In this document: positions 1 to 64,000 of the stretch, piece after piece
How the letters are laid out: each line of letters starts with the position of its first letter
Numbering within the stretch: position 1 is the first letter of the stretch
Source of the DNA: an uncultured Eubacteriales bacterium
GTDB taxonomy: Bacteria; Bacillota; Clostridia; Lachnospirales; Lachnospiraceae
DNA: 64,000 bases
Assembly: GCA_900545175.1 (NCBI GenBank)
Contig: UQYF01000005.1
Span: 29,890 to 93,889 of the forward strand
Reading direction: 5' to 3'
Position numbers and translations under genes: made by a program
The notes under the pieces: model-generated
Told to the model about the DNA's origin: nothing
The model's database searches: none
Seen by the model: the letters and a program-made list of their open reading frames with translations, nothing else

Positions 1-554
1 TCTATTTTCCGCTCGGCGGGAACAGGAATGGGAAATTAAAAACCTACAGAAACGTGTTCATAGTATTTCTGCTCACAGGAATATGGCATGGAGCTAATTT
101 TACATTTCTTGTATGGGGGCTGATGTATGCGTTTTTCCAGATTATTGAACGTCTGTTTCTTGGAAAGCTGTTAGAGAAAAATCCAGTAAAGCCGTTTAAC
201 TGGATATATACAATGTTAATTGTAGTGCTTGGCTGGGTTTTGTTCAGGTCTGACAATATCGTCTATTCGCTGCAATATATAGGTGCAATGTTCGGAAAAT
301 ATAATGGCGGCACAGCAGGTTATGATATTTACCAGTGTCTTGGATTTTTGTCGATGGAGCTTATATTGGCATTCATATTTGCGTTTATAGGAATGGGATT
401 TGCATCGAGGTCGCTTCGAGGCTTGTATGACAGAATCAGAAAAAAAGAGTGGTTTATGGTGCCTGACATGCTGCTCATGCTTGTGCTTCTTGTCATATGT
501 ATCTTAAGAATAATAAGTGGTACATATAATCCGTTTATTTATTTTAAGTTTTGA
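1..554 (+). CDS. MBOAT-family membrane-bound O-acyltransferase (DltB/AlgI-like), C-terminal fragment; the ORF is open to the window start
   Basis: Frame open from nt 3; multi-TM hydrophobic sequence with the WHG motif (GIWHGANF) typical of the MBOAT C-terminus; stop at 554. Confidence 0.55.
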   Translation, partial: YFPLGGNRNGKLKTYRNVFIVFLLTGIWHGANFTFLVWGLMYAFFQIIERLFLGKLLEKNPVKPFNWIYTMLIVVLGWVLFRSDNIVYSLQYIGAMFGKYNGGTAGYDIYQCLGFLSMELILAFIFAFIGMGFASRSLRGLYDRIRKKEWFMVPDMLLMLVLLVICILRIISGTYNPFIYFKF

Positions 555-646
555 TGGAAAGACATGGTTATAATATACAAAAATCTCTTTATCAAAATAA
601 GAATTTGCACAAACTTTACAAAAAAAATATATTTTCTGAAAATGAA

Positions 647-674
647 TTGACTTTTGATTTTGAAGTTGTATAAT
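647..674 (+). promoter_or_regulatory. sigma-A type promoter TTGACT-N16-TATAAT upstream of the amino-acid ABC operon
   Basis: TTGACT at 647-652 and TATAAT at 669-674, read directly. Confidence 0.5.
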
Positions 675-708
675 AAGCCACAACAGAACAAAGTACAACA
701 CATAAACG

Positions 709-745
709 AAGGCGTTTATCCGAAAAGGATAAGCGCCTTTTTCGT
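709..745 (+). terminator. Leader hairpin plus T-run (putative attenuator) between the promoter and the SBP start
   Basis: AAGGCGTTTATCC-gaaaa-GGATAAGCGCCTT followed by TTTTTCG; it lies inside the 5' UTR of the 807 gene. Confidence 0.45.
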
Positions 746-806
746 GTTTACTGTCTGTTTTGCAGGTGTAAAGGAAATATTTATAAGAGAAAAAGGAGGA
801 CTGTGT

Positions 807-1655
807 ATGGGAAAGAATATTTTAAAGAGAGTCGGCTGCATTGCACTTGCAGCGATTTGTGTGATGGGAATGACGGCGTGCAGCAAGAAGGATGCTTCAC
901 AGGCATCGGCAGACGGAGTAAGACATATCGTGGTTGGTACAGGTAACGGAGCAGCCCCGTTCTGTTATCTTGATGAGAATGGCAATTCAGTCGGTTATGA
1001 TATCGATGTGCTAAATGAGTTAGATGCGAGACTTCCACAGTATGAATTTGAGATTCAGGCGATGGACTTTTCAACACTTATTGTTTCTATTGATTCAGGC
1101 TCAATCAATTTTCTTTCTCATCAGCTTGTACAGTCTGATGCAAGGAAGGAGAAATATCTTTTCCCAAGCCAGTATTACTGCTTGTCTCCGATGAGCCTTG
1201 CTGTAAGGAGCGATTCGGGAATAACAAGCATGGCTGATATGGCAGGAAAGACGATGGAGCAGAATCCGAGTGCTTATGAGTATCAGATGCTCATGGCATA
1301 CAATGACGCACATCCGGGTCAGGAGCTTGATGTCATAGCAGTATCGGATCAGTCTACAGCTGATGGCTTTTTGAAGGTTTCAAATGGTCAGGTTGATGCT
1401 TCACTTACATACAAGGCAACCTTCGACAGTGTTATTCCAGAGCTTGGCATAGATAATCTTATGCTCACGGATGTTGTAATGTGTGAGGACACATACCTGA
1501 TGTTTCCTAAGACAGAGCAGCAACTGTGTGATGATATAGATGCAGTTCTAAAGGAAATGGTTGCAGATGGGACGCTTTCAAAGATTTCTGAAAAGTGGTA
1601 CGGCGAAGATGTATTCGGTCTGTACGCAGACATGGTATCAATCACAGCTGAATAA
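807..1655 (+). CDS. Amino-acid ABC transporter substrate-binding lipoprotein
   Basis: AAAGGAGGA RBS before ATG 807; signal peptide with lipobox (LAAICVMGMTAC); periplasmic binding protein family 3-like sequence. Confidence 0.8.
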   Translation: MGKNILKRVGCIALAAICVMGMTACSKKDASQASADGVRHIVVGTGNGAAPFCYLDENGNSVGYDIDVLNELDARLPQYEFEIQAMDFSTLIVSIDSGSINFLSHQLVQSDARKEKYLFPSQYYCLSPMSLAVRSDSGITSMADMAGKTMEQNPSAYEYQMLMAYNDAHPGQELDVIAVSDQSTADGFLKVSNGQVDASLTYKATFDSVIPELGIDNLMLTDVVMCEDTYLMFPKTEQQLCDDIDAVLKEMVADGTLSKISEKWYGEDVFGLYADMVSITAE

Positions 1656-1806
1656 AATATAAAAAACATACAATCCTATAATAATATATGTATTTGACAA
1701 AGGCTGTCATGCAGGGAATCAAATCCCTATATGGCAGTCTTTTAAATTATATGAAGATGTGGATACTTATTTTTGTGTATATCCGGATACGAAAGGAGTG
1801 GTAAAT

Positions 1807-2511
1807 ATGGGACATAGTTATGACTGGGCATCCATTCCAAGCTATATTCCAAAGGTCATGAAGGCATTCCCGCTGACAATACAGATACTTCTTCTGTCAT
1901 TGATTTTTTCTTTGATTATCGGAGCGGTGGTTGCGTTAGGAGCGCTCAGTAAGAATAAGGCTGCAAAGGCGGCAGCTAAGGGATGGATATCATTTATGAG
2001 AGGTATTCCTACACTCGTCCTTATATTTTTACTTTATCTTGGTCTTCCGCAGCTTATGAATGCACTTGGTGTAAATATGAGTGGGATAAGCAAGACAACG
2101 TATATTGTTGCATGTCTCTCACTAAGCACATCGGCAAATATGGCAGAGATGATGAGAGCGGCATACCTTTCGGTAAATAAGGGACAGAAGGAAGCAGCAT
2201 ACAGCGTTGGAATGAAGCCTTTAATGGCTTTTAGAAGAATTATTTTTCCTCAGGCATTAGGAGTTGCTATTCCAACACTTGGGAACAATATAATAATGCT
2301 TTTCAAGGAAACATCACTTGCATTTACAATAGGTGTCATAGATATCCTTGGAAAAGCAAGAGCACTTAGCTCTGCAAGCTATGGAACTAACAGGCTTGAG
2401 ATATACATTGCAACAGGCCTTATATTCTGGGCAGTATGTTTTATATTGGAAAAACTCACCAAGTTTGTAGAGAAGGTATATACAAAGGGCAGAAAACAGG
2501 CGACAAGTTAA
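1807..2511 (+). CDS. Amino-acid ABC transporter permease (His/Glu/Gln/Arg/opine family)
   Basis: Multi-TM protein with an EAA-like loop; RBS GAAAGGAG before ATG 1807 (the ORF is also open from 1759). Confidence 0.75.
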   Translation: MGHSYDWASIPSYIPKVMKAFPLTIQILLLSLIFSLIIGAVVALGALSKNKAAKAAAKGWISFMRGIPTLVLIFLLYLGLPQLMNALGVNMSGISKTTYIVACLSLSTSANMAEMMRAAYLSVNKGQKEAAYSVGMKPLMAFRRIIFPQALGVAIPTLGNNIIMLFKETSLAFTIGVIDILGKARALSSASYGTNRLEIYIATGLIFWAVCFILEKLTKFVEKVYTKGRKQATS

Positions 2512-2535
2512 AAATATGGAAATGAGGAAGAGCGT

Positions 2536-3243
2536 ATGATTATTAATTTCAGATTTATTGCAGAGTCGATACCCAAGCTTTTCGGTGCCATACCGATAAC
2601 TCTGCTTATGGCGTTTGCTTCGGCGGTTATAGGCTGGCTGCTTGGGCTTGGAATTGCGCTTATAAGAAAAAATAAGGTTCCGGTGCTTTCACAGATATTT
2701 GCAGTGTATGTCTCGTTCCTTAGAGGTGTACCTATGATCATACTTTTGTACATATCCTACTATGCACTTCCTAATGTTATTTACAGCTATGGTGTAAGCA
2801 TTGGCAGGGAGATAAATGTGGATTCGGTACCTGCAGTTGCTTATGCTATCATAGCACTGGTGCTTGAGCAGTCGGCATATGCATCGGAGATATTCCGCTC
2901 ATCGCTTGCAGCAGTTGATGAAGGGCAGATGGAAGCAGCATACAGTGTAGGAATGACAAAGACGCAGGCACTTGCAAGAATTGTTCTTCCACAGGCTATG
3001 GCTATAGCACTTCCGAATTTAAGCGGTCTGTTCTTAGGACTTGTAAAGGGAACATCGCTTGCATATTACGTCGGTGTATATGAAATCACAGCCACTGCAA
3101 ATCTTCTTGCCATGCCGGCACTCAACTTTATTGAAGCTTATATAATGACAACTATTATTTATGAAGTTATAAGCTTTATCTTCAATAAAATATTCAGGGT
3201 TGTAGAAAATAATCTTAAAAGGTTCAGGGCGGTGGCAGCATAG
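2536..3243 (+). CDS. Amino-acid ABC transporter permease, second subunit
   Basis: Paralogous to the previous permease (QMEAAYSVGM motif repeated in both). Confidence 0.8.
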   Translation: MIINFRFIAESIPKLFGAIPITLLMAFASAVIGWLLGLGIALIRKNKVPVLSQIFAVYVSFLRGVPMIILLYISYYALPNVIYSYGVSIGREINVDSVPAVAYAIIALVLEQSAYASEIFRSSLAAVDEGQMEAAYSVGMTKTQALARIVLPQAMAIALPNLSGLFLGLVKGTSLAYYVGVYEITATANLLAMPALNFIEAYIMTTIIYEVISFIFNKIFRVVENNLKRFRAVAA

Positions 3244-3344
3244 CAGGGAAGACGGCACATAACTCAATATTAAAAAGCGATTTATCAAAAATATTAAATT
3301 TTAATAAGCTTGTTTAACTAAATAAATAGAAGGAGGGCTGTATT

Positions 3345-4100
3345 ATGGCAGAAATGGTTGAACTTAAAAATATACATAAATCATTCGGCAGCAACCACAT
3401 TCTAAAAGGTGTGAATATGAGTATCGGAAAAGGAGAGGTCGTGGTAATACTTGGTCCGTCCGGCTCAGGAAAGACAACATTACTCAGGACAATCAATTTT
3501 CTTGATGCGGCTGATGAAGGAATAATATCGGTCAGCGGATTTGAGGTAGATGCTAAGAAACATTCTAAATCACAGGTTATAGAGCTTAGAAGAAAGACTG
3601 CCATGGTTTTTCAGAACTATAACCTTTTTGCCAATAAGACGATACTTGAAAATGTCATGGAAGGACTTGTTACGGTAAAGAAATTCAAAAAATCAGATGC
3701 CAAGGAGATGAGCCTTGAGATATTGAAGAAGGTAGGGCTTGAACAGAGATGTGATTTCTATCCGGCACAGCTTTCAGGAGGACAGCAGCAGAGAGCCGGA
3801 ATTGCGAGAGCACTTATATTAGACCCGGATGTTATTCTCTTTGATGAACCGACATCGGCACTTGACCCGGAGCTTGTAGGTGAAGTTTTAAATACCATCA
3901 AGGCTGTTGCGCAGACAGGTATCACAATGATTGTTGTAACACATGAGATTGCGTTTGCGAGAGAAGTAGCATCGAGAGTTGTATTTATGGAAGGCGGAGT
4001 TGTTGTCGAAGAGGGAAAGCCGGAAGAAATTCTTGTGGCACCAAAGCATTCGTCTACACAGAGATTCTTAAAGAGAATAACAAATCCGAATGCGGAATAA
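3345..4100 (+). CDS. Amino-acid ABC transporter ATP-binding protein
   Basis: Walker A GPSGSGKTT, signature LSGGQQQR, Walker B ILFDEPTSALD. Confidence 0.9.
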   Translation: MAEMVELKNIHKSFGSNHILKGVNMSIGKGEVVVILGPSGSGKTTLLRTINFLDAADEGIISVSGFEVDAKKHSKSQVIELRRKTAMVFQNYNLFANKTILENVMEGLVTVKKFKKSDAKEMSLEILKKVGLEQRCDFYPAQLSGGQQQRAGIARALILDPDVILFDEPTSALDPELVGEVLNTIKAVAQTGITMIVVTHEIAFAREVASRVVFMEGGVVVEEGKPEEILVAPKHSSTQRFLKRITNPNAE

Positions 4101-4121
4101 ATGGGAAGAGAGGTGGATAAT

Positions 4122-5843
4122 ATGTCAGGATTATCAGCGATTAATACAGTATGGGTGTTAATAGGTGCGGCACTGGTTTTCTTCATGCAGGCGGGCTTTG
4201 CAATGGTTGAGGCAGGCTTTACAAGAGCTAAAAATTCAGGAAATATCATTATGAAAAATCTTCTTGATTTAGCCATAGGAACAGTAATCTACTGGTTTGT
4301 CGGATTTGGGATAATGTTTGGAAGCGGAACTGTTATAGGAACAATCGATTTTTTCATAACAGGAAATTATGACAATATTCTTCCGGATGGTGTGTCAATA
4401 TGGACATATGTTATTTTTCAGACAGTATTCTGTGCGACAAGTGCAACAATAGTGTCGGGAGCGATGGCAGAGAGAACTAAGTTTTCTGCATATTGTATCT
4501 ACAGTGCGGTTATTTCACTTATTATTTATCCTGTGTCAGGTCACTGGATATGGGGCGGCGGCTGGCTGGCACAGCTTGGATTCCATGATTTTGCAGGTTC
4601 GACTGCGGTACATATGGTAGGCGGTGTTGCAGCTTTGGTAGGCGCTAAGATGCTTGGAGCGCGCATCGGAAAGTATGACAAGGATGGAAATTCAAGGGCG
4701 ATACCCGGACACAATATAGTTATAGGTGCACTCGGAGTGTTCATTTTATGGTTCTGCTGGTTCGGCTTTAACGGCTGTTCTACTGTGAATATGGAGGGTG
4801 ATAACATTGCTCTTGCCGGAAGGATATTTATGAATACCAACTTAAGCGCAGCGGTTGCAAGTGTCACAACAATGATTTTTACATGGATAAGGTACAGAAA
4901 GCCTGATGTATCTATGACACTTAACGGAGCTTTGGCAGGGCTTGTCGGAATAACAGCCGGCTGCGATATGGTAAGTCCGGCAGGTGCCGCATTTATAGGT
5001 CTTGTATGCGGGATTGTGATTGTGCTTGCGGTAGAATTCATAGACAGAAAATGTAAAATTGATGACCCGGTAGGTGCAATCAGTGTACACGGTGTATGTG
5101 GTATGCTTGGCACTGTCATGACAGGTCTTTTGTCAGAGTCGGAAGGACTGTTTTACGGAAAAGGATTTGGATTTTTCGCAGTTCAGGTTCTCGGTGTGGC
5201 GGCAGTTATTTTGTGGGTTGTGATTACTTCATTTATATTGTTTAAAATTATCGACAAGACGGTCGGACTGCGCGTTTCAAAGCGTGAGGAGATTGAAGGA
5301 CTTGATACTAATGAACATGGACTTTCAAATGCCTACGCTGACTTCCTTCCGAATGTTCAGGTTGATTCACTCGCAGGTGATTTTGCACAGGTCAGTGGAC
5401 TTGAGAAGCCTACAGATGTCCCTGTTGATGTTGCGATTCCGATTGCAGCTGCTTCGGATTACAGTGAGGCTGATAAGAAGGGAATTCTTACAAGAATAGA
5501 TATCATATTAAAACAGTCAAAATTTGAAGAACTAAAGGATGCGATGAACGATATCGGTGTAACAGGCATGACTGTCACACAGGTGCTTGGCTGTGGTATA
5601 CAAAAGGGTGCTACAGAGTATTACAGAGGCGTTCCTGTGGACATTCAGCTTCTACCGAAAGTGAAGGTTGAGATAATAGTTGCAAAGGTTCCTGTTGAGC
5701 AGGTTGTATCAACTGCAAGAAAGGTTCTCTACACAGGACATATCGGAGATGGCAAGATATTTATCTATGATGTGAGGGATTGTGTGAGAGTGAGAACGGG
5801 CGAAACAGGATATGACGCTATGCAGGGAATAAATGAAGCGTGA
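4122..5843 (+). CDS. amt: Ammonium transporter (Amt/MEP family) with a C-terminal fused P-II (GlnB/GlnK-like) nitrogen regulatory domain
   Basis: N-terminal ~400 aa is a multi-TM Amt; C-terminal ~110 aa matches P-II (GMTVTQVLGCGIQKG...RGVPVDIQLLPKVKVEIIV...GDGKIFIYDV...RVRTGE). Confidence 0.85.
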   Translation: MSGLSAINTVWVLIGAALVFFMQAGFAMVEAGFTRAKNSGNIIMKNLLDLAIGTVIYWFVGFGIMFGSGTVIGTIDFFITGNYDNILPDGVSIWTYVIFQTVFCATSATIVSGAMAERTKFSAYCIYSAVISLIIYPVSGHWIWGGGWLAQLGFHDFAGSTAVHMVGGVAALVGAKMLGARIGKYDKDGNSRAIPGHNIVIGALGVFILWFCWFGFNGCSTVNMEGDNIALAGRIFMNTNLSAAVASVTTMIFTWIRYRKPDVSMTLNGALAGLVGITAGCDMVSPAGAAFIGLVCGIVIVLAVEFIDRKCKIDDPVGAISVHGVCGMLGTVMTGLLSESEGLFYGKGFGFFAVQVLGVAAVILWVVITSFILFKIIDKTVGLRVSKREEIEGLDTNEHGLSNAYADFLPNVQVDSLAGDFAQVSGLEKPTDVPVDVAIPIAAASDYSEADKKGILTRIDIILKQSKFEELKDAMNDIGVTGMTVTQVLGCGIQKGATEYYRGVPVDIQLLPKVKVEIIVAKVPVEQVVSTARKVLYTGHIGDGKIFIYDVRDCVRVRTGETGYDAMQGINEA

Positions 5844-5887
5844 TTGTGCGTTCATAAAGACAACTGATATAAGGAGGAGCAGGCATT

Positions 5888-6898
5888 ATGAAGGTTGTTG
5901 TATGTCAGGGAGAGACAACCGGCTATCCGTCAAGGGATGAGCTGGTTGCTCTCTGGAAGGAAGAGATAGGTAAGATACCTGAGGTTGATGAGCTTGTAGT
6001 AAGAGAAAATTTTGATTATGAAAAAGTTGATGAGATTGCGGACGATGCAGATGCACTCATCGGTGTATGGATAAAGGATGGATTTTATACGGATGAATTT
6101 TTTGACAGGCATAAAAAGCTTAAATATATCGCAACAACAGCTCATGGCTTTGGAAAGATTGATGCGGAGTGTGCAAAAAGACATGGAGTCACTTTTACTA
6201 ATACTATATATGGAAACGTAACCATAGCACAGTATGCGATGGCACTTCTTATGAATATATGCCACAGGATTGACGCATTAAACGACATGTACCGGGAGGC
6301 ATGTGATGAACATAAGAATGTGATGATGGGAAGGAATCTTCCAAGACAGATAAGACAGATTGAGCTGTATGAAAAGACAATAGGAATTGTAGGCTTAGGA
6401 GCTATCGGACTTTGTATGGCCCGGATGGCAGCAGGCTTTGGAATGAAGGTTATAGCATATAACCACCACAAAAAGACAGGTTCGGAATATGATTTTGTCG
6501 AGCAGGTTTCCCTTGACGAGCTGTTAAGAAGGTCGGATGTCATATCTATACATTGCCCATCAACGGATGAGACAAGAGGAATGATTGACAAGAATGTGAT
6601 TAATAAGATGAAGGACGGAGTAATCCTTATCAACACTGCAAGAGGTGATATCATAGTTGAGGATGACTTGGTGGATGCGCTGAATTCAGGAAAAGTATAT
6701 GCGGCAGGACTTGATGTTGTATGTAACGAGCCGGTTGTACAGAGAATACCGCTTATGGACTGTCCGAATGCAATCATTACACCTCATATGGCGTGGGCTC
6801 CGGCTGAGGCAAGATACAGGACAGTTAGGATAGCATCAGATAATCTAAAAAACTGGATTGAGGGTCATCCGACAAGTGTTATTAACGGAAAGGGCTGA
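5888..6898 (+). CDS. D-isomer-specific 2-hydroxyacid dehydrogenase (NAD-binding)
   Basis: RBS AAGGAGGAG; Rossmann GxGxxG motif (GIVGLGAIGLCMA); catalytic-domain similarity to the glycerate/phosphoglycerate dehydrogenase family. Confidence 0.8.
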   Translation: MKVVVCQGETTGYPSRDELVALWKEEIGKIPEVDELVVRENFDYEKVDEIADDADALIGVWIKDGFYTDEFFDRHKKLKYIATTAHGFGKIDAECAKRHGVTFTNTIYGNVTIAQYAMALLMNICHRIDALNDMYREACDEHKNVMMGRNLPRQIRQIELYEKTIGIVGLGAIGLCMARMAAGFGMKVIAYNHHKKTGSEYDFVEQVSLDELLRRSDVISIHCPSTDETRGMIDKNVINKMKDGVILINTARGDIIVEDDLVDALNSGKVYAAGLDVVCNEPVVQRIPLMDCPNAIITPHMAWAPAEARYRTVRIASDNLKNWIEGHPTSVINGKG

Positions 6899-6902
6899 TT
6901 AA

Positions 6903-8351
6903 ATGGCGGTAAATGAGAGAACTCTGAAGATGGGAAGTGCACCGATATTTCCACTGCTTGTCTCAATGGCTGTACCGGGACTTTTAGGAACACTGACTAC
7001 ATATCTGTACCGTACTGTCGACCAGATATTTGTCGGAAATTTTGTAGGGCGCACTGCACTAGGCGGCATATCGGTGCTTTCACCGTTTAACAATGTTATA
7101 ATTGCACTCTCACTTTTTATCACTGTCGGCGGAACCTCGCTTTTAGCACTTACAATGGGGCGGAAGGATTATGATGAGGCAAACAAGCTGTTTGCCAATA
7201 TAGTGATTCAAGCGATTGCAATGGCACTTATAGTCTCGGTACTTTTCTTTGTATTTGCCAGGCTTTTTGTCGGCGTGTGTGGAGCAAAGAAAGGCACACA
7301 GACTTATGAGTACGCTGTGCTATACTTAAAGATTGTCACATGCGGGCAGGTCTTTAACATGTTAAATCAAGGACTTGCAGCGATAATAAGGACTGAGGGC
7401 GCAGCAAAATATTCGATGTTTGCAAATATTGTAGGTGCTTTTTTTAATATAGTACTCGATGCACTTCTCATAATTGTATTTAAAATGGGAGTTGCAGGTG
7501 CTGCGATAGCAACGATAGTGAGCCAGCTTATGGGAGCAGCGTTCAGTGCAGCATTTTTTTTAACAGGAAAAAGTTCATTAAGATGGGCAGGCTTTGCGGT
7601 GGTTGATGTAAGGCAGATGTTATATATAGCTAAAATGGGTATTGCGCCTTCAATATTTCAGATGTTGTCATTGTTTACCAATATTCTTTTAAATAAATCA
7701 CTTCAGTACTATGGAGATTTAGATCCGGTATATTCATTGATTGGCGGCGGAGAGCTGTGCATATCGGCAGTTGCCATAGTTAACACGGTTGATAGTTTTA
7801 TTGTTTCAATGACATCGGGAATCAATCAGGCTGTATCACCTTTGATAAGTTATAATTATGGTGCTAAGAATTATTCCAGAGTAAGAAAAGCTTCGCTTTG
7901 TTCACAGGCTATGGCAGGAGTGTTTGCGATAGTGATATGGTCGGCTATGATGCTTGCACCTGAATTTGTGTGCAGCCTGTTCGGAAAAGGCGATGAGGCA
8001 CTGATAAGTTATGGTGCGATGGCAATGAGAGCCTGCAAGATGTTCGCACTTTTCGGAGGCTTCCAGATGCTTGTGAGCATGTATTTCAGTTCAATAGGAA
8101 AGCCGCAGGTTGCGACATTTGTATCAATATCAAGGCATGGACTTTTTCTTATTCCGGCGATGCTTATAATACCGCAGTTTATGGGACTTAAAGGTGTCCT
8201 TTATGCTAATTCGGTCTCCGATGGCTGTTCACTTATAGTAGTGTCACTTATGTATTTACATGAGATGAGAAGATTATCTAAGCTTAAGGATGGAGAAGAG
8301 ATACCTTCAAAAAGGTTGATCAATATATCTAAAAAGAGTCTTACAGAATAG
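6903..8351 (+). CDS. MATE-family efflux transporter
   Basis: 12-TM, ~480 aa, internally duplicated architecture typical of MATE proteins. Confidence 0.75.
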   Translation: MAVNERTLKMGSAPIFPLLVSMAVPGLLGTLTTYLYRTVDQIFVGNFVGRTALGGISVLSPFNNVIIALSLFITVGGTSLLALTMGRKDYDEANKLFANIVIQAIAMALIVSVLFFVFARLFVGVCGAKKGTQTYEYAVLYLKIVTCGQVFNMLNQGLAAIIRTEGAAKYSMFANIVGAFFNIVLDALLIIVFKMGVAGAAIATIVSQLMGAAFSAAFFLTGKSSLRWAGFAVVDVRQMLYIAKMGIAPSIFQMLSLFTNILLNKSLQYYGDLDPVYSLIGGGELCISAVAIVNTVDSFIVSMTSGINQAVSPLISYNYGAKNYSRVRKASLCSQAMAGVFAIVIWSAMMLAPEFVCSLFGKGDEALISYGAMAMRACKMFALFGGFQMLVSMYFSSIGKPQVATFVSISRHGLFLIPAMLIIPQFMGLKGVLYANSVSDGCSLIVVSLMYLHEMRRLSKLKDGEEIPSKRLINISKKSLTE

Positions 8352-8363
8352 GGAGGATTAATT

Positions 8364-9446
8364 ATGAACATTGAAAAATTAATGAGCGAAAATGCTGCAA
8401 AGAAGCCGGCAAGCAGGAGAGCAAGCAATGTAACGGCAAATGTAGATTTTTCAAAGCTTATCAGGATGGGATTTAATGAGCATCCTTACGGAATGTCACC
8501 GAAGGCTCTTGAGATTATGAAGGCTGAGACTGAAAAATCCAACTTTTACGGAGATTTCGGAAAGGGTGCGCTAAAGAAGGCAATAGCGGATTTTTACGGT
8601 CTTGATTTTGCAAATGTAGCTGCCTCAGCCGGTTCAAGCCCGCTTATCGAGACGATAGGCTGTGCATTTTTAAATCCTGGTGATGAAGTCTTAATGTGCC
8701 CTACATTTGCGGCATTTATAGATATGGCGCAGATAAGGCAGGCTGTTCCTGTTGTCGTTCCGTTAAATGAAGACAAGACTTATGACCTTGACGGACTTTA
8801 CAATGCGATAACAAAGAAAACAAAAATAATAGTTGTATGTAATCCGAACAATCCTACAGGTACATATGTGGGAAGAAAGCAGGTAGTCGATTTTATCAAA
8901 AAGGTTCCTGATGACATTATTGTGCTGATGGACGAGGCGTATCTTGAGTTTGCAACCGCTAAGGACTGCCAGAGCATGTACCCTCTTATAAAAGAGATGC
9001 CTGATAAGCCTATTATTGTTCTTAAGACATTTTCAAAATATTATGGTATGGCAGGTGTGCGTGTCGGGTATGCACTTGCTGCACCGGAGCTTATAGCTGC
9101 CATCGAAAAGTGTCCGAGTGCGATGATAAGCAAGGCAGGGCAGGCAGGAGCGGTTGCAGCACTTGAGGATCAGGAATATTATCAGGAGGTTAAGAAAAAA
9201 ATCGTTGAAGGAATGACATATCTAGAGACGCAGATGGCAGAGCTAGGATGTAAGGTATATCATTCACAGACTAACTTTATATTATTTGACCCTCATATTG
9301 ACGCACAGCTTGTGCGTTCTAAGATGATGGAGGCCGGAATAATGATATCTGCACCAGGGCTGTGCAGAGTATCTGTCAGCACAATGGATAACAACAGATT
9401 ATTTATAAAGACCCTGAAAGAAATTATGGGAAAGCAGCCTGATTGA
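8364..9446 (+). CDS. Class I/II pyridoxal-phosphate aminotransferase (histidinol-phosphate aminotransferase-like)
   Basis: Length and motifs (NPNNPTG, KTFSKYYGMAGVRVGY with the PLP lysine) typical of the HisC family. Confidence 0.75.
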   Translation: MNIEKLMSENAAKKPASRRASNVTANVDFSKLIRMGFNEHPYGMSPKALEIMKAETEKSNFYGDFGKGALKKAIADFYGLDFANVAASAGSSPLIETIGCAFLNPGDEVLMCPTFAAFIDMAQIRQAVPVVVPLNEDKTYDLDGLYNAITKKTKIIVVCNPNNPTGTYVGRKQVVDFIKKVPDDIIVLMDEAYLEFATAKDCQSMYPLIKEMPDKPIIVLKTFSKYYGMAGVRVGYALAAPELIAAIEKCPSAMISKAGQAGAVAALEDQEYYQEVKKKIVEGMTYLETQMAELGCKVYHSQTNFILFDPHIDAQLVRSKMMEAGIMISAPGLCRVSVSTMDNNRLFIKTLKEIMGKQPD

Positions 9447-9599
9447 AAATGCTGTGCAGGACTTAAAAATTCAGCTTGACAATTCATATGCGTTTAATTA
9501 TTATTAGTTCATAAAATAAGAGATGCGAAGCATCAATTTTTTATGAGCATGAAGCGAAAGCGGATTGCAGATATCATTGACTATATGAAAAAGCTATGA

Positions 9600-9905
9600 A
9601 GGGAAGAAGTAGATATTTTTAGGAGCCTACAGAGAGCTGCCGGGTGGTGAGAGGCGCACAGGTAACGGAATATTGAATACATCCTAGAGCATTGCACCGA
9701 AAGAAAGATAATTTTTTTAGTAGGCTGTGACGGCAGCACCCGTTATAGTGCAGAGGTATCGATTAAAAGTGTGAAGGATTACTTCTGAAACAGCTTTTGG
9801 TCTGTACTTGGTGAGGCACCGGATGTGAGTTCGGTGTGAAGTAAGGTGGTAACACGTTTATATACGTCCTTACAGTAGTAATCGCTGCTGTAAGGATTTT
9901 TTTAT
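9600..9905 (+). ncRNA. T-box leader riboswitch (likely tyrosine-specific) controlling tyrS
   Basis: Stem-I like region with AGAGAG/GGTGAGAG; candidate specifier loop GAA-UAC-A; T-box-like AAGGTGGTAACACG; terminator TCCTTACAG...CTGTAAGGA plus T7 at about 9868-9905. Confidence 0.55.
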
Positions 9906-9963
9906 TCTTTGAGCAGCGCATATAATTTGGTAAGTGTGCGGCTTAGCACGGAAAGGACAAAAA

Positions 9964-11184
9964 ATGGGTATTTACGAAGAGCTTAAGGCAAGAGGTCTTA
10001 TAGCACAGGTAACAAATGAAGAAGAAATCAGCAAGATGATCAATGAAGGAAAGGCTACCTTCTATATAGGATTTGACTGTACGGCTGATTCTCTTACAGC
10101 AGGACATTTTATGGCGCTTACACTTATGAAACGTCTTCAGATGGCAGGAAATAAGCCGATCGCATTAATCGGCGGCGGAACAACCATGATAGGTGACCCT
10201 TCCGGAAGAACCGATATGCGTAAGATGCTTACGAAGGAAGATATTGAGCATAATGCTGAATGTTTCAAGAGACAGATGGAGAGATTTATTGACTTTAGTG
10301 ATGGAAAAGCTCTTATGGTAAACAATGCCGACTGGCTTTTAAATCTCAACTATGTTGAACTGCTTCGTGAAGTCGGAGCATGCTTTAGTGTCAACAATAT
10401 GCTTCGTGCAGAGTGCTATAAGCAGAGAATGGAGAAGGGACTCTCATTCCTTGAGTTTAACTACATGATAATGCAGAGCTATGACTTCTATATGTTATAC
10501 CAGAAATACGGCTGTAACATGGAGTTCGGCGGAGATGACCAGTGGAGCAACATGCTCGGAGGAACAGAGCTTATCCGCCGTAAGCTAGGTAAGGATGCAC
10601 ATGCCATGACAATAACGCTTCTCACCGATTCTAACGGTAAGAAGATGGGAAAGACTGCCGGAAACGCTGTATGGCTTGACCCTGATAAGACTTCACCTTA
10701 CGATTTCTTCCAGTATTGGAGAAATGTTGACGATGCAGATGTAATGAAGTGCATTAAGATGCTCACATTTATTCCGCTTGAGGAGATTGAAAGGATGGAG
10801 AGCTGGGAAGGCAGCCAATTAAATGAAGCTAAGATGATTCTCGCATACGAGCTTACCAAGCTTGTTCACGGCGAGGAGGAAGCTGATAAGGCTAAGGCAG
10901 GCGCACTTGCAATATTCGGTGGTTCAGGAGACTCATCGAACATGCCTACAGTTGAGATTGAGGAAGCTGATTTCAGGGATGGCTTTGTTGATATACAGAC
11001 ACTTCTTGTAAAGGCAGGTCTTTGTCAGTCACGCGGCGATGCAAGAAGAAATGTTGAGCAGGGCGGCGTTACAGCCAATGATGTGAAGGCAACGCTTGAC
11101 ACAAAGTTTGCCAAGGCTGATTTCGGTGATGGAATCGTTGTAAGAAGAGGAAAGAAGAGCTTTAAGAAGGCAGTTCTCAAGTAG
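9964..11184 (+). CDS. tyrS: Tyrosyl-tRNA synthetase
   Basis: HIGH-type motif region (TADSLTAGHFMAL), KMGKT (KMSKS motif), C-terminal S4 domain; preceded by the T-box. Confidence 0.9.
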   Translation: MGIYEELKARGLIAQVTNEEEISKMINEGKATFYIGFDCTADSLTAGHFMALTLMKRLQMAGNKPIALIGGGTTMIGDPSGRTDMRKMLTKEDIEHNAECFKRQMERFIDFSDGKALMVNNADWLLNLNYVELLREVGACFSVNNMLRAECYKQRMEKGLSFLEFNYMIMQSYDFYMLYQKYGCNMEFGGDDQWSNMLGGTELIRRKLGKDAHAMTITLLTDSNGKKMGKTAGNAVWLDPDKTSPYDFFQYWRNVDDADVMKCIKMLTFIPLEEIERMESWEGSQLNEAKMILAYELTKLVHGEEEADKAKAGALAIFGGSGDSSNMPTVEIEEADFRDGFVDIQTLLVKAGLCQSRGDARRNVEQGGVTANDVKATLDTKFAKADFGDGIVVRRGKKSFKKAVLK

Positions 11185-11211
11185 AGGGAGCGTTCATAGG
11201 ATCTTAAACAG

Positions 11212-11254
11212 CAGACCGTAAGAGAGAAATTTGTTCTTACGGTCTGTTTTCTAT
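11212..11254 (+). terminator. Intrinsic terminator after tyrS
   Basis: CAGACCGTAAGAG...CTTACGGTCTG followed by TTTTCTATTTT. Confidence 0.7.
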
Positions 11255-11455
11255 TTTATGGTTCCGGTGTCAAAACATGCTAATCATTTTATAAAATAAT
11301 TTATTATTTTTTAAATAGTATATTGCAATATATAATAGCTTGTGATATGATACAATAAATTCATCAGAGAAGAACTGAAAAGTGCTTTATTCTATCGGAT
11401 GGTTTTTTGATGAATTGACAGGTCGGATATTATAATTAAGGAAGGGAGTGTTTAC

Positions 11456-11764
11456 ATGAATACGCAGATGAAGAAGGGTGTTTTGGAGCTGTGTGTTCTC
11501 TCGATGTTAAATCGCAGTGACAAGTACGGATATGAGCTTACGGAGAGCTTGTCTGAGGAGATGTCGATAGCGCCTGGGACATTGTATCTTATACTTAAAA
11601 GGCTCAAGGATGACGATTGTGTCGAGACATATTTAGTGGAGTCGGAGTCAGGTCCGGCGAGGAAATATTATCACCTGACAGATAAGGGAATACAGAGTCT
11701 GGAACAACAGAAAAACGACTGGCAGCAATTTATAAAGATTGTCGGCAAGTTCATAGGCGAGTAG
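11456..11764 (+). CDS. PadR-family transcriptional regulator
   Basis: Winged-helix PadR signature (LELCVLSMLNRSDKYGYEL...GTLYLILKRLK). Confidence 0.85.
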   Translation: MNTQMKKGVLELCVLSMLNRSDKYGYELTESLSEEMSIAPGTLYLILKRLKDDDCVETYLVESESGPARKYYHLTDKGIQSLEQQKNDWQQFIKIVGKFIGE

Positions 11765-11782
11765 TAGAGGGAGGAAAGATTT

Positions 11783-13219
11783 ATGACAAGAGCAGAATAT
11801 ATGGAAGAGCTTGCGAAGGCACTTAAGGATTATGACGAGGATTTTGCATTAGATATTATCGGGGATTACAGGAGACATTTCGATGAGGCGGCTGCTGACG
11901 GAAGAAGTGAGGAGTCAGTATGTGAGGAGTTAGGAAGCGTAGAGGATTTTATAAGGGATATACCGGAGGAGTTTAAAAGAAACAGTGAGCCAGATGAGAA
12001 GGAGCAGGACGATGCTGAATTTTCTGAGAAAGCCGGAGAAGAGGCACATTCAACAGGAAAGAATGATGATATCACGGACGATTTTGAAAAGCTTGCAAGT
12101 GACATAGGCAAGCTTGTAAACGAAGCCGGAAGGATGGCAGGCAAGGCCGGTGTAGCCGCCGGAAAAGCTGCAATCAAGGCGGCAAAAAGTGCTGATTCAG
12201 CTATAAGTAAGCTAAGCGAAGTTATATCTGACAAGATAAATGAAGCGATGGAAGATAAGACATCAGACATTTTTGATTCGGACGAGGGCAGTGATGATGA
12301 AGGTGGCAAAGCTGCCAAGGATATAGCAGGTGGCATGAACCTTGACAAGGATGACATTTTTGAAGAAAAGACAGATGACAATACTCTCATAGTATGCAGC
12401 TATACCGGCATCAGAGGAATCAAGATGAGTGTAGTAGAACCACATGTGGAACTTACACAGAGTGATACGGATGCAGTGACAATCACATTGTCAAGACCTC
12501 TTACTAAGAAGGAAAAGATGTATATGAGTCCTGTTGTGACTGTGGAGGACGGAATACTTAAGGTTAAACAGGAGAACAAAAGCAGGGCGTTCTCATTCCT
12601 CAATAATATTGGAAATGCACCTCTCATATATTATGTAAATATTCCTGCAAAATTTGAAAAAATCAATATTTCTACGGTCAGCGGCGGCATAATTATTCAG
12701 AGTCAGATAGTAACAGACGGCTGTAAGCTCTCAACAGTAAGTGGCTCGATAAAGACAGAATATGAAATACAAGCTGACAAAATAAAGCTTAATACGGTGA
12801 GTGGCTCTATAAAAACAGGTATGCTGTTATATGCAAAGAAACAGGAGTTGAGTTCTGTGAGCGGAAGCATAAAAGCTGTGGCAGGGCAGGACAGCTTCAG
12901 TTTAGATACTGTCAGCGGATCGGTCAAACTTGCTATAGCTGCACCCTGCAGTGGAAATATAAATACGGTTTCCGGTTCAATAGTGATTAATCTCCTAGCT
13001 GACATAGGAATTGACATAAAGAGTTCAGGGATGAGCGGATCCATGAAGCTGATGACAGATAAGCATGTTGATTGGAATAATGGTGAGAATGAAAAGAATG
13101 TTCATTTCGGATTCTCAAAATCAGACAGACATGCGATATTCGGGGATGGCTTAGCAAGAGTGACAACAGGCTCCGTAAGCGGTTCGGTGAAGGTATACGA
13201 TTTCGGAAAAATGGAATAG
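11783..13219 (+). CDS. DUF1700-like N-terminus, a long acidic/lysine-rich disordered linker, and a C-terminal DUF4097 beta-helix repeat domain (LiaG-like)
   Basis: N-terminal MTRAEYMEELAKALKDYDEDF typical of proteins encoded after padR; about eight tandem TVSGSIK-type repeats near the C-terminus; no TM segment visible. Confidence 0.7.
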   Translation: MTRAEYMEELAKALKDYDEDFALDIIGDYRRHFDEAAADGRSEESVCEELGSVEDFIRDIPEEFKRNSEPDEKEQDDAEFSEKAGEEAHSTGKNDDITDDFEKLASDIGKLVNEAGRMAGKAGVAAGKAAIKAAKSADSAISKLSEVISDKINEAMEDKTSDIFDSDEGSDDEGGKAAKDIAGGMNLDKDDIFEEKTDDNTLIVCSYTGIRGIKMSVVEPHVELTQSDTDAVTITLSRPLTKKEKMYMSPVVTVEDGILKVKQENKSRAFSFLNNIGNAPLIYYVNIPAKFEKINISTVSGGIIIQSQIVTDGCKLSTVSGSIKTEYEIQADKIKLNTVSGSIKTGMLLYAKKQELSSVSGSIKAVAGQDSFSLDTVSGSVKLAIAAPCSGNINTVSGSIVINLLADIGIDIKSSGMSGSMKLMTDKHVDWNNGENEKNVHFGFSKSDRHAIFGDGLARVTTGSVSGSVKVYDFGKME

Positions 13220-13233
13220 TAAGCGTAGGACAG

Positions 13234-13282
13234 AGGGGTGTGACATTATTGTATAACAATGTTGTCACACCCCTTTGTCTTA
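13234..13282 (+). terminator. Intrinsic terminator
   Basis: AGGGGTGTGACA...TGTCACACCCCT followed by TTGTCTTATTT. Confidence 0.7.
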
Positions 13283-13392
13283 TTTATAAAGGTTGTATTA
13301 ACTTTTTATAAAGTCCATTGACTTAGGAATTTGAGGGTGGCATTATTGCTTATAAACACAAAAAGAATGCAAAATTGGAAATGGAGACTATT

Positions 13393-15546
13393 ATGGGAAA
13401 ATTGATTAAGTATCTGGCTGAGCATAAGCTGGCAGTGTTTATAATTCTGCTGCTTCTGGTTGTGCAGGCATTCTGTGACCTTTCACTTCCGTCATATACT
13501 TCCGATATTGTCGATGTCGGAATACAGCAAAGCGGTATAGAAGGCGCAGCGGCTGAGAAGTATACGCAAAAGACGTATGAAGCTTTAAAGCTTTTTATGA
13601 ATGATGAGGATATAGCATATATGGATGAATGCTATGACGCGGACGGTGAAGTGTATGTCCGCAGGAATCTGTCATCAAAGGAGCTTGATAAGTTAAATAA
13701 TACGCTGCTCACAGCGGCAGGCATGGTATATTCGGTTCAGACATCCGGACAGTATAGCATTGCAGAGCTTGTTGACGGCTATAATGCAGGGCTTGTGACA
13801 AGGGAAGCTTTGTCGGCATTGACGCAGCAGGTCGAAGCTGCCATGGGAGATATGGCGGCTTCGATGAAATCCCAGATGGCTGTTGAGCTTGTAAAGAGTG
13901 AGTATACAGCCCTTAATTATGATCTTAATGCGATTCAGAGACATTATCTTCTGATTATGGGAGCTAAGATGCTTGCAATGACATTACTCATGGTTGCTGC
14001 TGCAATAGGAGTGGGCTTTATCGGCGCAAGAACTGCTGCTGCGATAGGACGTGACCTTAGGGAGAAGCTTTTTACGAAGGTCATAGGCTTTTCAAATGCG
14101 GATATCAACAAATTTTCTACAGCATCCCTCATAACAAGAAGTACTAACGATGTCCAGCAGGTTCAGCAGGTATCGGTTATGATGCTTAGAATCGTACTGT
14201 ATGCTCCTATCATTGGAATAGGCGGTATTATAAAAGTTACCGGAACAGACACAGGAATGGGATGGATAATAGGTGTTGCTGTCGGTGCAGTGCTTTCACT
14301 TGTGCTTGTGCTGATGGTTGTCGCAATGCCTAAGTTTAAAAAGATGCAGAGTCTTGTTGACCGTGTCAACTTAGTATCTAGAGAGCTACTTACAGGAACT
14401 ATGGTTATAAGAGCGTTCAGCAGGGAGAAGCATGAGGAGGAGAGATTTGACAAGGCTAACAAGGATCTTATGTCTACACAGCTCTTCACTAACCGTGTCA
14501 TGTCCATAATGATGCCTGCAATGATGCTTATTATGAATGCGATTACTGTACTCATAGTATGGATGGGCGCAAAAGGAATAGATATCGGACGTATGCAGGT
14601 AGGTGACATGATGGCATTCATAACCTATACAATGCAGATTGTCATGGCTTTCCTTATGATTACGATGATATCGGTTATGCTTCCGAGAGCAGGTGTTGCA
14701 GCTGACCGTATTGAGGAGGTTTTAAACACAAAGGAGACAATAGAGGATAAGGCTGATGCCTGTGAGGCGGATAAGAAGCTTGCCGACTGCAAGGGTGTTG
14801 TTGAATTTAAGAATGTATCCTTCAGATTTGACGGCGGAAGCGAAAATGCAATCTCTAATCTGACCTTTAAGGCAGAACCTGGAAAGACAACAGCGATTAT
14901 AGGAAGCACAGGCTGCGGAAAATCGACTGTTGTGAATCTTTTAGACAGATTTTACGATGTTACAGAAGGGAGCATAACACTTGACGGTGTTGACATCCGT
15001 GATATATCGCAGAAGGAGTTGAGAAGCCATATCGGTCTTGTGCCTCAAAAAGGTGTGCTGTTCTCAGGAACGATTGAGAGCAATATCAAATACGGCGGAG
15101 ATTTTGTCACAGATGAGGATATGAAGGAGGCAGCAGCTATCGCACAGGCTACGGAGTTTATCGACAGTAAGAAGGACGGATATGCCGACTCGATAGCACA
15201 GGGCGGAACTAATGTGTCCGGAGGACAGAAGCAGCGGCTCTCAATAGCGAGAGCTATTGCAGTAAGGCCAAAGGTGTATGTGTTTGATGACAGCTTTTCG
15301 GCACTTGATTTTAAGACGGATGCAGCTCTTAGAAAGGCATTATCTGCCAGAACCAAGGATGCTTCCGTGATTATAGTAGCACAGAGAATCTCAACTATAA
15401 TGAACGCAGACCAGATTATTCTTTTGAATGAAGGCAAGGTTGCAGGAATCGGAACACACAAGGAGCTTTTAAAGAATTGCCCTGAGTATTTAGAAATTGC
15501 AAAATCCCAGCTTTCCGAAGCGGAACTTGCAGGAGAGGAGGCGTAA
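13393..15546 (+). CDS. ABC exporter, fused permease/ATPase subunit 1 of a heterodimeric multidrug-type exporter
   Basis: 6 TM N-terminus, Walker A GSTGCGKST, signature VSGGQKQRLSIARA, Walker B VFDDSFSALD; the ORF is also open from 13375. Confidence 0.85.
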   Translation: MGKLIKYLAEHKLAVFIILLLLVVQAFCDLSLPSYTSDIVDVGIQQSGIEGAAAEKYTQKTYEALKLFMNDEDIAYMDECYDADGEVYVRRNLSSKELDKLNNTLLTAAGMVYSVQTSGQYSIAELVDGYNAGLVTREALSALTQQVEAAMGDMAASMKSQMAVELVKSEYTALNYDLNAIQRHYLLIMGAKMLAMTLLMVAAAIGVGFIGARTAAAIGRDLREKLFTKVIGFSNADINKFSTASLITRSTNDVQQVQQVSVMMLRIVLYAPIIGIGGIIKVTGTDTGMGWIIGVAVGAVLSLVLVLMVVAMPKFKKMQSLVDRVNLVSRELLTGTMVIRAFSREKHEEERFDKANKDLMSTQLFTNRVMSIMMPAMMLIMNAITVLIVWMGAKGIDIGRMQVGDMMAFITYTMQIVMAFLMITMISVMLPRAGVAADRIEEVLNTKETIEDKADACEADKKLADCKGVVEFKNVSFRFDGGSENAISNLTFKAEPGKTTAIIGSTGCGKSTVVNLLDRFYDVTEGSITLDGVDIRDISQKELRSHIGLVPQKGVLFSGTIESNIKYGGDFVTDEDMKEAAAIAQATEFIDSKKDGYADSIAQGGTNVSGGQKQRLSIARAIAVRPKVYVFDDSFSALDFKTDAALRKALSARTKDASVIIVAQRISTIMNADQIILLNEGKVAGIGTHKELLKNCPEYLEIAKSQLSEAELAGEEA

Positions 15547-15551
15547 GACGG

Positions 15552-17396
15552 ATGAGCGAAAATAGAGAATATTCAAAGAGCAGAAATATGGGCAGACGTG
15601 GTCCGGGAGGGCATGGAATGATGCCCGGCGAGAAGGCAAAGGACTTTAAAGGTACGACAAGGAAAATTCTGTCATATGTTGGCAGATATAAGATTGCAAT
15701 AGTGCTTGTAATGATATGTGCTGTTATGGGAACTATTTTTAATATAGTAGGTCCTAAGGTGCTTTCTAAGGCGACAACAGAGATATTTAACGGTCTTGTA
15801 TCTAAAGTGTCGGGTGGAGCAGGTATTGATTTTCACAAGATAGGTGTTATTTTACTTATCCTTCTTGGACTTTATTGTGTCAGTGCACTGTTTTCATTCA
15901 TACAGGGCTTTATAATGAGCGGCATTTCACAGAAGCTAAGCTTCAGAATGAGAAAGGAAATTTCTGAGAAAATTAACAGAATGCCTCTTGCATATTTTGA
16001 ATCTAAGACTGTCGGAGAAGTGCTTTCAAGAATAACCAACGATGTTGATACATTCGGAATGAGCCTTAACCAGAGTATCACGACACTTATCACATCTGTG
16101 ACAACGCTTATAGGTGTATTTATAATGATGATGACTATAAGTCCTCTTATGACGCTTATTGCACTTGTGATACTTCCGATATCAGCATTTTTGATAAGTG
16201 TTGTTGTAAAGCATTCGCAAAAGTACTTTAAGGCACAACAGGAATACTTAGGAGATATCAACGGTGCTATCGAGGAATCATACAGCGGACACACCATAAT
16301 AAAGGCATTTAACCGCGAAGAGAAAGTAAATGAGAGCTTTCAGGAGACAAATGCGAAGCTGTATTCATCAGCGTGGAAATCACAGTTCTTATCTGGACTT
16401 ATGCAGCCTATAATGACATTTGTCGGAAATCTTGGCTATGTTGCCGTGGCTGTGACAGGTAGTATGCTTGCAGTTGCCGGCTCGATTACGGTAGGTGATA
16501 TTCAGGCATTTATACAGTATGTAAGGAGCTTTACACAGCCTATAACACAGATTGCACAGGTATTTAACATGCTTCAGTCGATGGCTGCCGCAGCAGAGAG
16601 AATATTCGAATTCCTTGACGAGGAAGAGGAGCCTGTAACTGAGAATCCTGTAAGGCTTGATGAGATTAAGGGAGAGGTTGATTTTGAGCATGTTAAGTTC
16701 GGCTACGACCCTGAGAAACCTGTCATCCACGATTTTACATGCCATGTAAAACCGGGAAGCATGGTGGCAATCGTAGGTCCTACAGGAGCAGGAAAGACCA
16801 CGATGGTTAAGCTTCTCATGCGCTTTTATGATGTCAATTCCGGATGTATCAGGGTTGACGGAGAAAATGTCAAGGATTTTGAGAGAAGGAATCTACGTGA
16901 AGCATTTGGAATGGTGCTTCAGGATACCTGGCTGTTCAAGGGAACAATCATGGAAAATATCAGATACGGACGACTTGATGCTACCGATGAGGAGGTTATC
17001 GCAGCAGCTAAGGCGGCTAATGCTGACCATTTTATAAGGACTCTTCCGGGTGGCTATGATATGGAGCTTAATGAGGAGGCAAGCAACGTCTCTCAGGGAC
17101 AGAAGCAGCTTCTCACAATCGCAAGAGCCATTCTTGCCGACAACAGGATAATGATTCTTGATGAGGCTACAAGCTCGGTAGATACAAGAACAGAACAGCA
17201 CATTCAGGATGCGATGGCAAATCTTATGAAGGGAAGAACGAGCTTTGTCATAGCTCACAGACTCTCAACAATAAGAGATGCGGATGTCATTCTTGTGATG
17301 AAGGACGGAGATATTATAGAGCAGGGTAATCACAACGAGCTGCTTGCAGGAAACGGATTCTATGCACAGCTTTATAACAGCCAGTTTGAGGCATAA
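15552..17396 (+). CDS. ABC exporter, fused permease/ATPase subunit 2
   Basis: Walker A GPTGAGKTT, signature VSQGQKQLLTIARA, Walker B ILDEATSSVD; adjacent to subunit 1. Confidence 0.85.
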   Translation: MSENREYSKSRNMGRRGPGGHGMMPGEKAKDFKGTTRKILSYVGRYKIAIVLVMICAVMGTIFNIVGPKVLSKATTEIFNGLVSKVSGGAGIDFHKIGVILLILLGLYCVSALFSFIQGFIMSGISQKLSFRMRKEISEKINRMPLAYFESKTVGEVLSRITNDVDTFGMSLNQSITTLITSVTTLIGVFIMMMTISPLMTLIALVILPISAFLISVVVKHSQKYFKAQQEYLGDINGAIEESYSGHTIIKAFNREEKVNESFQETNAKLYSSAWKSQFLSGLMQPIMTFVGNLGYVAVAVTGSMLAVAGSITVGDIQAFIQYVRSFTQPITQIAQVFNMLQSMAAAAERIFEFLDEEEEPVTENPVRLDEIKGEVDFEHVKFGYDPEKPVIHDFTCHVKPGSMVAIVGPTGAGKTTMVKLLMRFYDVNSGCIRVDGENVKDFERRNLREAFGMVLQDTWLFKGTIMENIRYGRLDATDEEVIAAAKAANADHFIRTLPGGYDMELNEEASNVSQGQKQLLTIARAILADNRIMILDEATSSVDTRTEQHIQDAMANLMKGRTSFVIAHRLSTIRDADVILVMKDGDIIEQGNHNELLAGNGFYAQLYNSQFEA

Positions 17397-17399
17397 AAA

Positions 17400-17468
17400 G
17401 TCTGGGACAGGTGTCTGACCCCTTGTCCCAGTTTTGGGACATAGGGGTCAGACACCCCTGTCCCAGAC
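17400..17468. other. 69-nt composite imperfect palindrome (24-26 bp outer stem enclosing a 7-bp inner hairpin) with no T-tract, between the ABC exporter stop and the next start codon
   Basis: GTCTGGGACAGGTGTCTGACCCCT / TGTCCCAGttttGGGACA / AGGGGTCAGACACCCCTGTCCCAGAC, read directly. Confidence 0.6.
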
Positions 17469-17484
17469 AGAATGGAGATGGATT

Positions 17485-19479
17485 ATGAAGCGTCTGATTA
17501 ACAGCAGGAAGGATTTGTTCACTATCCCTAATCTTATGGGGTATTTTCGTATAATACTTATTCCTATATTCATGGCGGTCTATATAGGAGCTGACAACAG
17601 GGCGGATTATATCGCTGCCGCAGTCATACTTGGAATATCCGGGCTTACGGACTGTTTTGACGGAAAAGTGGCAAGACATTTTAATATGATAACTGAGTGG
17701 GGCAAGGTGTTAGACCCTGTGGCGGATAAGCTTACGCAGGCGGCAGTGTTTATAAGCCTGTCCTTCCGCTATCCTACGATGAGATATCTTGTGATACTCT
17801 TTGTCGTGAAGGAAATGTTCATGGGTATTATGGGTGCTGTCATGTTAAAAAAAGGAAGCATGATGGACGGAGCAAGGTGGTACGGAAAGCTCTGCACTGC
17901 AGTGCTGTACGGAGCGATGTTCATGCTGCTGCTGGTAGTTGACCTCTCATATTTTGCGGCGGGGCTTATTATCTCAATCTGCATTATCATGAACGTCTTT
18001 TCGTTTGCATGTTACATAGTGTACTATGTGCGCGTGCTTATGAATAAGCCTGTTACAAGCGGAAAAATTAAGATGTGGAAGCCTGTGACGACAATTATCG
18101 GTTTTGTCCTTGTGTATGTGGTTATCAATCTGGCGATAGCGGTTGTAGGAAGCTCTAAGCAGCCGGAGTATAATGGCGATAAGCAGGTTGCAATGCAAAG
18201 TACTGATGGCACTGAGCGGGCGGTCATTGTCGAGGATAATTCGGATGCACTTTTAAGCAGAGTAAGGATGATACAGAATGCACAGTCGGAAATAATTCTT
18301 TCTACCTTTGATTTTATGTCGGATGAGAGCGGCAGGATAATGATTGGCGCACTGTGTGAAGCGGCTGAAAAAGGAGTGAAGGTGGAGGTGCTTGTCGATG
18401 GCTTTGACGGTGTTCTTCATATGAAGTGGAATCCTTACTTTTATGCATTGTCTGCGAATGAAAATGTAACTCTGATGATGTACAATGAGATAAATCCGTT
18501 CACTATGTACAAAGGCATGGCGAGAATGCATGACAAGTATCTTGTTGTGGACAGACAGATTTATATGCTTGGCGGAAGGAATACATTTAACTATTTCCTC
18601 GGAGACTACAGTAATTACAAAAATTATGACAGGGATGTTCTTGTGTGGAGGAGAAAGCCGGCAGCACAGCAGGAAAATGCGTCTGTCAATGAGCTTTTAG
18701 CTTACTATGAGACGGTCAAAAACAGCGGTGAATGCAGCAGTTTCGCACATGGAAAAAGTCTTGCGGACAGATACTGTGTGAAGCACGCTATGGAGCGTAT
18801 AGAGGAGGAATATGAAAAATACTGCTCTGAACATGAAGAGCTTTCAGATGAGTATTCCTATGAGGATAATACGTTTCAGGTTGAAAGTATAGCTCTGCTT
18901 TCAAATCCGGTGAATGCAGGAGTGAAGGAGCCTGTTGTATGGCATAAGCTTATGAGCCTTATAGGCAGTGCTAAGGAGTCCGTAAAGCTGCACACACCAT
19001 ACATAATCTGTAATGATATGATGTATGATACTATAAAGGACGCAGCCGCAGGAAAGGAAGTCACGGTAATGACTAATTCCGTTGCGAACAATGGCAACAG
19101 CTTCGGAGCGGCAGACCTTGAAAAGAACAGGGACAGAATGCTTGACACAGGTGTAACTTTATTAGAATACGATGGTGGAGTGTCATACCACGGAAAGAGC
19201 ATGGTGATTGACGATGACATATCCGTGGTCGGATCGTTCAATATGGATATGAGGAGCGCATATCTTGACACAGAGCTTATGCTTGTGATTAAAAGTGATG
19301 AGCTGAATGCACAGCTTCGTACTATCATGTCGGAATATGAAAAATCGGCGGTAATAGCATTGCTGGATGGCAGATATGACAATCCTAACAATGTTGTGCC
19401 GCAGGAGATAACAACAACGCGCAAGGTGAGAAAAAATATCATAAAGATGCTGTTTTACTGGGCGAGGTTTCTGTTCTGA
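17485..19479 (+). CDS. Fusion protein: N-terminal CDP-alcohol phosphatidyltransferase domain plus a C-terminal phospholipase-D/cardiolipin-synthase-like domain with two HKD motifs
   Basis: CDP-OH-P motif DGKVARHFNMITEWGKVLDPVADKL; HKD motifs HDKYLVVD and HGKSMVIDDD; N-terminal TM helices; the ORF is open from 17434 but the RBS-compatible start is ATG 17485. Confidence 0.75.
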   Translation: MKRLINSRKDLFTIPNLMGYFRIILIPIFMAVYIGADNRADYIAAAVILGISGLTDCFDGKVARHFNMITEWGKVLDPVADKLTQAAVFISLSFRYPTMRYLVILFVVKEMFMGIMGAVMLKKGSMMDGARWYGKLCTAVLYGAMFMLLLVVDLSYFAAGLIISICIIMNVFSFACYIVYYVRVLMNKPVTSGKIKMWKPVTTIIGFVLVYVVINLAIAVVGSSKQPEYNGDKQVAMQSTDGTERAVIVEDNSDALLSRVRMIQNAQSEIILSTFDFMSDESGRIMIGALCEAAEKGVKVEVLVDGFDGVLHMKWNPYFYALSANENVTLMMYNEINPFTMYKGMARMHDKYLVVDRQIYMLGGRNTFNYFLGDYSNYKNYDRDVLVWRRKPAAQQENASVNELLAYYETVKNSGECSSFAHGKSLADRYCVKHAMERIEEEYEKYCSEHEELSDEYSYEDNTFQVESIALLSNPVNAGVKEPVVWHKLMSLIGSAKESVKLHTPYIICNDMMYDTIKDAAAGKEVTVMTNSVANNGNSFGAADLEKNRDRMLDTGVTLLEYDGGVSYHGKSMVIDDDISVVGSFNMDMRSAYLDTELMLVIKSDELNAQLRTIMSEYEKSAVIALLDGRYDNPNNVVPQEITTTRKVRKNIIKMLFYWARFLF

Positions 19480-19535
19480 AATGTGTGAAGTTTAGTGCTC
19501 AAATTACAAATGTATATCAGAAAATTATAAAGTAT

Positions 19536-19567
19536 GCGGCATAGTCGGTTTTGGCTATGCCGTTTTG
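19536..19567 (+). terminator. Intrinsic terminator after the PgsA-PLD fusion gene
   Basis: CGGCATAG-loop-CTATGCCG followed by TTTTGC. Confidence 0.6.
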
Positions 19568-19705
19568 CAAAAAAAGTAAAAAGCAGTGGCGGATTGTGAA
19601 GATACTTAGGAATGTGTCGGACAAATACTATAAAGTTTAAATTGCATAGTGTTGTGTATAATGATAGAATTAGCTGAAAGATTTTATGAAAATGGAGATT
19701 GCGTT

Positions 19706-22700
19706 ATGGAGAGAGTTATAAATGCAGATGAGAGCTGGATAGCAAATCCGGAGGTCTTTAGGGTGAACAGGGAGGATGCTCATTCAGATCACGCTTTTTA
19801 TGAGGAGAAGGTTACTGAGTATGGGCTTGACATGCCGCTTAGACAGAGCCTTAACGGTACTTGGAAATTTTCTTATGCCGATGTGCCGCAGAAGAGAGTT
19901 AAGGATTTTTATGAGGAGAATTCTGATATAAGCAGCTTTGCCGACATCAAGGTTCCGGGGCATATTGAGCTTGCAGGTTATGATACATGTCAATATATCA
20001 ACACAATGTATCCTTGGGAGGGACATGAAGATCTGCGTCCGCCTTTTGTACCGGTAAAGCACAATCCGGTTGGCTCATATGTGACATATTTTGATATCGA
20101 TGAGGCACTTCTCGGAAAAAAGACGTACATTTCATTTCAGGGTGTCGAGAAGGCCTTCTATGTGTGGATAAACGGTCAGTTTGTGGGATATTCGGAGGAC
20201 AGCTTCACACCGTCAGAGTGGGACATAACACCTTTTATAAAGGAGAAGGAAAATAAGCTTGCGGTTGAGGTCTATAAGCACAGCAGTGCAAGCTGGCTTG
20301 AGGATCAGGATTTTTTCAGATTTTCGGGAATATTCCGCGATGTGTATATCTATGCTGTGCCGGATACTCATGTGAGGGATATTTTTGTAAAAGCAGAGCT
20401 TAAGGATGATTATATAACAGGTACACTTGACTGCGAACTTCAAATTGATGGCAACATATCAGGAACAGTGGGTTATGAGCTTGTCGATAAGTCAGGTAAG
20501 AGCATACTTATGCGAATGGGACTTGCTTTAAAAGAAAAAATGCATTTTAAGGCGGATGTGCCTGACGTGCTTACATGGAGTGCTGAAGTTCCGAATCTGT
20601 ATCTTCTTAACATATCTGTATACAATGAGGATGGTGAGCTGATTGAATATATTCCGCAGCGTATCGGCTTCAGACGCTTCGAGATGAAGAACGGCATAAT
20701 GTGCATCAACGGAAAGAGAATTGTATTCAAGGGTGTCAACAGGCATGAATTCTCATGTGTGAACGGAAGAGCGCTAAGGAAGGAGGAGCTTCTTGAGGAT
20801 ATAAGGATTATAAAGAGCCTTAATATCAATGCTGTGAGAACCTGCCACTATCCAAATCAGAGCTACTGGTATGAGCTTTGCGATGAGTTCGGAATATATC
20901 TTATAGATGAGGCTAATCTTGAGACACATGGAACATGGTGCATCAATACCGGAAATGAGGAGCCTTATATAACACCGGGAAGTGAACCTATGTGGAAGGA
21001 GGCTGTGCTTGACAGAGCCAGGTCCATGTTAGAAAGAGATAAGAATCATCCGAGCGTGCTTATATGGTCATGCGGAAATGAATCTCATGCTGGCGAAGAT
21101 ATTCTTGCCATGAGCAGATTTTTCCACGAAAGAAATCCGGAGAGACTTGTGCATTATGAAGGCTGTGTCCATGACAGAACGTATTCGGATATAACAGACA
21201 TGGAGAGCAGAATGTATGCAAAGCCTGCCGAGATAAGGGAATACCTTGACGCTAAGCCAAAGAAGCCTTACATAAGCTGTGAATATATGCATGCTATGGG
21301 AAATTCATGCGGCGGCATGGAAAAATATACGAAGCTTGCGTACGACTACGAGCAGTATCAGGGCGGATTCATATGGGATTTTGCAGACCAGGCGATACTT
21401 ACAAGGGATGGTAAATTGATAGATGAGGATGTCATCGGAAGATATGGGAATGTCAGGACATACGAGAAGCTTCCGAATATAACTCCGGGAAGCCTTGAAT
21501 TCAAGGTTGGAGGAGATTTCAAGGAAAGACCTTGCGATTACTATTTTAGCGGAGATGGAATAATATTTGCTGACAGAAAGCTTTCACCTAAGGCACAGGA
21601 GGTCAAGTATCTCTACCAGAATATCAAGCTGCATTTGACAAATCAGGGTGTGCTTATTGTAAATGAGAGCCTTTTTGAGTCAACCTATGATTACATGTTC
21701 GAGGTTCGTCTGTTAAAGGATGGAAAAGCTGTGTGGGCAGGAACCTTTGCGAGTGATGTGGCTGCGGGTGCTGAAGAGTTCGTTCCGGTTAAATTCCCTT
21801 CAATGGAAGAGAACGGAGAGTATATCATGGAATGCCGCGCTGTGCTTATGGGCTACAGACCTTGGGCAAATGTCGGACATATAGCAGCCTGGGGGCAGAG
21901 TGAACCTTTGGTGGTAAAAAATGATAAATCGGCAGAGCAGGCAGATAGGCTGTCCGGAGAGCTTTCAGAAGAGGAAAACACACTGTCCGGTAAGGAGGTT
22001 AAATATTTTGACGATGTGGTAATGGGTGCAACCTGCATAGGTGTCAAGGCCGGACATACCCACGCAATATTCTCACGTCAGGAAGGCGGACTTATATCAC
22101 TTCGAATCAAAGGGCTTGAGACTGTAGAAAAGGTTCCGACACTGGAATTTTTCCGCGCAGCAACCGACAATGACAAGGGCAACCGCTTCCCGGTAACAAG
22201 TGCCATATGGCAGGGAATAAGCCAGATGCAAAGAAGTGATGCTGTCAAAGTCATATATGAGCTGAGAGACGGACGAAAGCTTGACGGAACAGTAACACCT
22301 GATGAATTTATCTTAAGTAAGACGGATGAACTTTACGGAACAGGACTTAAGGGTGCAGAATTTGCAAAGAATATTGCCGCTGTGGAGATAATCTGTCACT
22401 ATACCTTCTACACTAATCCTGTATCGGATGGTGAAATAATATACCGTATGCTTCCTGACGGAACCATAGAATGCCAGGGACGCTTCAATGGAAAAGAAGG
22501 GCTTCCCGATATGGCAGTATTTGGAATTAATATCACAATGGACAAGATGTTTGACAGAATGGAATTCTATGGAAGAGGACCGGAAGAAAATTATAATGAC
22601 CGCTGCGCCGGTGCAAAGCTTGGAATATATAAAGGCAGAGTGTCAGACAATGTCACACCGTATCTTGACCCACAGGAGTGCGGCAACCGCCATGATGTGC

Positions 22701-22975
22701 GTTATGTAAAGGTTGTAGATGAGTTTGGACATGGACTTAGAATAGATGCGCTTGATAAGCCGTTTGATATGACTGTACTTCCTTATTCACAGCAGGAGCT
22801 TCAGAGCGCATATAAGATTAATGATCTGCCAGTTGGACGTTATACATATGTAAGAATTCTTGGTGCAGCAAGAGGTGTATGCGGTGATGACAGCTGGGGT
22901 GCACCTGTATATCCTGAGTATTGTGTCAGTGCAAATAAGGAGCAACGAGTTGCTTTTGCAATAAAGGGATTGTAA
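19706..22975 (+). CDS. lacZ: Beta-galactosidase, glycoside hydrolase family 2 (LacZ-like, ~1090 aa)
   Basis: GH2 sugar-binding, TIM-barrel and small-chain domains; acid/base region NESH(A)G and WSCGNE-type motif; RBS GGAGA before ATG 19706. Confidence 0.85.
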   Translation: MERVINADESWIANPEVFRVNREDAHSDHAFYEEKVTEYGLDMPLRQSLNGTWKFSYADVPQKRVKDFYEENSDISSFADIKVPGHIELAGYDTCQYINTMYPWEGHEDLRPPFVPVKHNPVGSYVTYFDIDEALLGKKTYISFQGVEKAFYVWINGQFVGYSEDSFTPSEWDITPFIKEKENKLAVEVYKHSSASWLEDQDFFRFSGIFRDVYIYAVPDTHVRDIFVKAELKDDYITGTLDCELQIDGNISGTVGYELVDKSGKSILMRMGLALKEKMHFKADVPDVLTWSAEVPNLYLLNISVYNEDGELIEYIPQRIGFRRFEMKNGIMCINGKRIVFKGVNRHEFSCVNGRALRKEELLEDIRIIKSLNINAVRTCHYPNQSYWYELCDEFGIYLIDEANLETHGTWCINTGNEEPYITPGSEPMWKEAVLDRARSMLERDKNHPSVLIWSCGNESHAGEDILAMSRFFHERNPERLVHYEGCVHDRTYSDITDMESRMYAKPAEIREYLDAKPKKPYISCEYMHAMGNSCGGMEKYTKLAYDYEQYQGGFIWDFADQAILTRDGKLIDEDVIGRYGNVRTYEKLPNITPGSLEFKVGGDFKERPCDYYFSGDGIIFADRKLSPKAQEVKYLYQNIKLHLTNQGVLIVNESLFESTYDYMFEVRLLKDGKAVWAGTFASDVAAGAEEFVPVKFPSMEENGEYIMECRAVLMGYRPWANVGHIAAWGQSEPLVVKNDKSAEQADRLSGELSEEENTLSGKEVKYFDDVVMGATCIGVKAGHTHAIFSRQEGGLISLRIKGLETVEKVPTLEFFRAATDNDKGNRFPVTSAIWQGISQMQRSDAVKVIYELRDGRKLDGTVTPDEFILSKTDELYGTGLKGAEFAKNIAAVEIICHYTFYTNPVSDGEIIYRMLPDGTIECQGRFNGKEGLPDMAVFGINITMDKMFDRMEFYGRGPEENYNDRCAGAKLGIYKGRVSDNVTPYLDPQECGNRHDVRYVKVVDEFGHGLRIDALDKPFDMTVLPYSQQELQSAYKINDLPVGRYTYVRILGAARGVCGDDSWGAPVYPEYCVSANKEQRVAFAIKGL

Positions 22976-23184
22976 TGCGTAGATTTTTTAGACAATTTGA
23001 TTGATGAGATTATTTATGACAGATATTGTTTGTTAAATAAAAAACAATATTTTATATAATGACCACTTAGCACTTGAAATTTTTGTCGAAATATGAGAAA
23101 ATACAATTAATTGCGGAGAGTGGTGCCAGACACGCCACGCAGACAGCTTCGCAAATGGAATCTGATTCTGAAAGGAGTTTTACA

Positions 23185-23877
23185 ATGATTTATTCACATG
23201 AAGTAGAAAAGATGTGTACAGTCGCTCAGGGCGTACATCATGGCGCAGCGCCGGTTCCTACAGAAGGAAAATGGGTAAGAAATAAGCAGGTTACAGATAT
23301 TTCCGGTCTTACACACGGTGTAGGCTGGTGTGCACCACAGCAGGGTGCCTGCAAGCTTACTCTTAATGTTAAGGAAGGTATCATCCAGGAGGCTCTTGTT
23401 GAGACTATCGGATGTTCAGGTATGACACATTCAGCAGCTATGGCAGCTGAGATTTTACCTGGCCTTACAGTATTAGAGGCTATGAATACAGACCTTGTAT
23501 GTGACGCTATCAACACAGCTATGAGAGAGCTCGCATTACAGATTATCTACGGCAGAACACAGAGTGCTTTCTCTGAGGAAGGTCTTCCTGTAGGAGCAGG
23601 CCTTGAGGATCTTGGTAAGGGTCTTCGTTCACAGGTTGGTACAATGTATGGTACTCTTAAGAAGGGACCACGTTACCTTGAGATGGCAGAGGGCTATGTA
23701 ACAGGAATCGCTCTTGATGATGAGGGTCAGATTATCGGTTATCAGTTCGTAAGCCTTGGCAAGATGACAGATTTCATCAAGAAGGGTGACGATGCTAACA
23801 CAGCTTGGGAGAAGGCTAAGGGTCAGTACGGAAGAGTTGCTGATGCAGTAAAGATCATCGATCCAAGAGTAGAATAA
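23185..23877 (+). CDS. Conserved hypothetical Cys-containing protein that pairs with the GGGtGRT protein (possibly a NifU/IscU-like scaffold fold)
   Basis: RBS GAAAGGAG; conserved cysteines (WCAPQQGACKL, IGCSGMTHSA); strongly biased codon usage; immediately upstream of the GGGtGRT gene. Confidence 0.55.
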   Translation: MIYSHEVEKMCTVAQGVHHGAAPVPTEGKWVRNKQVTDISGLTHGVGWCAPQQGACKLTLNVKEGIIQEALVETIGCSGMTHSAAMAAEILPGLTVLEAMNTDLVCDAINTAMRELALQIIYGRTQSAFSEEGLPVGAGLEDLGKGLRSQVGTMYGTLKKGPRYLEMAEGYVTGIALDDEGQIIGYQFVSLGKMTDFIKKGDDANTAWEKAKGQYGRVADAVKIIDPRVE

Positions 23878-23893
23878 TCAGGAGGACAGTATA

Positions 23894-24904
23894 ATGGCTT
23901 TATTTGAATCATATGAAAGAAGAATTGAGAAGATCAATTCTGTTTTAAATAGCTATGGAATCGCTTCTATCGAGGAAGCTGAGAAGATTACTAAGGATGC
24001 CGGCCTTGATGTTTACAACATGATCAAGGGCGTTCAGCCAATTTGTTTTGAGAACGCTTGCTGGGCTTACATTGTAGGTGCTGCAATCGCTATTAAGAAG
24101 AATGCACGCAAGGCTTCAGAGGCTGCTGCTGCAATCGGTGAGGGCTTACAGGCTTTCTGTATCCCTGGTTCTGTTGCAGACCAGAGAAAGGTTGGTCTTG
24201 GTCATGGTAACCTCGGTAAGATGTTACTTGAGGAAGAGACAGACTGCTTCTGCTTCTTAGCAGGCCACGAGTCATTCGCTGCTGCAGAGGGTGCTATCGG
24301 TATCGCTAACAATGCTAACAAGGTACGTCAGAAGCCGCTCCGCGTTATCCTTAACGGACTTGGCAAGGATGCTGCCCAGATTATTTCAAGAATCAACGGC
24401 TTTACATACGTTGAGACAGAGATGAATTATCACACGGGAGAGGTTAAGGAAGTATTCCGTAAGTCCTACTCCAACGGTCCTAGAGCTAAGGTTAACTGCT
24501 ACGGCGCTAACGACGTAACAGAGGGCGTTGCAATCATGTGGAAGGAGAATGTTGATGTATCCATCACAGGTAACTCAACTAACCCTACAAGATTCCAGCA
24601 TCCTGTTGCAGGTACTTACAAGAAGGAGAGAATTGAGGCAGGCAAGAAGTATTTCTCAGTTGCTTCAGGCGGTGGTACAGGCCGTACACTTCATCCAGAT
24701 AACATGGCAGCAGGTCCTGCTTCCTACGGTATGACAGATACTATGGGACGTATGCACTCAGATGCTCAGTTCGCCGGTTCTTCATCAGTTCCTGCCCACG
24801 TTGAGATGATGGGTCTTATCGGTATGGGTAACAACCCTATGGTTGGTGCTACAGTTGCAGTTGCAGTTGCCATTCAGGAAGCTGCTGACAACAATAGATT
24901 CTAA
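23894..24904 (+). CDS. GGGtGRT-family protein (conserved protein of unknown function)
   Basis: Eponymous motif SVASGGGTGRTLHPDN present; RBS AGGAGGA; strongly biased codon usage. Confidence 0.8.
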   Translation: MALFESYERRIEKINSVLNSYGIASIEEAEKITKDAGLDVYNMIKGVQPICFENACWAYIVGAAIAIKKNARKASEAAAAIGEGLQAFCIPGSVADQRKVGLGHGNLGKMLLEEETDCFCFLAGHESFAAAEGAIGIANNANKVRQKPLRVILNGLGKDAAQIISRINGFTYVETEMNYHTGEVKEVFRKSYSNGPRAKVNCYGANDVTEGVAIMWKENVDVSITGNSTNPTRFQHPVAGTYKKERIEAGKKYFSVASGGGTGRTLHPDNMAAGPASYGMTDTMGRMHSDAQFAGSSSVPAHVEMMGLIGMGNNPMVGATVAVAVAIQEAADNNRF

Positions 24905-24979
24905 GAGAATCTATTATAAGTTCTAATATTGTGCGGTTTTAAAGGGTTTGCGTTAGTGTGAAAAGCTACGAAAAAGGAT

Positions 24980-25038
24980 ATGTAACTAACACGTAACTAA
25001 CAGGTAACTAACACACGTAACTAACAAATAACTAACAA
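24980..25038 (+). repeat. Five direct copies of GTAACTAACA (the last is ATAACTAACA) phased at 11/11/13/11 nt, in the 3' region of the GGGtGRT gene
   Basis: Copies start at 24982, 24993, 25004, 25017 and 25028, read directly. Confidence 0.8.
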
Positions 25039-25043
25039 AAATA

Positions 25044-25088
25044 AAGAGGGTCACAAGCACTGAAAAGTGTTTGAGATCCTCTTTTTAA
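25044..25088 (+). terminator. Probable intrinsic terminator (imperfect stem plus T5)
   Basis: AGAGGGTCACAAGCAC...GTGTTTGAGATCCTCT followed by TTTTT. Confidence 0.45.
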
Positions 25089-25537
25089 TAATGTGAAAAC
25101 AGCCTCAACCAAGCATCTGATATAAGATTATTTTATCGGTTTAGGTAAAGCGGATTGCGAATGTCCGCTTTACAGAGCATCAGTATAACAAAAATAAAAA
25201 TGCATTTGCATTTATAGAGCATATGTTCGGCAATAGCCAAGATGGTAAAAATATACATATAAAAATATAAAATGATTGCTTGAAACACATGATAACTCAT
25301 GAATTGCCGGAAAGACTTGAAGTATGCCGAATATGAAGTATAATAAATTTGATACACATGAAAAATGAAGCCGCAGTAAAACTTCTAAAGAAAGATGTGA
25401 GCATTTTTATAAGAGATTTTTGCTGCACACAGAGCAGGTTTGAAAGAGAAACTTTCAAACTATGTATTGGTGGCAGTACGGTGAGCGGTGCATGCAGTAT
25501 GCAGAGGGATAAAAAATGAAAGCGAGGGAGAAATATT

Positions 25538-26131
25538 ATGGGGCGTTTATTATTGAACAGCAGAGGACTTAATACAAGGCTTGGATGTCAGCAGATTCTT
25601 GAATGCATTCGGGATGAAAAGCTTGAAGAGAAGCGCATGTTCATCGTGTCGTATACTCCTTATGGAGTGGATGATTTGATTGTCAGTAACTGCATAGAGA
25701 TACTTGGCTTTAAAAAAGAAAATCTGTATCTGTCCGCAAATGGGATTCCGGAAGATGTGATACCGGATTACATATTTGTGACGGAAGGGAACACGTTTGA
25801 AGTGTTAAAGTATATGAGAGATAACGAGCTTGTGGATTATATCAGGAGCTTGATGAAGGGTGGTGCAGTTACATATATCGGCAGCTCGGCGGGAGCTATG
25901 CTTGCAGGCGCAGATATAATGCTTGCGGGAGATTTTGATAGAAATTTTGTCGGGATGACCGATTTTACCGCACTTAATTTATTTGATGGCACGATTATTC
26001 CGCATTATGAGCCGGAATATTTAGAAAACTATATCAGAAATACGGAGGCACATGTTATTAACAGGTATTCTAAGATTTTATCTGTATCAAATGAGGATGT
26101 GCTTGTGATTGACAATCAGAATGAAATATAA
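25538..26131 (+). CDS. Peptidase S51 (dipeptidase E / class I glutamine amidotransferase-like) family protein
   Basis: GSSAGAM motif around the nucleophilic Ser, ~200 aa, fold-level similarity to PepE. Confidence 0.6.
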   Translation: MGRLLLNSRGLNTRLGCQQILECIRDEKLEEKRMFIVSYTPYGVDDLIVSNCIEILGFKKENLYLSANGIPEDVIPDYIFVTEGNTFEVLKYMRDNELVDYIRSLMKGGAVTYIGSSAGAMLAGADIMLAGDFDRNFVGMTDFTALNLFDGTIIPHYEPEYLENYIRNTEAHVINRYSKILSVSNEDVLVIDNQNEI

Positions 26132-26268
26132 AGGCGGGAGTAAAAAATACAATGGTGAATACTATGAATTAACCGAAGCTTTTAAGAATGTACTGTAATG
26201 CCGCTTTCAGAGAATGAGGTTTCAATTACAGATGGACTTAAAAATGATGAGGTCAGAGAGGAGTCAAC

Positions 26269-27504
26269 ATGAGTGAGGTACTGTACTGGGTTATGGGCAT
26301 AATAGCCAAGATTCATAATTATATAATGCATTTAAATGATAAGTTTGAGTATAATTTTTCGGATAAGGATATGCATTTCCTTGTTATAGGTTTACTTGGA
26401 ATGCTGATGATTTTTGTTGTTTATCCGCTTTTTAAATGGCTTGCACAGAAAAAACATATCATGGTTATAGCGTGGATATATGTGTTTACACTTATTCTTG
26501 TTATCACATTTGCAATCGAAATCGGACAGAAAATCAGCAATACAGGAAACATGGAATTTGCGGATATAGTATTAGGTATTATGGGATTCATTGTTATGTT
26601 TGCGATATTTGCCGTGTTCCGCGGAATATACCATGGAATAAGATGGCTTTTTTCGCATAGATTCGTGAAGAAGGATTCTGCTTCTGAAGTCAATGACAAT
26701 GTGAATGAAAATGATGATACAAATAGCAACAATGTAAAAAAGAGTGACAATATAAGCAATGGCGCTTATGCTGATATGGAAAAAAGAAATGACACAATAA
26801 ACAGAAAAAATAATATAAACAACAATATAAATAATAAAATAAATAACGATGCCGGTTACAATCTGAAGATAAGTAAAATATTATCGGATAATACTAATGC
26901 CAATAATAAAATAAAGAAAAATGAAGGCAAAAATATAGATATAACTGGCTGTAAAAACACAGAAAATACAGAAACCAATAATAAAAATAATAATACAGAA
27001 AATAATAATAAAAATTATAATGAAAAGGACAATTATGGCTATGCACAAAAGCGTCAGAAAAATGAACCAAGCGTAAAGAGAGGCACGCATATGGCTAAGC
27101 CTGAAATATCTGAAAGCAATATCAGAAAATCTGATAGGATGGTTAGACCGGCTTTTGACATTGACAAAACAGGTGTTGATAAACAAAATATCGGCAATTC
27201 GGATATAAGTAAATTTGACAGTGATATAGCTGACATAGATATGGTAAGCGAAGATGAGAATAACTTAGCTGTTTCAGGTACGGATAATTTTAATGCATAT
27301 GAATATGTAAATAGAGAGGATGCCGATAAGCTTGACGTAGAGAATGCGGCTGCCAAAGATGTGATATATCAGCCGGATGATGACGAGCCGGAATATAAGC
27401 CTGACGGAGATTATGAGTATGAATTCAGTGAAGCCGATATACAGATTATAGAGGAACTGGCTAAAGAGGAAGAAGCAGTTTTAAACAGTGAGAATGATAC
27501 TTAA
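26269..27504 (+). CDS. Hypothetical membrane protein with an extended Asn-rich low-complexity region and an acidic C-terminus
   Basis: 3-4 N-terminal TM helices, then NNINNNINNKINND / NTETNNKNNNTENNNKNYNE tracts; very AT-rich codons. Confidence 0.5.
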   Translation: MSEVLYWVMGIIAKIHNYIMHLNDKFEYNFSDKDMHFLVIGLLGMLMIFVVYPLFKWLAQKKHIMVIAWIYVFTLILVITFAIEIGQKISNTGNMEFADIVLGIMGFIVMFAIFAVFRGIYHGIRWLFSHRFVKKDSASEVNDNVNENDDTNSNNVKKSDNISNGAYADMEKRNDTINRKNNINNNINNKINNDAGYNLKISKILSDNTNANNKIKKNEGKNIDITGCKNTENTETNNKNNNTENNNKNYNEKDNYGYAQKRQKNEPSVKRGTHMAKPEISESNIRKSDRMVRPAFDIDKTGVDKQNIGNSDISKFDSDIADIDMVSEDENNLAVSGTDNFNAYEYVNREDADKLDVENAAAKDVIYQPDDDEPEYKPDGDYEYEFSEADIQIIEELAKEEEAVLNSENDT

Positions 27505-27532
27505 AATATGATAAAAATAATTCAATAAAAAA

Positions 27533-27580
27533 TACCGGAGTGTATGATTGAAAAAATATGCACTCCGGCATTTTTTATTT
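27533..27580. terminator. Bidirectional terminator between convergent genes
   Basis: CCGGAGTG...CACTCCGG followed by CATTTTTTATTTTT. Confidence 0.5.
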
Positions 27581-27662
27581 TTAAGGAGCGTGTGTAAAAC
27601 ATGCCATGCGATTAACTGTGTATAACTAATAGACAGAGCCTGTACGTTTGGACTATGTCCGG

Positions 27663-28472
27663 TTAGTGGGCGCAGGCTTCAGCTTCGTCATACTTTTTCT
27701 TGAGGTCGGCAAGCTCATCATCGGTATGAAGTATCTCGACTTCGCCTAGAGGGTATTTCCGTCCGTTTGCTTCGAGAAAACGGTATGCCATCATAAATGA
27801 TATGTCATCAAAATTAGTCATATATGTATTGTTGATTCGATTGATATCCCATGCAGGTGTATTGTATGACGTTAAATCCATGGAGCGGAATATCTGGTCA
27901 AATGAGTCGAGGCAGATACGCTTTTGCTGTGCCATGTCAGATGACACTGTCTGTACATCAAATACTTTCAAATATATGCGCAGCCATCCGCCTATAGGAG
28001 CTTTGAACCACTGGTGTACAGTCTGATATTCCTTCTGCATTGACAAAATCAGATATTCCCAGTCAGTTGACACATATGAAGCATCAACGATAGTCTGTAT
28101 CTGTGAAGGAGTTAGCGTAAGTCCGTACTTGGCATTGAATTTTTCAACAATCCTGAGTCGTTTTGGAACAGCATTCGGAAGCTGCTCGGACTTTGGAATT
28201 GCACTGTTTCTGATTTCTTTAGCTTCTTTTTTCTTTGCTTTATCATCAGAACCGGTGAATGATTTTATTATCTTATAGAAAATATAGAACGGAAGGAACA
28301 TGGCTCCTAAGACAAACGAAAGACCTACAAGACTGCTAGAAGCGTTGGAGAAGAAAAGACATATAAGAATAAATATTATAAGTCCTTTCTTTTTCTTTAA
28401 TTTCTCAAATATTTTTGGATTGTTGCGCGCATATGCAAAATACCATATAAGAAAAAATATTATTAATCCCAT
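27663..28472 (-). CDS. Hypothetical membrane protein
   Basis: Two N-terminal TM helices; no recognisable motif. Confidence 0.5.
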   Translation of the reverse strand: MGLIIFFLIWYFAYARNNPKIFEKLKKKKGLIIFILICLFFSNASSSLVGLSFVLGAMFLPFYIFYKIIKSFTGSDDKAKKKEAKEIRNSAIPKSEQLPNAVPKRLRIVEKFNAKYGLTLTPSQIQTIVDASYVSTDWEYLILSMQKEYQTVHQWFKAPIGGWLRIYLKVFDVQTVSSDMAQQKRICLDSFDQIFRSMDLTSYNTPAWDINRINNTYMTNFDDISFMMAYRFLEANGRKYPLGEVEILHTDDELADLKKKYDEAEACAH

Positions 28473-28494
28473 TATCTTAAATCCCCCTGTAAAT

Positions 28495-29298
28495 TTAACA
28501 TTGTGAATTGTTATGCTCTGATTTTATACGCATTGCCATGTTAGCAAGTGAAGCATCGTAATAAGGGCCTACAAGAAAAATGTAAGCAACGCCTCCTGTC
28601 AGTGTGGAAAGCAACAGCCAGCCGATGAAGGAGAGATTGAGAACAAAAAGATTGAGCTTGTTTCCGTTCATCATATCACGGCTTAGGCGGAACACTTTGC
28701 GTCTGTCTATGTCAGGGTCTTCGGCAAGAAGATATGGAACCATGAAGGTCTCATAGCTTTTGATTACGCCCGGCACAATTAGGAGAAGCGACCATAAAAA
28801 TATTTTCAAACGTCTTAGAAACTGAATCAGAATCACATTCAGGTAATTATTTTCAAAACCAGCTATAATGGTTCTGTATTTCGGCTCCTGATAGTGTGCA
28901 TTCATGTAAAAGCGGCAGCAGCCGATTTCAAACGGATACACAACAAGAAAATTGTACATCAGCTTAATAAGGAATGATACAATACTTGCAAGTGCAAAGC
29001 GCCGTAACATTATAGAGTAGGTATCGTAACCGATAGTCTGTATTATTGATGAGATGTTGTTATACATTGCAGAATAAAACTCATCAAATGATGCAGAGGT
29101 TGTAAGCGACTGATAGAATGCTTCTGTGTCAAATGCACTTTCAACCTGCATTGTGCCATCTAATATGTAATTAAAGATAAGAATTATTCCTGTTCCTGTG
29201 ATAAAGCTTGCCAGCACGCACTTGAAAAAATAGGAGCTCAAAATTCTGCGTGCAGCTTTTTTAATGCTTGAAATCTGGTGATTCATATTAATCTCCAT
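28495..29298 (-). CDS. Hypothetical integral membrane protein (DUF975-like)
   Basis: ~267 aa, several TM helices, architecture resembling DUF975 membrane proteins. Confidence 0.45.
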   Translation of the reverse strand: MEINMNHQISSIKKAARRILSSYFFKCVLASFITGTGIILIFNYILDGTMQVESAFDTEAFYQSLTTSASFDEFYSAMYNNISSIIQTIGYDTYSIMLRRFALASIVSFLIKLMYNFLVVYPFEIGCCRFYMNAHYQEPKYRTIIAGFENNYLNVILIQFLRRLKIFLWSLLLIVPGVIKSYETFMVPYLLAEDPDIDRRKVFRLSRDMMNGNKLNLFVLNLSFIGWLLLSTLTGGVAYIFLVGPYYDASLANMAMRIKSEHNNSQC

Positions 29299-29576
29299 TC
29301 CGCAGGCACAATATGCCGGAGGAATCGCGAGTCAAATGTTAGATTTGGCTCTGCGATAGATGCTGTTTGTGATGCCTGCGGCACAAATAGCTGTGTGAAA
29401 AATCAGATATCAATCTGTGTTTTTTCGCACTGACCTCACATTATAATATATAGTTCTTAGCAGTCACGCTATAGTGATAAAAGCGAACACTGTTTTTTAT
29501 TATATTCTAAGCAATAGATAAATTCAAGTTAATGATTTACGAATATTAGCGGATATGGGCGGGAGCCAAATGAAGA

Positions 29577-29605
29577 TTGACAACAGGTTTCGCTTATGAT
29601 AATAT
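29577..29605 (+). promoter_or_regulatory. sigma-A type promoter TTGACA-N17-TAATAT
   Basis: TTGACA at 29577-29582, TAATAT at 29600-29605. Confidence 0.55.
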
Positions 29606-29675
29606 GATTTAATCCTAAATGATACAGAAAATGCATTTTTTCAATATAAATATGGAAGGTAAAACGGAGGAAGCT

Positions 29676-29990
29676 ATGGCAGAAAATACTATGAGTGAGA
29701 AAGCCGGAAATAATACTAAGGCACCATATAAAGCACCGAAGTCTAATAATAAGAAGCAGGTAGAGAATATCCAGCTTGAGACAAGAAAGAATCTTATAGA
29801 GCAGCTTATAAAATATCGCAAGGCTAAGAAGATTACACAGGCTGATATATCAGACAGCACAGGAATACAAAGACCTAATATAAGCCGTCTTGAGAGCGGT
29901 AAATATAACCCTACACTTGATATGATCGTCCGTGTTGCAGACAGCATAGGTCTTGAAGTTGAGATTACACTCAAGGAAAAGAATAACTAG
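29676..29990 (+). CDS. XRE-family helix-turn-helix transcriptional regulator
   Basis: HTH_XRE region (KITQADISDSTGIQRPNISRLESGK); GGAGG RBS before ATG 29676 (the ORF is open from 29619). Confidence 0.7.
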   Translation: MAENTMSEKAGNNTKAPYKAPKSNNKKQVENIQLETRKNLIEQLIKYRKAKKITQADISDSTGIQRPNISRLESGKYNPTLDMIVRVADSIGLEVEITLKEKNN

Positions 29991-30021
29991 TTATAATGCG
30001 AATAGAATCGAGGGAATATAA

Positions 30022-30954
30022 ATGAACAGAATTTTGGTTACCGGAGGAGCAGGTTTTCTTGGTTCACATCTTTGTGAGCGGCTTCTAAATGAAGGAAATG
30101 ATGTTATCTGTGTTGATAATCTTTTTACAGGAAGCAAGGATAATATCAGAAAGCTGATTGGAAATCCCTACTTTGAATTTATAAGGCATGATGTAACAGA
30201 ACCGCTGTATGTGGAGGTTGACCAGATATATAATCTTGCATGTCCGGCGAGTCCTCCTCATTATCAGTATAACCCTATTAAGACAGCCAAGACAAGTGTC
30301 TATGGTGCAATGAATATGTTGGGTCTTGCCAAGCGTACACATGCGCGCATACTTCAGGCAAGTACCAGCGAGGTTTATGGTGATCCTGAGGTTCATCCGC
30401 AGCCGGAGAGCTATAGAGGGAATGTCAATCCTATAGGAATTCGTTCCTGCTATGATGAAGGAAAGAGAATGGCTGAGACCTTATTTTTTGATTATCACAG
30501 ACAGCATGATGTTGACATTAAGGTTATCCGCATTTTTAATACATACGGACCGAGAATGAATCAGAATGATGGAAGAGTTGTTTCTAATTTTATTGTACAG
30601 GCGCTAAAGGGTGAAGATATAACCATATATGGTGATGGCAGCCAGACCAGAAGCTTCTGTTATGTGGATGATATGATTGAAGGAATGATTAGGATGATGA
30701 ATTCAAGAGATGGCTTTACAGGACCGGTTAATCTTGGAAATCCGGGTGAATTCACAATGAAGCAGCTTGCGGATATTGTCATTGAGCTTACTCACAGTTC
30801 GTCTAAGATTGTATATATGCCGCTTCCGTCAGATGATCCTACACAGAGAAAGCCAATCATAGACCTTGCACAAAAAGAGTTGTCATGGCAGCCGACTATT
30901 AAGCTGGAGGATGGGCTTAAAAAGACGATAGAGTATTTTAAGACCGTTATATAA
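30022..30954 (+). CDS. UDP-glucuronate decarboxylase (UDP-xylose synthase), NAD-dependent epimerase/dehydratase family
   Basis: [11 protein letters not shown] Rossmann motif, catalytic YxxxK (YDEGKR), ~310 aa, UXS/ArnA-like. Confidence 0.8.
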
Positions 30955-32394
30955 ATGAGACAGGAAAGAAGAATATTACGAAATATTATTTATGCATTTG
31001 CTGCTCAGGGAATATCGCTTTTACTTAGTATACTTACTTCGCTTATACTTCCTAAGTTTTTTGATAAAGCAAACTACGGTTACTGGTCGCTTTTCCTATT
31101 TTATACAGGATACACAGGCTTTTTCCATTTTGGATTAAATGATGGTGTATATTTAAAAATAGGCGGTATTGAATACAGCGATATGGACAAGAAGATGCTC
31201 GGCGGACAGTTCTGGTTCGGAGCTTTGTTTCAGTCAGTTATTGCAGCCGGGATTATTATATGGGCGCTCACGGCGGGAAAAGGTGCTGACACTGAATTCG
31301 TGTTCATAATGACAGCGATGTATATGCTTTTGTACAATCTTACATTGTATCTCGGCTGTATATTTCAGGCAGCGAACGAGACAAGACTATATTCAATGTC
31401 AGTGATGATTGATAAAATTGTATTTATGATATCAATACTGGCATTGTTTGTTATAAAAAGCAGTGATTACAAGACTTATGTATGGCTCTACATGCTTGCG
31501 AAGCTGTGCGCTATGGCATACTGCGTATATAAAGGGCGCGAGGTAGTATTTGCCGGGAGAACGGCATTCGGTTCCGTCGTGCGAGAATCACTTGACAGCA
31601 TTAAGATAGGTATAAATCTTACAATAGCCAACATAGCCGGTAATCTTATACTCGGCGGAGGAAGATTTATTATAGACCGATACTGGGGGATTGAAGATTT
31701 CGGAGAAGTGTCATTTTCTCTCACGCTCACCAATTTCTTTTTGTTGTTCGTGTCACAGATTTCCATGGTTCTGTTTCCGGCACTCAGGCAGATTGATGAA
31801 AAGAGGCAGAAAGATCTGTTTGCAATGTCAAAGCATGTCTTAAATGTGATACTTCCGGTTGTATTTATGGTATATATACCTGCCAAAGAGATACTTAAGC
31901 TGTGGCTTCCGCAGTACGAGGTGAGCCTTGCGTATATGGCGATTCTTCTTCCACTGTGTATTTTTGACGGTAAGATGAACCTTGTATGTGCCACTTATTT
32001 TAAGGTGCTTAGAAAGGAAAGATTTCTTTTGCTTGTAAATCTTATTTCAATGGCACTCAGTATTGTCTTGAGTATTTTTGGCGCATATGGTCTGCACAGT
32101 ATCGATTCAATCATACTCTTTATGGTATGTTCGATAGGCGTAAGGTATTTTATATCGCAGATTTATCTTGAAAAGCTGCTTGGACAGGAAAAAGAGCAGG
32201 TTAAAGCGAGAGTGAAGCTTCTTGAAGAGCTTATACTGGTCACGGTATGTGCATATGTATGCTGGAAGCTGCCGTCACTTACTGCATTTATTGTCGCAGC
32301 AGCTGTGTATGCCATTTATCTTGTGCTTAACAGGGAGAGTGTAATATATCTTTTAAAAATGATAAAAGGAAAGATAAAAAAACAGACTATCTGA
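30955..32394 (+). CDS. Polysaccharide/oligosaccharide flippase (Wzx-like, MOP superfamily)
   Basis: ~480 aa, 12-14 TM; start codon overlaps the UXS stop (TAAATG), implying co-transcription. Confidence 0.65.
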   Translation: MRQERRILRNIIYAFAAQGISLLLSILTSLILPKFFDKANYGYWSLFLFYTGYTGFFHFGLNDGVYLKIGGIEYSDMDKKMLGGQFWFGALFQSVIAAGIIIWALTAGKGADTEFVFIMTAMYMLLYNLTLYLGCIFQAANETRLYSMSVMIDKIVFMISILALFVIKSSDYKTYVWLYMLAKLCAMAYCVYKGREVVFAGRTAFGSVVRESLDSIKIGINLTIANIAGNLILGGGRFIIDRYWGIEDFGEVSFSLTLTNFFLLFVSQISMVLFPALRQIDEKRQKDLFAMSKHVLNVILPVVFMVYIPAKEILKLWLPQYEVSLAYMAILLPLCIFDGKMNLVCATYFKVLRKERFLLLVNLISMALSIVLSIFGAYGLHSIDSIILFMVCSIGVRYFISQIYLEKLLGQEKEQVKARVKLLEELILVTVCAYVCWKLPSLTAFIVAAAVYAIYLVLNRESVIYLLKMIKGKIKKQTI

Positions 32395-32435
32395 TGTGTC
32401 TTATACGAAAATCAGAGTAGGCAAGGAGGATTATT

Positions 32436-33494
32436 ATGGGAATTATCAGAGAAGTGTTCGGACATGACAGCCATGGAGCTACAGTATATTCATACACTGT
32501 GACCAATGACCATGGAACCAGAATAAGACTTATTGAGATGGGAGCAGCATTGCAGTCACTTGAGGTTGCCGACAGGGATGGCAATTTTGCGGATGTTGTG
32601 CTTGGATATGACAATGTCGCCCAGTATGAGACCGCTAACGGTGAGAATTTTGGAGTTGTAGTAGGACGTAACGCCAACCGCATAAAGGACGCACGCTTTA
32701 TGATAAAAGGAAAAGAATACAAGCTTGCGAAAAATAGCGGAGAGAATAATCTTCACAGCGGTCCGGATGGGTACAGCTCAAGAAGATGGGAAAGTGAGAT
32801 TGCTGATAACGAGAGAGGACAAGCGGTAAGATTTTCTCTTGTAAGTCCGGACGGAGACCAGGGAATGCCTGGAGAACTTCATGTCTCTGTCACATATATT
32901 CTCACTGACGATGACAGCGTGATTCTTGAATATGAGGGTGTTGCGGGTGATGACACTATAGTGAATCTTACCAATCATTCTTACTTTAATCTTGCAGGAC
33001 ATGCTTCAGGTACAGTATATGACCAGAAGATGTGGCTTGCGGCAAGTGAGTTCACTCCTTCGGATGCAAGCCTTATCCCGACAGGTGAGTACAGAAGTGT
33101 CAAGGGAACTCCAATGGATTTTACAGAGCCTAAGGCTATCGGGGAAGATATAAATGCTGATTATGAACCTCTTATTCTTGCAGGAGGCTATGATCATAAT
33201 TTTGTCTTAGATAACAAGGGCGAAGTGGAGCTTGCAGGAAGTCTTTATGATGAGAAGAGCGGAAGATTTATGGAAGTGTTCACACAGATGCCGGGTATTC
33301 AGATATATACAGGCAATTTCCTAAGTGGAAAATCAAGAGGCAAGGATGACTGCTATTATGAGAAGCGTGACGGAGTCTGCTTTGAGACACAGTTTTTCCC
33401 GGATGCGGTAAATAACACGGCATTTGAATCACCGGTAGTTCAGGCAGGCGTGCCGTTTGATTTCGTTACAGCATATAGATTTTCCGTAAAATAA
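32436..33494 (+). CDS. galM: Aldose 1-epimerase (galactose mutarotase)
   Basis: Mutarotase motifs (NLHSGP...GYSSRRW, FFPDA, catalytic His/Glu context). Confidence 0.8.
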   Translation: MGIIREVFGHDSHGATVYSYTVTNDHGTRIRLIEMGAALQSLEVADRDGNFADVVLGYDNVAQYETANGENFGVVVGRNANRIKDARFMIKGKEYKLAKNSGENNLHSGPDGYSSRRWESEIADNERGQAVRFSLVSPDGDQGMPGELHVSVTYILTDDDSVILEYEGVAGDDTIVNLTNHSYFNLAGHASGTVYDQKMWLAASEFTPSDASLIPTGEYRSVKGTPMDFTEPKAIGEDINADYEPLILAGGYDHNFVLDNKGEVELAGSLYDEKSGRFMEVFTQMPGIQIYTGNFLSGKSRGKDDCYYEKRDGVCFETQFFPDAVNNTAFESPVVQAGVPFDFVTAYRFSVK

Positions 33495-33654
33495 TTTATA
33501 AAATAGAGATGCCAAGCATCGTTTTTATGAGTGGGAAGCGAAAGCGGATTGTGAATATCGTTTACAATAGTGTTGCTGTAAATGACATTGAAAAGATTAA
33601 TAATATTTAATTTTCTGTTATATATGCAATAAAATGAACTGCGATGTGGAGATT

Positions 33655-34344
33655 ATGATGAATAGTAAGCTTGAAAGCATTAATAAAGATGAAGCATTCC
33701 GCTATCTGGGTTATGGTTTATCAATTCCTGACAGACAGACATTAGAGCTTGCGGACGACTGTGAGAAAAAGCTGCTCAGTGTTATAAATGCAAGATACAC
33801 ATACCGATATTTTGAAATAGACAAAAATAACACTTCCAAAGAGTGTGTGGCTCTTAATGGTACTTCACTCAGCTTATGCGGCAGTTCGATATCCGGGCAT
33901 CTTGAAGGGTGTGAGGGAGTTGTACTTTTTGCAGTTACGCTTTCTGATGGGGTTGACAGGCTTATAAGGCAGCTGTCAGTAAAGAGCATGTCGGCAGCTG
34001 TTGTTGCGGACAGCTTAGCATCTGCGGCAGTCGAGCAGGTGTGCGATATCGCAGAGCGTGAAATAATGAAAGAGTTTGAAGGCAGATATACTACGTGGCG
34101 TTTCAGTCCGGGGTATGGTGATTTTCCATTGGAGACGCAGCACCTTTTTCTTGATGTGCTTTCAGCTCAAAAAAGAATCGGAGTTAATATTACAGGGGGT
34201 GGACTTATGACCCCCTGTAAGTCGGTTACGGCAGTTATAGGTATTTCAAATAGCGAGGTCGAGAGAAAAAGACGCGGCTGCAGTGTCTGTCGTATGAAAG
34301 ACACATGCAGATTCAGGAAGAAAGGTGAACACTGTGGATTTTAA
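33655..34344 (+). CDS. Methionine synthase activation (reactivation, AdoMet-binding) domain protein, stand-alone
   Basis: ~230 aa encoded immediately upstream of, and overlapping, an 809-aa MetH that lacks the activation domain; GGAGA RBS. Confidence 0.6.
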   Translation: MMNSKLESINKDEAFRYLGYGLSIPDRQTLELADDCEKKLLSVINARYTYRYFEIDKNNTSKECVALNGTSLSLCGSSISGHLEGCEGVVLFAVTLSDGVDRLIRQLSVKSMSAAVVADSLASAAVEQVCDIAEREIMKEFEGRYTTWRFSPGYGDFPLETQHLFLDVLSAQKRIGVNITGGGLMTPCKSVTAVIGISNSEVERKRRGCSVCRMKDTCRFRKKGEHCGF

Positions 34345-36754
34345 GACATTACTTGAAAAGAAGAACAAAGCTGATAAGAAATATATATTGTTAGATGGAG
34401 CCATGGGAACGATGCTTCAGGCATCGGGGCTTAAGCTTGGGCAGATACCGGAAGTGTTATCATTTACCAATGAGGAGCTTCTTATCGGAATACACAGACA
34501 GTATGTCAAGAGCGGTTCGGATATAATATACACGAATACCTTCGGCGGTAACAGATATAAGCTTGAAGGCTGCGGTTATACAGTTGAGCAGGTTATTAAA
34601 AAAGGAATAGAGAATGCGAGAAAAGCATGTGAGGGAACTGACTGCATAGTAGCTCTAGACTTAGGACCTATAGGCAGGCTGGTTGAGCCTACAGGAGATC
34701 TCAAGTTCGAGGAAGCATATGATATATATAAAGAACAGGTTATAGCCGGAAAAGATGCGGATATTATCATATTCGAGACTATGACTGATTTGCTGGAGCT
34801 TAAGGCGGCTGTGCTTGCGGCTAAGGAGAATACAGAGCTTCCGATTATCTGTACAATGACATTTGAGCAGAATATGAGAACCTTCACCGGCTGTCAGGTA
34901 TCAGCAATGGCACTTACAATGGAGGGACTAGGAGTCGATGCGCTTGGAGTTAACTGTTCGCTTGGACCTGATGAGCTCTATCCTGTGGTTGAGGAGCTTG
35001 GAAAATATACGAGACTTCCGCTTGTAGTAAAGCCGAATGCCGGACTTCCTGACCCTGTGACGAATGAATACAATGTAAGCCCAAAGGAATTTGCATCTAA
35101 AATGGCAAAAATGGCACAGATAGGTGCTACGATAATGGGTGGCTGCTGTGGAACAAGCCCTGAATATATCGCAGAGCTCAAAAAAGCACTCGATAATGCA
35201 GAATTTATAAGAAAAGAGAATGTTATTCCTTCGGCAGTGTGCTCCGCAAGCAGTACGGTTGTGATTAACCAGCCAAGAATAATCGGCGAGAGAATCAATC
35301 CTACAGGCAAGAAGCTGTTCAAGCAGGCGCTCAAGGAGCATAATCTTGACTATATCATGAATCAGGCATTAGAGCAGATAGATGGCGGTGCAGAGATACT
35401 CGATGTGAATGTCGGACTTCCTGAGATAGATGAAAAGAGCATGATGGTCGATGCAATAAGAGCCATTCAATCGGTATGTGATGTACCTCTTCAGATTGAC
35501 AGTACGATACCGGAAGTCTTAGAGGCAGGACTCAGGGTATACAGCGGAAAGCCTATAGTGAATTCGGTGAATGGTGAGGAGAACTCTCTTAATAATGTAC
35601 TTCCGCTTGTAAAAAAATACGGAGCATGTGTTGTCGGACTCACACTTGATGAGAATGGAATACCTAAGACAGCTCATGAGCGTGTCGCCATAGCAAAGAA
35701 GATTCTTGACAGGGCACTCTTACTTGGCATACCTAAGGAGAATGTATTTATCGACTGTCTTACTCTTACAGCCTCGGCAGAGCAGGACGGAGTGATGGAA
35801 ACCTTGAATGCACTTCATACAGTACACTATGAGCTTGGACTTAATACAGTGCTCGGAGTTTCCAACATATCCTTCGGACTTCCGTACAGAGAGCTTGTAA
35901 ACCAGAATTTCCTTGCGATGGCTCTTACATATGGACTGACACTTCCGATTATCAATCCTAACATTGTATCTATGACAGGAGCAGTGCGCGCTTACAGACT
36001 TCTCACCGGAATAGACAGAAATTCAATGGATTATATACAGGCATATAATGGCTATGTTCCGGCAAAAGCAGGCAAGGCAGAAAGCAGTGCAAAAAATGCA
36101 GCAGGTACTGAGAATATTCAAGGCTCTGAGAAGGGTACACTTGCATACGCAGTAGAGAATGGGCTGAAAAATGATGGTGCAAGACTTACGGAGCAGATGC
36201 TTGAACATATGGAACCGTTAGAGATAATTAATGGAACACTTATACCGGCACTTGACAGAATCGGCAAGAATTTTGAGAAGGGCAAAGTGTTCCTTCCACA
36301 GCTTATTCTTGCCGCAGAAGTGACTCAGGCTTCATTTGAGGTTATAAAAAAGAAGCTTGCAGCAGATAACAAGACACCTGTAAGCAAGGGCAAGATTGTG
36401 ATGGCTACGGTCAAGGGCGATGTACACGATATCGGAAAGAATATCGTGAAGGTCATTCTGGAAAATTACGGCTACACGGTTATTGACCTTGGCAAGGATG
36501 TTGACTACATGACAGTCGTGAATGCGGCAATAGAGCACAAGGCAAAGCTTGTCGGCCTGTCGGCACTTATGACGACAACTCTTGTGAGCATGGAAAACAC
36601 TATCAAGCTGCTTAGGGAAAATAATGTTGATTGTAAGGTTGTCGTTGGCGGTGCAGTCCTGACCCCGGAATATGCCAAGCAGATTGGTGCCGATTACTAT
36701 GCAAAGGATGCCATGGACACTGTTGCGGCAGCCAGAGAAGTCTTTGGTGAATAA
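34325..36754 (+). CDS. metH: Cobalamin-dependent methionine synthase core (Hcy-methyltransferase + pterin-binding + B12-binding domains)
   Basis: LLDGAMGTMLQ (Hcy domain), GGCCGTSPE, B12-binding DxHxxG (GDVHDIGKNIV); GTG start overlaps the upstream gene. Confidence 0.9.
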   Translation: MNTVDFKTLLEKKNKADKKYILLDGAMGTMLQASGLKLGQIPEVLSFTNEELLIGIHRQYVKSGSDIIYTNTFGGNRYKLEGCGYTVEQVIKKGIENARKACEGTDCIVALDLGPIGRLVEPTGDLKFEEAYDIYKEQVIAGKDADIIIFETMTDLLELKAAVLAAKENTELPIICTMTFEQNMRTFTGCQVSAMALTMEGLGVDALGVNCSLGPDELYPVVEELGKYTRLPLVVKPNAGLPDPVTNEYNVSPKEFASKMAKMAQIGATIMGGCCGTSPEYIAELKKALDNAEFIRKENVIPSAVCSASSTVVINQPRIIGERINPTGKKLFKQALKEHNLDYIMNQALEQIDGGAEILDVNVGLPEIDEKSMMVDAIRAIQSVCDVPLQIDSTIPEVLEAGLRVYSGKPIVNSVNGEENSLNNVLPLVKKYGACVVGLTLDENGIPKTAHERVAIAKKILDRALLLGIPKENVFIDCLTLTASAEQDGVMETLNALHTVHYELGLNTVLGVSNISFGLPYRELVNQNFLAMALTYGLTLPIINPNIVSMTGAVRAYRLLTGIDRNSMDYIQAYNGYVPAKAGKAESSAKNAAGTENIQGSEKGTLAYAVENGLKNDGARLTEQMLEHMEPLEIINGTLIPALDRIGKNFEKGKVFLPQLILAAEVTQASFEVIKKKLAADNKTPVSKGKIVMATVKGDVHDIGKNIVKVILENYGYTVIDLGKDVDYMTVVNAAIEHKAKLVGLSALMTTTLVSMENTIKLLRENNVDCKVVVGGAVLTPEYAKQIGADYYAKDAMDTVAAAREVFGE

Positions 36755-36881
36755 TTGTATATCCGGAATTCGGATATTTGTGGATCAGGAGCAGAGAAAC
36801 CCTTATGAGGCGGATTTTTACGAATGTCTCTTGAGCTTTTGACCATGGGATTATTTTGATGGAAGATAAAGGTATGTGAAG

Positions 36882-37466
36882 ATGAGAGAAAATCAGTTTT
36901 TTGCACTTATGGGCAGAATGAAATATATAAACCGATGGGGACTTATGAGAAATACCAGAACGGAAAATATATGTGAGCACAGCATGGATGTTGCTATGAT
37001 TGCGCATGCGCTCGGCGTGATTAACAACGTATATTATGGCGGCAGTCTGAATCCTGACAGGCTTGCGCTTATGGGAATGTATCATGATGCAACAGAGATT
37101 ATCACAGGAGATATGCCTACTCCCGTAAAGTATTATAATCCGCTTATACGCAATGCGTACAAGGAAGTCGAGAGTGTGGCAAAGGATGAGCTTTTAGATG
37201 GACTTCCGAACGAAATGCGTCCGTATTATGAGCCTTTAATGCAGGATACAGAGAAGGAAGCAGTGATGTGGCTGTATGTAAAAGCTGCTGATAAGCTGTC
37301 GGCTCTCATAAAATGTATCGAGGAGCGCTCAATGGGAAATCAGGATTTTTGCAAGGCAGAGGAGACAACCTTAGAATCAGTGCTCGACATGAAGCTGCCG
37401 GAGGTTCAGTTCTTTGTTGACCATTTCATACCGGCTTATGGGCAGACGATTGACGAGTCTAAGTAG
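36882..37466 (+). CDS. HD-domain 5'-deoxynucleotidase (YfbR-like)
   Basis: HD motif (EHSMDVAMIAHAL...YHDATEIITGDMPTPVKY). Confidence 0.75.
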   Translation: MRENQFFALMGRMKYINRWGLMRNTRTENICEHSMDVAMIAHALGVINNVYYGGSLNPDRLALMGMYHDATEIITGDMPTPVKYYNPLIRNAYKEVESVAKDELLDGLPNEMRPYYEPLMQDTEKEAVMWLYVKAADKLSALIKCIEERSMGNQDFCKAEETTLESVLDMKLPEVQFFVDHFIPAYGQTIDESK

Positions 37467-37523
37467 TCTGACAGAATGTAGAAGAAAGCTCTGGTTTTGG
37501 TATAATTTTATGGGAGTATATGA

Positions 37524-39560
37524 ATGGGTAAGTCTTTATTTATAGCTGAGAAGCCTAGTGTGGCACAGGAATTTGCCAAGGCATTAAAATATAATACGGT
37601 GCGCCGTGACGGTTATGTAGAATCTGAGGAAGCTGTCGTGACATGGTGTGTAGGACATCTTGTCACGATGAGCTATCCTGAGTGTTATGACCCGGCGCTA
37701 AAAAGATGGAGTCTTGATACACTGCCATTTATTCCGACCGAGTGGAAATATGAGGTCATTGAAGGAGTAAAAAAGCAGTTTGACATTGTATCAGGACTCC
37801 TTAATCGTCCTGATATAGATACTATATATGTATGTACCGACTCAGGACGTGAAGGAGAATACATATATCGTCTTGTGGAGCAGGAAGCGCATGTAGAAGG
37901 AAAAAACAGAAGACGTGTCTGGATAGATTCACAGACAGAGGAGGAGATTCTTAGAGGAATCAGGGAAGCGAAGGATTTGTCAGAGTATGACAGCCTTGCC
38001 GATGCAGCATATCTGCGTGCAAAGGAAGACTACCTTATGGGAATCAATTTTTCGCGCGTGCTCACTTTAAAATACGGAAATACAATCTCTAACTATTTGA
38101 AGTTACAGAAAAATACCGTGATTGCTGTAGGCCGCGTTATGACATGTGTGCAGGGAATGATTGTAAGACGTGAGCGTGAGATAAGACAGTTTGTCGAGAC
38201 TCCTTTTTACAGAGTGTTAGCAAAATGCAGCCTTGGAAACAGCTCATTTGAAGCGGAGTGGAGAGCGGTTGAAGGTTCAGAATATTTTGCGTCACCCAAG
38301 CTTTACAAGGAGAACGGCTTTAACAAAGAGGAGGATGCGAAAGCTCTGATAGAGCTTATGTCAGGGATGAAGATGCCCGACAATGCCAGAAATCTAAGCC
38401 TGATTCCTCCGTCAGAGGCTGTCATTACCGGACTTGAAAAGAAGAAGGAGAATAAGAGTGCTCCTTTGTTGTTCAACCTTGCCGAGCTGCAGAATGAATG
38501 TTCAAGGCTCTTTAAGATAAGCCCCGATGAGACGCTTAAGATAACCCAGGAGCTGTATGAGAAGAAGCTTGTGACTTATCCTCGAACTGATGCGAGAGTG
38601 TTATCGACGGCTGTAGCCAAGGAAATACATAAGAATATAGGCGGGCTTAAGAATTATGAACCTGCGGCGGGATTTGCTGCCGAGATACTATCAAATGACA
38701 GCTATAAAAGCATAGCAAAGACAAAGTATACGAATGATAAGCAGATTACAGACCATTATGCGATTATTCCTACAGGGCAGACAGGTGCAGTGCGAGGTCT
38801 GTCAGCTATGGCTGCGAAGGTCTATGAAACCATTGTAAAAAGATTTCTTGCGATATTTTACCCTCCGGCTGTATATCAGAAGGTTGCAATAGTTATGAAA
38901 AAAGATACAGAAAGCCTTTTTTCAAGCTTCAAAGTGCTTATATCCGAGGGCTACTACAAGGTGGCAGGAGTGCCTGCTTCGCAGAATAAGACAGGTAAAG
39001 CAAATGATGATGAGACTGAGGATGTGAAATGCGATGCAGCTATGCTTGAGCTTTTGCAGAAGTTAAAAAAAGGGGATATGGTTCCGGTTAACGAATTTTT
39101 TGTAAAGGAAGGAAAGACAGCGGCACCTAAAAGGTATAATTCCGGTTCAATAATACTTGCAATGGAGAATGCGGGACAGCTCATAGAGGATGAGGAGCTA
39201 CGAGCGCAGATAAAGGGAAGCGGAATAGGAACAAGTGCGACAAGAGCGGAAATTTTAAAAAAGCTTATTGACAAAGGATATATAAAGCTAAATAACAAGA
39301 CGCAGATTATTACACCTACTCTGTTAGGTGAGATGATATATGATGTTGTCGCAGCTTCAATAAAATATCTTTTAGACCCGACTCTCACGGCAAGCTGGGA
39401 GAAGGGGCTTACAGGTGTTGCTGATGCAAGCATATCATGTCAGGAATACTTAGATAAGCTTGAAGGGTTTGTTGCTAGAAGAACACTTGCCGTAAAACAA
39501 GTAAGTAACCAGTACATGTTAAGACCTTACTTTGACAGCGCAGCAGCCTTTTACAAATAA
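37524..39560 (+). CDS. topB: DNA topoisomerase III
   Basis: TOPRIM N-terminus (LFIAEKPSVA), type IA topoisomerase domains, ~680 aa. Confidence 0.85.
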   Translation: MGKSLFIAEKPSVAQEFAKALKYNTVRRDGYVESEEAVVTWCVGHLVTMSYPECYDPALKRWSLDTLPFIPTEWKYEVIEGVKKQFDIVSGLLNRPDIDTIYVCTDSGREGEYIYRLVEQEAHVEGKNRRRVWIDSQTEEEILRGIREAKDLSEYDSLADAAYLRAKEDYLMGINFSRVLTLKYGNTISNYLKLQKNTVIAVGRVMTCVQGMIVRREREIRQFVETPFYRVLAKCSLGNSSFEAEWRAVEGSEYFASPKLYKENGFNKEEDAKALIELMSGMKMPDNARNLSLIPPSEAVITGLEKKKENKSAPLLFNLAELQNECSRLFKISPDETLKITQELYEKKLVTYPRTDARVLSTAVAKEIHKNIGGLKNYEPAAGFAAEILSNDSYKSIAKTKYTNDKQITDHYAIIPTGQTGAVRGLSAMAAKVYETIVKRFLAIFYPPAVYQKVAIVMKKDTESLFSSFKVLISEGYYKVAGVPASQNKTGKANDDETEDVKCDAAMLELLQKLKKGDMVPVNEFFVKEGKTAAPKRYNSGSIILAMENAGQLIEDEELRAQIKGSGIGTSATRAEILKKLIDKGYIKLNNKTQIITPTLLGEMIYDVVAASIKYLLDPTLTASWEKGLTGVADASISCQEYLDKLEGFVARRTLAVKQVSNQYMLRPYFDSAAAFYK

Positions 39561-40001
39561 GTGCAAGATATAATGAATGCAGGCGGGTTAACATGCTTGC
39601 ATGATTAACGAGCAATGAAATTATTGAGTGAGCTGTGCTCACGATATAATGAGCGCAAGAGAGCCATAGGGAGCTTGCTCACTTTTGGCGAACGGCGAAT
39701 TGGCTCATGATAGTTGCGAAGCAACGGTAAGCACCGAAGGTGCGAATCATGATATAATGAGCAAAAAAGTCAATATGCCTGTGTATTTATGAACTGAGGA
39801 TTATTGAACAGCATTGTTCATGATATTTTACGATATGGCAAAATGCCAAGAGAAAAACAGATTGTTTTAGATTAGCTGATGTGATAATATACTTAGATAG
39901 GTTATAAGATTTTTACCGGATGGGTATTATAATTGATTTGTGCGAAGCAGATAGTATAAAATCAGGTTCTGTTTTGGTTTAACACGGAAATGAGGAGTAT
40001 T

Positions 40002-40670
40002 ATGTCAGATGAGTTGAAGATAGACAGATTATACAATCTTGATGAGACGATTGCAGCTAAGCTGTTCGTTGGACTTGAATATCCATGGCAGGCGCTGCCG
40101 CTTATTGGTGATTTTATCAAGGAGCTTGGAAGAACGCTTGATAAGACTGAATATGATGAGGTTTCTGAGAACGTATGGATAGCAAAGAGTGCTGCGGTGG
40201 CACCTACAGCGTACATTAACGGACCTTGTATTATAGGAAAGAACTCAGAAATACGGCATTGTGCGTTTATCAGAGGGAATGCTATTGTGGGCGAGGGCGC
40301 TGTCGTTGGCAATTCAACAGAGCTTAAGAATGTTGTTCTTTTTAACAAAGTGCAGGTGCCTCATTATAACTATGTCGGTGATTCGATTCTAGGGTATAAG
40401 TCACATATGGGAGCAGGCTCGATAACATCTAATGTAAAGTCCGATAAGGCGCTTGTCAAAGTAAAATGTAATGGCGATGTCTTAGAGACAGGACTTAAAA
40501 AGTTCGGAGCAATGATAGGAGATAATGTGGAAGTCGGTTGCGGCTGTGTTCTTAATCCGGGAACGGTTATAGGCCGCAGAAGCAATATTTACCCGCTGTC
40601 ATCGGTTAGAGGCTATGTCGCAGAGAACAGCATATACAAAAAACAGGGTGAAGTGGTTGAAAAACGATAA
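40002..40670 (+). CDS. Left-handed beta-helix (hexapeptide-repeat) protein, GlmU C-terminal/acyltransferase-like, function unknown
   Basis: Repeated [LIV]G-x4 hexapeptides (IIGKNSEI, IVGEGAVVGNSTEL, IGDNVEVGCGCVLNPGTVIG). Confidence 0.6.
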   Translation: MSDELKIDRLYNLDETIAAKLFVGLEYPWQALPLIGDFIKELGRTLDKTEYDEVSENVWIAKSAAVAPTAYINGPCIIGKNSEIRHCAFIRGNAIVGEGAVVGNSTELKNVVLFNKVQVPHYNYVGDSILGYKSHMGAGSITSNVKSDKALVKVKCNGDVLETGLKKFGAMIGDNVEVGCGCVLNPGTVIGRRSNIYPLSSVRGYVAENSIYKKQGEVVEKR

Positions 40671-40745
40671 AAAGCATTATTATTGTCAAGAATAATTGTT
40701 GAGATATTTTATGGCATATAATACACGCTGAAATGGAGGATTAAT

Positions 40746-41615
40746 GTGAGTAAGGTTGCTATAGTTACGGACAGTAACAGCGGAATAACGCAGGCTGACG
40801 CAAAGAAGTTTGGAATATCGGTGCTGCCGATGCCGTTTTATATAAATGATAAGTTGTATTATGAAGATATTGATTTGACACAGGAACAGTTCTATAAAGC
40901 ATTAGGAGAGGATGCCAAGATATCGACCTCACAGCCGTCTCCGGGTGATGTGACAGATCTGTGGGATAAGCTTTTGAAAGAATACGATGAGGTTGTTCAT
41001 ATCCCGATGTCAAGTGGACTTAGCAGCTCATGCCAGACAGCTATTATGTTATCGGATGACTATGATGGCAAGGTTCAGGTTGTAAACAACCAGAGAATTT
41101 CGGTTACGCAAAGACAGTCTGTTTTAGATGCGATGGCGATGGCTGACAAGGGCTATAGCGCAGCGCAGATAAAGGAAAAGCTTGAGCAGACAAGATTTGA
41201 GTCGAGCATATATATAACTCTCCAAACACTGTATTATCTGAAGAAGGGCGGAAGAATAACACCGGCAGCTGCTGCACTGGGAACTCTTTTAAAGCTTAAG
41301 CCTGTGCTTCAGATTCAGGGTGAGAAGCTGGATGCATTTTCAAAATGCCGCACATTAAAGCAGGCTAAGCAGACTATGATTAATGCGATACAGGATGACT
41401 GCAAAAAGCGCTTTGGAAGCTCTGAGAAGGGCGAGAATATGTATATTGAGATAGCATATTCGGGAGAGCCTGATGAAGGAAAGCTTTTTTATGATGAAGT
41501 AAAAGAGCTTTATCCGGAGCATGATATAGTCATGAACCCGCTTTCACTCAGCGTATCCTGTCATATAGGACCGGGTGCTGTTGCACTTGCATGCGTTAAG
41601 AAGCTTGATATATAG
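40746..41615 (+). CDS. DegV-family fatty-acid-binding protein
   Basis: N-terminal VAIVTDSNSGITQ typical of DegV; GTG start with GGAGGA RBS. Confidence 0.85.
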   Translation: MSKVAIVTDSNSGITQADAKKFGISVLPMPFYINDKLYYEDIDLTQEQFYKALGEDAKISTSQPSPGDVTDLWDKLLKEYDEVVHIPMSSGLSSSCQTAIMLSDDYDGKVQVVNNQRISVTQRQSVLDAMAMADKGYSAAQIKEKLEQTRFESSIYITLQTLYYLKKGGRITPAAAALGTLLKLKPVLQIQGEKLDAFSKCRTLKQAKQTMINAIQDDCKKRFGSSEKGENMYIEIAYSGEPDEGKLFYDEVKELYPEHDIVMNPLSLSVSCHIGPGAVALACVKKLDI

Positions 41616-41722
41616 CCTGTGATATACAGTATATGAAGTTAGATGTACAGGAGCTGATTAAAAGATTATCTATACACAAAAAGAGAGCTGTTTTTACAAG
41701 CCTCTCAGAATAGAGGATAAAT

Positions 41723-43027
41723 ATGGAAAATATTGTATCTAAACTGATAATGTACGGAGATATGCCTGCTGATTCAATACTTATGAAGCTGTGTGAAGTT
41801 TCAAAGAAGGCAAAGGACGCAGATGTACCTAAGGATGAGCTTGTCATAGAGGCATATAGACAGGTAAAGAGACTGCTTGTGCTGGCAACTTCGTATGGTT
41901 TTGACAATAATCTATGGCACAACTATCTTACATTTCTTCTCATAACGGATGAGAATCCTTTCAGCATCACATGTGAGAAGGTCGGTGCTAAGGATGGCAG
42001 TGCCAATTATTTTGCAAAGAATGATTTCAAAGCATTCTATGATTTGTTTCACTATGATTTTTCGTGGCTTGAAGAAAGACTTGGCATAGACAGCTTTGGC
42101 ATCTTAGAGAATTACAAGGCAATAGGGAAGCCGGAGCTGATGTATAACAAGAATGTGAGCGAGAAAGTAAGGAATCTGTCTCTTAAGCTTGGAGAAGCTA
42201 AGGATGTCGATGATATTTTTGACCTTGTCACAGGCTTTTATAAGGCTTACGGTGTTGGAATGTTCGGACTCAATAAGGCATTCCGCTTTTCCTCCGACCA
42301 GGATGGAAAAATTAATTTTCAGCCTATCAATAATATGGAGAAGGTTATGTTAAATGACCTTGTAGGATATGAGATTCAGAAGAAAAAGCTTGTGGATAAT
42401 ACGAGAGCCTTTGTTGAAGGGAAGAAAGCGAACAATGTTCTTCTATTCGGCGACAGCGGAACCGGTAAATCAACAAGCATCAAGGCTATAGTGAATGAAT
42501 TCTATGACCAGGGTCTTAGAATGATAGAGATTTATAAGCATCAGTTCAAGGATTTATCGAATGTCATCGCATCAATTAAGAACAGAAATTATAAATTTAT
42601 CATTTACATGGATGACTTATCTTTTGAAGAATTTGAGATAGAATATAAGTTCTTAAAGGCAGTGATTGAGGGCGGAGTCGAGACAAAGCCGGATAATATT
42701 CTCATATATGCTACATCAAACAGACGTCATCTCATAAAAGAGACCTGGAATGACAGGGATGATGTTCAAAATGACAATGGAATGCATCGCTCGGATACGA
42801 TGCAGGAGAAATTGTCTCTTGTGAACAGATTCGGTGTCACAATCAACTATTCCAAGCCAAGCCAGAAGGAATATTTCAATATAGTTATTGAGCTTGCGAG
42901 GAAAAACGGAGTCAACATGACGGACGAGCAGCTATGTGCCGAAGCTAATAAGTGGGAACTAAGCCATGGCGGAATCTCAGGACGAACAGCGCAGCAGTTC
43001 ATAAATTATTGTCTTGGTCAGCAGTGA
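41723..43027 (+). CDS. AAA+/P-loop ATPase of the DUF815 family
   Basis: Walker A LLFGDSGTGKST, Walker B IIYMDDLSF; ~430 aa. Confidence 0.6.
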   Translation: MENIVSKLIMYGDMPADSILMKLCEVSKKAKDADVPKDELVIEAYRQVKRLLVLATSYGFDNNLWHNYLTFLLITDENPFSITCEKVGAKDGSANYFAKNDFKAFYDLFHYDFSWLEERLGIDSFGILENYKAIGKPELMYNKNVSEKVRNLSLKLGEAKDVDDIFDLVTGFYKAYGVGMFGLNKAFRFSSDQDGKINFQPINNMEKVMLNDLVGYEIQKKKLVDNTRAFVEGKKANNVLLFGDSGTGKSTSIKAIVNEFYDQGLRMIEIYKHQFKDLSNVIASIKNRNYKFIIYMDDLSFEEFEIEYKFLKAVIEGGVETKPDNILIYATSNRRHLIKETWNDRDDVQNDNGMHRSDTMQEKLSLVNRFGVTINYSKPSQKEYFNIVIELARKNGVNMTDEQLCAEANKWELSHGGISGRTAQQFINYCLGQQ

Positions 43028-43060
43028 AGAGCAACATTTTAGCAGGGATGGAGAAATTCT

Positions 43061-44146
43061 ATGATTAAGGGAGTAGATATATCTACCTTACTTGAACTTG
43101 AAAAACTTAAAACAAAATATTATGACAATGGAGCTGAAAGAAAGCTTGAAGAAATCTTAGCTTCACATGGAGTCAACAGTGTGAGACTGAGGTTGTGGAA
43201 CAGTCCCTTCGACATTGATGGAGTGGCATACGGCGGCGGAAGTGACGACCTTGTGACTGTCATTGAGACTGCCAGAAGATGTAAGGCTGCCGGAATGAGC
43301 TTCTTGCTTGATTTTCATTATAGTGATTTCTGGGCTGACACAGGCAGGCAGATTAAGCCTAAGGCATGGAGAAGCTATAAGCTTGACAAGCTTTGTGAAG
43401 CAGTGAAAAGATATACAGTGTCAGTGCTTGAGTATCTTGCGGCAGCAGGTGTTTCACCGGATATGGTTCAGCCGGGCAATGAGATATCGAACGGAATTCT
43501 CTGGCCGGAAGGAAGATTCCCTGAGTACGAAGCGGCTTGCAGGCTTTTAGAGGCAGCTATATCGGGAATACGCTACGGTGCACCAAAAGCAAAGGTTGTG
43601 CTTCATACTGCGGCAGAGCCGGAACACGAAGTATATACGGCATTTCTTGACGAGTATGGCAAAAAACTTGATTACGACATTATAGGAATTTCATATTTTC
43701 CTTATAAAAAATCATACGGTCTTGGCACTTTGAAAGAGAATATTGACAGGCTTTCCGAAAAATACGGCAAAGAAGTATGTGTTGTGGAGACTGCAATGCC
43801 TTATACAGTGCAGGATTATGCCATTAAAGAAAAGCTGAGAGCCAACGCAAGAAAAGGCATGGCATCGAAGAATACAGCAATTCTTCAAAATCTCAATTAT
43901 GACATAAGCCCCGAAGGGCAGCTTAAGTATATGCAGGAATTCGTTGTAATGGTGCAAAAATGCGCTTCATGCATAGGATTTTACTATTGGGAGCCTGCGT
44001 GGATTCCGGTTGTCGGTTCAGGATGGGCAACGAGCGCCTCTATTCAATATCTCGGAGTGAAGGAGCCATGCGGGAATGAGTGGGCTAATCAGGCTCTATT
44101 TGATTATGAAGGAAATGCGCTTCCTGCGTTAAAGGCATTTGAATAA
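43061..44146 (+). CDS. Arabinogalactan endo-beta-1,4-galactanase (GH53), apparently cytoplasmic
   Basis: GVDISTLLELE N-terminus and the PGNEI catalytic-acid region typical of GH53; no signal peptide. Confidence 0.75.
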   Translation: MIKGVDISTLLELEKLKTKYYDNGAERKLEEILASHGVNSVRLRLWNSPFDIDGVAYGGGSDDLVTVIETARRCKAAGMSFLLDFHYSDFWADTGRQIKPKAWRSYKLDKLCEAVKRYTVSVLEYLAAAGVSPDMVQPGNEISNGILWPEGRFPEYEAACRLLEAAISGIRYGAPKAKVVLHTAAEPEHEVYTAFLDEYGKKLDYDIIGISYFPYKKSYGLGTLKENIDRLSEKYGKEVCVVETAMPYTVQDYAIKEKLRANARKGMASKNTAILQNLNYDISPEGQLKYMQEFVVMVQKCASCIGFYYWEPAWIPVVGSGWATSASIQYLGVKEPCGNEWANQALFDYEGNALPALKAFE

Positions 44147-44339
44147 GTGGATTTAATAGACAATAATAAATAAGTTATTTTAAAAGGAATGAATAACATG
44201 ATAAATTGAGTTGCTTCTCAAATAGCATGTTATCCATTCCTTTTTTTAGAGAGTTATGCAGATAATTGTGAAGCTATATAAAGAGCAAATTGACAAAAAC
44301 ACATAACAATTCGGAAAAAAGCAGCGCAGTTATCTGGTT

Positions 44340-45344
44340 TTAATTATTGTCAGCCGGAGCCTTTCCTACAGATTCACGCAACACAACTGTTGAGTGGAGA
44401 AGCATTGTGCTCACAGGAAGTCCCGACATTAAATCTTTTAGAAGAGCAAATGCTGATTTGCCAAGAGCAAACCGCTCCTGCCTTATGGTGGTTAAAGGAG
44501 GTGCAAGATATTTTGCTACGGGAAGGTCATCAAAGCCTGTTACACTGACATCCTCCGGAACGCGGAGTCCGAGCTTGTGAAGTTCATTTATTGTTCTTGC
44601 CGCAATCAGGTCGCTTGCACACATGATTGCTGTGGCACCTTTATCTGTGAAAGACTTGACAAAATCGGACACTGTCTCGTCAGGGTAGTAGACAGTATGT
44701 CCGATGAGCTGCATATCAAGGTCAAGCTCAGCTTCGTTCATTGCCTGTATGAAGCCCTGATATCTGAGTGCGGATATGTAGCTGTTCTTTGAACCGTTTA
44801 GAAAGGCTATCTTTTTGTGACCGTTTTCTTTAAGGTAATGTATGAGTGTCGAAAAACCGACATGAATATCCGTTCCCACATATGCAATATGCTCATTGGA
44901 AATATAGTTGTCGAAGAGAACAGTAGGGATTGTAGTCTTTTCAAGCTGCTTCATATATGCCTCATTGAGCTCAAGCCCAAGGAAAAAGGCACCTGAATAG
45001 CCGTTCTGTTTCATAAGGCTGTCGTAGGTCTGCCATGTCTGGAAATACTGGTCTATGGGAACAATATCCACCTCAAACTGAGCCTCACTTGCAACGAGGC
45101 GGAAGCCTGCTATAAGCTCATAACCGAACTGGTTGATATTCGCATATTCCATATTCTCTACTATAATACATACCTTCTGCCTTGAAGCCGGCTTCTTCTC
45201 CTTGATAACATAGCCCATCTCAATTGCGGTATCTAAGACCTGCTGACGCATCTCCTCACTGATATCGCTGGCACCATGCAGTCCCTTAGAGACTGTACTT
45301 ATAGAAATGCCGAGTCTTTCGGCGATGTCCTTTATAGTTACCAT
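44340..45344 (-). CDS. LacI-family transcriptional regulator
   Basis: N-terminal HTH (VTIKDIAERLGISISTVSKGL) plus a periplasmic-binding-fold domain; RBS AAGAGGA. Confidence 0.85.
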   Translation of the reverse strand: MVTIKDIAERLGISISTVSKGLHGASDISEEMRQQVLDTAIEMGYVIKEKKPASRQKVCIIVENMEYANINQFGYELIAGFRLVASEAQFEVDIVPIDQYFQTWQTYDSLMKQNGYSGAFFLGLELNEAYMKQLEKTTIPTVLFDNYISNEHIAYVGTDIHVGFSTLIHYLKENGHKKIAFLNGSKNSYISALRYQGFIQAMNEAELDLDMQLIGHTVYYPDETVSDFVKSFTDKGATAIMCASDLIAARTINELHKLGLRVPEDVSVTGFDDLPVAKYLAPPLTTIRQERFALGKSAFALLKDLMSGLPVSTMLLHSTVVLRESVGKAPADNN

Positions 45345-45377
45345 ATATCCTCTTTTCTTCGAACTGTTTTTACACAA

Positions 45378-45387
45378 GTTTTCGAAA
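45378..45387. promoter_or_regulatory. Perfect palindrome TTTTCGAAAA, candidate LacI-family operator (autoregulatory position)
   Basis: Central-CG palindrome 34 bp upstream of the regulator start. Confidence 0.35.
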
Positions 45388-45509
45388 ATACATAATTGAA
45401 ATTATACGAAAATGATAGCACATTTTTACGCTAATGTAAATAACAATATCAAAATACCCAAAACAAACAATAAAAGCACGAAAAAATATGCAAAATGCAC
45501 AAAAGGCTA

Positions 45510-45538
45510 TTGACTTTTGCAGAACAGGAGAGTATTAT
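45510..45538 (+). promoter_or_regulatory. sigma-A type promoter TTGACT-N17-TATTAT for the sugar ABC operon
   Basis: Read directly. Confidence 0.55.
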
Positions 45539-45549
45539 CAGTACATAAG

Positions 45550-45559
45550 CTTTCGAAAG
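45550..45559. promoter_or_regulatory. Perfect palindrome CTTTCGAAAG (plus adjacent GTTTCGTAAC), candidate LacI-family operator just downstream of the -10
   Basis: Central-CG palindrome positioned at +10 to +25 relative to the predicted promoter. Confidence 0.4.
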
Positions 45560-45630
45560 TTTCGTAACAGCTGTTTTAGAAGAGGAGCTTACGGAGTTCG
45601 GGAGAAAAAAAGAAAGAGAGGACATTTATT

Positions 45631-46989
45631 ATGAGAAAGTTCAAAAAGGCTTTATCGGTCGCACTTGTAACGGCGATGGCATTTACATCACTTACAGCGT
45701 GCAGCAAGAGCAACAATGCAGGTAATGGTGACACGACAGCAACTACAGCAACTACAGCAGCACCAACATCTTCATCAGCAGCATCAACAGATGGTGAGAC
45801 AGAGACAACCAAGACTGCCGCATCGGACAGACCGACACTTGCAGATTATGGCTCAGGCACAATTAAGATCTGGGTTGCAGATAAGGTTGTTGATTTCACA
45901 CAGGCAAGATGTGATGAATTCTTCAAGGCTAACCCTGATATGGCAGGCTACACAGTAGAGATTCAGGCAACAGGTGAGGGCGATGCAGCCGGCAATATGG
46001 TAACAGATGTTCAGGCAGGAGCTGATATCTTCGGCTTCGCACAGGATCAGTTAGCACGTCTTGTTGCAGCAGGTGCACTCATGCCGCTTACAGGATATTA
46101 TGAGAACTTCGTTTCAACTAACAATGATGCAGGTGCCGTAGGTGCTTCTAAGGTTGGTAACACGGTATATGCTTTCCCTATCACATCCGATAACGGATAT
46201 TTCTTATATTATGATAAGAGCGTGGTTACAGATCCTACAAGCCTTGACGCGATCGTAGCTGACTGCGAGAAGGCAGGCAAGAACATCTACATGGAGATTA
46301 ACTCCGGCTGGTATCAGACAGCATTCTTCTTCGCTACAGGCTGTAAGCTTGAGTATACAACCGATGAATCAGGTGCATTCGTAGGCTCTGATGTTACATA
46401 CGCAAGCAAGGAAGGCGTTGCAGCATTTAAGGCTATGATTAACCTTGCTAAGTCTCCTTCATTCCAGAATGGTTCATCAGTTGATAAGGCAACTAACCTT
46501 GCAGCTATCGTAGATGGTGTATGGGATGCAGATGCAGCTAAGGCAGTATTCGGTGACAATTATGCATGTGCTAAGCTGCCAAGCTTCACAGTTGATGGAC
46601 AGAGCTATCAGATGAGCGGCTTCGGCGGATTTAAGCTTATCGGTGTTAAGCCTCAGACAGAGCAGGGCAAGCAGCTTGTATGTCTCGCACTCGCTGAGTA
46701 CTTATCTAACGAAGAGACACAGCTTGCACGTTTCAATGAGGCTGCATGGGGACCATCTAACCTCGTAGCACAGCAGAGTGATGCAGTTAAGGCAGATGCA
46801 GCTTTATCAGCACTCGCAGAGCAGCTTGCTTACACAATTCCACAGGGTCAGTATCCTGGAGATTACTGGACAGACGCTACATCACTTGGTGATGATGTAA
46901 TTGCAGACAAGTATGACAATATGAGCGATGATGAACTTATGAAGGTCCTTGAGGACTTCCAGGCTCGTCAGCAGTCCTATGCCCAGTAA
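45631..46989 (+). CDS. Oligosaccharide ABC transporter substrate-binding lipoprotein (MalE/CycB family) with a Thr/Ala/Ser-rich linker
   Basis: Lipobox LTAC; T/A/S-rich tether; family-1 SBP. Confidence 0.8.
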   Translation: MRKFKKALSVALVTAMAFTSLTACSKSNNAGNGDTTATTATTAAPTSSSAASTDGETETTKTAASDRPTLADYGSGTIKIWVADKVVDFTQARCDEFFKANPDMAGYTVEIQATGEGDAAGNMVTDVQAGADIFGFAQDQLARLVAAGALMPLTGYYENFVSTNNDAGAVGASKVGNTVYAFPITSDNGYFLYYDKSVVTDPTSLDAIVADCEKAGKNIYMEINSGWYQTAFFFATGCKLEYTTDESGAFVGSDVTYASKEGVAAFKAMINLAKSPSFQNGSSVDKATNLAAIVDGVWDADAAKAVFGDNYACAKLPSFTVDGQSYQMSGFGGFKLIGVKPQTEQGKQLVCLALAEYLSNEETQLARFNEAAWGPSNLVAQQSDAVKADAALSALAEQLAYTIPQGQYPGDYWTDATSLGDDVIADKYDNMSDDELMKVLEDFQARQQSYAQ

Positions 46990-47015
46990 ATAATTCAAAT
47001 GAATTTAATCTGAAG

Positions 47016-47046
47016 CCGGGGGGAATTAATTCCCCCCGCACTTTTA
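47016..47046 (+). terminator. Strong intrinsic terminator after the SBP gene
   Basis: Near-perfect palindrome GCCGGGGGGAATTAATTCCCCCCGC followed by ACTTTT. Confidence 0.75.
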
Positions 47047-47185
47047 ATAAGAGAGGTCATTTGTGCAGAGGAGGCAGCACGGATGGGATGATTGTAACAG
47101 TGCTTTTATGACAGGCACATGAGTGCCGTCCGCTCTGCGTGAATGACCGCAGTAATAAACCAGAATTGAGGAGGTAATTGCAGAC

Positions 47186-48565
47186 ATGGCTGATCAAAAA
47201 AAGAAAGGAAAGGTCTCCGGAGCAGTTAAGGCGGTTGGAGCTGATATAAAGGATATTGGAACCACCTTTGCAAAGGGCGACTGGAAAACCAGAGTTTCCT
47301 TTTTGATTATGGGCTTTGGTCAACTTACCAGAAAGCAGTGGGTAAGAGGAATAGCATTTTTGGGTTCGGAGGTTCTTTTTATCCTGTATATGGTGTTCTT
47401 CGGGGCAGGGTATCTTAAGGACATAGGAACACTCGGAACAAAGGTCGGAGGATATGATGCTAACTATGTGTATACATACGGAGATAACAGCTTCCTTATC
47501 TTGTTATATAGTATTCTGAGCATATTTATTATCCTGGCATTCGTCTTTGTGTGGAGACTCAACATAAGGGATAACAAGGATAACCAGAATAAGCTTATCC
47601 TTCCTTCGAACAAGGACGATATTGCAACACTTTTTGATGAGCATTTCGACAAGACACTCCTCGCTCTGCCGGTGCTTGGTGTGTTCATGTTTGTGCTTCT
47701 TCCTATTATTTTTATGATTTGTATAGCATTCACTAACTACGATGCTACACATCAGTCACCGACTAATCTATTCACATGGGTTGGACTTACGAACTTTAAG
47801 AATCTGTTCTCTATCGGAACCGGCGGTTTTGGAAAGACCTTCGGAACGGTTCTTTCATGGACACTTATATGGGCATTTTTTGCAACCTTTTTGAACTATT
47901 TCCTCGGCATGGCGGTTGCCATCCTCATCAACAAGAAGGGCATTAAGTTCAAGAAGCTGTGGAGAACAATCCTTGTTATGACGATTGCCATTCCGCAGTT
48001 CATCTCCCTTCTCTATGTGGGAAAGATGTTCGCAAATGACGGACTTGTGAATATGTATCTCCTGAAGTGGGGGTGGATAAGCCAGCCTATTCCGTTCTGG
48101 ACGAATCCTACACTTGCCAAGATTACAATTCTTCTGGTTAACCTCTGGGTGGGTATTCCTTATGTAATGCTCATCACGACAGGACTTCTTATGAATATAC
48201 CTGAGGAGCTTTACGAGAGTGCCAAGATTGACGGTGCCAATGCGTTCCAGACCTTCAGGAAGATTACACTTCCGTATATGCTTTTCGTGACAGGACCTTA
48301 TCTGCTCACATCGTTTACGGGCAACTTAAATAACTTCAACATTATTTTCCTGCTCAATCAGGGAAAGCCGCAGTCACTTTCACTTTCGGGCGGTGCAGGT
48401 TACACCGATCTGCTTGTAACGTGGCTCTATAAGATGACTGTCGAAGATACTAACTACAAGATGGCGGCTGTTATCGGTATCATGGTATTCGTGGTAACCG
48501 CTGTTGTATCATTGGTGGTATATAATATGCTTCCATCAGTTAAGGACGAGGAGGGATTCCAATAA
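47186..48565 (+). CDS. Sugar ABC transporter permease (MalF/GanP-like)
   Basis: Multi-TM with EAA motif region (ESAKIDGANAFQTFRKITLP). Confidence 0.85.
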   Translation: MADQKKKGKVSGAVKAVGADIKDIGTTFAKGDWKTRVSFLIMGFGQLTRKQWVRGIAFLGSEVLFILYMVFFGAGYLKDIGTLGTKVGGYDANYVYTYGDNSFLILLYSILSIFIILAFVFVWRLNIRDNKDNQNKLILPSNKDDIATLFDEHFDKTLLALPVLGVFMFVLLPIIFMICIAFTNYDATHQSPTNLFTWVGLTNFKNLFSIGTGGFGKTFGTVLSWTLIWAFFATFLNYFLGMAVAILINKKGIKFKKLWRTILVMTIAIPQFISLLYVGKMFANDGLVNMYLLKWGWISQPIPFWTNPTLAKITILLVNLWVGIPYVMLITTGLLMNIPEELYESAKIDGANAFQTFRKITLPYMLFVTGPYLLTSFTGNLNNFNIIFLLNQGKPQSLSLSGGAGYTDLLVTWLYKMTVEDTNYKMAAVIGIMVFVVTAVVSLVVYNMLPSVKDEEGFQ

Positions 48566-49434
48566 TGGCTAAACAACATAATATGCGTACGCGCAAGAAA
48601 GTAAGCAATACAATTGTTTATATAGTATTGGTCCTTATAAGTATAATATGGCTGTTCCCGTTTTTATGTCTGGTGCTCCAGAGCTTCCGTTCATACATTA
48701 CGGAGCTTGGCGGAATGGTTGATTACCTCTTTCCGAAGAAGTTCTCACTGGACTCCTATAAGTTCTTGTTCAGCGGTGAGACTAAATTCTTAAAGTGGTA
48801 TGGAAATACACTTATAATTGCTCTTTTTGTATCAATAGGTCAGACAGCATTCGTTCTCTGTGTGAGCTACGCGCTCTCAAGAATGCGATTTAAGGGCAGA
48901 GAGTTACTCATGAGATTCTGGTTAATCCTTGGAATGTTCCCGGGCTTCCTCACCATGATATGTCTCTACTTCCTGTTAAAGCAGTTCGGTCTTACACAGG
49001 CAGGAGCTGTTCCGGGACTCATCCTTATCTCGGTTGCAAGCTCCGGAATGGGTTACTATGTATGCAAGGGCTACTTTGACACGATTCCTAAGTCTCTCGA
49101 CGAGGCGGCAAGAATTGACGGTGCGACAAGAGCACAGATATTTGTGAAGATGATTATTCCGCTTTCCAAGCCGATGATTATCTACACAGCACTCACAGCA
49201 TTCATGGCTCCATGGTGCGATTATGTATTTGCTTCCTATGTTGCATTCGGTAATGACAGCGGCTACAATGTTGCGGTTGCCATGCAGCGCTGGGTATGGA
49301 CAAATGATTTCCAGGGATATTTCACAAGATTCTGTGCAGGCGGTGTGCTTGTAGCGATTCCTGTAACGGTATTGTTCCTGTGCTTACAGAAGTATTATGT
49401 AGAAGGTGTAACCGGAGGAGCTGTAAAGGGTTAA
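48565..49434 (+). CDS. Sugar ABC transporter permease (MalG/GanQ-like)
   Basis: EAA motif (DEAARIDGATRAQIF); start overlaps the upstream stop. Confidence 0.85.
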   Translation: MAKQHNMRTRKKVSNTIVYIVLVLISIIWLFPFLCLVLQSFRSYITELGGMVDYLFPKKFSLDSYKFLFSGETKFLKWYGNTLIIALFVSIGQTAFVLCVSYALSRMRFKGRELLMRFWLILGMFPGFLTMICLYFLLKQFGLTQAGAVPGLILISVASSGMGYYVCKGYFDTIPKSLDEAARIDGATRAQIFVKMIIPLSKPMIIYTALTAFMAPWCDYVFASYVAFGNDSGYNVAVAMQRWVWTNDFQGYFTRFCAGGVLVAIPVTVLFLCLQKYYVEGVTGGAVKG

Positions 49435-49440
49435 GTTTTG

Positions 49441-49494
49441 GCTGTGGCACTAAGAAATATGATTTAATGCTTAGTGCCGCAGCTTTTTTCTTTT
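49441..49494 (+). terminator. Intrinsic terminator
   Basis: CTGTGGCACTAAG...CTTAGTGCCGCAG followed by CTTTTTTCTTTT. Confidence 0.7.
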
Positions 49495-49606
49495 GATAAA
49501 GCTCAATTGATGGCTGCAGAGAGTTATAATAAAACGGTGGTTCTGTCAAATCAGCTGAGCTGGATTTGGAATATAGGAATATTTTGAATAGAAGAAGAGG
49601 TTTGAA

Positions 49607-51226
49607 GTGGAAAAAAAGAGCAGGATTAATTGCAGATTCGGCTGGCGCTTTCTTAGTCTTATGCTTGTATTGATTCTATGCATGGGATGCCTTGCAGCGT
49701 GCAGTAATAATGGCTATAAGTATGAGCAGAAGCTGAACATTGTCGATGACAATTATAGGAATTATTATGAGATATTTGTCTATTCATTTTATGATTCGGA
49801 CGGTGATGGAACAGGCGATTTGAACGGTGTTACACAGAAGCTTGACTACATACAGGATATGGGGTTTAATGGTATATGGCTTATGCCGATAATGCCGTCG
49901 GACACATACCACAAGTATGATGTGAAGAACTATTGTGAAATTGATCCTAAGTATGGAACGATTGACGATTTTAAGAATCTTGTCGGTGAGGCTCATAAGA
50001 GAGGCATAAATGTAGTTATCGATATGGTAATTAACCACACCTCCTCAAGCCATAAATGGTTTATTGATGCATGCTCATATCTTAGAACGCTTGACAAGGA
50101 TAAGGAGCCGGAGGCGGCAGAATGTCCTTATGTGGAGTACTACCACTTCTCCAGAGAGAAGGTCAGTGATACCTATTACAGGGTGAGCGGCACGGACTGG
50201 TTCTATGAGGGCTCCTTCTGGTCGGAGATGCCGGATCTGAATCTGGCGTGTGAGCCTCTGATAGAGGAGCTGTACAATACTGCTGATTTCTGGCTGGATA
50301 TGGGAGTGGACGGTTTCAGAATGGACGCAGCAATGCACTTTGAGGAGAATCAGCCAGAGTTCAATGAGCAGGTTCTGAACGGATTGTATGAACACTGCCG
50401 TGAAAAGAATCCTGATTTCTATATGGTGTCTGAGGTATGGGCAGGTTTCAGCACCGTAAGGGACTATTATGCGAGCAGGACACCTAGCATGTTCAATTTC
50501 GATGCGGGAAATAATGAGGGAAAGCTTATAAAGACTGCCAGAGGAGCACTCAAGGCGGCGGCATTAGCCGGCGCAATGGTGAGATACCAGAATGAATTCT
50601 CACAGATTAATCCTGATTATATTGATGCGCCGTTTCTGACTAACCATGACATGGGAAGAGTTTCCAATGCTCTTATGAATGATGAGAATGATATCAAGAT
50701 GGCAGGAGGTCTTCTCATGATGATGAGCGGAAGTCCGTTTGTCTATTATGGTGAGGAGATAGGAATGGCAAGCTTAGGATCTAAGGATGAGAACAAGAGA
50801 CTTCCTATGATATGGTCATCGGATGCATCTGTAAAAGGAATGACAGCAGGTCCTGCCGATGCTGATGAAGGAATTACATCGGCATTTGAAGCTGTAGATA
50901 AACAGCTTAAGGATAAGAATTCAATACTTAATTATTATAAGAGGGCACTGAGGCTAAGAAATGAGAACCCTGAGATTGCAAGAGGAGTTATAGAGCTTGT
51001 GGACAGTCTGTGTGACGGAAATCAGGCAGCTATAACAAAGAGTTATAATGGAAGCACAATAGGAATCGTATATAATACATCAGATGATGAGATAAGTGTC
51101 AATATTGCAGGAACAGTGCTTTCGGATATGGGAATCCGTGGGTATCTTACACTTAATAATGAGAAGATTACATTAAAGGACGGTATTCTTGTGATGCCGT
51201 CACAGTCGATATGTATTCTTAAATAG
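49607..51226 (+). CDS. GH13 alpha-amylase-family lipoprotein (alpha-glucosidase / oligo-1,6-glucosidase / neopullulanase-like)
   Basis: GH13 regions I-IV (VIDMVINHTS, GVDGFRMDAA, EVWA, LTNHD); lipobox LAAC. Confidence 0.8.
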   Translation: MEKKSRINCRFGWRFLSLMLVLILCMGCLAACSNNGYKYEQKLNIVDDNYRNYYEIFVYSFYDSDGDGTGDLNGVTQKLDYIQDMGFNGIWLMPIMPSDTYHKYDVKNYCEIDPKYGTIDDFKNLVGEAHKRGINVVIDMVINHTSSSHKWFIDACSYLRTLDKDKEPEAAECPYVEYYHFSREKVSDTYYRVSGTDWFYEGSFWSEMPDLNLACEPLIEELYNTADFWLDMGVDGFRMDAAMHFEENQPEFNEQVLNGLYEHCREKNPDFYMVSEVWAGFSTVRDYYASRTPSMFNFDAGNNEGKLIKTARGALKAAALAGAMVRYQNEFSQINPDYIDAPFLTNHDMGRVSNALMNDENDIKMAGGLLMMMSGSPFVYYGEEIGMASLGSKDENKRLPMIWSSDASVKGMTAGPADADEGITSAFEAVDKQLKDKNSILNYYKRALRLRNENPEIARGVIELVDSLCDGNQAAITKSYNGSTIGIVYNTSDDEISVNIAGTVLSDMGIRGYLTLNNEKITLKDGILVMPSQSICILK

Positions 51227-51314
51227 AGTTAAAACAGAATGGTTCCGGATATGCATAAGCTATGCTGTGCACAATATTCCGGGATACATCCGAAGTATGA
51301 TAAGGAGGCAGATT

Positions 51315-52796
51315 ATGAGACAGGTAGGTATGCTTATGCCTGTTGCTTCCCTTCCGGGAAGACATGGTATAGGTGATTTTGGAAAGGAAAGTTATCATTT
51401 TGTTGATTTGCTTAAGGAGGCAAAGGCAGCTATATGGCAGATGCTTCCGTTAAATCCCCTTGGATATGGCAATTCGCCGTATCAGCCATATTCTTCATGT
51501 GCCGGGGATGAGATTTATATAAGTCTTGATAAGCTGTGCGAGGAGGGGCTTTTAAAGAGAGTACCTGATTTTCACGCTAATGCGTCACATATTGACTATC
51601 AGGCTGTCAGGGCTTTTAAGGGAAAGTATCTTAGAAAAGCTTTTGAGAAATTTAAGCCTGATGCTGGGTACAGGAAATTCATAAAAATGGAATGGGTATA
51701 TAATTATGCTGTATTCCTAACATTAAAAAAGCAGAATAATCTTGTGGCATGGAATGAGTGGCCGATTAAGCAGCAGAACTGGATAAAGGATCACGAATAT
51801 GACCTCACACCGCTTAAGGAGGACATCGAGTACGAAATGTTCGTCCAGTATGAATTCTATAAGCAGTGGATGGAGCTTAAAAAATATGCCAACAAAAAAG
51901 GAATAAAGGTTATGGGAGATATTCCGATATATGTTGGAATAGATTCGCTTGATGTGTGGTCAGGTCAGGAGAACTTTCTTCTCGGAGCTGACGGAAAGCC
52001 GACATTTATCGCAGGAGTACCACCTGATTATTTCAGTGCGACAGGTCAAAGATGGGGAAATCCAATATATGACTGGGACTATATGGAAAAAGATGGCTTT
52101 AGGTTCTGGTTAAATAGACTTGATTACAGCAGTAAGCTCTTTGATATCATAAGAATAGACCATTTCAGGGCATTCGACAGCTATTGGAAAATTCCGGCAG
52201 AATGTGAGACTGCGGTTGACGGAGAGTGGAATTACGCTCCGGGTTATAAGCTTTTTGATACTATATTCAAGGAGATGCCGGATATCAATATCATTGTTGA
52301 GGATTTGGGTGATTTAAGACCTGAGGTATTGGAGTTAAGAGACCATTACGGCTTTAAGGGAATGAGAATCGTACAGTTTTGTTTTACAGAAAATGATGTG
52401 GCTGACGGTGAATATACAGATACTCATAATCTTGTTTTGTACACAGGAACACACGACAACGATACGATAAATGGCTGGTATAAGAGCCTTTCAAGAAAAG
52501 AGCAGAACCGGACAAGAAAATTCTTAGACAAAGCGGGAATACCTGATGGCCCGGTTTCATGGAGAATGGTTTCGTTTACTCTTTCACAGGACTGCTATAT
52601 GGCAATACTTCCTTACCAGGATGTATGTGATTTAGGAGCGAAGACAAGGCTTAATCTTCCGGGAACGCTCGGTTCGCCTAACTGGGAGTGGAAAGCGAAG
52701 AAGCTTGATGATTTAGCAGCGAGGACAGAAGCGTTTGCGGCACTTGTAAAGCATCCTGTGAAGCGTCCTTCGCATAAGAATAAAAAGCAGGCATAG
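51315..52796 (+). CDS. malQ: 4-alpha-glucanotransferase (amylomaltase, GH77)
   Basis: GMLMPVASLPG...GIGDFG N-terminus, catalytic-region motifs (RIDHFRAF, WGNP); AGGAGG RBS. Confidence 0.85.
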   Translation: MRQVGMLMPVASLPGRHGIGDFGKESYHFVDLLKEAKAAIWQMLPLNPLGYGNSPYQPYSSCAGDEIYISLDKLCEEGLLKRVPDFHANASHIDYQAVRAFKGKYLRKAFEKFKPDAGYRKFIKMEWVYNYAVFLTLKKQNNLVAWNEWPIKQQNWIKDHEYDLTPLKEDIEYEMFVQYEFYKQWMELKKYANKKGIKVMGDIPIYVGIDSLDVWSGQENFLLGADGKPTFIAGVPPDYFSATGQRWGNPIYDWDYMEKDGFRFWLNRLDYSSKLFDIIRIDHFRAFDSYWKIPAECETAVDGEWNYAPGYKLFDTIFKEMPDINIIVEDLGDLRPEVLELRDHYGFKGMRIVQFCFTENDVADGEYTDTHNLVLYTGTHDNDTINGWYKSLSRKEQNRTRKFLDKAGIPDGPVSWRMVSFTLSQDCYMAILPYQDVCDLGAKTRLNLPGTLGSPNWEWKAKKLDDLAARTEAFAALVKHPVKRPSHKNKKQA

Positions 52797-52885
52797 TATT
52801 ACATAAGAAAAATAGCGCAGATTGTTGTTATGACGTTAAAAGAACCTTCATATACTTTTAGAAGTAAAGTATATGGAGGTTTTTT

Positions 52886-53239
52886 GTGGGCAAAATTATA
52901 CAGGTGTTAAAGATTGCAGCGGCTGCAGTTGTCGTTTCGATAATATTATTGCTGCTCGGAGCTTTTATTTCATATAAGCTGCGGCTGTCGGACGCACAGA
53001 TATCACTCTTTGCGGCTGCGATATATGCAGTGGGAGCGTTCATAGCCGGGTTTGGGACAGGGCGGCTGAAAAAAGAAAAGCGCCTGCTGTGGGGGCTGTG
53101 TGCCGGAGTGTTATACTTTTGTGTTATTCTTCTTGTGTCGATTGTCTCGGGAATGGGACTGCGCTTAGATGCAGGCAGGCTTATAAAATGTGTGATAATC
53201 TGTCTCGCATCAGGAGCTGCTGGTGGAATTATCGGATAG
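52886..53239 (+). CDS. Small hypothetical membrane protein (3 TM)
   Basis: 117 aa, hydrophobic helices, GGxxG-rich. Confidence 0.45.
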   Translation: MGKIIQVLKIAAAAVVVSIILLLLGAFISYKLRLSDAQISLFAAAIYAVGAFIAGFGTGRLKKEKRLLWGLCAGVLYFCVILLVSIVSGMGLRLDAGRLIKCVIICLASGAAGGIIG

Positions 53240-53255
53240 AAAAATAAAAAAACTA

Positions 53256-53284
53256 TTGACAAATTCAATAAGTTAGATTATAAT
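53256..53284 (+). promoter_or_regulatory. Consensus sigma-A promoter TTGACA-N17-TATAAT (orphan; no ORF follows)
   Basis: Exact consensus hexamers and spacing, read directly. Confidence 0.6.
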
Positions 53285-53337
53285 ACATATTGTTAGTGAT
53301 AACTAACCACGTACATAACATACATAATTCTTCTAAA

Positions 53338-53368
53338 AATGGCAGGGAATAGGGCACCCTGCCATTTT
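53338..53368 (+). terminator. Intrinsic terminator about 55 nt downstream of the orphan promoter
   Basis: GGCAGGG-loop-CCCTGCC followed by ATTTT. Confidence 0.6.
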
Positions 53369-53564
53369 GCTGTTAATCAATAGGAATCAGATAATCATCA
53401 ATTAATATATCAATGTATTCACACACAAATAATGCTTGAAAAAAATAAAAAATAAAAAAGGATTTTTTGTTTTGGACAAAGTATATAGAAATAGAGGCTG
53501 TTTTTGGGAAAGGAAATACAGCCGGTATAAATAATCCGCAATATAAGGAGCTTGGAGAAGAAAA

Positions 53565-55382
53565 TTGATCTATTCGGATGATATTATTGAGGAGGTCAGA
53601 GGGCGAAGTGACATTGTAGATGTCATATCGGGGTATGTCAGGCTGACCAGAAAGGGAAGTTCATATTTTGGACTTTGCCCTTTTCATAATGAAAAGTCAC
53701 CTTCATTTTCTGTGTCGGGTTCAAAACAGATGTTTTATTGTTTTGGCTGCGGTGAGGGAGGAAATGTATTTTCATTTATAATGAAATATGAGAATTATAC
53801 TTTTCCGGAAGCAGTGAAGATGTTAGCGGACAGAGCAGGTGTACAGCTTCCGGAAGTCTCAATGTCACCGGAGGAGAGAAAGCAGCAGGATATCAAGTCT
53901 CAGCTCTACGATATCAATAAGGAAGCTGCCATGTTCTATTACAGAATGCTCAAATCTCCCGGTGGTAAGAGAGCATATGAATATTTTAAGGATAAACGTA
54001 TGCTCACGGATGAGACTATAGTGCATTTCGGGTTAGGAGCGTCAGGCACATATAAAGATGAACTGTACCGCTATATGAAAAGTAGAGGCTACAGTGATGA
54101 ACTGCTAAGAGAGACGGGTCTTTTTATTTACAATGAAAAAGAAGTAAGAGACAGGTTCTTTAACAGGGCAATGTTTCCGATTATGAATCAGGCTAATAAA
54201 GTCATAGGCTTCGGCGGGAGAGTCATGGGAGATGGGGAACCTAAATATCTCAATTCTCCGGAGACTAAGATATTTGACAAGAGCAGAAATCTGTTCGGTC
54301 TTAATCTGGCACGAAGCTCAAGAAAGAAGAACATGATAATCTGTGAAGGCTATATGGATGTCATAGCTATGCATCAGGCGGGCTTTGATCAGGCTGTAGC
54401 TTCACTCGGAACAGCTCTTACTACCGGACATGCGTCTCTTATGAAGAGATATACGAATGATGTTTTGGTATGCTATGACAGTGACGGAGCCGGAACTAAG
54501 GCCGCGATAAGAGCTATAGGGATGTTAAGGGGAGCCGGCTTGAGAACTAAAGTCATCGATATGAAGCCATACAAGGATCCTGATGAGTTTATCAAAAATC
54601 TGGGTGCACAGGCATTTCAGGAGAGGATTGACAATGCTAAGAACAGCTTTATGTTCGAGCTGTCAGTGCTTGAAAGAGAGTACGAGCTTGGTGACCCTGA
54701 TGGAAGAACGGCATTTTTAAATGAAGCGGCTAAGAAGTTGGTTGATTTTTCTGATGAAGTAGAGAGAAATAACTATATTGCAACAGTTGCATCTGAATAT
54801 CATATAAGTGTTGACAGCCTCACGAGACTTGTTGGAAAATGGGCGGCACATGAGCTTGCAGCGGGAAAAAGAGATAACAGAAATGATTATAACAGCGCTG
54901 AGAAACAGGCTGCGGCTTTTGGCGGTGAGAACAGGAGCCGTGTAAAGGCATCCGGCGTGTCAGAGAAAGACGACGGAATAAAGAAGGCACAGAGACTGCT
55001 TCTTACATGGCTAATTGAGGAGCCGAAGTTATATGTACCTGTGTCTAAGCATGTGAGACCTGATGATTTTACTGAGGAGTTATACTATAAGGTAGCACTT
55101 ATTTTGTTCGACCAGTTTGAAAAAGGAGAGCTTAATCCCGCAAAAATAATATCGAGCTTTACAGAGGAGGAGAGCCACAGGGAGGTTGCAAGGCTGTTTA
55201 ATACCGAGCTTCCGGGTGACTTAGAAATGCGGGATAAAAATAAGGCGCTTGATGATATCGTGAAAAGGATTGTTACTAACAGCCTTGACATTAAATCAAA
55301 GAATGTGCGTGATATCAGCGAGCTGCAACAGATAAAGCAGAAGCAGAGTGCGGTAAATACATTGCATATTTCATTGAACTAA
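53565..55382 (+). CDS. dnaG: DNA primase
   Basis: Zinc-ribbon CPFHNEKSPSFSVS...CFGCGEGG, TOPRIM domain; TTG start; followed by sigA. Confidence 0.9.
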   Translation: MIYSDDIIEEVRGRSDIVDVISGYVRLTRKGSSYFGLCPFHNEKSPSFSVSGSKQMFYCFGCGEGGNVFSFIMKYENYTFPEAVKMLADRAGVQLPEVSMSPEERKQQDIKSQLYDINKEAAMFYYRMLKSPGGKRAYEYFKDKRMLTDETIVHFGLGASGTYKDELYRYMKSRGYSDELLRETGLFIYNEKEVRDRFFNRAMFPIMNQANKVIGFGGRVMGDGEPKYLNSPETKIFDKSRNLFGLNLARSSRKKNMIICEGYMDVIAMHQAGFDQAVASLGTALTTGHASLMKRYTNDVLVCYDSDGAGTKAAIRAIGMLRGAGLRTKVIDMKPYKDPDEFIKNLGAQAFQERIDNAKNSFMFELSVLEREYELGDPDGRTAFLNEAAKKLVDFSDEVERNNYIATVASEYHISVDSLTRLVGKWAAHELAAGKRDNRNDYNSAEKQAAAFGGENRSRVKASGVSEKDDGIKKAQRLLLTWLIEEPKLYVPVSKHVRPDDFTEELYYKVALILFDQFEKGELNPAKIISSFTEEESHREVARLFNTELPGDLEMRDKNKALDDIVKRIVTNSLDIKSKNVRDISELQQIKQKQSAVNTLHISLN

Positions 55383-55415
55383 GGGAAAAATAAGATTAAT
55401 TATGGAAGGACGGAC

Positions 55416-56528
55416 ATGACCATGGATGAGAACATGTTGAAATTTGATGAAAAATTAAAGGAACTTCTTGCTGCCGCAAAGAAAAAGAAAAACACGCTTG
55501 ATTATCAGGAGATTATGGATGCATTTGCAGAGATAGACCTTGATCCTGATAAGATGGACAAGATTTTTGATTTCCTTGAGGCAAGCAATATCGATATTAT
55601 CCGTACAACGGATGATGATATAGATGATGAGCCGATTCTGCTTGACGATGATGACGATATCGATATAGAGAAGATTGATTTATCTATACCTGAGGGAGTC
55701 AGCATTGAAGACCCTGTCAGAATGTACTTAAAGGAGATTGGTAAAGTGCCGCTTCTTTCTGCCGAGGAGGAGATTGAGCTTGCAAAGAGAATGGAGAATG
55801 GCGACCAGAATGCCAAGAAGAGACTTGCTGAGGCCAACCTTCGTCTTGTTGTAAGTATTGCAAAGAGATATGTAGGAAGGGGCATGCTTTTCCTCGACCT
55901 TATTCAGGAAGGTAATTTAGGTCTTATAAAGGCTGTTGAAAAATTTGATTATCGTAAAGGCTACAAGTTCTCGACATATGCTACATGGTGGATTCGTCAG
56001 GCTATAACAAGAGCTATTGCAGATCAGGCGAGAACAATCAGAATACCGGTTCATATGGTTGAGACGATCAATAAGCTTATTCGCGTGTCAAGACAGCTCT
56101 TACAGGAGCTTGGCAGAGAGCCGTCACCTGAAGAGATAGCAGCAGAGATGGATATGCCTGTTGAGAGAGTAAGAGAGATTTTAAAGATTTCCCAGGAGCC
56201 TGTTTCAATGGAGACACCTATCGGTGAGGAGGAAGACAGCCATCTTGGTGATTTCATTGAGGATGACAATGTTCCGGCTCCTGCTGAGGCAGCAGCATTT
56301 ACGCTTCTTAAGGAACAGCTCGATGAAGTGCTTTCAACACTCACAGACCGTGAGCAGAAGGTATTAAGACTCAGATTCGGTCTTGAGGACGGAAGAGCGA
56401 GAACCCTTGAAGAGGTAGGAAAAGAGTTCAAGGTAACAAGGGAGCGTATCAGACAGATAGAGGCAAAGGCTCTAAGAAAGCTTCGTCACCCAAGCAGAAG
56501 CCGCAAGCTTAAGGACTATCTTGACTAA
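55416..56528 (+). CDS. sigA: RNA polymerase primary sigma factor (sigma-70/SigA)
   Basis: Acidic region 1.1, regions 2-4 ([36 protein letters not shown], region 4 HTH). Confidence 0.9.
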
Positions 56529-57277
56529 TGGAAAAATTTAAAAGTCCTGTCAGGATGTCCATGAGACTACATAAGGTAGCCGATATGATAACACCGGGGC
56601 TTACAGTCGCCGATATCGGGACAGATCATGGATATATTCCGATATATCAGGTTCTGACAGGCGGTTCGGATTATGCATATGCATGTGATGTAGCTGAAGG
56701 ACCGCTAGGAAGAGCGAAAGACAATGTAAGCTTGTATAATGTGGGTGACAGAGTGCAGACTGTGTTGTCAGACGGCCTTAAGGGGCTTATAGGAATCACA
56801 CAGCACAAGCCGGAGTCGATAGTCATTGCAGGAATGGGCGGAACATTAATATGCCGCATATTAAATGAGGGAGCCGTTGTGGCAGAACAGGCAAAGGAGC
56901 TTGTATTGTCGCCACATTCCGAGTGGTATGAAGTCAGATGTTTTCTGATGGATAAAGGCTATGAGATTATCGACGAGGATATGCTTAAGGAAGACGGAAA
57001 ATACTATGTGATAATAAAGGCTGTTCCTGTATGCAGAACCGATTCAGATATACACGATGTAGATTATGATGAAGATGAACTGCACTACGGAGCGGCACTT
57101 ATAAAGAAAAAACATCCGGTTCTTGTGGAGTTTATCCACAAGGAATTAGATACATGTTCTAAGATAAAGCATAACCTTATTGAAAACGGCGGCAGTACAT
57201 CGTTAGAAAAGCTTGCTGTGTTTGAAAATAAGGAGAATAGTCTCAGGAGAGTATTAGACAGAATAATGGAGGTATAA
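56528..57277 (+). CDS. trmK: tRNA (adenine22-N1)-methyltransferase TrmK (YqfN-like)
   Basis: SAM-MTase motif VADIGTDHGYIP; conserved position after sigA as in Bacillus. Confidence 0.7.
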   Translation: MEKFKSPVRMSMRLHKVADMITPGLTVADIGTDHGYIPIYQVLTGGSDYAYACDVAEGPLGRAKDNVSLYNVGDRVQTVLSDGLKGLIGITQHKPESIVIAGMGGTLICRILNEGAVVAEQAKELVLSPHSEWYEVRCFLMDKGYEIIDEDMLKEDGKYYVIIKAVPVCRTDSDIHDVDYDEDELHYGAALIKKKHPVLVEFIHKELDTCSKIKHNLIENGGSTSLEKLAVFENKENSLRRVLDRIMEV

Positions 57278-57280
57278 TGT

Positions 57281-58888
57281 ATGAATCTTATGGAGGCAGC
57301 ATTAGAAGCACAGAGCAGATATCCGCATAAGATTGTGCTTGCAAGAGCGGATGGCAAGCTCTGTGAGCTTTCTGACAATATATTTGTTGAAGATACACGT
57401 AATTATGAGTGGGTGACAACAGCTGATACGTCAGGAATGCAGACATACAGAAGAAGTGTCACATTGCTCATGTTAAAGGCTGTAAGGGATGTGTATGGCA
57501 GGGAAGTGAAGGTATGTGTTGAGTACTCGTTAAGCCGTGGCTATTATTGCAGCGTGTCAGGAAATGTAAAGGTTGACAGTGTATTTATAGAAAAAGTGTC
57601 AGAGAGAATGAGAGAGCTTGTGGACAGAGCTCTTCCTTTTACAAAATTTACAGTAGGTCTGGATGAGGCTATAAGAATATTCCATGAGGAAGAGATGTAT
57701 GACAAGGAGAAGCTTTTCAGATACCGCCGTGCATCGAGGGTCAATCTCTATGAGCTTGATGGCTACAGGGATTATTTCTATGGATATATGGTTCCGGATA
57801 CAAGCTATCTTACAGTGTGGGAATTGTTCTTATATGATAAGGGCTTCGTTTTGCAGCTTCCTGAGAAGAATGCACCGGAAGAGCTTCCGGAATTTAATCC
57901 GCAGAATAAGCTTTTTCATGTCCTTGATGAGTCGACTAAGTTGGCAGCTAAGCTCGGTATAGCAAATGTTGGAGATTTGAATGATGCTGTGGCAAGCGGT
58001 GAGATTAATGAGCTGATTCTGGTGCAGGAGGCGCTGCAGGAGAAGAATATCGCAGATATTGCTGAGGATATTGCATCAAGACCTGAAGTGAAATTCGTGA
58101 TGATAGCGGGACCATCGTCGTCAGGAAAGACGACATTTTCGCACAGGCTGTCGATACAGCTTAGAACCCAGGGGTTAAGACCGCATCCTATAGGACTCGA
58201 TGATTATTTTGTCAACAGAGAGAATACACCTAAGGATGAGGATGGAAATTATAATTTTGAATGCCTTGAAGCGATTGATGTAGAGCAGTTTAACAGCGAT
58301 ATGACAAGGCTTCTTGCCGGCGAGGAGGTTGAACTTCCGACATTCAATTTTAAAACCGGGCGCAGGGAGTACAAAGGAAATATTAAGAAATTAGGACCTG
58401 ATGACATTCTTGTGATAGAGGGTATTCACGGACTTAATGATAAGCTTTCACATTCACTTGATAAGAAAAATAAGTACAAGATATATATAAGTGCACTGAC
58501 TCAGCTTAATGTTGATGAGCATAACAGAATACCTACCACAGACGGCAGACTGATAAGGCGTATGGTCAGAGATGCCAGAACAAGAGGCACGAATGCAAAA
58601 GGAACCATTGCAATGTGGGATTCTGTAAGGAAAGGTGAGGAGAAGAATATTTTTCCTTATCAGGAGACAGCAGATGCGATGTTCAATTCGGCAATGTTAT
58701 ATGAGCTGGCAGTGTTAAAGCCATATGCTGAGCCGGCACTTTTTGGCATAAGACCGGGAGAGCCGGAGTATGAGGAGGCAAAGAGACTGCTTAAATTCCT
58801 TGACTATTTTCTCACAGTCGGTAGCGAAGAGCTTCCGAAAAATTCAATTATCAGGGAGTTTGTAGGAGGAAGCTGCTTTAAAGTATAA
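57281..58888 (+). CDS. P-loop nucleoside/uridine-kinase-family protein with an extra N-terminal domain
   Basis: Walker A IAGPSSSGKTTF in the central region; ~535 aa. Confidence 0.55.
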   Translation: MNLMEAALEAQSRYPHKIVLARADGKLCELSDNIFVEDTRNYEWVTTADTSGMQTYRRSVTLLMLKAVRDVYGREVKVCVEYSLSRGYYCSVSGNVKVDSVFIEKVSERMRELVDRALPFTKFTVGLDEAIRIFHEEEMYDKEKLFRYRRASRVNLYELDGYRDYFYGYMVPDTSYLTVWELFLYDKGFVLQLPEKNAPEELPEFNPQNKLFHVLDESTKLAAKLGIANVGDLNDAVASGEINELILVQEALQEKNIADIAEDIASRPEVKFVMIAGPSSSGKTTFSHRLSIQLRTQGLRPHPIGLDDYFVNRENTPKDEDGNYNFECLEAIDVEQFNSDMTRLLAGEEVELPTFNFKTGRREYKGNIKKLGPDDILVIEGIHGLNDKLSHSLDKKNKYKIYISALTQLNVDEHNRIPTTDGRLIRRMVRDARTRGTNAKGTIAMWDSVRKGEEKNIFPYQETADAMFNSAMLYELAVLKPYAEPALFGIRPGEPEYEEAKRLLKFLDYFLTVGSEELPKNSIIREFVGGSCFKV

Positions 58889-58949
58889 AAAAATATAGAC
58901 AAAACAGATGAATTTTGTTTACTTTTTGGCTAAGAAATGTTAAAATAAT

Positions 58950-59320
58950 GTCTACCAGTTGGCTGAATAATCGCGGCTGCATATGTCGAAAGACCGCAGG
59001 TGAGGAAAGTCCGGGCTTCATAGGGCAGGATGCCGGATAACGTCCGGTGGAGGTGACTCTAAGACCAGTGCAACAGAAATATACCGCCACAGGCGTAATG
59101 CCGAGGCTCCGCAAGGACGTGGTAAGGGCGGAAGGGCAGTGTAAGAGACTACCGCCTGTCTGGTAACAGACAGGGCACATGTAAACTCCATCCGAAGCAA
59201 GACCGAATAAGAGACAGTGACGTGGCCCGCCAGTCTCAGGTTGGTCGCTTGAACCTGTTGGCAACAGCAGGTCTAGATAGATGATTATTCACGACATAAC
59301 CCGGCTTACAGGCTGACTGG
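58950..59320 (+). ncRNA. rnpB: RNase P RNA (bacterial type B)
   Basis: GAGGAAAGTCCGGGCTTCATAGGGCAGGATGCCGGATAACGTCCGG (P4 5' strand) ... AGGGCGGAAGGGCAG ... ACATAACCCGGCTTACAGG (P4 3' strand); P1 pairing of CCAGTTGGCTG with CAGGCTGACTGG. Confidence 0.85.
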
Positions 59321-59348
59321 TGGTTATTTACCAATAGGAGATTTTTCG

Positions 59349-61133
59349 ATGTATAATCGTATTTCTGATATGCATGATGACAGTAGCAGCATGAAGTTTG
59401 CCAAGGCAGTTTTACAAAAAGATTTTGTTATATTGAATGCGGAGGAAGCCCTATATAGTTTTTTGGGTAAGAACTCCGCATCTTTTTTCAATAAGCTTAT
59501 TCATCCTGATTACGAAGAGGAATTCCTTTTGGCATGCCATGGGATGAAGCCGGGAGAGAAGTATAGCATAATAACACTTATGCGTAACATGAATGATGAG
59601 TATTGTCCTGTTGATATACATATTAACATGTCCATGCCGATGGAAAATAATGACTGTTTTTATACAGTTGATATATATTGCATTGATATGATTGAGACAT
59701 CATTCCTGACTAATCAGCAGAAGATGGATAAGTATAGAATGTTCATGGAGATAAGTGGACTTGTATATATGGAATTCTGGCCGGAGACAGGAAGAATTGT
59801 TTTTTATGACTATGCAGTGAGAAAATCACATATCCTATATGAGAATAATATTGAAAAATGGTATAAGGATGTATTACAGTTCGCCATAGATAAAGGAAGC
59901 AATAAGGCTGAGATACAGAATCTGTATAATAGGCTTAAGAATCTTGAAAATCAGTTTTTGTGCACAATAAAGACAGGCTTTATGAATGAAGGGCATGTCC
60001 CGGAGACTTTGGTTATCAATGCAAGATATATTTCAAGACATAATGCGGACGTTATAGTGGGGATTGTGAACAGGAAAGACATAACGGACGATGACATTCC
60101 ATACTATCTTACGAAGGCAGGAAAGGATGCAGCGACAGGGCTTTTAAATAAGCGTGCTCTTATAGAGTATGCAACAGACAGGCTGGCAGATGCATGCGAT
60201 AATAAGCTGTATATGATACTTATAGACATAGATGACTTTAAGAGTATCAATGACACCTATGGTCATCTTATGGGAGATAAGGCGATAATTGTTCTTGCAG
60301 AGTCACTTACGGAGGCTCTTGATGGAAGAGGTGTTGTCGGAAGGTTTGGCGGAGATGAATTTTTTATTTTGACTGAGGACATTCCTGATGAACAGCAGCT
60401 TAGACTATTCTTAAAAGCAATGTTGTCACAGCTTCGCTATAATCAGGTTAAGAAGCTTAAGAATGTGCGTTTTACACTTTCGATGGGAATATCGCAATAT
60501 CCTCAGGCGGGAAATAGGTTTGACGACTTGTTCAAGCTTGCAGATAAGGCATTATATATTGCAAAAGATAAAGGCAAGAACAGGTATATCATATACAGGC
60601 CGCAGCTTCACGACTCGATAGATGTCATAGGAAGGCAGACTGAGACGGGCGGTTATCCTGTATACATTAAGGCACTTAAGGATGTCGTGAGAAATATTAT
60701 TGTCAATAAATGCAATGATATAAAAGCAATTCTAGAGGAGATTAAGAAAGCATTCAGTCTCGGTGCGGCAGCTGTGTACGGCATGACAGATTATAAAGCT
60801 ATAGTCTATACGGATGGATGTCCGGAAGGACTTTTGGATGTGGCTTTTATGGGAAGTGATTCGTACAAGGCACTTTTAGCAGTGGATAATGTGCTTGTTC
60901 TCAATAATTTAAGCTCGATTGAACGCGAGGATGAGAGCATATACACAAAGCTTGCGTCAACCGGCTGCTGCTCATATATAAGCATACAGCTTCCCGAAGC
61001 GCAAATGCCGGAGTATATCATAGCATTTTATATGTTCGGGATGAAACATAAGTGGGGAAATGTCGAGATTGACTATCTTACAATCCTTGCGGAAGCTATA
61101 TACAGCGCTCTTAAGAACGATAAACAGAAATAA
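59349..61133 (+). CDS. Diguanylate cyclase (GGDEF domain) with N-terminal sensory (PAS/GAF-like) regions
   Basis: RFGGDEFFIL active-site motif, inhibitory-site-like RxxD upstream. Confidence 0.8.
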   Translation: MYNRISDMHDDSSSMKFAKAVLQKDFVILNAEEALYSFLGKNSASFFNKLIHPDYEEEFLLACHGMKPGEKYSIITLMRNMNDEYCPVDIHINMSMPMENNDCFYTVDIYCIDMIETSFLTNQQKMDKYRMFMEISGLVYMEFWPETGRIVFYDYAVRKSHILYENNIEKWYKDVLQFAIDKGSNKAEIQNLYNRLKNLENQFLCTIKTGFMNEGHVPETLVINARYISRHNADVIVGIVNRKDITDDDIPYYLTKAGKDAATGLLNKRALIEYATDRLADACDNKLYMILIDIDDFKSINDTYGHLMGDKAIIVLAESLTEALDGRGVVGRFGGDEFFILTEDIPDEQQLRLFLKAMLSQLRYNQVKKLKNVRFTLSMGISQYPQAGNRFDDLFKLADKALYIAKDKGKNRYIIYRPQLHDSIDVIGRQTETGGYPVYIKALKDVVRNIIVNKCNDIKAILEEIKKAFSLGAAAVYGMTDYKAIVYTDGCPEGLLDVAFMGSDSYKALLAVDNVLVLNNLSSIEREDESIYTKLASTGCCSYISIQLPEAQMPEYIIAFYMFGMKHKWGNVEIDYLTILAEAIYSALKNDKQK

Positions 61134-61173
61134 TATTTATGATGCAATTAGCCGGCATAAGTTATGCAAAATT

Positions 61174-61228
61174 AAAGCTGTCACTATTGGACAAGAAATG
61201 TTCAAAGTGACAGCTTTTATAATTTTTA
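61174..61228. terminator. Bidirectional terminator between the GGDEF gene and pyrI
   Basis: AAGCTGTCACT...AGTGACAGCTT followed by TTATAATTTTT. Confidence 0.5.
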
Positions 61229-61298
61229 TAAGTATTCAAGCCTTCTGCATGTAAGAAATGTGAAGCTTAAATGGTTAAGCACAAATGTAAAGCTGCAA

Positions 61299-61727
61299 TT
61301 ACAGCTTGGTATATTTTTCTTCGCAGTATTTGCAGCGGTATACCTGCTTTTCTTCATCGGTCAGGTAGAATACCTGGTCAAGTTCCTGTTCGATAGAAGT
61401 GATACATCTTGGGTTCTTACACTTGATTATGTTGGTGACGGTTTTTGGAAGTGTCAGCTCCTTTTTCTCGACAATTTCACCGTTCTTTATTATGTTGACA
61501 GTGATATTGTGGTCTATAAAGCCTAATATGTCGAGGTCAACAAGGTCTAAGCCGCCGTCAATCTTTATAATGTCTTTCTTGCCCATCTTTTTGCTCTTGG
61601 CATTTTTTATGATAGCAACACAGCAGTCAAGCTTGTCAAGACCGAGCGACCGGTATATATCCATGCAGCGTCCGGCTTTTATGTGGTCGAGTACGAAGCC
61701 TTCGGTAAGTTTTCCTACATTTAACAT
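61299..61727 (-). CDS. pyrI: Aspartate carbamoyltransferase regulatory subunit
   Basis: Allosteric domain plus C-terminal Zn-binding CxxC...CxxC (CKNPRC...CKYC). Confidence 0.85.
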   Translation of the reverse strand: MLNVGKLTEGFVLDHIKAGRCMDIYRSLGLDKLDCCVAIIKNAKSKKMGKKDIIKIDGGLDLVDLDILGFIDHNITVNIIKNGEIVEKKELTLPKTVTNIIKCKNPRCITSIEQELDQVFYLTDEEKQVYRCKYCEEKYTKL

Positions 61728-61770
61728 GATTTAATCTCCATTCTGCCGCATACTTACGGCACAAGTTCTT

Positions 61771-62703
61771 TTACTGGTTCTTGAAATCAGGAATCATATC
61801 CAACAGGTACATTATAAGAGCCATTCTCACATATACGCCATACTGTGCCTGTTTGAAATAGGCTGCTCTTGGGTCGTCATCAACTTCAACGGATATCTCA
61901 TTTACCCTTGGGAGCGGATGGAGCACTATCATGTCATCCTTGGCGAGAGCCATCTTCTCACGGGTGAGTATGTAGTAGTCCTTCATTCGGAGATATTCCT
62001 CCTCATTGAAGAAGCGCTCACGCTGGACTCTTGTCATATAGAGAATATCAAGCTTTGGCATAACTTCGTCAAGACTTGTAACTTCCTCAAAATCAATGCC
62101 GTTTGCACACAGGACATCCTCTCTGATGTAATCAGGCACACAAAGCTCCTTAGGTGAGATGAGTATAAAATGAATATTGTTATATCTTACAAGGGAATTG
62201 ATGAGAGAATGAACCGTCCGTCCGAATTTTAAGTCTCCGCAAAGACCTATGGTCAGACCGTCAAAATGACCCTTCAGAGCACGGATTGTCATGAGATCGG
62301 TAAGTGTCTGTGTAGGGTGCTGATGACCACCATCACCTGCATTGATTACAGGGATTCTTGAATGCATTGAAGCAACTAACGGAGCACCTTCTTTAGGATG
62401 TCTCATTGCACATATATCTGCATAGCATGATATAACACGTATTGTATCGGCAACGCTTTCACCTTTTGAAGCGGAGCTTGAATCTGCGGATGAAAATCCT
62501 AGAACGGAGCCGCCGAGATTAAGCATAGCAGCCTCAAAGCTAAGACGTGTGCGGGTGCTTGGTTCATAGAAGAGTGTGGCTAACTTTTTGCCGGTCATAA
62601 CATGAGAATACTTTGCCGGATCGGATGCTATGTCGGCGGCAACGTCAAGAAGCTTGTCCAATTCTTCAACGGATAAGTCGAGCGGACTTAACAGATGTTT
62701 CAT
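61771..62703 (-). CDS. pyrB: Aspartate carbamoyltransferase catalytic subunit
   Basis: STRTR motif ([11 protein letters not shown]), HPTQ motif (HQHPTQTL), HPLP motif. Confidence 0.9.
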
Positions 62704-62846
62704 AACACTTTCCTCCTGAATAAATTATTATACAACTATTATATGCGTCACAAAACGCTTTTCAAATTATTATACATTTTTTAAAACAGGACTACAATAT
62801 GTTTTTTTGTATTTAATAAAAAATTTAAAGTAGTACTAAAAGCTCT

Positions 62847-62874
62847 TTGACATAAATAAAAAAGATGTTAATAT
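62847..62874 (+). promoter_or_regulatory. sigma-A type promoter TTGACA-N16-TAATAT
   Basis: Read directly. Confidence 0.5.
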
Positions 62875-62912
62875 GTTAGAGTGTTGATATATTAAATCAA
62901 AGGAGAGAAATT

Positions 62913-64000
62913 ATGAAAAAAATTAAAAAAATTCTGGCGGTTATGCTTGTGCTTGCTATGAGTATGGCTCTCGCTGCAGGATGCAGCAGCAAGTCAAAGC
63001 AGACGATGTTCAGCATTATGAAGGATGCAGGCACAATGACACATTATTCATATGATGTTGATATGAAGCTTGAATCAAGCATAAGCGGACTTGAAAATCT
63101 CGCACTCAAATTTACAGGCAAGACTGATGGGGAAGCCATGACAATGGGAGTGAAGGTAAGCTATTCATTCGTAACTGTTGATGTGGATGATTTCATCACT
63201 GTGACGAAGGATGCGATGTATGTTGATGTGCAGACATTGTTTGAGAAGCTTGCACCGATGCTTTTAGGGTCATCATATTCACTTGACGACTTTGAGAGTG
63301 AGTTCGGTGTTGAGTTAAAGTGCATTAAGGTTCCACTTGTTGAAGGATTGGTTAACTTAAGCAGCAGCGAAGAACTTGTAAATACATATGTATCAATTCT
63401 TGAGAGTGCATTTAAGGATATAAAGATTACAGATGAGAAGGGTACATTCACAGCTTCCGTAGATGGCGCTACAGAGCTTTCAAAGGTTGCAGATGCATTT
63501 ATAACAGCACTTCTTGACAATCAGGATACACTTCTTGCTGAGCTTGATAAGAATTCTGTTAGCGAAGCTAAGATTAAAGAGCTCTTTAACATCTATGTGG
63601 ATGAAGTTGTAAAGGGTATCGAAAAGTTCAACACAGATTATTCAATGGGACTTACAGACAGTGATATTGCTGACTTAAAGACAGAGGCAGCGGATGCCAT
63701 TGATGATGTATTAGCAGATGCAGATTTTGAAAATACAAGCGATGTTTACAAGGAAGCTTTTGATGAGCTTAAGAACAGCAAGGACGATGTAGTAAGTGAA
63801 ATAGCTGATTATAAGGATGGCACAGCTAGGTTTGATATAACTAACAACCTTACAGGAAAAGAAGGCAGCAGAGTATATACCTGCACATTTGATTTGACGG
63901 CAGAGAATACCAATACGGATGAGGACATCCAGCTCAATATCAATTCTGTAATGACAGAGGATAACAATATATCGGTAACTGTACCTGAGAGTTTTACGGA
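62913..64000 (+). CDS. Hypothetical lipoprotein, 5' portion (continues beyond the window end)
   Basis: GGAGAG RBS; signal peptide plus lipobox LAAGCSS; frame open for the remaining 1088 nt of the window (it was omitted from the ORF track only because no stop is reached). Confidence 0.6.
   Translation, partial: MKKIKKILAVMLVLAMSMALAAGCSSKSKQTMFSIMKDAGTMTHYSYDVDMKLESSISGLENLALKFTGKTDGEAMTMGVKVSYSFVTVDVDDFITVTKDAMYVDVQTLFEKLAPMLLGSSYSLDDFESEFGVELKCIKVPLVEGLVNLSSSEELVNTYVSILESAFKDIKITDEKGTFTASVDGATELSKVADAFITALLDNQDTLLAELDKNSVSEAKIKELFNIYVDEVVKGIEKFNTDYSMGLTDSDIADLKTEAADAIDDVLADADFENTSDVYKEAFDELKNSKDDVVSEIADYKDGTARFDITNNLTGKEGSRVYTCTFDLTAENTNTDEDIQLNINSVMTEDNNISVTVPESFT

Follow-up and report, generated by a model that had tools for sequence, protein, structure and literature searches.

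A short motif recurs between genes in a 64-kb stretch of DNA (the window, by which we mean the whole stretch that was analysed), and the question is what it belongs to. A first-pass annotation had offered three readings: a regulator's binding site, a short non-coding element present in several copies, or the 5′ end of a family of leader RNAs. The second proves to be the correct one among the three. We consider it likely that the motif is the best-conserved piece of a structured, protein-less interspersed repeat and that the window copies are passengers; that a single-strand route underlies its spread is a hypothesis. The identity as a structured interspersed repeat is well supported, and the interest lies in the family, its mobility and its strand bias rather than in the decayed copies of the window. 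The window organism is a common gut Lachnospiraceae near 'Firmicutes bacterium CAG:882', with Agathobacter at about 83%.

The motif and the repeat family that carries it

The 8-mer GCGGATTG matches the window four times, at 9560, 19589, 25150 and 33544, on the + strand in all four cases, and every site falls between ORFs. The earlier count of four intergenic, + strand copies therefore holds for this 8-mer and fails for the 12-mer GCGGATTGYGAA, which occurs exactly three times; the site at 9560 reads GCGGATTGCAGA, two mismatches away. Three exact 12-mers compare with 0.00 expected in dinucleotide-preserving shuffles, which bears out the claim that far fewer than one was to be expected by chance. 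A fifth match to the 12-mer, with one mismatch, lies inside a coding region at 60059 and was rejected as chance, as were apparent profile matches at 45109-45144 (- strand), which fall within a coding region and lack colinearity with the model. The latter coding region resembles a LacI-type regulator, as read from its sequence.

We scanned species-representative genomes with a 21-mer taken from the copies around 9560 and 33544 and recovered three true relatives, in Eubacteriales/Lachnospiraceae MAGs and in unrelated gene contexts. A metagenome scan with AAGCGGATTGYGAATRTC yielded at least 120 loci, mostly from human gut and with very diverse flanks. When these were aligned on the motif, similarity extended to the left and broke off within a few bases on the right, past CCGCTTGAC or CCGCTTTAC; following it leftward gave, in full-length alignments, an element of about 163 nt with sharp ends, the left being TTTAACCGAATCAAG and the right GCGGATTGCGAATATCCGCTTGAC. 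TTTAA-like left flanks and TTGAC-like right ends recur in these alignments. The family divides into at least three subfamilies, of which subfamily A reads TTTAACCGAATCAAGTAAGTCCCCTGCTTCAATTGCGAAAAGCAATAAGCAGTGGGTGGGGACTTGCTTGTATCAGGAGGAGTGCAAGCTCCTTCTGATAAACTGCGGAGCAGTTATTCGGTTATGAGCAAGTAGCGAAGCGGATTGCGAATATCCGCTTGAC; their helix sequences differ and the pairing is kept.

RNAalifold predicts a four-helix junction, in which P1 closes P2 (with P2a), P3 and P4, comprising 51 pairs, 18 of them with compensatory changes, distributed across P1, P2, P2a, P3 and P4. For a full-length copy, the predicted folding energy is -77.2 kcal/mol (z=-8.0). G.T pairs outnumber A.C pairs in the helices by 48 to 7, which indicates that the strand shown is the structured strand. 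Many loci carry "mini" forms, in which P1 closes P4 alone and is followed by the tail; "micro" forms join the left end directly to the tail, and some copies consist of the terminal piece only. One locus was found in two forms, micro in one sample (L118) and mini in another (L055). The repeat is thus abundant in human-gut Lachnospiraceae/Eubacteriales, in full-length, mini, micro and terminal-remnant forms.

The repeat encodes no protein, and none is linked to it in cis. ORF clustering at the at least 120 loci returned as recurring families only MATE-, histidine-kinase-, AraC-, ABC- and response-regulator-like ones (by sequence inspection); a linked TnpB, IscB, IS110 or reverse transcriptase was sought in the same clustering and not found. 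No terminal inverted repeats were detected, the left end aligning with the reverse-complemented right end no better than shuffles do. A plasmid collection held no match to the repeat, and in phage collections copies occurred only in unannotated faecal 'Bacteriophage sp.' and a few IMG/VR contigs, with no pointer to origin.

Several families of non-coding interspersed repeats of 100-170 nt, such as Bcr1 of the Bacillus cereus group, Correia/NEMIS of Neisseria, and RUP and BOX of pneumococcus, are intergenic, co-transcribed and modular, with a stable predicted fold and truncated variants. Our repeat resembles them in size class, intergenic insertion, stable predicted fold, modularity and truncated forms; they have terminal inverted repeats and/or defined target duplications, however; it lacks the former and shows none of the latter at c1, within the uncertainty of the c1 edges, and it has no sequence similarity to them. 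The lack of terminal inverted repeats also separates it from a classical MITE.

A conserved 3′ module and its relation to Clostridiales-1

The motif finds its place at the 3′ end of the repeat, where a conserved, irregular hairpin module has GCGGATTGYGAA as its 3′ strand. This module follows the pattern ATGAG-NNNG-NAGCG-[0 or 17-nt hairpin]-AGCGGATT-NN-GAAT, common to the family, the window copies and five Clostridiales-1 seeds, and is built from an outer helix, a loop of tandem G.A/A.G, a 4-bp helix (for example GCAA/UUGC, GAAA/UUUC or GGAU/AUCC), an internal loop of GNA/GGA and a mini-hairpin, GC-GAA(A)-GC. Along the 12-mer, GC belongs to the inner helix, GGA to the internal loop, UUGY to the 4-bp helix and GA-A to the G.A loop and closing pair, and this stacking of module features on one strand explains why that stretch is the most conserved.

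Checking for an RNA family and for covariation, as the first-pass annotation had proposed, was informative on both counts. When a full-length relative (L015) was searched against Rfam by E-value, the sole meaningful match, below threshold, was to RF01699, Clostridiales-1, at 27.6 bits (E=3.6e-4), falling exactly on the tail and module; here the RF01699 consensus UGAGcAuGaAGc[hairpin]gCGGAaUgCGAAu aligns with ATGAGCAAGTAGCGAAGCGGATTGCGAAT. The gathering threshold of RF01699 is 48 bits, and at that threshold there was no match in the window, nor in eight full-length loci; below it, the window copy at 9560 (c1) scored 10.5 bits (E=5.7), and the copy at 33544 (c2) gave no match at E<=10. We then aligned the module across 14 hand-picked sequences, including five seeds from the supplement of Weinberg et al. 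2010 (PMC2864571). In these 14 sequences 86% of cells are paired in the Clostridiales-1-type fold, with seven pairs (27 cells) changed on both sides, and covariation reaches 0.268 against 0.119 in shuffles (0 of 500 attain the observed value) and at most 0.076 in slid controls. The simple 8-bp hairpin AAGCGGAT/ATCCGCTT has covariation not above that of shuffles, 179 of 500 of which reach it. Within the family, T/C...A/G covariation was seen in 38 + 26 cases with 2 exceptions, and this covariation amounts to essentially one phylogenetic event.

This sequence comparison shows the module to be a homologue of the third stem in the Rfam Clostridiales-1 RNA. That RNA has been described as not cis-regulatory and of unknown function, with many copies per genome in its seed alignment (Weinberg et al., 2010, PMC2864571). 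The two have much in common: both come from Clostridiales/Lachnospiraceae of the human gut, and are multi-copy, about 165 nt long and multi-helix, with strong covariation, and both keep the pairing and the tandem G.A loop of the third-stem module. In contrast to Clostridiales-1, where the module lies inside the junction, the module here stands 3′ of the closing helix P1, with one strand common to both; its inner 17-nt hairpin has shrunk to GC-GAA(A)-GC, the remaining helices are without evident sequence homology, and the scores lie under 48 bits. Because the module is common to the two, but the repeat falls short of the threshold and differs in architecture, we file it as a Clostridiales-1 relative and not as a member. 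The motif is thereby tied to an abundant, functionally orphan structured element of the human gut microbiome. Searching the literature under other names for the element returned nothing beyond Weinberg 2010 (PMC2864571), and an architectural variant with nested deletion derivatives, below the Rfam threshold, was not found in the searchable literature.

Two structural look-alikes were set aside. A likeness to a tRNA T-arm, GCGGA-TTGCGAAT-TCCGC, was dropped because it is the simple hairpin without covariation, and a hammerhead-like CUGAUGA...GAAA core lacks the essential G5 and A15.1 context and has no Rfam ribozyme match.

The window copies and their insertion sites

The window holds two mini copies (c1 and c2), one terminal remnant (c3) and a fourth site (c4). 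In order of position, these and the surrounding features of tyrS are:

9476-9504, + strand: tyrS leader promoter, near-consensus TTGACA-17-TATTAT, directly upstream of c1; conserved in five species
9508-9582, + strand: c1, mini copy with P1, P4 and module (nhmmer, fold, empty sites)
9509-9519 with 9537-9546, + strand: closing helix P1 of c1 (predicted fold)
9522-9526 with 9530-9534, + strand: P4 hairpin of c1 (predicted fold)
9541-9576, + strand: module of c1, inner helices 9547-9549 with 9566-9568 and 9554-9555 with 9560-9561
9560-9571, + strand: core motif of c1, degenerate, GCGGATTGCAGA
9587-9874, + strand: tyrS T-box leader (Rfam RF00230, 110.4 bits), directly downstream of c1
19589-19600, + strand: c4, the exact 12-mer alone, GCGGATTGTGAA
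25145-25175, + strand: c3, 3′-end remnant, AAAGCGGATTGCGAATGTCCGCTTTAC, with its core at 25150-25161
33494-33566, + strand: c2, mini copy with P1, P4 and module (nhmmer, fold, empty sites)
33494-33503 with 33523-33532, + strand: P1 of c2
33508-33520, + strand: P4 of c2
33526-33559, + strand: module of c2
33544-33555, + strand: core motif of c2

We tested the window copies with nhmmer against profiles built solely from metagenome copies. The full-length profile matched c1 over 9523-9575 (model positions 103-155, E=2.4e-6) and c2 over 33510-33559 (model positions 104-155, E=2.6e-4), and the module profile matched c1 over 9538-9568 (E=1.9e-6) and c2 over 33524-33559 (E=1.9e-7). These matches confirm the homology that had been noticed between two blocks of about 60 nt, 9519-9580 and 33503-33560. 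In the predicted folds, of -16.7 kcal/mol (z=-2.1) for c1 and -18.0 kcal/mol (z=-2.9) for c2, both copies carry just P1, P4 and the module; P1 is A/U-rich, ATAAAA/TTTTAT, and the T-run is its 3′ strand. The edges of c1 are uncertain by about 4-6 nt, the left lying at 9508-9512 and the right at 9576 or 9582, and c1 is identical across four same-species contigs.

This fold supersedes the anatomy first proposed for the two blocks, a terminator hairpin followed by a conserved box: the hairpin is P4, the T-run the 3′ strand of P1, and the box the Clostridiales-1-type module. The 5-bp hairpin and T-run do exist in both blocks, and a consensus scan flags 9522-9534 and 33508-33520, as would suit an intrinsic terminator of the upstream gene with an unrelated conserved sequence beside it. 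The stem, however, has just 5 bp and a 3-nt loop, and in the predicted fold the T-run is paired with the A-run upstream, as P1; moreover, the c1 hairpin is placed between the promoter and the T-box of tyrS, an essential gene, and full-length copies have ATTCGGTT at that position with no T-run. We consider a terminator very improbable.

The remaining two sites are more reduced. c3 matches the module profile over 25148-25173 (E=2.1e-9) and the full-length profile over 25147-25172 (model positions 137-162, E=1.2e-5). Its hairpin, earlier described as one of 8 bp at 25150, is real and predicted to have 11 bp at 25147-25174 (-16.6 kcal/mol, z=-4.3); it is the simple 8-bp form that does not covary above shuffles, and c3 can form only a simple hairpin because the ATGAG 5′ strand is missing. 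In the sister species, an integrase island occupies the position of c3. c4 does not match the full-length profile, and its match to the module profile is not significant (E=2.5); beyond the 12-mer it has nothing in common with the family and no stable fold (z=-0.7), and it is at best a relic of the repeat, although the exact 12-mer is improbable by chance.

Could the blocks instead encode a small basic peptide, MS.KRKRI[AV][DN]I...? The CGG-ATT frame is part of ORFs of 18-40 codons, with conservative replacements, in c1, c2, c4 and two loci outside the window (L003, L004). But in c3 and in the second copy of another locus (L006) a stop codon directly precedes the motif and there is no start codon, the family consensus ATG AGC AAG TAG stops at codon 4, there is no Shine-Dalgarno sequence, and ATGAG is accounted for by the module, as an A-U pair, the G.A loop and the first G. 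The chance of a peptide is negligible.

Evidence that the repeat inserts comes from the leader of tyrS, a gene identified by Pfam tRNA-synt_1b/SYY_C on the called gene. We compared it with four related species whose TyrRS is 97, 88, 85 and 83% identical. In all four, the tyrS promoter CTTGACA-17-TATAAT is followed about 20 nt on by the T-box and c1 is absent; in the window, the interval from the -10 box to the T-box is longer by about 65-70 nt, equal to c1. Comparison with the empty sites reveals no target duplication, given c1 edges placed to within about 4-6 nt. At its right edge c1 has ATTGAC, which matches ATTGA at the corresponding place in the empty sites, and hence the right boundary is either 9576 or 9582 and ATTGAC may be target rather than element. 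For c2 we compared the galM-metH junction with relatives whose GalM is 96, 86 and 82% identical: the spacer from galM to the next gene measures 25-38 nt in the 86% and 82% relatives, the junction of the 96% relative is without the element, and in the window the spacer is about 160 nt, c2 included. On this comparison of orthologous sequences, with the sites empty in sister species, c1 and c2 are lineage-specific insertions. The combination of many near-identical copies, unrelated flanks and empty orthologous sites for c1 and c2 is that of a generic interspersed mobile repeat. Clean empty-site evidence of insertion, even between a promoter and a T-box riboswitch, was not found in the searchable literature. 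The proposal that the motif marks the 5′ end of leader RNAs applies to c1 only, and there incidentally, since c1 landed between the tyrS promoter and its T-box.

The same loci bear on whether the motif is a transcription-factor operator or part of an alternative-sigma promoter for the downstream genes. It lies between genes, on the + strand, with + strand genes downstream, and -35-like TTGAC/TTTAC sequences lie 3′ of it. Yet the genes flanking the copies (tyrS, a GH2 beta-galactosidase, a peptidase S51 and a metH-like pair) are functionally unrelated, the motif in c1 lies downstream of the conserved tyrS promoter and of the predicted transcription start, and its position relative to promoters is not constant. 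At one locus (L003) TTGACT is directly followed by a ribosome-binding site and ATG, so it is no -35 box for that gene, and the right flanks have no -10 signal at a fixed distance. The motif has no dyad symmetry and, as one strand of a covarying module, is embedded in a 163-nt structured repeat whose window copies are lineage-specific insertions. The suggestion of a regulator's binding site is accordingly abandoned, an operator or promoter having only a very small probability. By eye, sigma-70, sigma-H and sigma-54 promoters, and Rex, CcpA, Spo0A and RAT-antiterminator look-alikes, were rejected as misfits in spacing or conservation, with no -10 signal in the flanks. A false lead is thereby removed, the motif being, with high probability, neither regulon operator, peptide nor terminator.

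The window copies themselves are degenerate: the core of c1 has AG where the tandem G.A loop would have its 3′ GA, and in the c2 module the 4-bp helix is all wobble pairs. The copies of the window are probably decayed, near-neutral passengers.

Strand bias and a possible route of spread

We inferred the leading strand from GC skew; the contigs are short and their ORF calls crude. Of the 89 loci that measure 4 kb or more among the matches listed, 80 had positive GC skew on the element strand. Also among these matches, 50 loci have genes on both strands, where the skew due to the coding strand can be separated from that due to replication; there the inferred leading strand carried the element 40 times and the lagging strand 5 times, with 5 cases ambiguous, which puts it on the leading strand in 40 of 45 informative loci (~89%, p=8e-8). 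Neighbouring genes at the same 50 loci were co-oriented with it in 46 of 76 cases (~61%), and over all loci, again among the matches listed, in about 70%. An orientation tied primarily to replication predicts ~73% gene co-orientation, close to that observed, whereas one tied primarily to transcription predicts only ~63% leading-strand placement. A leading-strand bias exceeding the bias toward neighbouring genes was not found in the searchable literature, and it makes the mechanism of spread testable.

This bias weighs on whether the element is first of all a functional RNA, either a trans-acting sRNA or a cis-acting stabiliser, processing site or protein-binding platform selected per locus, its spread being secondary. 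Extensive covariation and the excess of G.U on the sense strand would fit, as would the tandem G.A and GNRA-type loops, the many copies that end 5-35 nt before a start codon with the ribosome-binding site between, the location of c1 inside a transcribed leader, and the classification of Clostridiales-1 as sRNA in Rfam. Orientation, however, tracks the replication strand more closely than it tracks the direction of adjacent genes, and the element has no promoter or terminator of its own and no conserved flanks. Unrelated loci carry nearly identical copies, a sign that the copying was recent and not that an ancient regulatory role has been conserved; in sister species the corresponding genes lack c1 and c2, and the window copies have lost the 3′ G.A (c1) or retain a 4-bp helix of wobbles only (c2). 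We regard a primary RNA function as unlikely, though deserving more weight than the operator, terminator or peptide.

The preferred reading, a protein-less repeat that may spread as a single strand, draws on several features together. A T-rich left flank, TTTA|, is recurrent, and the element contains two GCGAAGC-type mini-hairpins, which are very stable in single-stranded DNA. Along with the leading-strand bias, the lack of terminal inverted repeats and the absence of a visible duplication, they suggest insertion of a folded single strand. We hypothesise that this occurs at the replication fork, with TTTA possibly the target sequence. The element would be non-autonomous and copied by a trans-acting factor; its folded single strand would insert at the fork, as IS200/IS605 or REP-RAYT elements do, with the invariant module serving as recognition site for the mobilising machinery, and inserted copies would be co-transcribed with host genes and then decay.

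REP/BIME elements with RAYT and the palindrome-associated elements derived from IS200/IS605 are short, protein-less, hairpin-rich intergenic repeats without terminal inverted repeats or obvious target duplication, oriented according to the replication strand. Our repeat is likewise protein-less, hairpin-rich and intergenic, without terminal inverted repeats and with no target duplication visible at c1, and has an orientation bias with respect to the fork (40 versus 5, with the leading strand inferred from skew). It has GTAG just 5′ of the terminal palindrome in its main subfamilies (GTAGCGAAGCGG...) and GCGAAGC-type mini-hairpins, as those families do. It departs from them in three respects that tell against a single-strand route, even though this is the best explanation. 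No transposase or other mobilising enzyme, Y1/HUH transposases included, was found near the at least 120 copies; the left end has no hairpin resembling that of the right end, unlike the classical ends of IS200/IS605; and in place of a single palindrome there is a four-way junction with RNA-like internal loops, the purine-rich internal loops, GNRA-like loops and tolerated G.U being at least as typical of functional RNA.

A broader proposal, which we advance tentatively and think possible rather than probable, is that the whole Clostridiales-1 superfamily, including the 163-nt variant and its mini forms, consists of mobile elements that encode no protein and present their own covarying fold as the substrate of mobilisation. 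In one version, a folded DNA strand would be captured at the fork by a trans-acting HUH-type enzyme; in another, the fold would be an omega-RNA-like scaffold remaining where an IS200/IS605-like element has its right end, and the flank would act as guide. Our results suggest that an "RNA motif" may act, at least partly, as folded single-stranded DNA. If the fold is indeed a mobilisation substrate, a long-standing orphan "RNA motif" would be explained as part of a transposon, and copies in leaders, that of the tyrS T-box among them, would serve as natural experiments on the structure of mRNA. In Lachnospiraceae, these repeats can also mislead motif-based regulon inference, as well as gene callers, through spurious small ORFs and N-terminal extensions.

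The tyrS control region

The mini copy c1 (about 9508-9582) lies in the leader of tyrS, where the control region is complete (9476-9897), comprising a promoter, a T-box leader and a terminator:

9476-9504, near-consensus tyrS promoter, TTGACA-17-TATTAT
9587-9874, tyrS T-box leader (110 bits)
9866-9897, tyrS terminator

Comparison of the leaders of five species showed that the promoter and the T-box are kept in all five, and that an insertion of 65-70 nt between them is found, among these species, in the window lineage only.

Element borders and neighborhoods

Tandem or nested copies of the element occur at three of the metagenome loci, L112 (around 5353+), L035 and L122. At L112 the second copy, of the micro form in which the left end is joined directly to the tail, begins immediately past the terminal TTGAC of the first, so that this TTGAC stands in for the usual TTTAA left flank. 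This substitution suggests that the 5 nt at the left and right borders of the element are equivalent, as a target or core site. At a further locus, L075 (around 1422+), helix P1 of a full-length copy is separated from the tail module by a hairpin-forming insertion of 47 nt, an element nested inside the element.

Two contigs classed as viral in IMG/VR (L142 and L151) carry a mini copy at position about 810, in prophage or host flank, ~90 nt downstream of the 3' end of a tRNA gene and its terminator. At the metagenome loci L050 and L057, long ORFs, which from their sequence appear to encode MATE-type transporters, have spurious N-terminal extensions that read through the element (...KRIANIR...), and the repeat can thus mislead start-codon calls.

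In the published alignment of the related Clostridiales-1 family, the first rows are low-complexity environmental sequences made of GCAUG repeats (PMC2864571, supplement 198). These rows are not convincing as members, and may lower the specificity of the family model.

Other features of the window

Further features of the window are as follows:

19535-19572, hairpin GGCATAGTCGGTTTTGGCTATGCC, then GTTTTGC
24960-25045, direct-repeat array, (G)TAACTAAC five times at a spacing of 11-13 nt
25044-25085, terminator-like hairpin
58955-59324, full-length bacterial RNase P RNA, class A (290.7 bits)

The first hairpin, unflagged by a simple terminator scan, lies 3' of a CDP-alcohol phosphatidyltransferase/PLD fusion gene (17434-19479) and just 5' of the 12-mer c4, and is probably the terminator of that gene. 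The direct-repeat array is placed 3' of the GGGtGRT gene and 5' of the terminator-like hairpin, and could be iteron-like or attachment-site-like. At the same site the sister species (L158/L160) has four copies of a different repeat, CTACCTACC, with a Phage_integrase gene after them.

Follow-up and report, generated by a model that had tools for sequence, protein, structure and literature searches.

The 69-nt palindrome at positions 17400 to 17468 of the window (the whole stretch of DNA that was analyzed, 64 kb long) is best explained as a REPIN-like doublet of REP units belonging to a REP/RAYT system of gut Lachnospiraceae-like Bacillota, a reading to which we assign a probability of roughly 0.78. 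The element is probably a mobile-DNA relic of the general REP/REPIN kind, since the same hairpin is scattered in related gut Clostridia genomes and a transposase gene was found that is accompanied by the same hairpins. Under this explanation, two short palindromic REP units in inverted orientation, together with the 6-nt spacer between them, would make up a single REPIN-like element.

The palindrome lies between two plus-strand genes. Upstream is the gene for an ABC exporter of 614 aa (ABC_membrane plus ABC_tran; 15552 to 17396), and downstream is that for a 664-aa fusion of CDP-alcohol phosphatidyltransferase and PLD-like domains (PgsA-PLD; 17485 to 19479). A mechanical list of open reading frames (ORFs) opens the PgsA-PLD gene at TTG 17434, but its start is instead placed at the ATG at 17485 to 17487, which has GGAG upstream of it, so that the intergenic gap is 88 nt, the length given in the initial annotation along with the correct sequence (GTCTGGGACAGGTGTCTGACCCCTTGTCCCAGTTTTGGGACATAGGGGTCAGACACCCCTGTCCCAGAC) and coordinates of the palindrome. 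The doublet begins 3 nt past the exporter stop codon (TAA, 17394 to 17396) and ends 16 nt ahead of the PgsA-PLD start codon, and the Shine-Dalgarno sequence of the latter gene (GGAG, 17474 to 17477, plus strand) starts 5 nt past the base of the hairpin and is free in the fold. Because the 16 nt to the next start codon leave no room for a promoter, the doublet is probably transcribed within a polycistronic mRNA.

The doublet, its two units, and the spacer are listed without a strand, and the hairpin of approximately 31 bp can form on either one. The left unit, GGGACAGGTGTCTGACCCCTTGTCCC (17404 to 17429), has the core GTCTGAC and one additional T on its inner arm, and the right unit, GGGACATAGGGGTCAGACACCCCTGTCCC (17436 to 17464), has the core GTCAGAC and an additional TA on its inner arm; this difference between the cores indicates that the units are inverted relative to each other. 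Both were delimited by pattern match, and an nhmmer search with a profile of 106 units placed them at 17402 to 17431 (E = 9e-9) and 17434 to 17466 (E = 2e-7), respectively. The spacer between them is AGTTTT (17430 to 17435). The initial annotation saw two structures, an outer stem and, inside it, a hairpin of its own with the loop gtttt, but the predicted fold is instead one continuous stem of approximately 31 bp with one 1-nt bulge, one 2-nt bulge, and a loop of only 4 nt, GTTT at 17431 to 17434 (GUUU in RNA), and at the base of this stem GTCT (17400 to 17403) is paired with AGAC (17465 to 17468). The shared GGGACAG and CTGTCCC words from which the palindrome was said to be built are indeed present, but the halves that contain them are two inverted copies of one near-palindromic unit.

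The folding energy, proposed earlier as a check on the palindrome, supported it clearly. The RNA of positions 17390 to 17480 folded at -60.7 kcal/mol compared to a mean of -28.4 for shuffled sequences (z = -8.9), with 0 of 200 shuffles as stable, and the minus-strand RNA of the hairpin region gave the same outcome. Folded as DNA, the hairpin reached -36.1 kcal/mol (z = -9.6). Folded apart, the two halves reached only -15.9 and -19.5, against -59.2 for the long hairpin, by far the most stable of the three. The GC content of the palindrome (59%) is higher than that of the whole window (41.6%) and of neighboring 70-nt windows (approximately 44 to 50%), although to call it far above its surroundings, as had been done, overstates the difference. 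The pattern GGGACA-N6-30-TGTCCC had two matches in the 64-kb window, both within this palindrome, with 0.03 expected, and neither pattern nor profile searches found any further copy of the palindrome in the window. A comparison with Rfam gave no family at gathering thresholds; permissive E-values returned only generic miRNA-hairpin models, which were far below those thresholds. The unique occurrence that the initial annotation named as grounds for refutation is therefore true of the window but not of the species and its relatives.

We scanned metagenomes with the pattern GGGACA-N0-2-GGGGTCAGAC-N1-4-CTGTCCC, which specifies 23 bases, and at least 120 contigs matched. Among the matches listed, most were human-gut contigs with a GC content of 40 to 47%, similar to that of the window; 170 units were counted in 130 loci, 92 of which had a singlet and 36 an inverted doublet, with a few nested forms, and strict-flank clustering separated approximately 45 distinct flanking contexts. 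Comparison of the copies defined a unit of 25 to 29 nt with the consensus T-GGGACAGGGGTC-(A/T)-GACCCCTGTCCC-A, also written TGGGACAGGGGTC-A/T-GACCCCTGTCCCA. Its 27 nt form a palindrome that is almost perfect, with a 13-nt core that is palindromic too. At 40 distinct singlet sites, a T at position -1 and an A at position +1 were each present in 30, nothing further out was conserved, and neither a GTAG nor a CGTC tag was seen in the flank composition. No target-site duplication or direct repeats flanked the units, only the complementary T/A pair at -1/+1. Approximately 30 distinct doublet sequences were collected, with spacers of 4 to 50 nt and folding energies from -55 to -98 kcal/mol, and the doublets were 58 to 69 nt long. 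Units within doublets carry 1 to 2 extra bases on one arm, which form a bulge when the unit is alone and are fully paired in the long hairpin.

The units are found mostly in extragenic DNA, and approximately two-thirds of the evaluable gut-type sites are no more than 40 nt from the 3' end of a gene. Among the matches listed, the flanking genes were in tandem at 20 sites, convergent at 8, and divergent at 2, and the remaining sites were at contig edges or within ORFs called by a crude ORF caller. Since about half of the 8 sites called inside ORFs were on high-GC soil contigs and the others overlapped short or doubtful ORFs of gut contigs, this last category was given little weight. Several sites can occur in one assembly: contig OAUU01000011.1 holds two of them (L019 and L088), and a third (L125) is in the same assembly. 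An exact 19-mer scan of the GTDB species-representative genomes (596 Gb) gave five loci, including one in an uncultured Eubacterium sp. metagenome-assembled genome (MAG) in which an unrelated locus (L004) is built in the same composite way and one in a rumen Bacillota MAG with two single units (L001). The other three, in Acidimicrobiaceae (twice) and Nitrososphaerales, were taken as chance matches because a few matches to a 19-mer are expected in 596 Gb. Viral contigs scanned with the unit pattern gave 0 matches and no sign of a phage origin. In the window's species, approximately 85 kb of readable sequence contained one doublet and three units around a transposase gene, and most of the family sites that were found may belong to sister species.

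Some of the matches departed from the common forms. Six soil contigs of 70 to 77% GC (L030, L045, L048, L093, L118, and L119) contain a near-identical palindrome, GGGGACAGGGGGTCAGACCCCCTGTCCCC, of which L093 has two copies 53 nt apart; these palindromes could be an independent REP family that has the same core, distant relatives, or chance GC-rich matches. In the nested forms (L033, L035, L041, L073, L074, and L100), a complete unit is enclosed by a GGGACAGGGG half-unit and a CCCCTGTCCC half-unit, in some cases together with repeats of the word GGGACAGGGGACTCT, which suggests that units were inserted into units or that the palindromes grew. One contig of 56% GC (L078, 59 to 213) has two direct copies, 126 nt apart, of a longer repeat that consists of 30 nt of common upstream sequence followed by a GGGACAGAGTAGTCTGACCCCTGTGTCCC unit.

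A hallmark of REP/RAYT systems is a transposase gene with REP flanks, and a candidate was sought among ORFs bracketed by units. One such ORF (L081, 3964 to 4764) encodes a protein of 266 aa that matches Pfam Y1_Tnp (PF01797) with an E value of 3.7e-12 and a score of 46.9 bits against a cutoff of 23. Its sole NCBIfam match was the REP-associated tyrosine transposase NF047646, at 75.9 bits and thus under the cutoff of 80, and its sole PDB match was a weak one (E = 0.0066) to 4ER8, E. coli TnpA-REP, in an alignment that spans both the HUH motif (HVH) and the Tyr motif YIFNNPVKAGLV (Y-I-x-x-N-P-V). The transposase, of approximately 270 aa, has an additional C-terminal helix-turn-helix-like region. 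Close homologues of the L081 protein fall into large clusters, one of 514 members that is 99% identical to the query and one of 89 members that is 70% identical, and more distant ones (no more than 43% identity) are Bacillota proteins, some of which are named RayT by their sources. A tblastn search of the window and of the first 141 loci gave a RAYT in L081 and L043 alone.

The association of the units with this gene is constant across the contigs examined. One unit lies approximately 42 to 45 nt ahead of the transposase gene and another overlaps its stop codon, the 3' unit of L081 encoding the last transposase codons and the TGA stop, and units were present on both sides in every contig examined (L081, L142, and L143 to L154). 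This flanking is common to two transposase orthologues from two species that are 70% identical to each other, and the gene order of RidA, RAYT-like gene, and NlpC/P60 was the same in all contigs read from the two species. The two flanking units are apparently in the same orientation and not inverted, but their orientation is nearly meaningless because the unit is so symmetric. The upstream units of L081 (3895 to 3921) and L142 (7304 to 7330) differ in the central base alone, GTCTGAC versus GTCAGAC, within contigs that are approximately 99% identical around that unit, and this difference resembles a flip of the palindrome center. The orthologue with 70% identity (P0273) has intact HUH and Tyr motifs and also scores 75.9 bits in NCBIfam. 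It is encoded on a contig of 535,050 nt (ena:ERZ4963561:contig_9855), at 302 to 323 kb (L152), with units at 9820, 9927, and 10787 of that locus. The same contig, at 36 to 58 kb, contains a locus (L155) in which the doublet is present and 22 kb match the window at 97.6 to 97.9% identity. The presence of both loci on one contig demonstrates that the window's species carries the transposase gene with its flanking units, approximately 265 kb from the doublet locus.

We compared the spacer between the ABC exporter and PgsA-PLD genes in contigs with homologues of the downstream protein at falling identity and in metagenome matches sharing the flanks, and 14 spacer alleles were tabulated. Named homologues, at 50 to 65% identity, place the window's organism as Lachnospiraceae-like. 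The alleles of the window's species (A1, L155, and L111) have an identical doublet or one that differs by one extra C or by one G/T change. A sister species, with a 91% identical PgsA-PLD protein and approximately 85% identical DNA, has several doublet variants, a perfect singlet (L052), a singlet that corresponds to the right-hand unit (L082), and an 11-nt remnant, GTCTGGGACAG (L014 and L015), and this remnant allele is present in several samples. The remnant has exactly the sequence that results when the element is deleted between its flanking GACAGG direct repeats. Lineages with an 87 to 89% identical protein have an unrelated hairpin, GG(G)ACGGAG...CTCCGTCC, in the spacer, and at 82% and 67% protein identity the spacer lacks a hairpin altogether. 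The unrelated hairpin, more fully GG(G)ACGGAG(A/G)...TCTCCGTCC, is at 9893 to 9920 of L016, where a second hairpin comes after it, and at 6387 to 6417 of L139, and it was not found elsewhere among the fetched loci.

Singlet and doublet alleles were also seen at four other sites (L025 versus L027, L116 versus L065, L062 versus L060, and L024/L075 versus L070/L113/L122). Every such singlet is the expected leftover of a deletion between short direct repeats, which exist because the palindromic core reads alike in both inverted units. The polymorphisms would fit palindrome-stimulated slippage deletions equally well, and among the alleles compared there was no clean empty site, transposition event, or filled-versus-empty pair with identical flanks. 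The existence of natural alleles that are missing half or nearly all of the doublet indicates that it is dispensable. A minor consequence of the remnant alleles concerns annotation: in L014 (3864 to 5930) and L015, gene callers lengthen the PgsA-PLD ORF into the end of the ABC gene, and such calls of 688 aa, which make up six protein clusters of that length, are artifacts of the remnant alleles.

The variety of hairpins at this locus bears on an alternative that we consider unlikely, namely, that the palindrome is a host-selected intercistronic RNA element that sets the expression of the ABC exporter relative to that of the phospholipid-synthesis gene, whether by holding up 3' exonucleases, by being cut by RNase III, or by attenuating transcription in part, and that its copies are alike through a preferred hairpin sequence and not through mobility. 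The three different hairpins found in the spacer across lineages (the doublet, the GGACGGAG hairpin of L016 and L139, and the singlets) could mean that some hairpin is selected at this spot, and the position of the hairpin, just past the stop codon with the Shine-Dalgarno sequence left free, would suit such a role, as would the frequent placement of family members just past the 3' end of a gene. Selection of this sort is harder to reconcile with the lineages that have no hairpin and with the recurrence of the remnant allele, and the presence of an identical 27-nt sequence at approximately 45 unrelated loci and in the flanks of a transposase gene is unlike independent selection for hairpins. 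An effect on RNA is also compatible with the REPIN explanation, as a secondary consequence of the element, and the protein binding proposed in the initial annotation may be another such consequence.

Such a secondary effect can be outlined by analogy with E. coli REP/BIME elements. These are said to lie in operons, such as between malE and malF, and to form a barrier to 3' exonucleases that leads to differential mRNA stability, reportedly the finding of Newbury and colleagues in 1987. The doublet resembles them in being intercistronic and just past a stop codon, and a role as a 3'-exonuclease barrier would be expected from this resemblance. The RNA hairpin of approximately 31 bp could halt exonucleases that degrade in the 3'-to-5' direction, or it could be cleaved by RNase III, and in either way the mRNA upstream of it could come to differ in stability from the mRNA downstream. 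Unlike a typical single E. coli REP, its 31-bp duplex should be long enough for RNase III. The RNase set of Bacillota differs from that of E. coli and includes RNase Y, RNase J, and PNPase.

It is still less probable that the palindrome is an intrinsic terminator, either one that stops antisense transcription into the ABC operon or a U-tract-independent attenuator on the sense strand. The 3' flank of the hairpin on the sense strand, AGAAUGGAGAUGG, has no U-tract, and the initial annotation was right that for this strand the palindrome is not a canonical terminator. Its statement that there is no U-tract does not hold for the minus strand, on which the stem is followed directly by TTTTTAT (UUUUUAU in RNA); the exporter stop codon and A-run (TAAAAA, 17394 to 17399, plus strand) supply a T5 tract when read on that strand, immediately 3' to the hairpin. 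This antisense tract would fit a terminator, but no minus-strand gene faces the hairpin, and on the sense strand there would be no promoter room after it for the downstream gene. The family as a whole is divided, with a T-tract on at least one side at 18 of 37 gut-type sites, which favors termination, and none at the other 19, which does not. At the site orthologous to 44129 to 44354, two units replace an AT-rich terminator-like hairpin of the window, a further point in favor, whereas a consensus terminator scan did not report the palindrome. The weakest alternatives, a classical MITE derived from a DDE-type insertion sequence (with terminal inverted repeats and a target-site duplication) and a palindromic operator for a dimeric regulator, would account for the perfect dyad symmetry and for a presence that varies at orthologous sites, but they are very improbable given flanks without a direct-repeat duplication, a unit of just 25 to 29 nt, an associated gene for an HUH/Y1 rather than a DDE transposase, and approximately 45 sites beside unrelated genes, which misfit one regulon. 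The REP/MITE-like reading that had been offered earlier is supported and can be narrowed to a REP doublet of a multicopy family with a putative cognate RAYT-type gene in the same species.

Under the preferred reading, a REPIN-like doublet, a mechanism can be proposed from the precedents of REP/RAYT and IS200/IS605 systems and of E. coli TnpA-REP. The units would be recognized as single-stranded DNA hairpins by the HUH/Y1 transposase and, by analogy with the first two systems, may be copied or excised by the RAYT-like transposase, and this copy would have landed, or been kept, 3 nt past the ABC exporter stop codon. The REP/RAYT system itself is reportedly that of Nunvar and colleagues, from 2010. 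Like the REPIN/RAYT elements of Pseudomonas fluorescens SBW25 and E. coli, the gut family includes extragenic inverted doublets that form one long hairpin, its singlets resemble decay products of doublets, with asymmetric excision remnants, and its Y1/HUH transposase gene is at a fixed position, flanked by units, and single copy in the contigs read. It differs from them in its host, which belongs to the gut Clostridia (Bacillota) and not to the Gammaproteobacteria, in its unit, a 27-nt almost perfect palindrome without a GTAG tag, in its doublets of 58 to 69 rather than approximately 100 nt, and in its transposase of approximately 270 aa, which has an extra C-terminal region and a stop codon inside the 3' unit. 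Its copy number also looks modest, tens and not hundreds. The transposase shares with IS200/IS605 the Y1 HUH fold (PF01797) and subterminal hairpins, but, unlike those elements, the gut transposase gene is syntenic across species and single copy in the contigs read rather than multicopy, and the hairpins would have spread on their own.

These features can be set against published definitions. A REPIN is an inverted REP doublet with asymmetric extra bases that are paired in the long hairpin (Bertels & Rainey 2011, PMC3116915). REPINs have been linked solely to group 2 and 3 RAYTs, those of Gammaproteobacteria (bioRxiv 10.1101/2021.07.10.451892; PMC5581495), and group 1 RAYTs have been noted in Clostridia, with a weak 16-mer enrichment (Bertels et al.; bioRxiv 10.1101/2021.07.10.451892; PMC5581495). 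The signature of a RAYT is a single conserved position with REP flanks (bioRxiv 10.1101/2021.07.10.451892). Tagged REPs have been listed in Proteobacteria, Cyanobacteria, Chloroflexi, the PVC group, Chlorobi, Bacteroidetes, Spirochaetes, and Thermotogae, with no Firmicutes among the hosts (Di Nocera 2013, PMC3733652). Compared to those GTAG/CGTC REPs (PMC3733652), the gut units form stem-loops of a size within the range of 5- to 13-bp stems, are placed after coding regions where the neighboring genes are tandem or convergent, and occur as head-to-head dimers with a single large stem-loop as their fold, but they have neither tag, and their flanks conserve T(-1) and A(+1) alone. A full-text search with 12-mers of the unit returned eukaryotic papers only and none that gave this sequence for a bacterium, and no description of a REP/REPIN family of this sort in Bacillota was found in the literature searched.

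A more specific proposal, which we hold tentatively and at a little under even odds, is that these elements are an undescribed REPIN-RAYT system of Bacillota. Its 27-nt REP would be tagless and perfectly symmetric, its RAYT would be longer and would end in a domain that resembles DNA-binding ones, and its doublets, singlets, and remnants would still be turning over, a process directly visible in the alleles of different human gut metagenomes. REP/REPIN-RAYT systems are treated as essentially proteobacterial in the literature searched, and a gut-Clostridia family would extend the phenomenon to another phylum and to a unit without the tag that is thought to guide cleavage. If the proposal is true, vertically inherited replicators of the REPIN type also exist outside the Gammaproteobacteria, and replicator dynamics could be traced in natural human-associated populations, for which the doublet, singlet, and remnant alleles in hundreds of public gut metagenomes would provide natural data on rates of gain and decay. 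GC-rich hairpins of 60 to 70 nt inside operons are also candidates for causes of altered mRNA stability, assembly breaks, and miscalled gene starts, an example of the last being the remnant allele that leads to a PgsA-PLD call of 688 rather than 664 aa.

Other hairpins were observed in the window or at sites orthologous to it. A second long palindrome, TAGGACAGAGGGGTGTGACATTATTGT / ACAATGTTGTCACACCCCTTTGTCTTA, is at 13226 to 13282, just past the stop codon of a gene for a HAAS-domain protein and upstream of the ABC operon, and is followed by a T-rich tail. It has a 12-nt exact match, GGACAGAGGGGT, to a REP unit variant, and the unit profile (nhmmer) did not detect it. At the same site the sister species has a degenerate REP doublet (L011, approximately 5612 to 5680), L139 has a remnant, and L016 has a different palindrome, GGGGTCTG...CAGACCCC. 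The 13226 to 13282 palindrome may be a decayed REP relative; if so, the ABC gene pair would have a REP-derived hairpin on either side. Between the convergent genes at 44129 to 44354, the window has an AT-rich bidirectional terminator-like hairpin with arms at 44182 to 44203 and 44223 to 44244. The orthologous site has two REP units in sister-species L019 (4560 to 4623), L037, L063, and L101, the first of them followed by ATTTTTTG, and REP units seem to replace, or act as, terminator hairpins there. Two further structured elements of the window are ordinary, a T-box leader upstream of the tyrosyl-tRNA synthetase gene (9587 to 9874) and a bacterial class A RNase P RNA (58955 to 59324).

What the first reader, a model, noticed from the sequence alone, without database searches (positions are those of the whole stretch)
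17485..19479. Single polypeptide combining a CDP-alcohol phosphatidyltransferase domain with a two-HKD phospholipase-D/cardiolipin-synthase-like domain
The N-terminal ~230 aa carry the CDP-OH-P transferase signature (D-G-x2-A-R...G-x3-D-x3-D) with TM helices. The C-terminal ~430 aa carry two HxKxxxxD motifs. Bacteria usually make phosphatidylglycerol-phosphate with the former type of enzyme and cardiolipin with the latter. A fusion suggests channelled synthesis of an anionic phospholipid (or a novel head-group exchange product) by one protein.
Basis: partly seen in the sequence, partly recalled or inferred. Interest (0 to 1): 0.55.

Follow-up and report, generated by a model that had tools for sequence, protein, structure and literature searches.

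The report
Two-domain membrane phospholipid enzyme fusion
One gene of a gut Lachnospiraceae bacterium really does join two different phospholipid head-group enzymes, but the two active sites are predicted to sit on opposite faces of the membrane and neither half is the ordinary housekeeping enzyme, so it is probably an unstudied accessory lipid-remodelling enzyme.

Summary
Window 17485..19479 (+) is one uninterrupted 664-aa ORF. It holds a CDP-alcohol phosphatidyltransferase (CAP) domain (aa 12-185) and a two-HKD phospholipase-D-like domain (aa ~243-664). Every catalytic residue is invariant in 27 homologues of 45-100% identity. The fusion occurs in at least 50 species, nearly all Lachnospiraceae.

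- Neither half reaches the curated cut-offs for PgsA or for any cardiolipin synthase.
- The CAP clade lacks two of the four cationic residues that hold the terminal phosphate of the product in S. aureus PgsA.
- A seventh transmembrane helix and the charge pattern place the PLD domain outside the cell and the CAP site inside. Direct channelling is therefore unlikely.
- A canonical cls gene lies right next to the fusion in some genomes.

The pairing itself looks functional. The closest unfused PLD relative and a free CAP of the sister clade share one operon, with a two-component system, on an island 96-99% identical across genera.

My best reading is an accessory, two-faced phosphatidyl-transfer enzyme that makes cardiolipin or a related lipid. 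The product is unknown, and I found no paper on this fusion.

The parts
17485..19479 (+). Complete ORF of 664 aa plus stop codon: the CAP - TM7 - PLD fusion protein
   Evidence: 100% identical to P0001
17474..17477 (+). GGAG ribosome-binding site, 7 nt upstream of the ATG at 17485
   Evidence: read from the sequence
17518..18039 (+). CDP-alcohol phosphatidyltransferase domain (aa 12-185), six TM helices
   Evidence: Pfam PF01066, 121.9 bits; phmmer to S. aureus PgsA 7drj, E 2e-11, over aa 12-180; AF2 helices 14-34, 39-65, 71-95, 99-122, 132-150, 156-185
17650..17727 (+). CAP catalytic signature D56xxD59GxxAR64x8G73xxxD77xxxD81
   Evidence: invariant in A1 and A2
18076..18150 (+). Seventh transmembrane helix (aa 198-222). 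It links the cytoplasmic C-terminal end of the CAP domain to the PLD domain.
   Evidence: AF2 helix 198-222; hydropathy peak 2.72; preceding loop has mean 5.7 K+R, following segment has 2.4 K+R against 6.2 D+E; homologous to the single N-terminal TM of unfused relatives
18211..19359 (+). Two-lobed PLD/HKD catalytic domain (aa ~243-625)
   Evidence: Pfam PLDc_2 x2 and PLDc; Foldseek hits to PLD-type PssA 3hsi/8yr5/8yr6, PLD 7e0m and Streptomyces PLD, E about 1e-16 to 1e-14
18529..18582 (+). First HKD motif: H349-D-K351-YLVV-D356 ... G363-G-R-N366
   Evidence: invariant
19189..19242 (+). Second HKD motif: H569-G-K571-SMVI-D576 ... G583-S-F-N586
   Evidence: invariant
19414..19476 (+). C-terminal basic/hydrophobic helix ending WARFLF (W659 and R661 invariant), probably an interfacial membrane anchor
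   Evidence: AF2 helices 644-656 and 660-663; invariant columns; the same tail is present in unfused relatives. The membrane-anchor role is inference.
17400..17468 (+). Long perfect-stem hairpin between the upstream ABC gene (stop at 17396) and the fusion gene; role unknown (it has no T-run)
   Evidence: RNA fold -60.7 kcal/mol, z = -8.3; unique in the window, found elsewhere only in the same-species locus L001

Best explanation
This is an accessory, two-faced phospholipid head-group enzyme.

Step 1, homology shown and chemistry inferred: the N-terminal six-helix CAP module has its Asp-rich metal site at the cytoplasmic face. There it transfers phosphatidyl from CDP-diacylglycerol to an alcohol and releases CMP. 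Two of the four cationic ligands for the terminal phosphate of glycerol-3-phosphate are missing. The acceptor is therefore more likely a neutral hydroxyl (phosphatidylglycerol, as in CAP-type cardiolipin synthases, or another polyol) than glycerol-3-phosphate.

Step 2, predicted topology: a seventh helix carries the chain across the membrane, so the HKD domain sits on the outer face, like the single-span relatives it derives from.

Step 3, inferred from PLD-superfamily chemistry: H349 and H569 form a covalent phosphatidyl-histidine from an outer-leaflet phospholipid. The phosphatidyl group is then passed to a second alcohol. This is a cardiolipin-synthase-like condensation or head-group exchange, giving cardiolipin or a related phosphatidyl-X lipid.

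The two modules are coupled by supply and co-localisation. Lipid made inside is used outside after flipping. They are not coupled by a closed channel. The enzyme supplements the housekeeping pathway rather than replacing it, and probably serves envelope remodelling.
For: - Intact, invariant catalytic residues in both halves.
- The CAP half is homologous to SaPgsA over its whole length.
- In all 32 fused and free members of this CAP clade, SaPgsA R118 is replaced by V/I/L/M/Y and K137 by C/A/V/N/S/G. K83 is kept and R110 is K or R (residue roles from PMC8640168).
- The clade scores about equally on the pgsA and CAP-ClsA models and below both cut-offs.
- The AF2 model (pLDDT 83.4, pTM 0.76) has seven TM helices followed by a PLD fold.
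- Positive-inside pattern in 27 fused proteins. In 86 single-TM relatives the N-tail carries net +3.7 against -0.1 after the TM.
- Most close PLD relatives are ~470-aa proteins with one N-terminal TM.
- Functional linkage: fusion in at least 50 species, and a split PLD-RR-HK-FUSC-CAP operon.
- Accessory status: canonical cls sits adjacent in L040/L042/L047 and in the island. Distribution is patchy and the gene neighbourhood is not conserved.
- Biosynthetic context of the PLD family: a PlsY gene followed by a GT28-PLD fusion.
- Precedent for Cls paralogues making non-cardiolipin lipids: PMC6446866, PMC8141893.
Against: - No biochemical data exist for any member, and the product is not identified.
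- The topology is predicted only. I could not inspect model coordinates.
- Two related GT28-PLD fusion proteins (P0166, P0418) have no TM helix before the PLD domain, so there the domain must work at the cytoplasmic face.
- K82 and K109 (equivalents of SaPgsA K83 and R110) are kept, so glycerol-3-phosphate is not excluded as acceptor.
- I could not test whether genomes with the fusion also carry a canonical pgsA. If they do not, the CAP half may simply be their PgsA.
- Free CAP relatives often stand alone without a PLD neighbour.
- The CAP gene is deleted in some island copies, and some relatives have N-termini without the CAP motif. The PLD module can evidently work without a CAP partner.
Confidence: 0.5

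Rival explanations
1. Plain bifunctional PgsA-Cls. [quoted passage not shown] After dephosphorylation, the PLD half condenses two phosphatidylglycerols into cardiolipin. The protein would be the organism's main route to both anionic lipids.
For: The best curated hits are pgsA (85.2 bits) and bacterial cardiolipin synthase (104 bits). One source names a fused homologue as CDP-diacylglycerol--glycerol-3-phosphate 3-phosphatidyltransferase. SaPgsA is the only PDB sequence hit at E<=0.01 (three other CAP enzymes appear only at E 0.07-0.3). K82, K109, T138 and the Tyr equivalent to Y181 are conserved.
Against: Both halves fall well below the curated cut-offs, while a true PgsA and true cls genes pass them. 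The equivalents of R118 and K137 are lost in the whole clade. The intermediate PGP phosphatase is not part of the protein. The active sites are predicted on opposite faces. Canonical cls is adjacent in several genomes. The fusion is found in only about 50 of the 80 loci returned (390 relatives among 185,579 species genomes), so it is not a general solution.
Confidence: 0.2
2. Phosphatidyl-glycolipid (or other phosphatidyl-X) synthase. The outer PLD domain would move phosphatidyl from PG or cardiolipin onto a sugar hydroxyl of a glycolipid or another non-PG alcohol. The CAP half would supply the donor lipid. The product would be a lipid class not yet assigned to any gene in Firmicutes.
For: A GT28 (MGDG-synthase-type) glycolipid glycosyltransferase is fused directly to this PLD family in two diverged proteins, next to plsY. 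A free CAP of this clade sits in an operon with a CrtO-like acyltransferase and an MGDG-synthase-type GT. ClsB is required for phosphatidyl-trehalose rather than cardiolipin (PMC6446866). An archaeal Cls is promiscuous (PMC8141893). The PLD half is a paralogue sitting beside a canonical cls.
Against: The GT-PLD fusion is rare, with only 2 clusters, and lies in a distant branch of the PLD tree. No glycosyltransferase is conserved next to the CAP-PLD fusion. No lipid data exist.
Confidence: 0.17
3. Surface phospholipase D with a membrane anchor. The outward-facing HKD domain would mainly hydrolyse exogenous (dietary or host) or outer-leaflet phospholipids to phosphatidic acid plus head group. 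The CAP part would serve chiefly as anchor or be functionally secondary.
For: Predicted outside location. Structural similarity to secreted Streptomyces PLDs and bacterial PLD 7e0m. Some relatives carry N-terminal multi-TM regions that have lost the CAP motif (P0125, P0127, P0133, P0135, P0136). The CAP gene is deleted in some island copies.
Against: The CAP catalytic motif is invariant in all fused homologues down to 37-45% identity, which argues for selection on catalysis. The closest curated families are cardiolipin synthases, not hydrolytic PLDs. The PLD family appears in lipid-biosynthetic contexts (cls, plsY, GT28).
Confidence: 0.1
4. Artefact: a mis-assembly, or a frameshift that joins two adjacent genes.
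For: One related MAG (L022) has an in-frame stop exactly between the CAP part and TM7.
Against: The identical architecture and length (about 660-700 aa) recur in hundreds of independent assemblies, including isolate genomes. The linker helix is conserved. Composition matches the surroundings.
Confidence: 0.01

Closest known systems
PgsA, phosphatidylglycerophosphate synthase (S. aureus structure 7DRJ/7DRK; NCBIfam TIGR00560)
   Same: Six-TM CAP fold. Complete D-x2-D-G-x2-A-R-x8-G-x3-D-x3-D signature. Equivalents of N5, R65, K75, K83, T138 and Y181 are conserved.
   Different: 85.2 bits against the 109.1 cut-off (SaPgsA scores 185.5). The R118 equivalent is hydrophobic (G117/V119 region) and the K137 equivalent is Cys. 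Both contact the 3'-phosphate of PGP in SaPgsA (PMC8640168). Fused to an extra TM helix and a 440-aa PLD domain.
CAP-type cardiolipin synthase (NCBIfam NF053678 ClsA; eukaryotic Crd1/CRLS1 type)
   Same: Same CAP family. This clade scores as well on this model as on pgsA (80.9-96.7 bits). The loss of phosphate-binding cations would suit a PG acceptor (inference).
   Different: Far below the 240-bit cut-off. No direct residue comparison with a characterised CAP-type Cls could be made with the tools. My recollection that CRLS1 has K-x-N-T at the K137 position is a lead only.
PLD-type bacterial cardiolipin synthases ClsA/ClsB/ClsC (TIGR04265, NF008427)
   Same: Two HKD motifs about 220 residues apart, the GG/SxN follow-up, a hydrophobic/basic C-terminal tail, and membrane attachment.
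   Different: 104 against 290 bits and 84.7 against 281 bits. No PLDc_N two-helix anchor; instead a single anchor helix with the opposite predicted orientation. Co-occurs next to genuine cls genes.
ClsB as phosphatidyl-trehalose synthase (Salmonella; PMC6446866) and the promiscuous archaeal Cls (PMC8141893)
   Same: Both are examples of Cls-like HKD paralogues whose real products are not cardiolipin. That is the situation suspected here.
   Different: No orthology with either. They have no CAP fusion and no transmembrane anchor of this kind.
PLD-type phosphatidylserine synthase PssA (3HSI, 8YR5/8YR6)
   Same: Best structural neighbours of the PLD half (Foldseek E about 1e-16).
   Different: 13-18% identity. 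NCBIfam PssA model 38 against 314 bits. PssA uses CDP-DAG in the cytoplasm, which would not be available to an outward-facing domain.
Split version: the 'phospholipase D family protein' - RR - HK - 'FUSC family protein' - 'CDP-alcohol phosphatidyltransferase family protein' operon of Lachnospira eligens ATCC 27750 (NC_012780, WP_012740926..WP_012740922) and many other genera
   Same: Closely related PLD (51% identity to aa 191-664) and a free CAP of the sister clade (40% identity). The same R118/K137 substitutions.
   Different: Separate genes with a two-component system and a FUSC-family membrane protein between them. Carried on a horizontally spreading island. The CAP gene is lost in some copies.

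Membership tests
CDP-alcohol phosphatidyltransferase superfamily (Pfam PF01066) | Profile score above the gathering threshold, and the D-x2-D-G-x2-A-R-x7-12-G-x3-D-x3-D signature on TM2-TM3 | tested here: met
   121.9 bits against 22. Motif at aa 56-81, invariant in 27 homologues.
PgsA (NCBIfam TIGR00560 equivalog) | Whole-protein score at or above the curated cut-off of 109.1 bits | tested here: not met
   85.2 bits. The control SaPgsA scores 185.5.
PgsA (NCBIfam TIGR00560 equivalog) | Cationic pocket for the 3'-phosphate of PGP/G3P (SaPgsA K83, R110, R118, K137; PMC8640168) | tested here: not met
   K82 and K109 are present. The R118 equivalent is G117/V119 and the K137 equivalent is C137. 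The same loss is seen in all 32 clade members.
PgsA (NCBIfam TIGR00560 equivalog) | CDP-DAG:glycerol-3-phosphate phosphatidyltransferase activity | not testable with these tools
   Needs an enzyme assay.
CAP-type cardiolipin synthase (NCBIfam NF053678) | Score at or above the curated cut-off of 240 bits | tested here: not met
   80.9 bits. Relatives score 71.8-96.7.
PLD/HKD superfamily (Pfam PF13091, PF00614) | Two HxKxxxxD motifs with the downstream G-G/S-x-N, and the two-lobed PLD fold | tested here: met
   Foldseek probability 1.00 to PssA, PLD and human PLD1/2.
Bacterial PLD-type cardiolipin synthase (NCBIfam TIGR04265) | Score at or above the curated cut-off of 290 bits | tested here: not met
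   104 bits, matching mainly the second HKD half. Neighbouring canonical cls genes score 313.5 and 327.9.
Bacterial PLD-type cardiolipin synthase (NCBIfam TIGR04265) | N-terminal two-helix PLDc_N anchor (PF13396) | tested here: not met
   No PF13396 hit in the query, although it is present in the canonical cls of L062. The query has one anchor helix (TM7) after the CAP domain.
ClsB (NCBIfam NF008427) | Score at or above 281 bits | tested here: not met
   84.7 bits.
PLD-type phosphatidylserine synthase (NCBIfam NF006946) | Score at or above 314 bits | tested here: not met
   38.3 bits, despite being the best structural neighbour.
Cardiolipin synthase (any type) | Formation of cardiolipin in vivo or in vitro | not testable with these tools
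   Needs lipidomics or an enzyme assay.

The most novel reading that the evidence does not exclude
The fusion, and its split operon form, would define a pathway for a lipid not yet assigned to any gene in Firmicutes. A CAP enzyme with a non-G3P acceptor would work on the inner face. An outward-facing Cls-like transphosphatidylase would then build, on the outer leaflet, a phosphatidylated glycolipid or another bis-phosphatidyl species. This would occur in abundant human-gut Lachnospiraceae, and the split form would spread between genera on a mobile island under two-component control.
Probability: 0.2. Interest if true: 0.75.

Novelty: new variant of a known kind. Interest (0 to 1): 0.5.

Why it matters
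Membrane lipids of gut Lachnospiraceae are poorly known, and bacterial lipids of this kind can be immune ligands (phosphatidyl-trehalose is one example, PMC6446866). A conserved enzyme joining a cytoplasmic CDP-DAG-dependent transferase to an outward-facing Cls-like domain would be the first case of phospholipid head-group chemistry organised across both leaflets by one polypeptide. It gives a concrete, clonable candidate for outer-leaflet cardiolipin synthesis or for an unassigned phospholipid. The fusion also serves as a Rosetta stone. It links two otherwise anonymous families ('phospholipase D family protein' and 'CDP-alcohol phosphatidyltransferase family protein') that travel together on a widely transferred island with cls, bsh, ftsH and an alarmone synthetase, which suggests a role in envelope adaptation in the gut.

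Tried and rejected
- ABC exporter as dedicated flippase. The two ABC genes upstream and lacZ downstream are syntenic only in the close clade (L001, L004-L011) and absent around 40+ other fused genes. I rejected them as conserved partners.
- Upstream hairpin (17400-17468) as a repeated element. It is unique in the window and otherwise present only in the same-species locus L001. It has no T-run, so it is not a clear intrinsic terminator.
- Second CAP hit in L031 as a possible canonical pgsA. It is a 128-aa fragment copied from the fusion's own CAP part.
- Conserved CAP-PLD adjacency among free CAP relatives. It is absent in L085/86 and L089/90, so the linkage is not universal.
- Prevalence of the GT28-PLD fusion. 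Only two clusters carry it, so it is weak support for the glycolipid idea.
- Literature. Four searches for the fusion found nothing on it. The lipocone paper and the CL-evolution paper do not mention it.
- I could not test whether carriers also encode a canonical pgsA or pgp.
- Model coordinates are not exposed, so the relative placement of the domains rests on helix count and charge bias.
Full report
**1. The observation**

Window 17434/17485..19479 (+) is a single open reading frame. The ATG at 17485 is preceded by GGAG at 17474-17477 and gives a 664-aa protein.

Pfam finds:
- CDP-OH_P_transf at aa 12-167, 121.9 bits.
- Two PLDc_2 stretches, 123.5 bits.
- A PLDc active-site motif at aa 567-591.

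The CAP signature D56xxD59GxxAR64x8G73xxxD77xxxD81 is present. So are two HKD motifs, H349xK351xxxxD356...GGRN and H569xK571xxxxD576...GSFN. All are invariant in alignments of 19 and 27 fused homologues spanning 45-100% identity.

The same protein, at 82-100% identity and always 664 aa, was assembled independently many times. Base composition matches the surroundings. The fusion is therefore real and is not an artefact.

**2. Distribution**

- The word-indexed search gave 689 hits. The fused architecture holds down to 45% identity. Source names are generic: 'CDP-alcohol phosphatidyltransferase family protein' and 'phospholipase D-like domain-containing protein'. One source calls a homologue PgsA.
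- A scan of one genome per species found 390 relatives. Of the best 80 loci, 50 encode the full fusion. Almost all are Lachnospiraceae or unclassified Clostridia.
- Cultured carriers include Acetatifactor muris DSM 23669, Faecalimonas umbilicata DSM 103426 and Hominisplanchenecus murintestinalis.
- The exhaustive HMMER search over 50%-identity representatives shows the fused form is the minority. Most strong hits are ~455-490-aa proteins that align to query aa ~195-664, which is one N-terminal TM helix plus the PLD domain.

**3. Neither half is the housekeeping enzyme**

*CAP half.*
- It scores 85.2 bits on TIGR00560 (pgsA, cut-off 109.1) and 80.9 on the CAP-type ClsA model NF053678 (cut-off 240).
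- As calibration, S. aureus PgsA scores 185.5 and 70.5 on the same two models. Free and fused members of this clade score 65-90 and 72-97. The clade is therefore about equidistant from the two characterised families and belongs to neither.
- The SaPgsA structure paper (PMC8640168) names K83, R110, R118, K137 and Y181 as ligands of the 3'-phosphate of PGP. The K83A, R110A, R118A and K137A mutants all had lower activity than the wild type.
- The HMMER alignment to 7drj and a 33-sequence alignment give the same picture. K83 is kept. R110 becomes K. R118 is always hydrophobic or Gly. K137 is always C/A/V/N/S/G.
- Losing half of the cationic pocket argues, by inference, for an acceptor without a terminal phosphate.

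*PLD half.*
- It scores 104 bits against the 290 cut-off of TIGR04265 and 84.7 against 281 on ClsB.
- Genuine cls genes that pass the cut-off lie immediately upstream of the fused gene in L040 (327.9 bits; L042 and L047 are similar). One also lies upstream of the unfused relative in L062 (313.5 bits).
- The PLD half is therefore a paralogue that sits beside the real cardiolipin synthase.

**4. Topology**

- The AlphaFold2 model (27-sequence alignment, pLDDT 83.4, pTM 0.76) has seven long helices: 14-34, 39-65, 71-95, 99-122, 132-150, 156-185 and 198-222. A mixed alpha/beta domain follows.
- Its best PDB neighbours are PLD-type PssA, bacterial PLD and Streptomyces PLD.
- SaPgsA has six TM helices, with the active-site cavity open to the cytoplasm (PMC8640168). 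The query aligns across all six.
- Across 27 fused proteins, K+R counts are 2.8, 1.6, 3.3 and 5.7 in the N-tail and the TM2-3, TM4-5 and TM6-7 loops. They are 0.4, 1.0 and 0.1 in the alternate loops. The segment after TM7 has 2.4 K+R against 6.2 D+E.
- In 86 single-TM relatives the N-tail has net charge +3.7, against -0.1 after the helix. The N-tail is the more positive in 72 of the 86.

Both lines predict that the PLD domain is extracytoplasmic while the CAP site is cytoplasmic. This is a prediction, not a measurement.

There is a caveat. Two related proteins fuse a GT28 glycolipid glycosyltransferase directly to this PLD family with no TM helix between them. In that rare lineage the domain must act from the inside.

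**5. Evidence that the pairing is functional**

- In about 30 species of different genera the closest unfused PLD (51% identity) heads an apparent operon: PLD - OmpR-type regulator - HAMP histidine kinase - FUSC-family membrane protein - CAP. The genera include Lachnospira eligens, Blautia, Dorea, Roseburia, Fusicatenibacter and Eubacterium, and even an Intestinimonas. The genes abut or overlap.
- The fusion therefore acts as a Rosetta stone for two separately encoded proteins.
- A crude NJ tree of PLD domains nests the island PLD and other single-TM forms among the fused ones, and puts a few fused proteins elsewhere.
- Fused and free CAPs form sister clades.
- Together this suggests more than one fusion or fission event, although the trees are only rough.
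- The linkage is not obligatory. Free CAPs often stand alone. Some island copies have lost the CAP gene. Some relatives carry N-terminal TM regions without the CAP motif.

**6. Context in the window**

- Upstream on the same strand lie tyrS, a 478-aa HAAS-domain gene, and two ABC exporter genes. In the same-species locus L001 a PadR gene was called between tyrS and the HAAS gene.
- Downstream lie a GH2 beta-galactosidase gene and a GGGtGRT gene.
- This synteny holds only among close relatives. Distant fused genes sit next to purine genes and ispF or next to htrA, pgm and glycosyltransferases. No conserved operon partner emerges.
- A -60.7 kcal/mol hairpin fills most of the 88-nt gap before the gene.

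**7. Mechanism proposed**

*Shown:* two intact catalytic centres of known chemistry, a seventh helix, and non-membership of the curated PgsA and Cls families.

*Inferred:*
- The CAP module transfers phosphatidyl from CDP-DAG to a probably non-phosphorylated alcohol at the inner face.
- The HKD module, on the outer face, forms a phosphatidyl-histidine and passes the phosphatidyl group to a second alcohol. This is Cls-like condensation or head-group exchange.
- The modules are coupled through lipid supply after flipping. They are not coupled by channelling.
- The enzyme is accessory and serves envelope remodelling.

I put this at about 0.5. The rivals are:
- Plain PgsA-Cls: about 0.2.
- A phosphatidyl-glycolipid or other new-lipid synthase, which is a specific version of the main idea: about 0.17. 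It is hinted at by the GT28-PLD fusion next to plsY and the CAP-CrtO-GT28 operon. Precedents exist in ClsB (PMC6446866) and a promiscuous archaeal Cls (PMC8141893).
- An outward-facing hydrolytic PLD: about 0.1.
- An artefact: about 0.01.

**8. Novelty and verdict**

Both domains are textbook families, and the architecture is already present in sequence databases under generic names. Four literature searches found no study of it.

The new points are these:
- The CAP clade is separate from both PgsA and CAP-type Cls.
- The PLD clade is separate from the curated Cls families and is predicted to face outward.
- The fusion, together with the split operon, links the two clades functionally.

I rate it a new variant of a known kind, of moderate interest (0.5). 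Decisive experiments are straightforward in cultured carriers or by heterologous expression.

Noticed in passing
L062 1513-10827; L084 (NC_012780.1, L. eligens ATCC 27750 megaplasmid) 4208-19257; L055-L083: A gene island is shared by many genera: small alarmone synthetase, canonical cls, TM-PLD, response regulator, histidine kinase, FUSC-family protein and CAP, followed by bsh (choloylglycine hydrolase) and ftsH. In L. eligens it is flanked by transposase genes. The 4.8-kb PLD..CAP stretch is mostly 96-99% identical in DNA (outliers at 83-93%) between Lachnospira, Blautia, Dorea, Roseburia, Fusicatenibacter, Eubacterium, Lacrimispora and an Intestinimonas. That indicates recent horizontal spread, possibly of a bile or envelope-stress adaptation module.
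   Followed up: partly
window 17400-17468: A near-perfect hairpin of about 32 bp (-60.7 kcal/mol, z = -8.3) lies between the ABC exporter gene and the fusion gene. It has no T-run, is unique in the window, and is otherwise found only in the same-species locus L001.
   Followed up: partly
window 11783-17396 (+): An apparent drug-efflux-type module lies just upstream of the fusion: a HAAS-domain membrane protein (478 aa) plus two ABC_membrane/ABC_tran half-transporter genes. A PadR gene precedes it in L001. It is syntenic with the fusion only in the close clade.
   Followed up: partly
L022 5872-8007: In the MAG 'Eubacterium sp. UBA3279' the fusion carries an in-frame stop in the TM6-TM7 loop, exactly at the domain boundary. 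This could be a sequencing error, a pseudogene or a natural split.
   Followed up: no
L031 5865-6251: A 128-aa ORF about 2.8 kb downstream of the intact fused gene duplicates the TM4-TM6 part of that gene's CAP domain. It is a gene fragment.
   Followed up: no
P0125, P0127, P0133, P0135, P0136 (representative proteins): These are PLD relatives of 560-650 aa whose N-terminal multi-TM regions resemble the rear helices of the CAP domain. They have no CAP Pfam hit and no catalytic motif. They may be decayed fusions in which only the anchor function survives.
   Followed up: partly
L091 7383-10403; P0166, P0418: An 800-aa protein fuses an MGDG-synthase-type (GT28) glycosyltransferase directly to this PLD family, with no TM helix between. 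Its gene sits immediately after plsY. It is rare (two clusters, 76% identical).
   Followed up: partly
L087 7001-9207; L088 6281-8481: A free CAP of this clade sits in an apparent operon with a CrtO-like acyltransferase and an MGDG-synthase-type glycosyltransferase. In L087 a YidC gene follows.
   Followed up: no
window 23894-24904 (+): A gene for a GGGtGRT-family protein (PF14057, 640 bits) of unknown function. It follows a 267-aa ORF with no Pfam match.
   Followed up: no

Follow-up and report, generated by a model that had tools for sequence, protein, structure and literature searches.

Arm-type integrase sites are a known kind of element and are biologically ordinary. The integrases of Tn916 and Tn1549 recognise repeats near the transposon ends through an N-terminal DNA-binding domain with a three-stranded sheet, and defective prophage or ICE remnants can keep att sequences without an integrase, as the CIMEs of streptococci do. 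The arm sites of phage lambda number five, the P'1-P'3 cluster included, and outside the Gammaproteobacteria very few heterobivalent systems have been characterised (bioRxiv 10.1101/2023.11.06.565760). The system of the Lactobacillus phage mv4 has been described as the first of its kind to be fully characterised in the Bacillota. Its integrase, of the Tn916 family, binds direct repeats of 11 bp that are adjacent to one another and located at the arm ends of attP; in binding assays on the P1-P2 / core / P'1-P'2 arrangement, Int was stabilised on the core only by 11-bp repeats adjacent in this way (bioRxiv 10.1101/2023.11.06.565760).

We analysed a stretch of DNA of 64 kb, referred to here as the window, in which five tandem 10-bp units follow a GGGtGRT gene. 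Judged from its sequence relationships, this array is very likely an orphan P'-arm site cluster for the N-terminal domain (N-domain) of a heterobivalent tyrosine integrase, belonging to Lachnospiraceae prophages or integrative elements that insert behind GGGtGRT. An intact element would present, in order, the GGGtGRT stop codon, a short host 3' UTR with the core, a pre-array segment, three to five 10-bp sites, a hairpin and the converging 3' end of int. This geometry would be that of lambda attL, in which P'1-P'3 stand beside int.

The repeat array and its surroundings

The array, at 24982-25037 (no strand assigned), reads GTAACTAACA c GTAACTAACA g GTAACTAACA cac GTAACTAACA a ATAACTAACA, and its five 10-bp units are P'-like putative integrase sites on the strength of the sequence read, Tandem Repeats Finder, shuffles and comparison with viral contigs. 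GTAACTAACA starts at 24982, 24993, 25004 and 25017 and ATAACTAACA at 25028, giving start-to-start distances of 11, 11, 13 and 11 and spacers of C, G, CAC and A (1-1-3-1). The first-pass annotation had reported five copies at these distances, and both the sequence read and Tandem Repeats Finder (24982-25038, period 11, 5.0 copies, score 75) agree, with the correction that four copies are exact and the fifth begins with A, not G. It had also placed the array between the stop codon at 24904 and a terminator, as is the case: the array lies 77 nt 3' of the GGGtGRT stop codon and 5 nt 5' of a hairpin at 25043-25086, with ~500 nt to the next start codon.

With at most one mismatch allowed, the 10-mer matched the 64-kb window 11 times, against 2.96 ± 1.55 matches in shuffled sequences, and none of 100 shuffles reached 11. 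Five of the 11 matches fall inside the 56-nt array. At two mismatches the window outside the array stood at chance level, and a search across the window for a second set of array units found none. To judge by its sequence, neither chance nor plain microsatellite slippage accounts for the array. Nor is it a CRISPR array, as had been stated at the outset, since that class needs repeats of ~23-50 bp with unique spacers of similar length and the units here are 10 bp with spacers of 1-3 bp.

The GGGtGRT gene (PF14057; 23894-24904, plus strand; Pfam E 6.9e-193) is the host gene whose 3' end would serve as the integration target. Its protein is 85-93% identical across 80 species-level genomes, mostly of Lachnospiraceae, and identical copies occur even in different genomic contexts, for example in contig L007; the identical proteins come from human-gut metagenome assemblies. 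In the literature GGGtGRT appears mostly in metaproteomic studies, several of them of gut and rumen. The upstream partner in the operon is an ORF of 267 aa from the ORF list (23074-23877, plus strand), which also precedes GGGtGRT in the strain loci. It has no Pfam family and a weak NifU/IscU-like match (NCBIfam NifU_clost, E 1.3e-4, well short of the curated cut-off). The neighbours of the array are a GH2 beta-galactosidase, the NifU-like ORF, GGGtGRT and an S51 peptidase, and this chromosomal context is kept between strains.

The hairpin at 25043-25086 (plus strand), recognised by folding and as an inverted repeat, has the form of an intrinsic terminator, with 19-nt arms (25043-25061 and 25066-25084), a 4-nt loop and a T-run after it. 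It is the sole terminator-like structure after GGGtGRT, with none between the stop codon and the array, and a simple terminator scanner missed it. An A-run before the hairpin and the T-run after it suggest that termination may act in both directions. Folding returned the terminator hairpin only and left the array mostly unpaired.

Several features of the surroundings were observed in passing. Between 26000 and 30000 of the window the G+C content falls to 0.35-0.37; there an ORF of 411 aa without a Pfam family (26269-27504) contains AT-rich tandem repeats of period 12 and period 27, with Tandem Repeats Finder arrays at 26812-27026, and the stretch possibly encodes a surface protein, foreign or evolving fast. 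Ordinary annotations at 9587-9874 and 58955-59324, namely a T-box leader (110 bits) and an RNase P RNA of bacterial class A (291 bits), confirm the Firmicute origin of this low-GC window. In one strain contig (L001, ~4600-4680, corresponding to window ~25511), the leader upstream of the S51 peptidase gene contains a 75-bp tandem duplication that takes in a hairpin (GTTTGAAAGAGAAACTTTCAAAC) and the GC-rich segment after it. The S51 leader may therefore be a structured regulatory element.

Period-11 arrays and a tyrosine integrase family

Across the set of 80 species-level GGGtGRT loci, period-11 arrays occur within 350 nt after the GGGtGRT stop codon in ~18 loci, versus ~4 weak arrays in the other ~420 kb. 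About three quarters of the species with a near-identical GGGtGRT gene have no array, and in most species a terminator alone is present. The units differ between species (GTATGATACA, GTAATAGACA, GTAGCACACA, GTAATACACA, GTAGGTAACA and CAGGTAACA) and share the frame GTA-N4-ACA. In L021, five copies of GTATGATACA are separated by A, G, CAC and A, close to the C, G, CAC and A of the window. Conservation in orthologous loci, which the first-pass annotation had proposed as a check, was found for the spacing architecture, which is kept across differing units, but not for the presence of the array. In six loci (L014, L020, L036, L050, L080 and L132) the array lies 3' of the operon's own terminator.

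In several array loci a converging ORF ends just past the array in a tyrosine recombinase C-terminus, ...GHxxxDVTExVYTxRD..., and the converging protein is a member of Phage_integrase (PF00589), PHROG_1. A tblastn search of the 80 GGGtGRT loci placed every integrase match in a locus that has an array, and the 3' end of int falls there 122-233 nt beyond the stop codon; seven matches were intact or large genes and two or three were C-terminal remnants, and the GGGtGRT loci that have no array gave no match. Exact tandem GTAACTAACA was present in 50 IMG/VR viral contigs, of which 41 encode the integrase family. The int 3' end lies 4-140 bp past the array in ~36 of these 50 contigs, and the GGGtGRT C-terminus lies 91-125 nt upstream of the array in nine. 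Ten contigs (L095, L096, L097, L104, L115, L117, L120, L129, L132 and L139) have the layout of the window itself beside int, namely five copies, 1-1-3-1 spacing, a last unit ATAACTAACA, an A-run and a hairpin. The prophage contigs have an analogous hairpin between the array and the int stop codon.

The reverse comparison, which started from the integrase alignment and covered the viral loci whose sequence extends 90 nt or more past the int stop codon (n = 51), found an array of at least three copies after that stop codon in 41. Nearly all of these 41 arrays have the spacing 11, 11, 13(, 11), with at least eight different unit sequences among them. Arrays adjoin int whatever lies upstream, be it GGGtGRT, a tRNA fragment or another terminator. 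Contig L135 has two pairs of GTAACTAACA sites 241 bp apart, with a tRNA 3' fragment between them and int directly after the second pair, which together resemble an entire attP; paired sites that flank a core-like segment were seen this once with the GTAACTAACA unit.

Further unit copies were noticed in some of the contigs. L134 contains, at ~9744-9830, a longer degenerate run of AACAACTAACA-like units with a period of ~11, and no integrase of the array-linked family was detected in the 13.6 kb of that contig that were searched, so that a similar repeat stands there in another context. Single extra copies, exact or with one mismatch and in the same orientation, occur 150-250 bp upstream of some main arrays: at -151 in L098, L100, L101, L105 and L137, where the copy falls within a GGGtGRT-like coding end, and at -172 to -254 in L104, L109, L128, L131, L133 and L140. 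These single upstream copies may be additional arm sites, if the contigs represent attP, or coincidence.

Unit sequence and integrase sequence were compared for 26 non-redundant integrases, with residues 1-66 taken as the N-domain. Unit similarity followed N-domain identity (Spearman 0.76), and the partial correlation was 0.64 (permutation p 0.001) when the catalytic domain was controlled; the corresponding value for the catalytic domain, with the N-domain controlled, was 0.10 (p 0.23). L164 and L169, whose respective units are GTAACTAACA and GTAAGACACA, have integrases that share 94% identity in the catalytic and 90% in the core-binding domain, against 64% in the N-domain. Conversely, the integrase of L095 shares 30-33% identity with those of L093, L109 and L128 outside the N-domain and 67-78% within it, and all of them use GTAACTAACA. 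The repeat sequence therefore co-varies with the N-domain and not with the catalytic domain. The array adjoins the 3' end of int, ~1 kb from the N-domain coding sequence; physical linkage would therefore predict the opposite, so the coupling looks functional.

Pfam assigned only Phage_int_SAM_3 and Phage_integrase to the homologues and left residues 1-65 without a family. Searched against Pfam at E up to 10, the N-domain gave sub-threshold matches to AP2 (E 0.044) and Arm-DNA-bind_4 (E 0.08), and against the PDB neither phmmer nor a profile search gave anything other than spurious matches. An AlphaFold model of the homologue P0121 (mean pLDDT 84, N-domain pLDDT ~66-88) has beta-strands at 9-12, 21-31 and 38-48, a helix at 51-62 and a disordered linker at 64-67, followed by a helical SAM-like core-binding domain and then the catalytic domain. 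Three strands and a helix make up the fold of the arm-binding domains of the lambda and Tn916 integrases. Foldseek against the PDB gave full-length lambda Int (1z1b_A) as the best match of the model (E 1.8e-10, over approximately the whole chain and driven mostly by the catalytic domain), followed by Tn1549 Int. The integrase is thus predicted to have a separate N-terminal domain of the arm-binding type before its core-binding and catalytic domains. Each 10-bp unit would be bound by one such N-domain of three beta-strands and a helix, while the same protomers would contact the core through their core-binding and catalytic domains, and this bridging of arm and core would build the intasome.

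The most serious rival to these integrase arm sites is another protein of the recombination module, an excisionase/RDF or Cox-like factor that would oligomerise on the phased direct repeats. RDFs do bind phased direct repeats in att arms, as in the RdfS, L5 Xis and P2 Cox systems, and linkage would make an RDF gene near the 5' end of int co-vary with the N-domain. Yet the genes at the int 5' flank are heterogeneous, with no conserved small excisionase gene adjacent, and L164 and L169 have a near-identical upstream neighbour and catalytic domain while both N-domain and unit differ. The array also stands on the P' arm, the one nearer to int, whose lambda counterpart has sites for Int and IHF only, and its unit size and tandem arrangement match the arm sites of mv4 Int. 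Binding by such a factor is in our estimation quite unlikely.

We give still less credence to a role at the RNA level, in which a 3' UTR or a 3'-derived small RNA would present repeated sites for an RNA-binding protein or act as an sRNA sponge. The array would be well placed for this, as it is transcribed between the stop codon and the sole terminator, is predicted to be largely unpaired and so accessible, and is kept in some form by all sampled strains of the species; the appearance of GGGtGRT in several metaproteome studies also implies that its 3' UTR may be an abundant RNA. However, the unit differs from species to species and also inside species, following the integrase N-domain, the array follows the operon's own terminator in several species, and arrays stand beside int behind unrelated upstream sequence, the tRNA fragment included. 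Moreover, about three quarters of the species manage a near-identical GGGtGRT gene without an array. Rfam gave no match when its gathering threshold was applied, and matches at chance level only when E was relaxed to 10. RNA-protein binding sites, which the first-pass annotation had offered as its alternative, are thus left unsupported, and we consider the RNA-level role, which the array does not require for its explanation, very improbable.

The weakest reading, a functionless slippage microsatellite or else iterons or response-regulator boxes, draws on the difference in copy number between strains (four in L001 versus five) and on the phasing of about one turn that is typical of iterons and of OmpR/PhoB-type boxes, but appears extremely improbable since slippage alone would not preserve an irregular 11-11-13-11 spacing that recurs with at least eight unit sequences, no replication initiator or response-regulator gene lies nearby and the array is not in a promoter. 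The first-pass annotation had named variation in copy number, or absence from relatives, as the mark of a microsatellite; this was literally found but does not denote one here, because the 11-11-13-11 architecture is conserved across different units. Its idea of helically phased repeats that bind a protein on DNA appears to fit the evidence, but the proteins it proposed do not, and integrase arm sites fit instead: the array sits upstream of a terminator rather than in the promoter expected of response-regulator sites, and iterons were rejected with no rep gene among the neighbours and a chromosomal context. As the motif was found nowhere else in the window beyond chance, there is no regulon. 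CTAACA-N5-CTAACA bears a resemblance to the TTAACA repeats of B. subtilis PhoP; PhoP and DnaA boxes were considered and rejected, the unit varying between species and lacking a promoter or origin context.

Strain alleles and the polymorphic cassette

Ten contigs encode exactly identical GGGtGRT protein, nine of them in the genomic context of the window and one (L007) elsewhere, with a NUDIX gene downstream and yet another GTAAGACACA-type array. The window-type array of five copies is present in L004, L009 and L010, and a four-copy version in L001. An alternative array, GTAAGACACA c ACAATACACA t GTAAGACACA tag ACAAGACACA c GCAATACACA, is found in L002, L003, L005, L006 and L008; its layout, 10-1-10-1-10-3-10-1-10, is that of the window, and its terminator hairpin is different. 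Within the species, copy number and unit sequence vary while the architecture is constant. All ten loci carry an array without an integrase, with at least two specificities (the GTAACTAACA and GTAAGACACA types), and neither empty nor occupied sites were found among the ten.

Alignment of three alleles delimited a polymorphic cassette with identical flanks on both sides, corresponding to window 24953-25277 and measuring 325 bp in the window and ~150 bp in the alternative allele. To its left, the host 3' UTR at 24905-24952 (plus strand) is common to all alleles of the species in the allele alignment, which are identical up to 24952 except for one SNP and divergent beyond. The right end of this host 3' UTR, ~24937-24952 (TTTTAAAGGGTTTGCG), is probably the attB/core where host sequence meets element sequence. 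In many species ...TAAAATAAGGG.TT-like motifs follow the GGGtGRT stop codon. Over loci L011-L090, many species were seen to have within ~40 nt of the stop codon a 3'-UTR motif consisting of GAAA... and then T-A-A-A-A-T-A-A-G-G-G-y-T-T, and this common motif is probably a conserved attB/core targeted by the integrase family. Separately, a perfect 10-bp inverted repeat with a 3-nt gap, AATAGATTCT / AGAATCTATT, spans the GGGtGRT stop codon at 24893-24915. It is host sequence, because it lies to the left of the point where the alleles diverge, and could be an RNA hairpin or an operator.

The cassette opens with a pre-array segment at 24953-24981 (plus strand; TTAGTGTGAAAAGCTACGAAAAAGGATAT) that contains a recurrent GTGTGAAAA motif and appears to be element-derived by its similarity to prophage attL. 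Together with the array it is 87% identical over 106 nt to the prophage attL in L102, the best match, which covers ~24937-25041 only, and segments resembling it occur in L092, L094 and L099. The recurrent motif, (A/G)TGTGAAAA, stands ~20-25 nt upstream of the arrays in the window (24956-24964), L092, L094, L099 and L102, and a near copy of it lies at 25089-25099 of the window (TAATGTGAAAA). The motif could serve an accessory factor (IHF/HU or Xis-like), or it could be an arm site that is inverted and degenerate. Partial complementarity to the unit is seen in the segment upstream of the array in some alleles (GTTAGTGTG in the window, CTTAC...TGTGTC in the alternative allele). A reading of this GTTAGTGTG 'anti-repeat' as RNA covariation was given up in view of the link to the integrase; it may represent a site that is inverted or degenerate, or one for an accessory factor.

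The rest of the cassette, 25087-25277 (no strand assigned), was defined by the three-allele alignment and a repeat search. It contains an echo of the array 3' end, TAACAAAAATAAA, at 25186-25198, in addition to the echo of the pre-array motif at 25089-25099, and speculatively it may be a second, more decayed att-arm remnant. A second hairpin was observed there at 25145-25173, with a perfect 10-bp stem (GTAAAGCGGA ... TCCGCTTTAC) and no T-run. Exact searches of the viral contigs for the hairpins at 25043-25086 and 25145-25173 found neither, and no progenitor phage with the window's exact hairpin or with the right-hand part of the cassette (25087-25277) was found among these contigs. The sole metagenome match to the cassette is the same chromosomal locus.

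We class the window copy as an orphan or relic because tblastn with 16 integrases detected no integrase or remnant of one, at E<10 on 24900-25700 or at E<1e-2 on the 64 kb. The array is read as an orphan attL arm because, besides the missing integrase, its similarity to attL is partial (~24937-25041) and there is no core duplication; the repeat search for a duplicated core or an attR flanking the cassette gave only imperfect repeats of 11-16 nt, none convincing. We infer that the integrase physically binds such arrays and that the relic arose by deletion of the element. The integrase and the rest of the element would thus have been lost, leaving the attL arm in the cassette, where it would now be transcribed as the 3' UTR of the GGGtGRT operon, with the cassette hairpin supplying the terminator. 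That this hairpin is the sole terminator of a conserved operon may be why the deletion stopped just past it. Without a related integrase acting in trans, the array of the window is most likely inactive in recombination.

An orphan array in ten out of ten loci with the exact GGGtGRT protein is not an obvious outcome of simple neutral decay. In our judgement it is unlikely that selection maintains the orphan arm arrays and that they are more than decaying relics. If it did, a row of putative high-affinity Int N-domain sites beside an attB core might act as a decoy or an attL mimic, with the possible effect of stopping or diverting lysogenisation by cognate phages, or of capturing satellites that lack int, while supplying the terminator of the operon.

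As integrase arm sites, the repeats would mark a prophage integration hot-spot behind the GGGtGRT gene, and the present 3' UTR of the operon, probably with its terminator, would be of mobile-element origin and not a host regulatory device. The family of Lachnospiraceae phage integrases to which they point is apparently large and uncharacterised. Its arm signature, three to five tandem 10-bp sites at 11-11-13-11 spacing and no further than ~100 bp from the int stop codon, is easy to spot and could help to delimit prophage ends and att sites in gut metagenomes. The correspondence between N-domain and site would form a natural data set for learning arm-binding specificity.

Comparison with known att systems

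The mv4 system resembles the present one in coming from a phage of Bacillota with adjacent 11-bp direct repeats, and L135 repeats its order of pair, core-like segment and pair as pair, tRNA fragment and pair over ~260 bp. The sites of mv4 come in pairs, whereas the elements that target GGGtGRT would have three to five on the int-proximal arm, and the likeness is drawn from site layout, the target being tRNA-Ser in mv4 and the 3' end of GGGtGRT here. Tn916 and Tn1549 have arm-type repeats (DR2), and the core-binding and catalytic structure of Tn1549 Int is the second-best structural match to the model. They are, however, conjugative transposons of low target specificity, and the arrays described here are on viral (prophage) contigs with what appears to be site-specific insertion.

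The relic state of the window copy is paralleled by the CIMEs, in which an att-derived segment is likewise kept at an integration hot-spot without a recombinase gene and is polymorphic between strains. CIMEs, however, have an att site at either end and are mobilisable in cis, whereas the remnant in the window measures 325 bp and no second core or attR was found.

The likeness to lambda is tempered by several differences. Three to five adjacent sites spaced 11-11-13-11 stand here in place of the three of the lambda P' arm, the consensus is another one with a frame of GTA-N4-ACA, the elements belong to a Firmicute host and target a 3' UTR behind a protein-coding gene, and the window copy has neither an integrase nor the rest of an element. 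What the two have in common is a set of ~10-bp tandem direct repeats in an att arm beside the 3' end of a converging int, and an integrase with three domains (arm-binding, core-binding and catalytic, as predicted here) whose model has lambda Int as its best PDB match. The proposed prophage order of host gene, core, arm repeats and int is likewise that of lambda attL.
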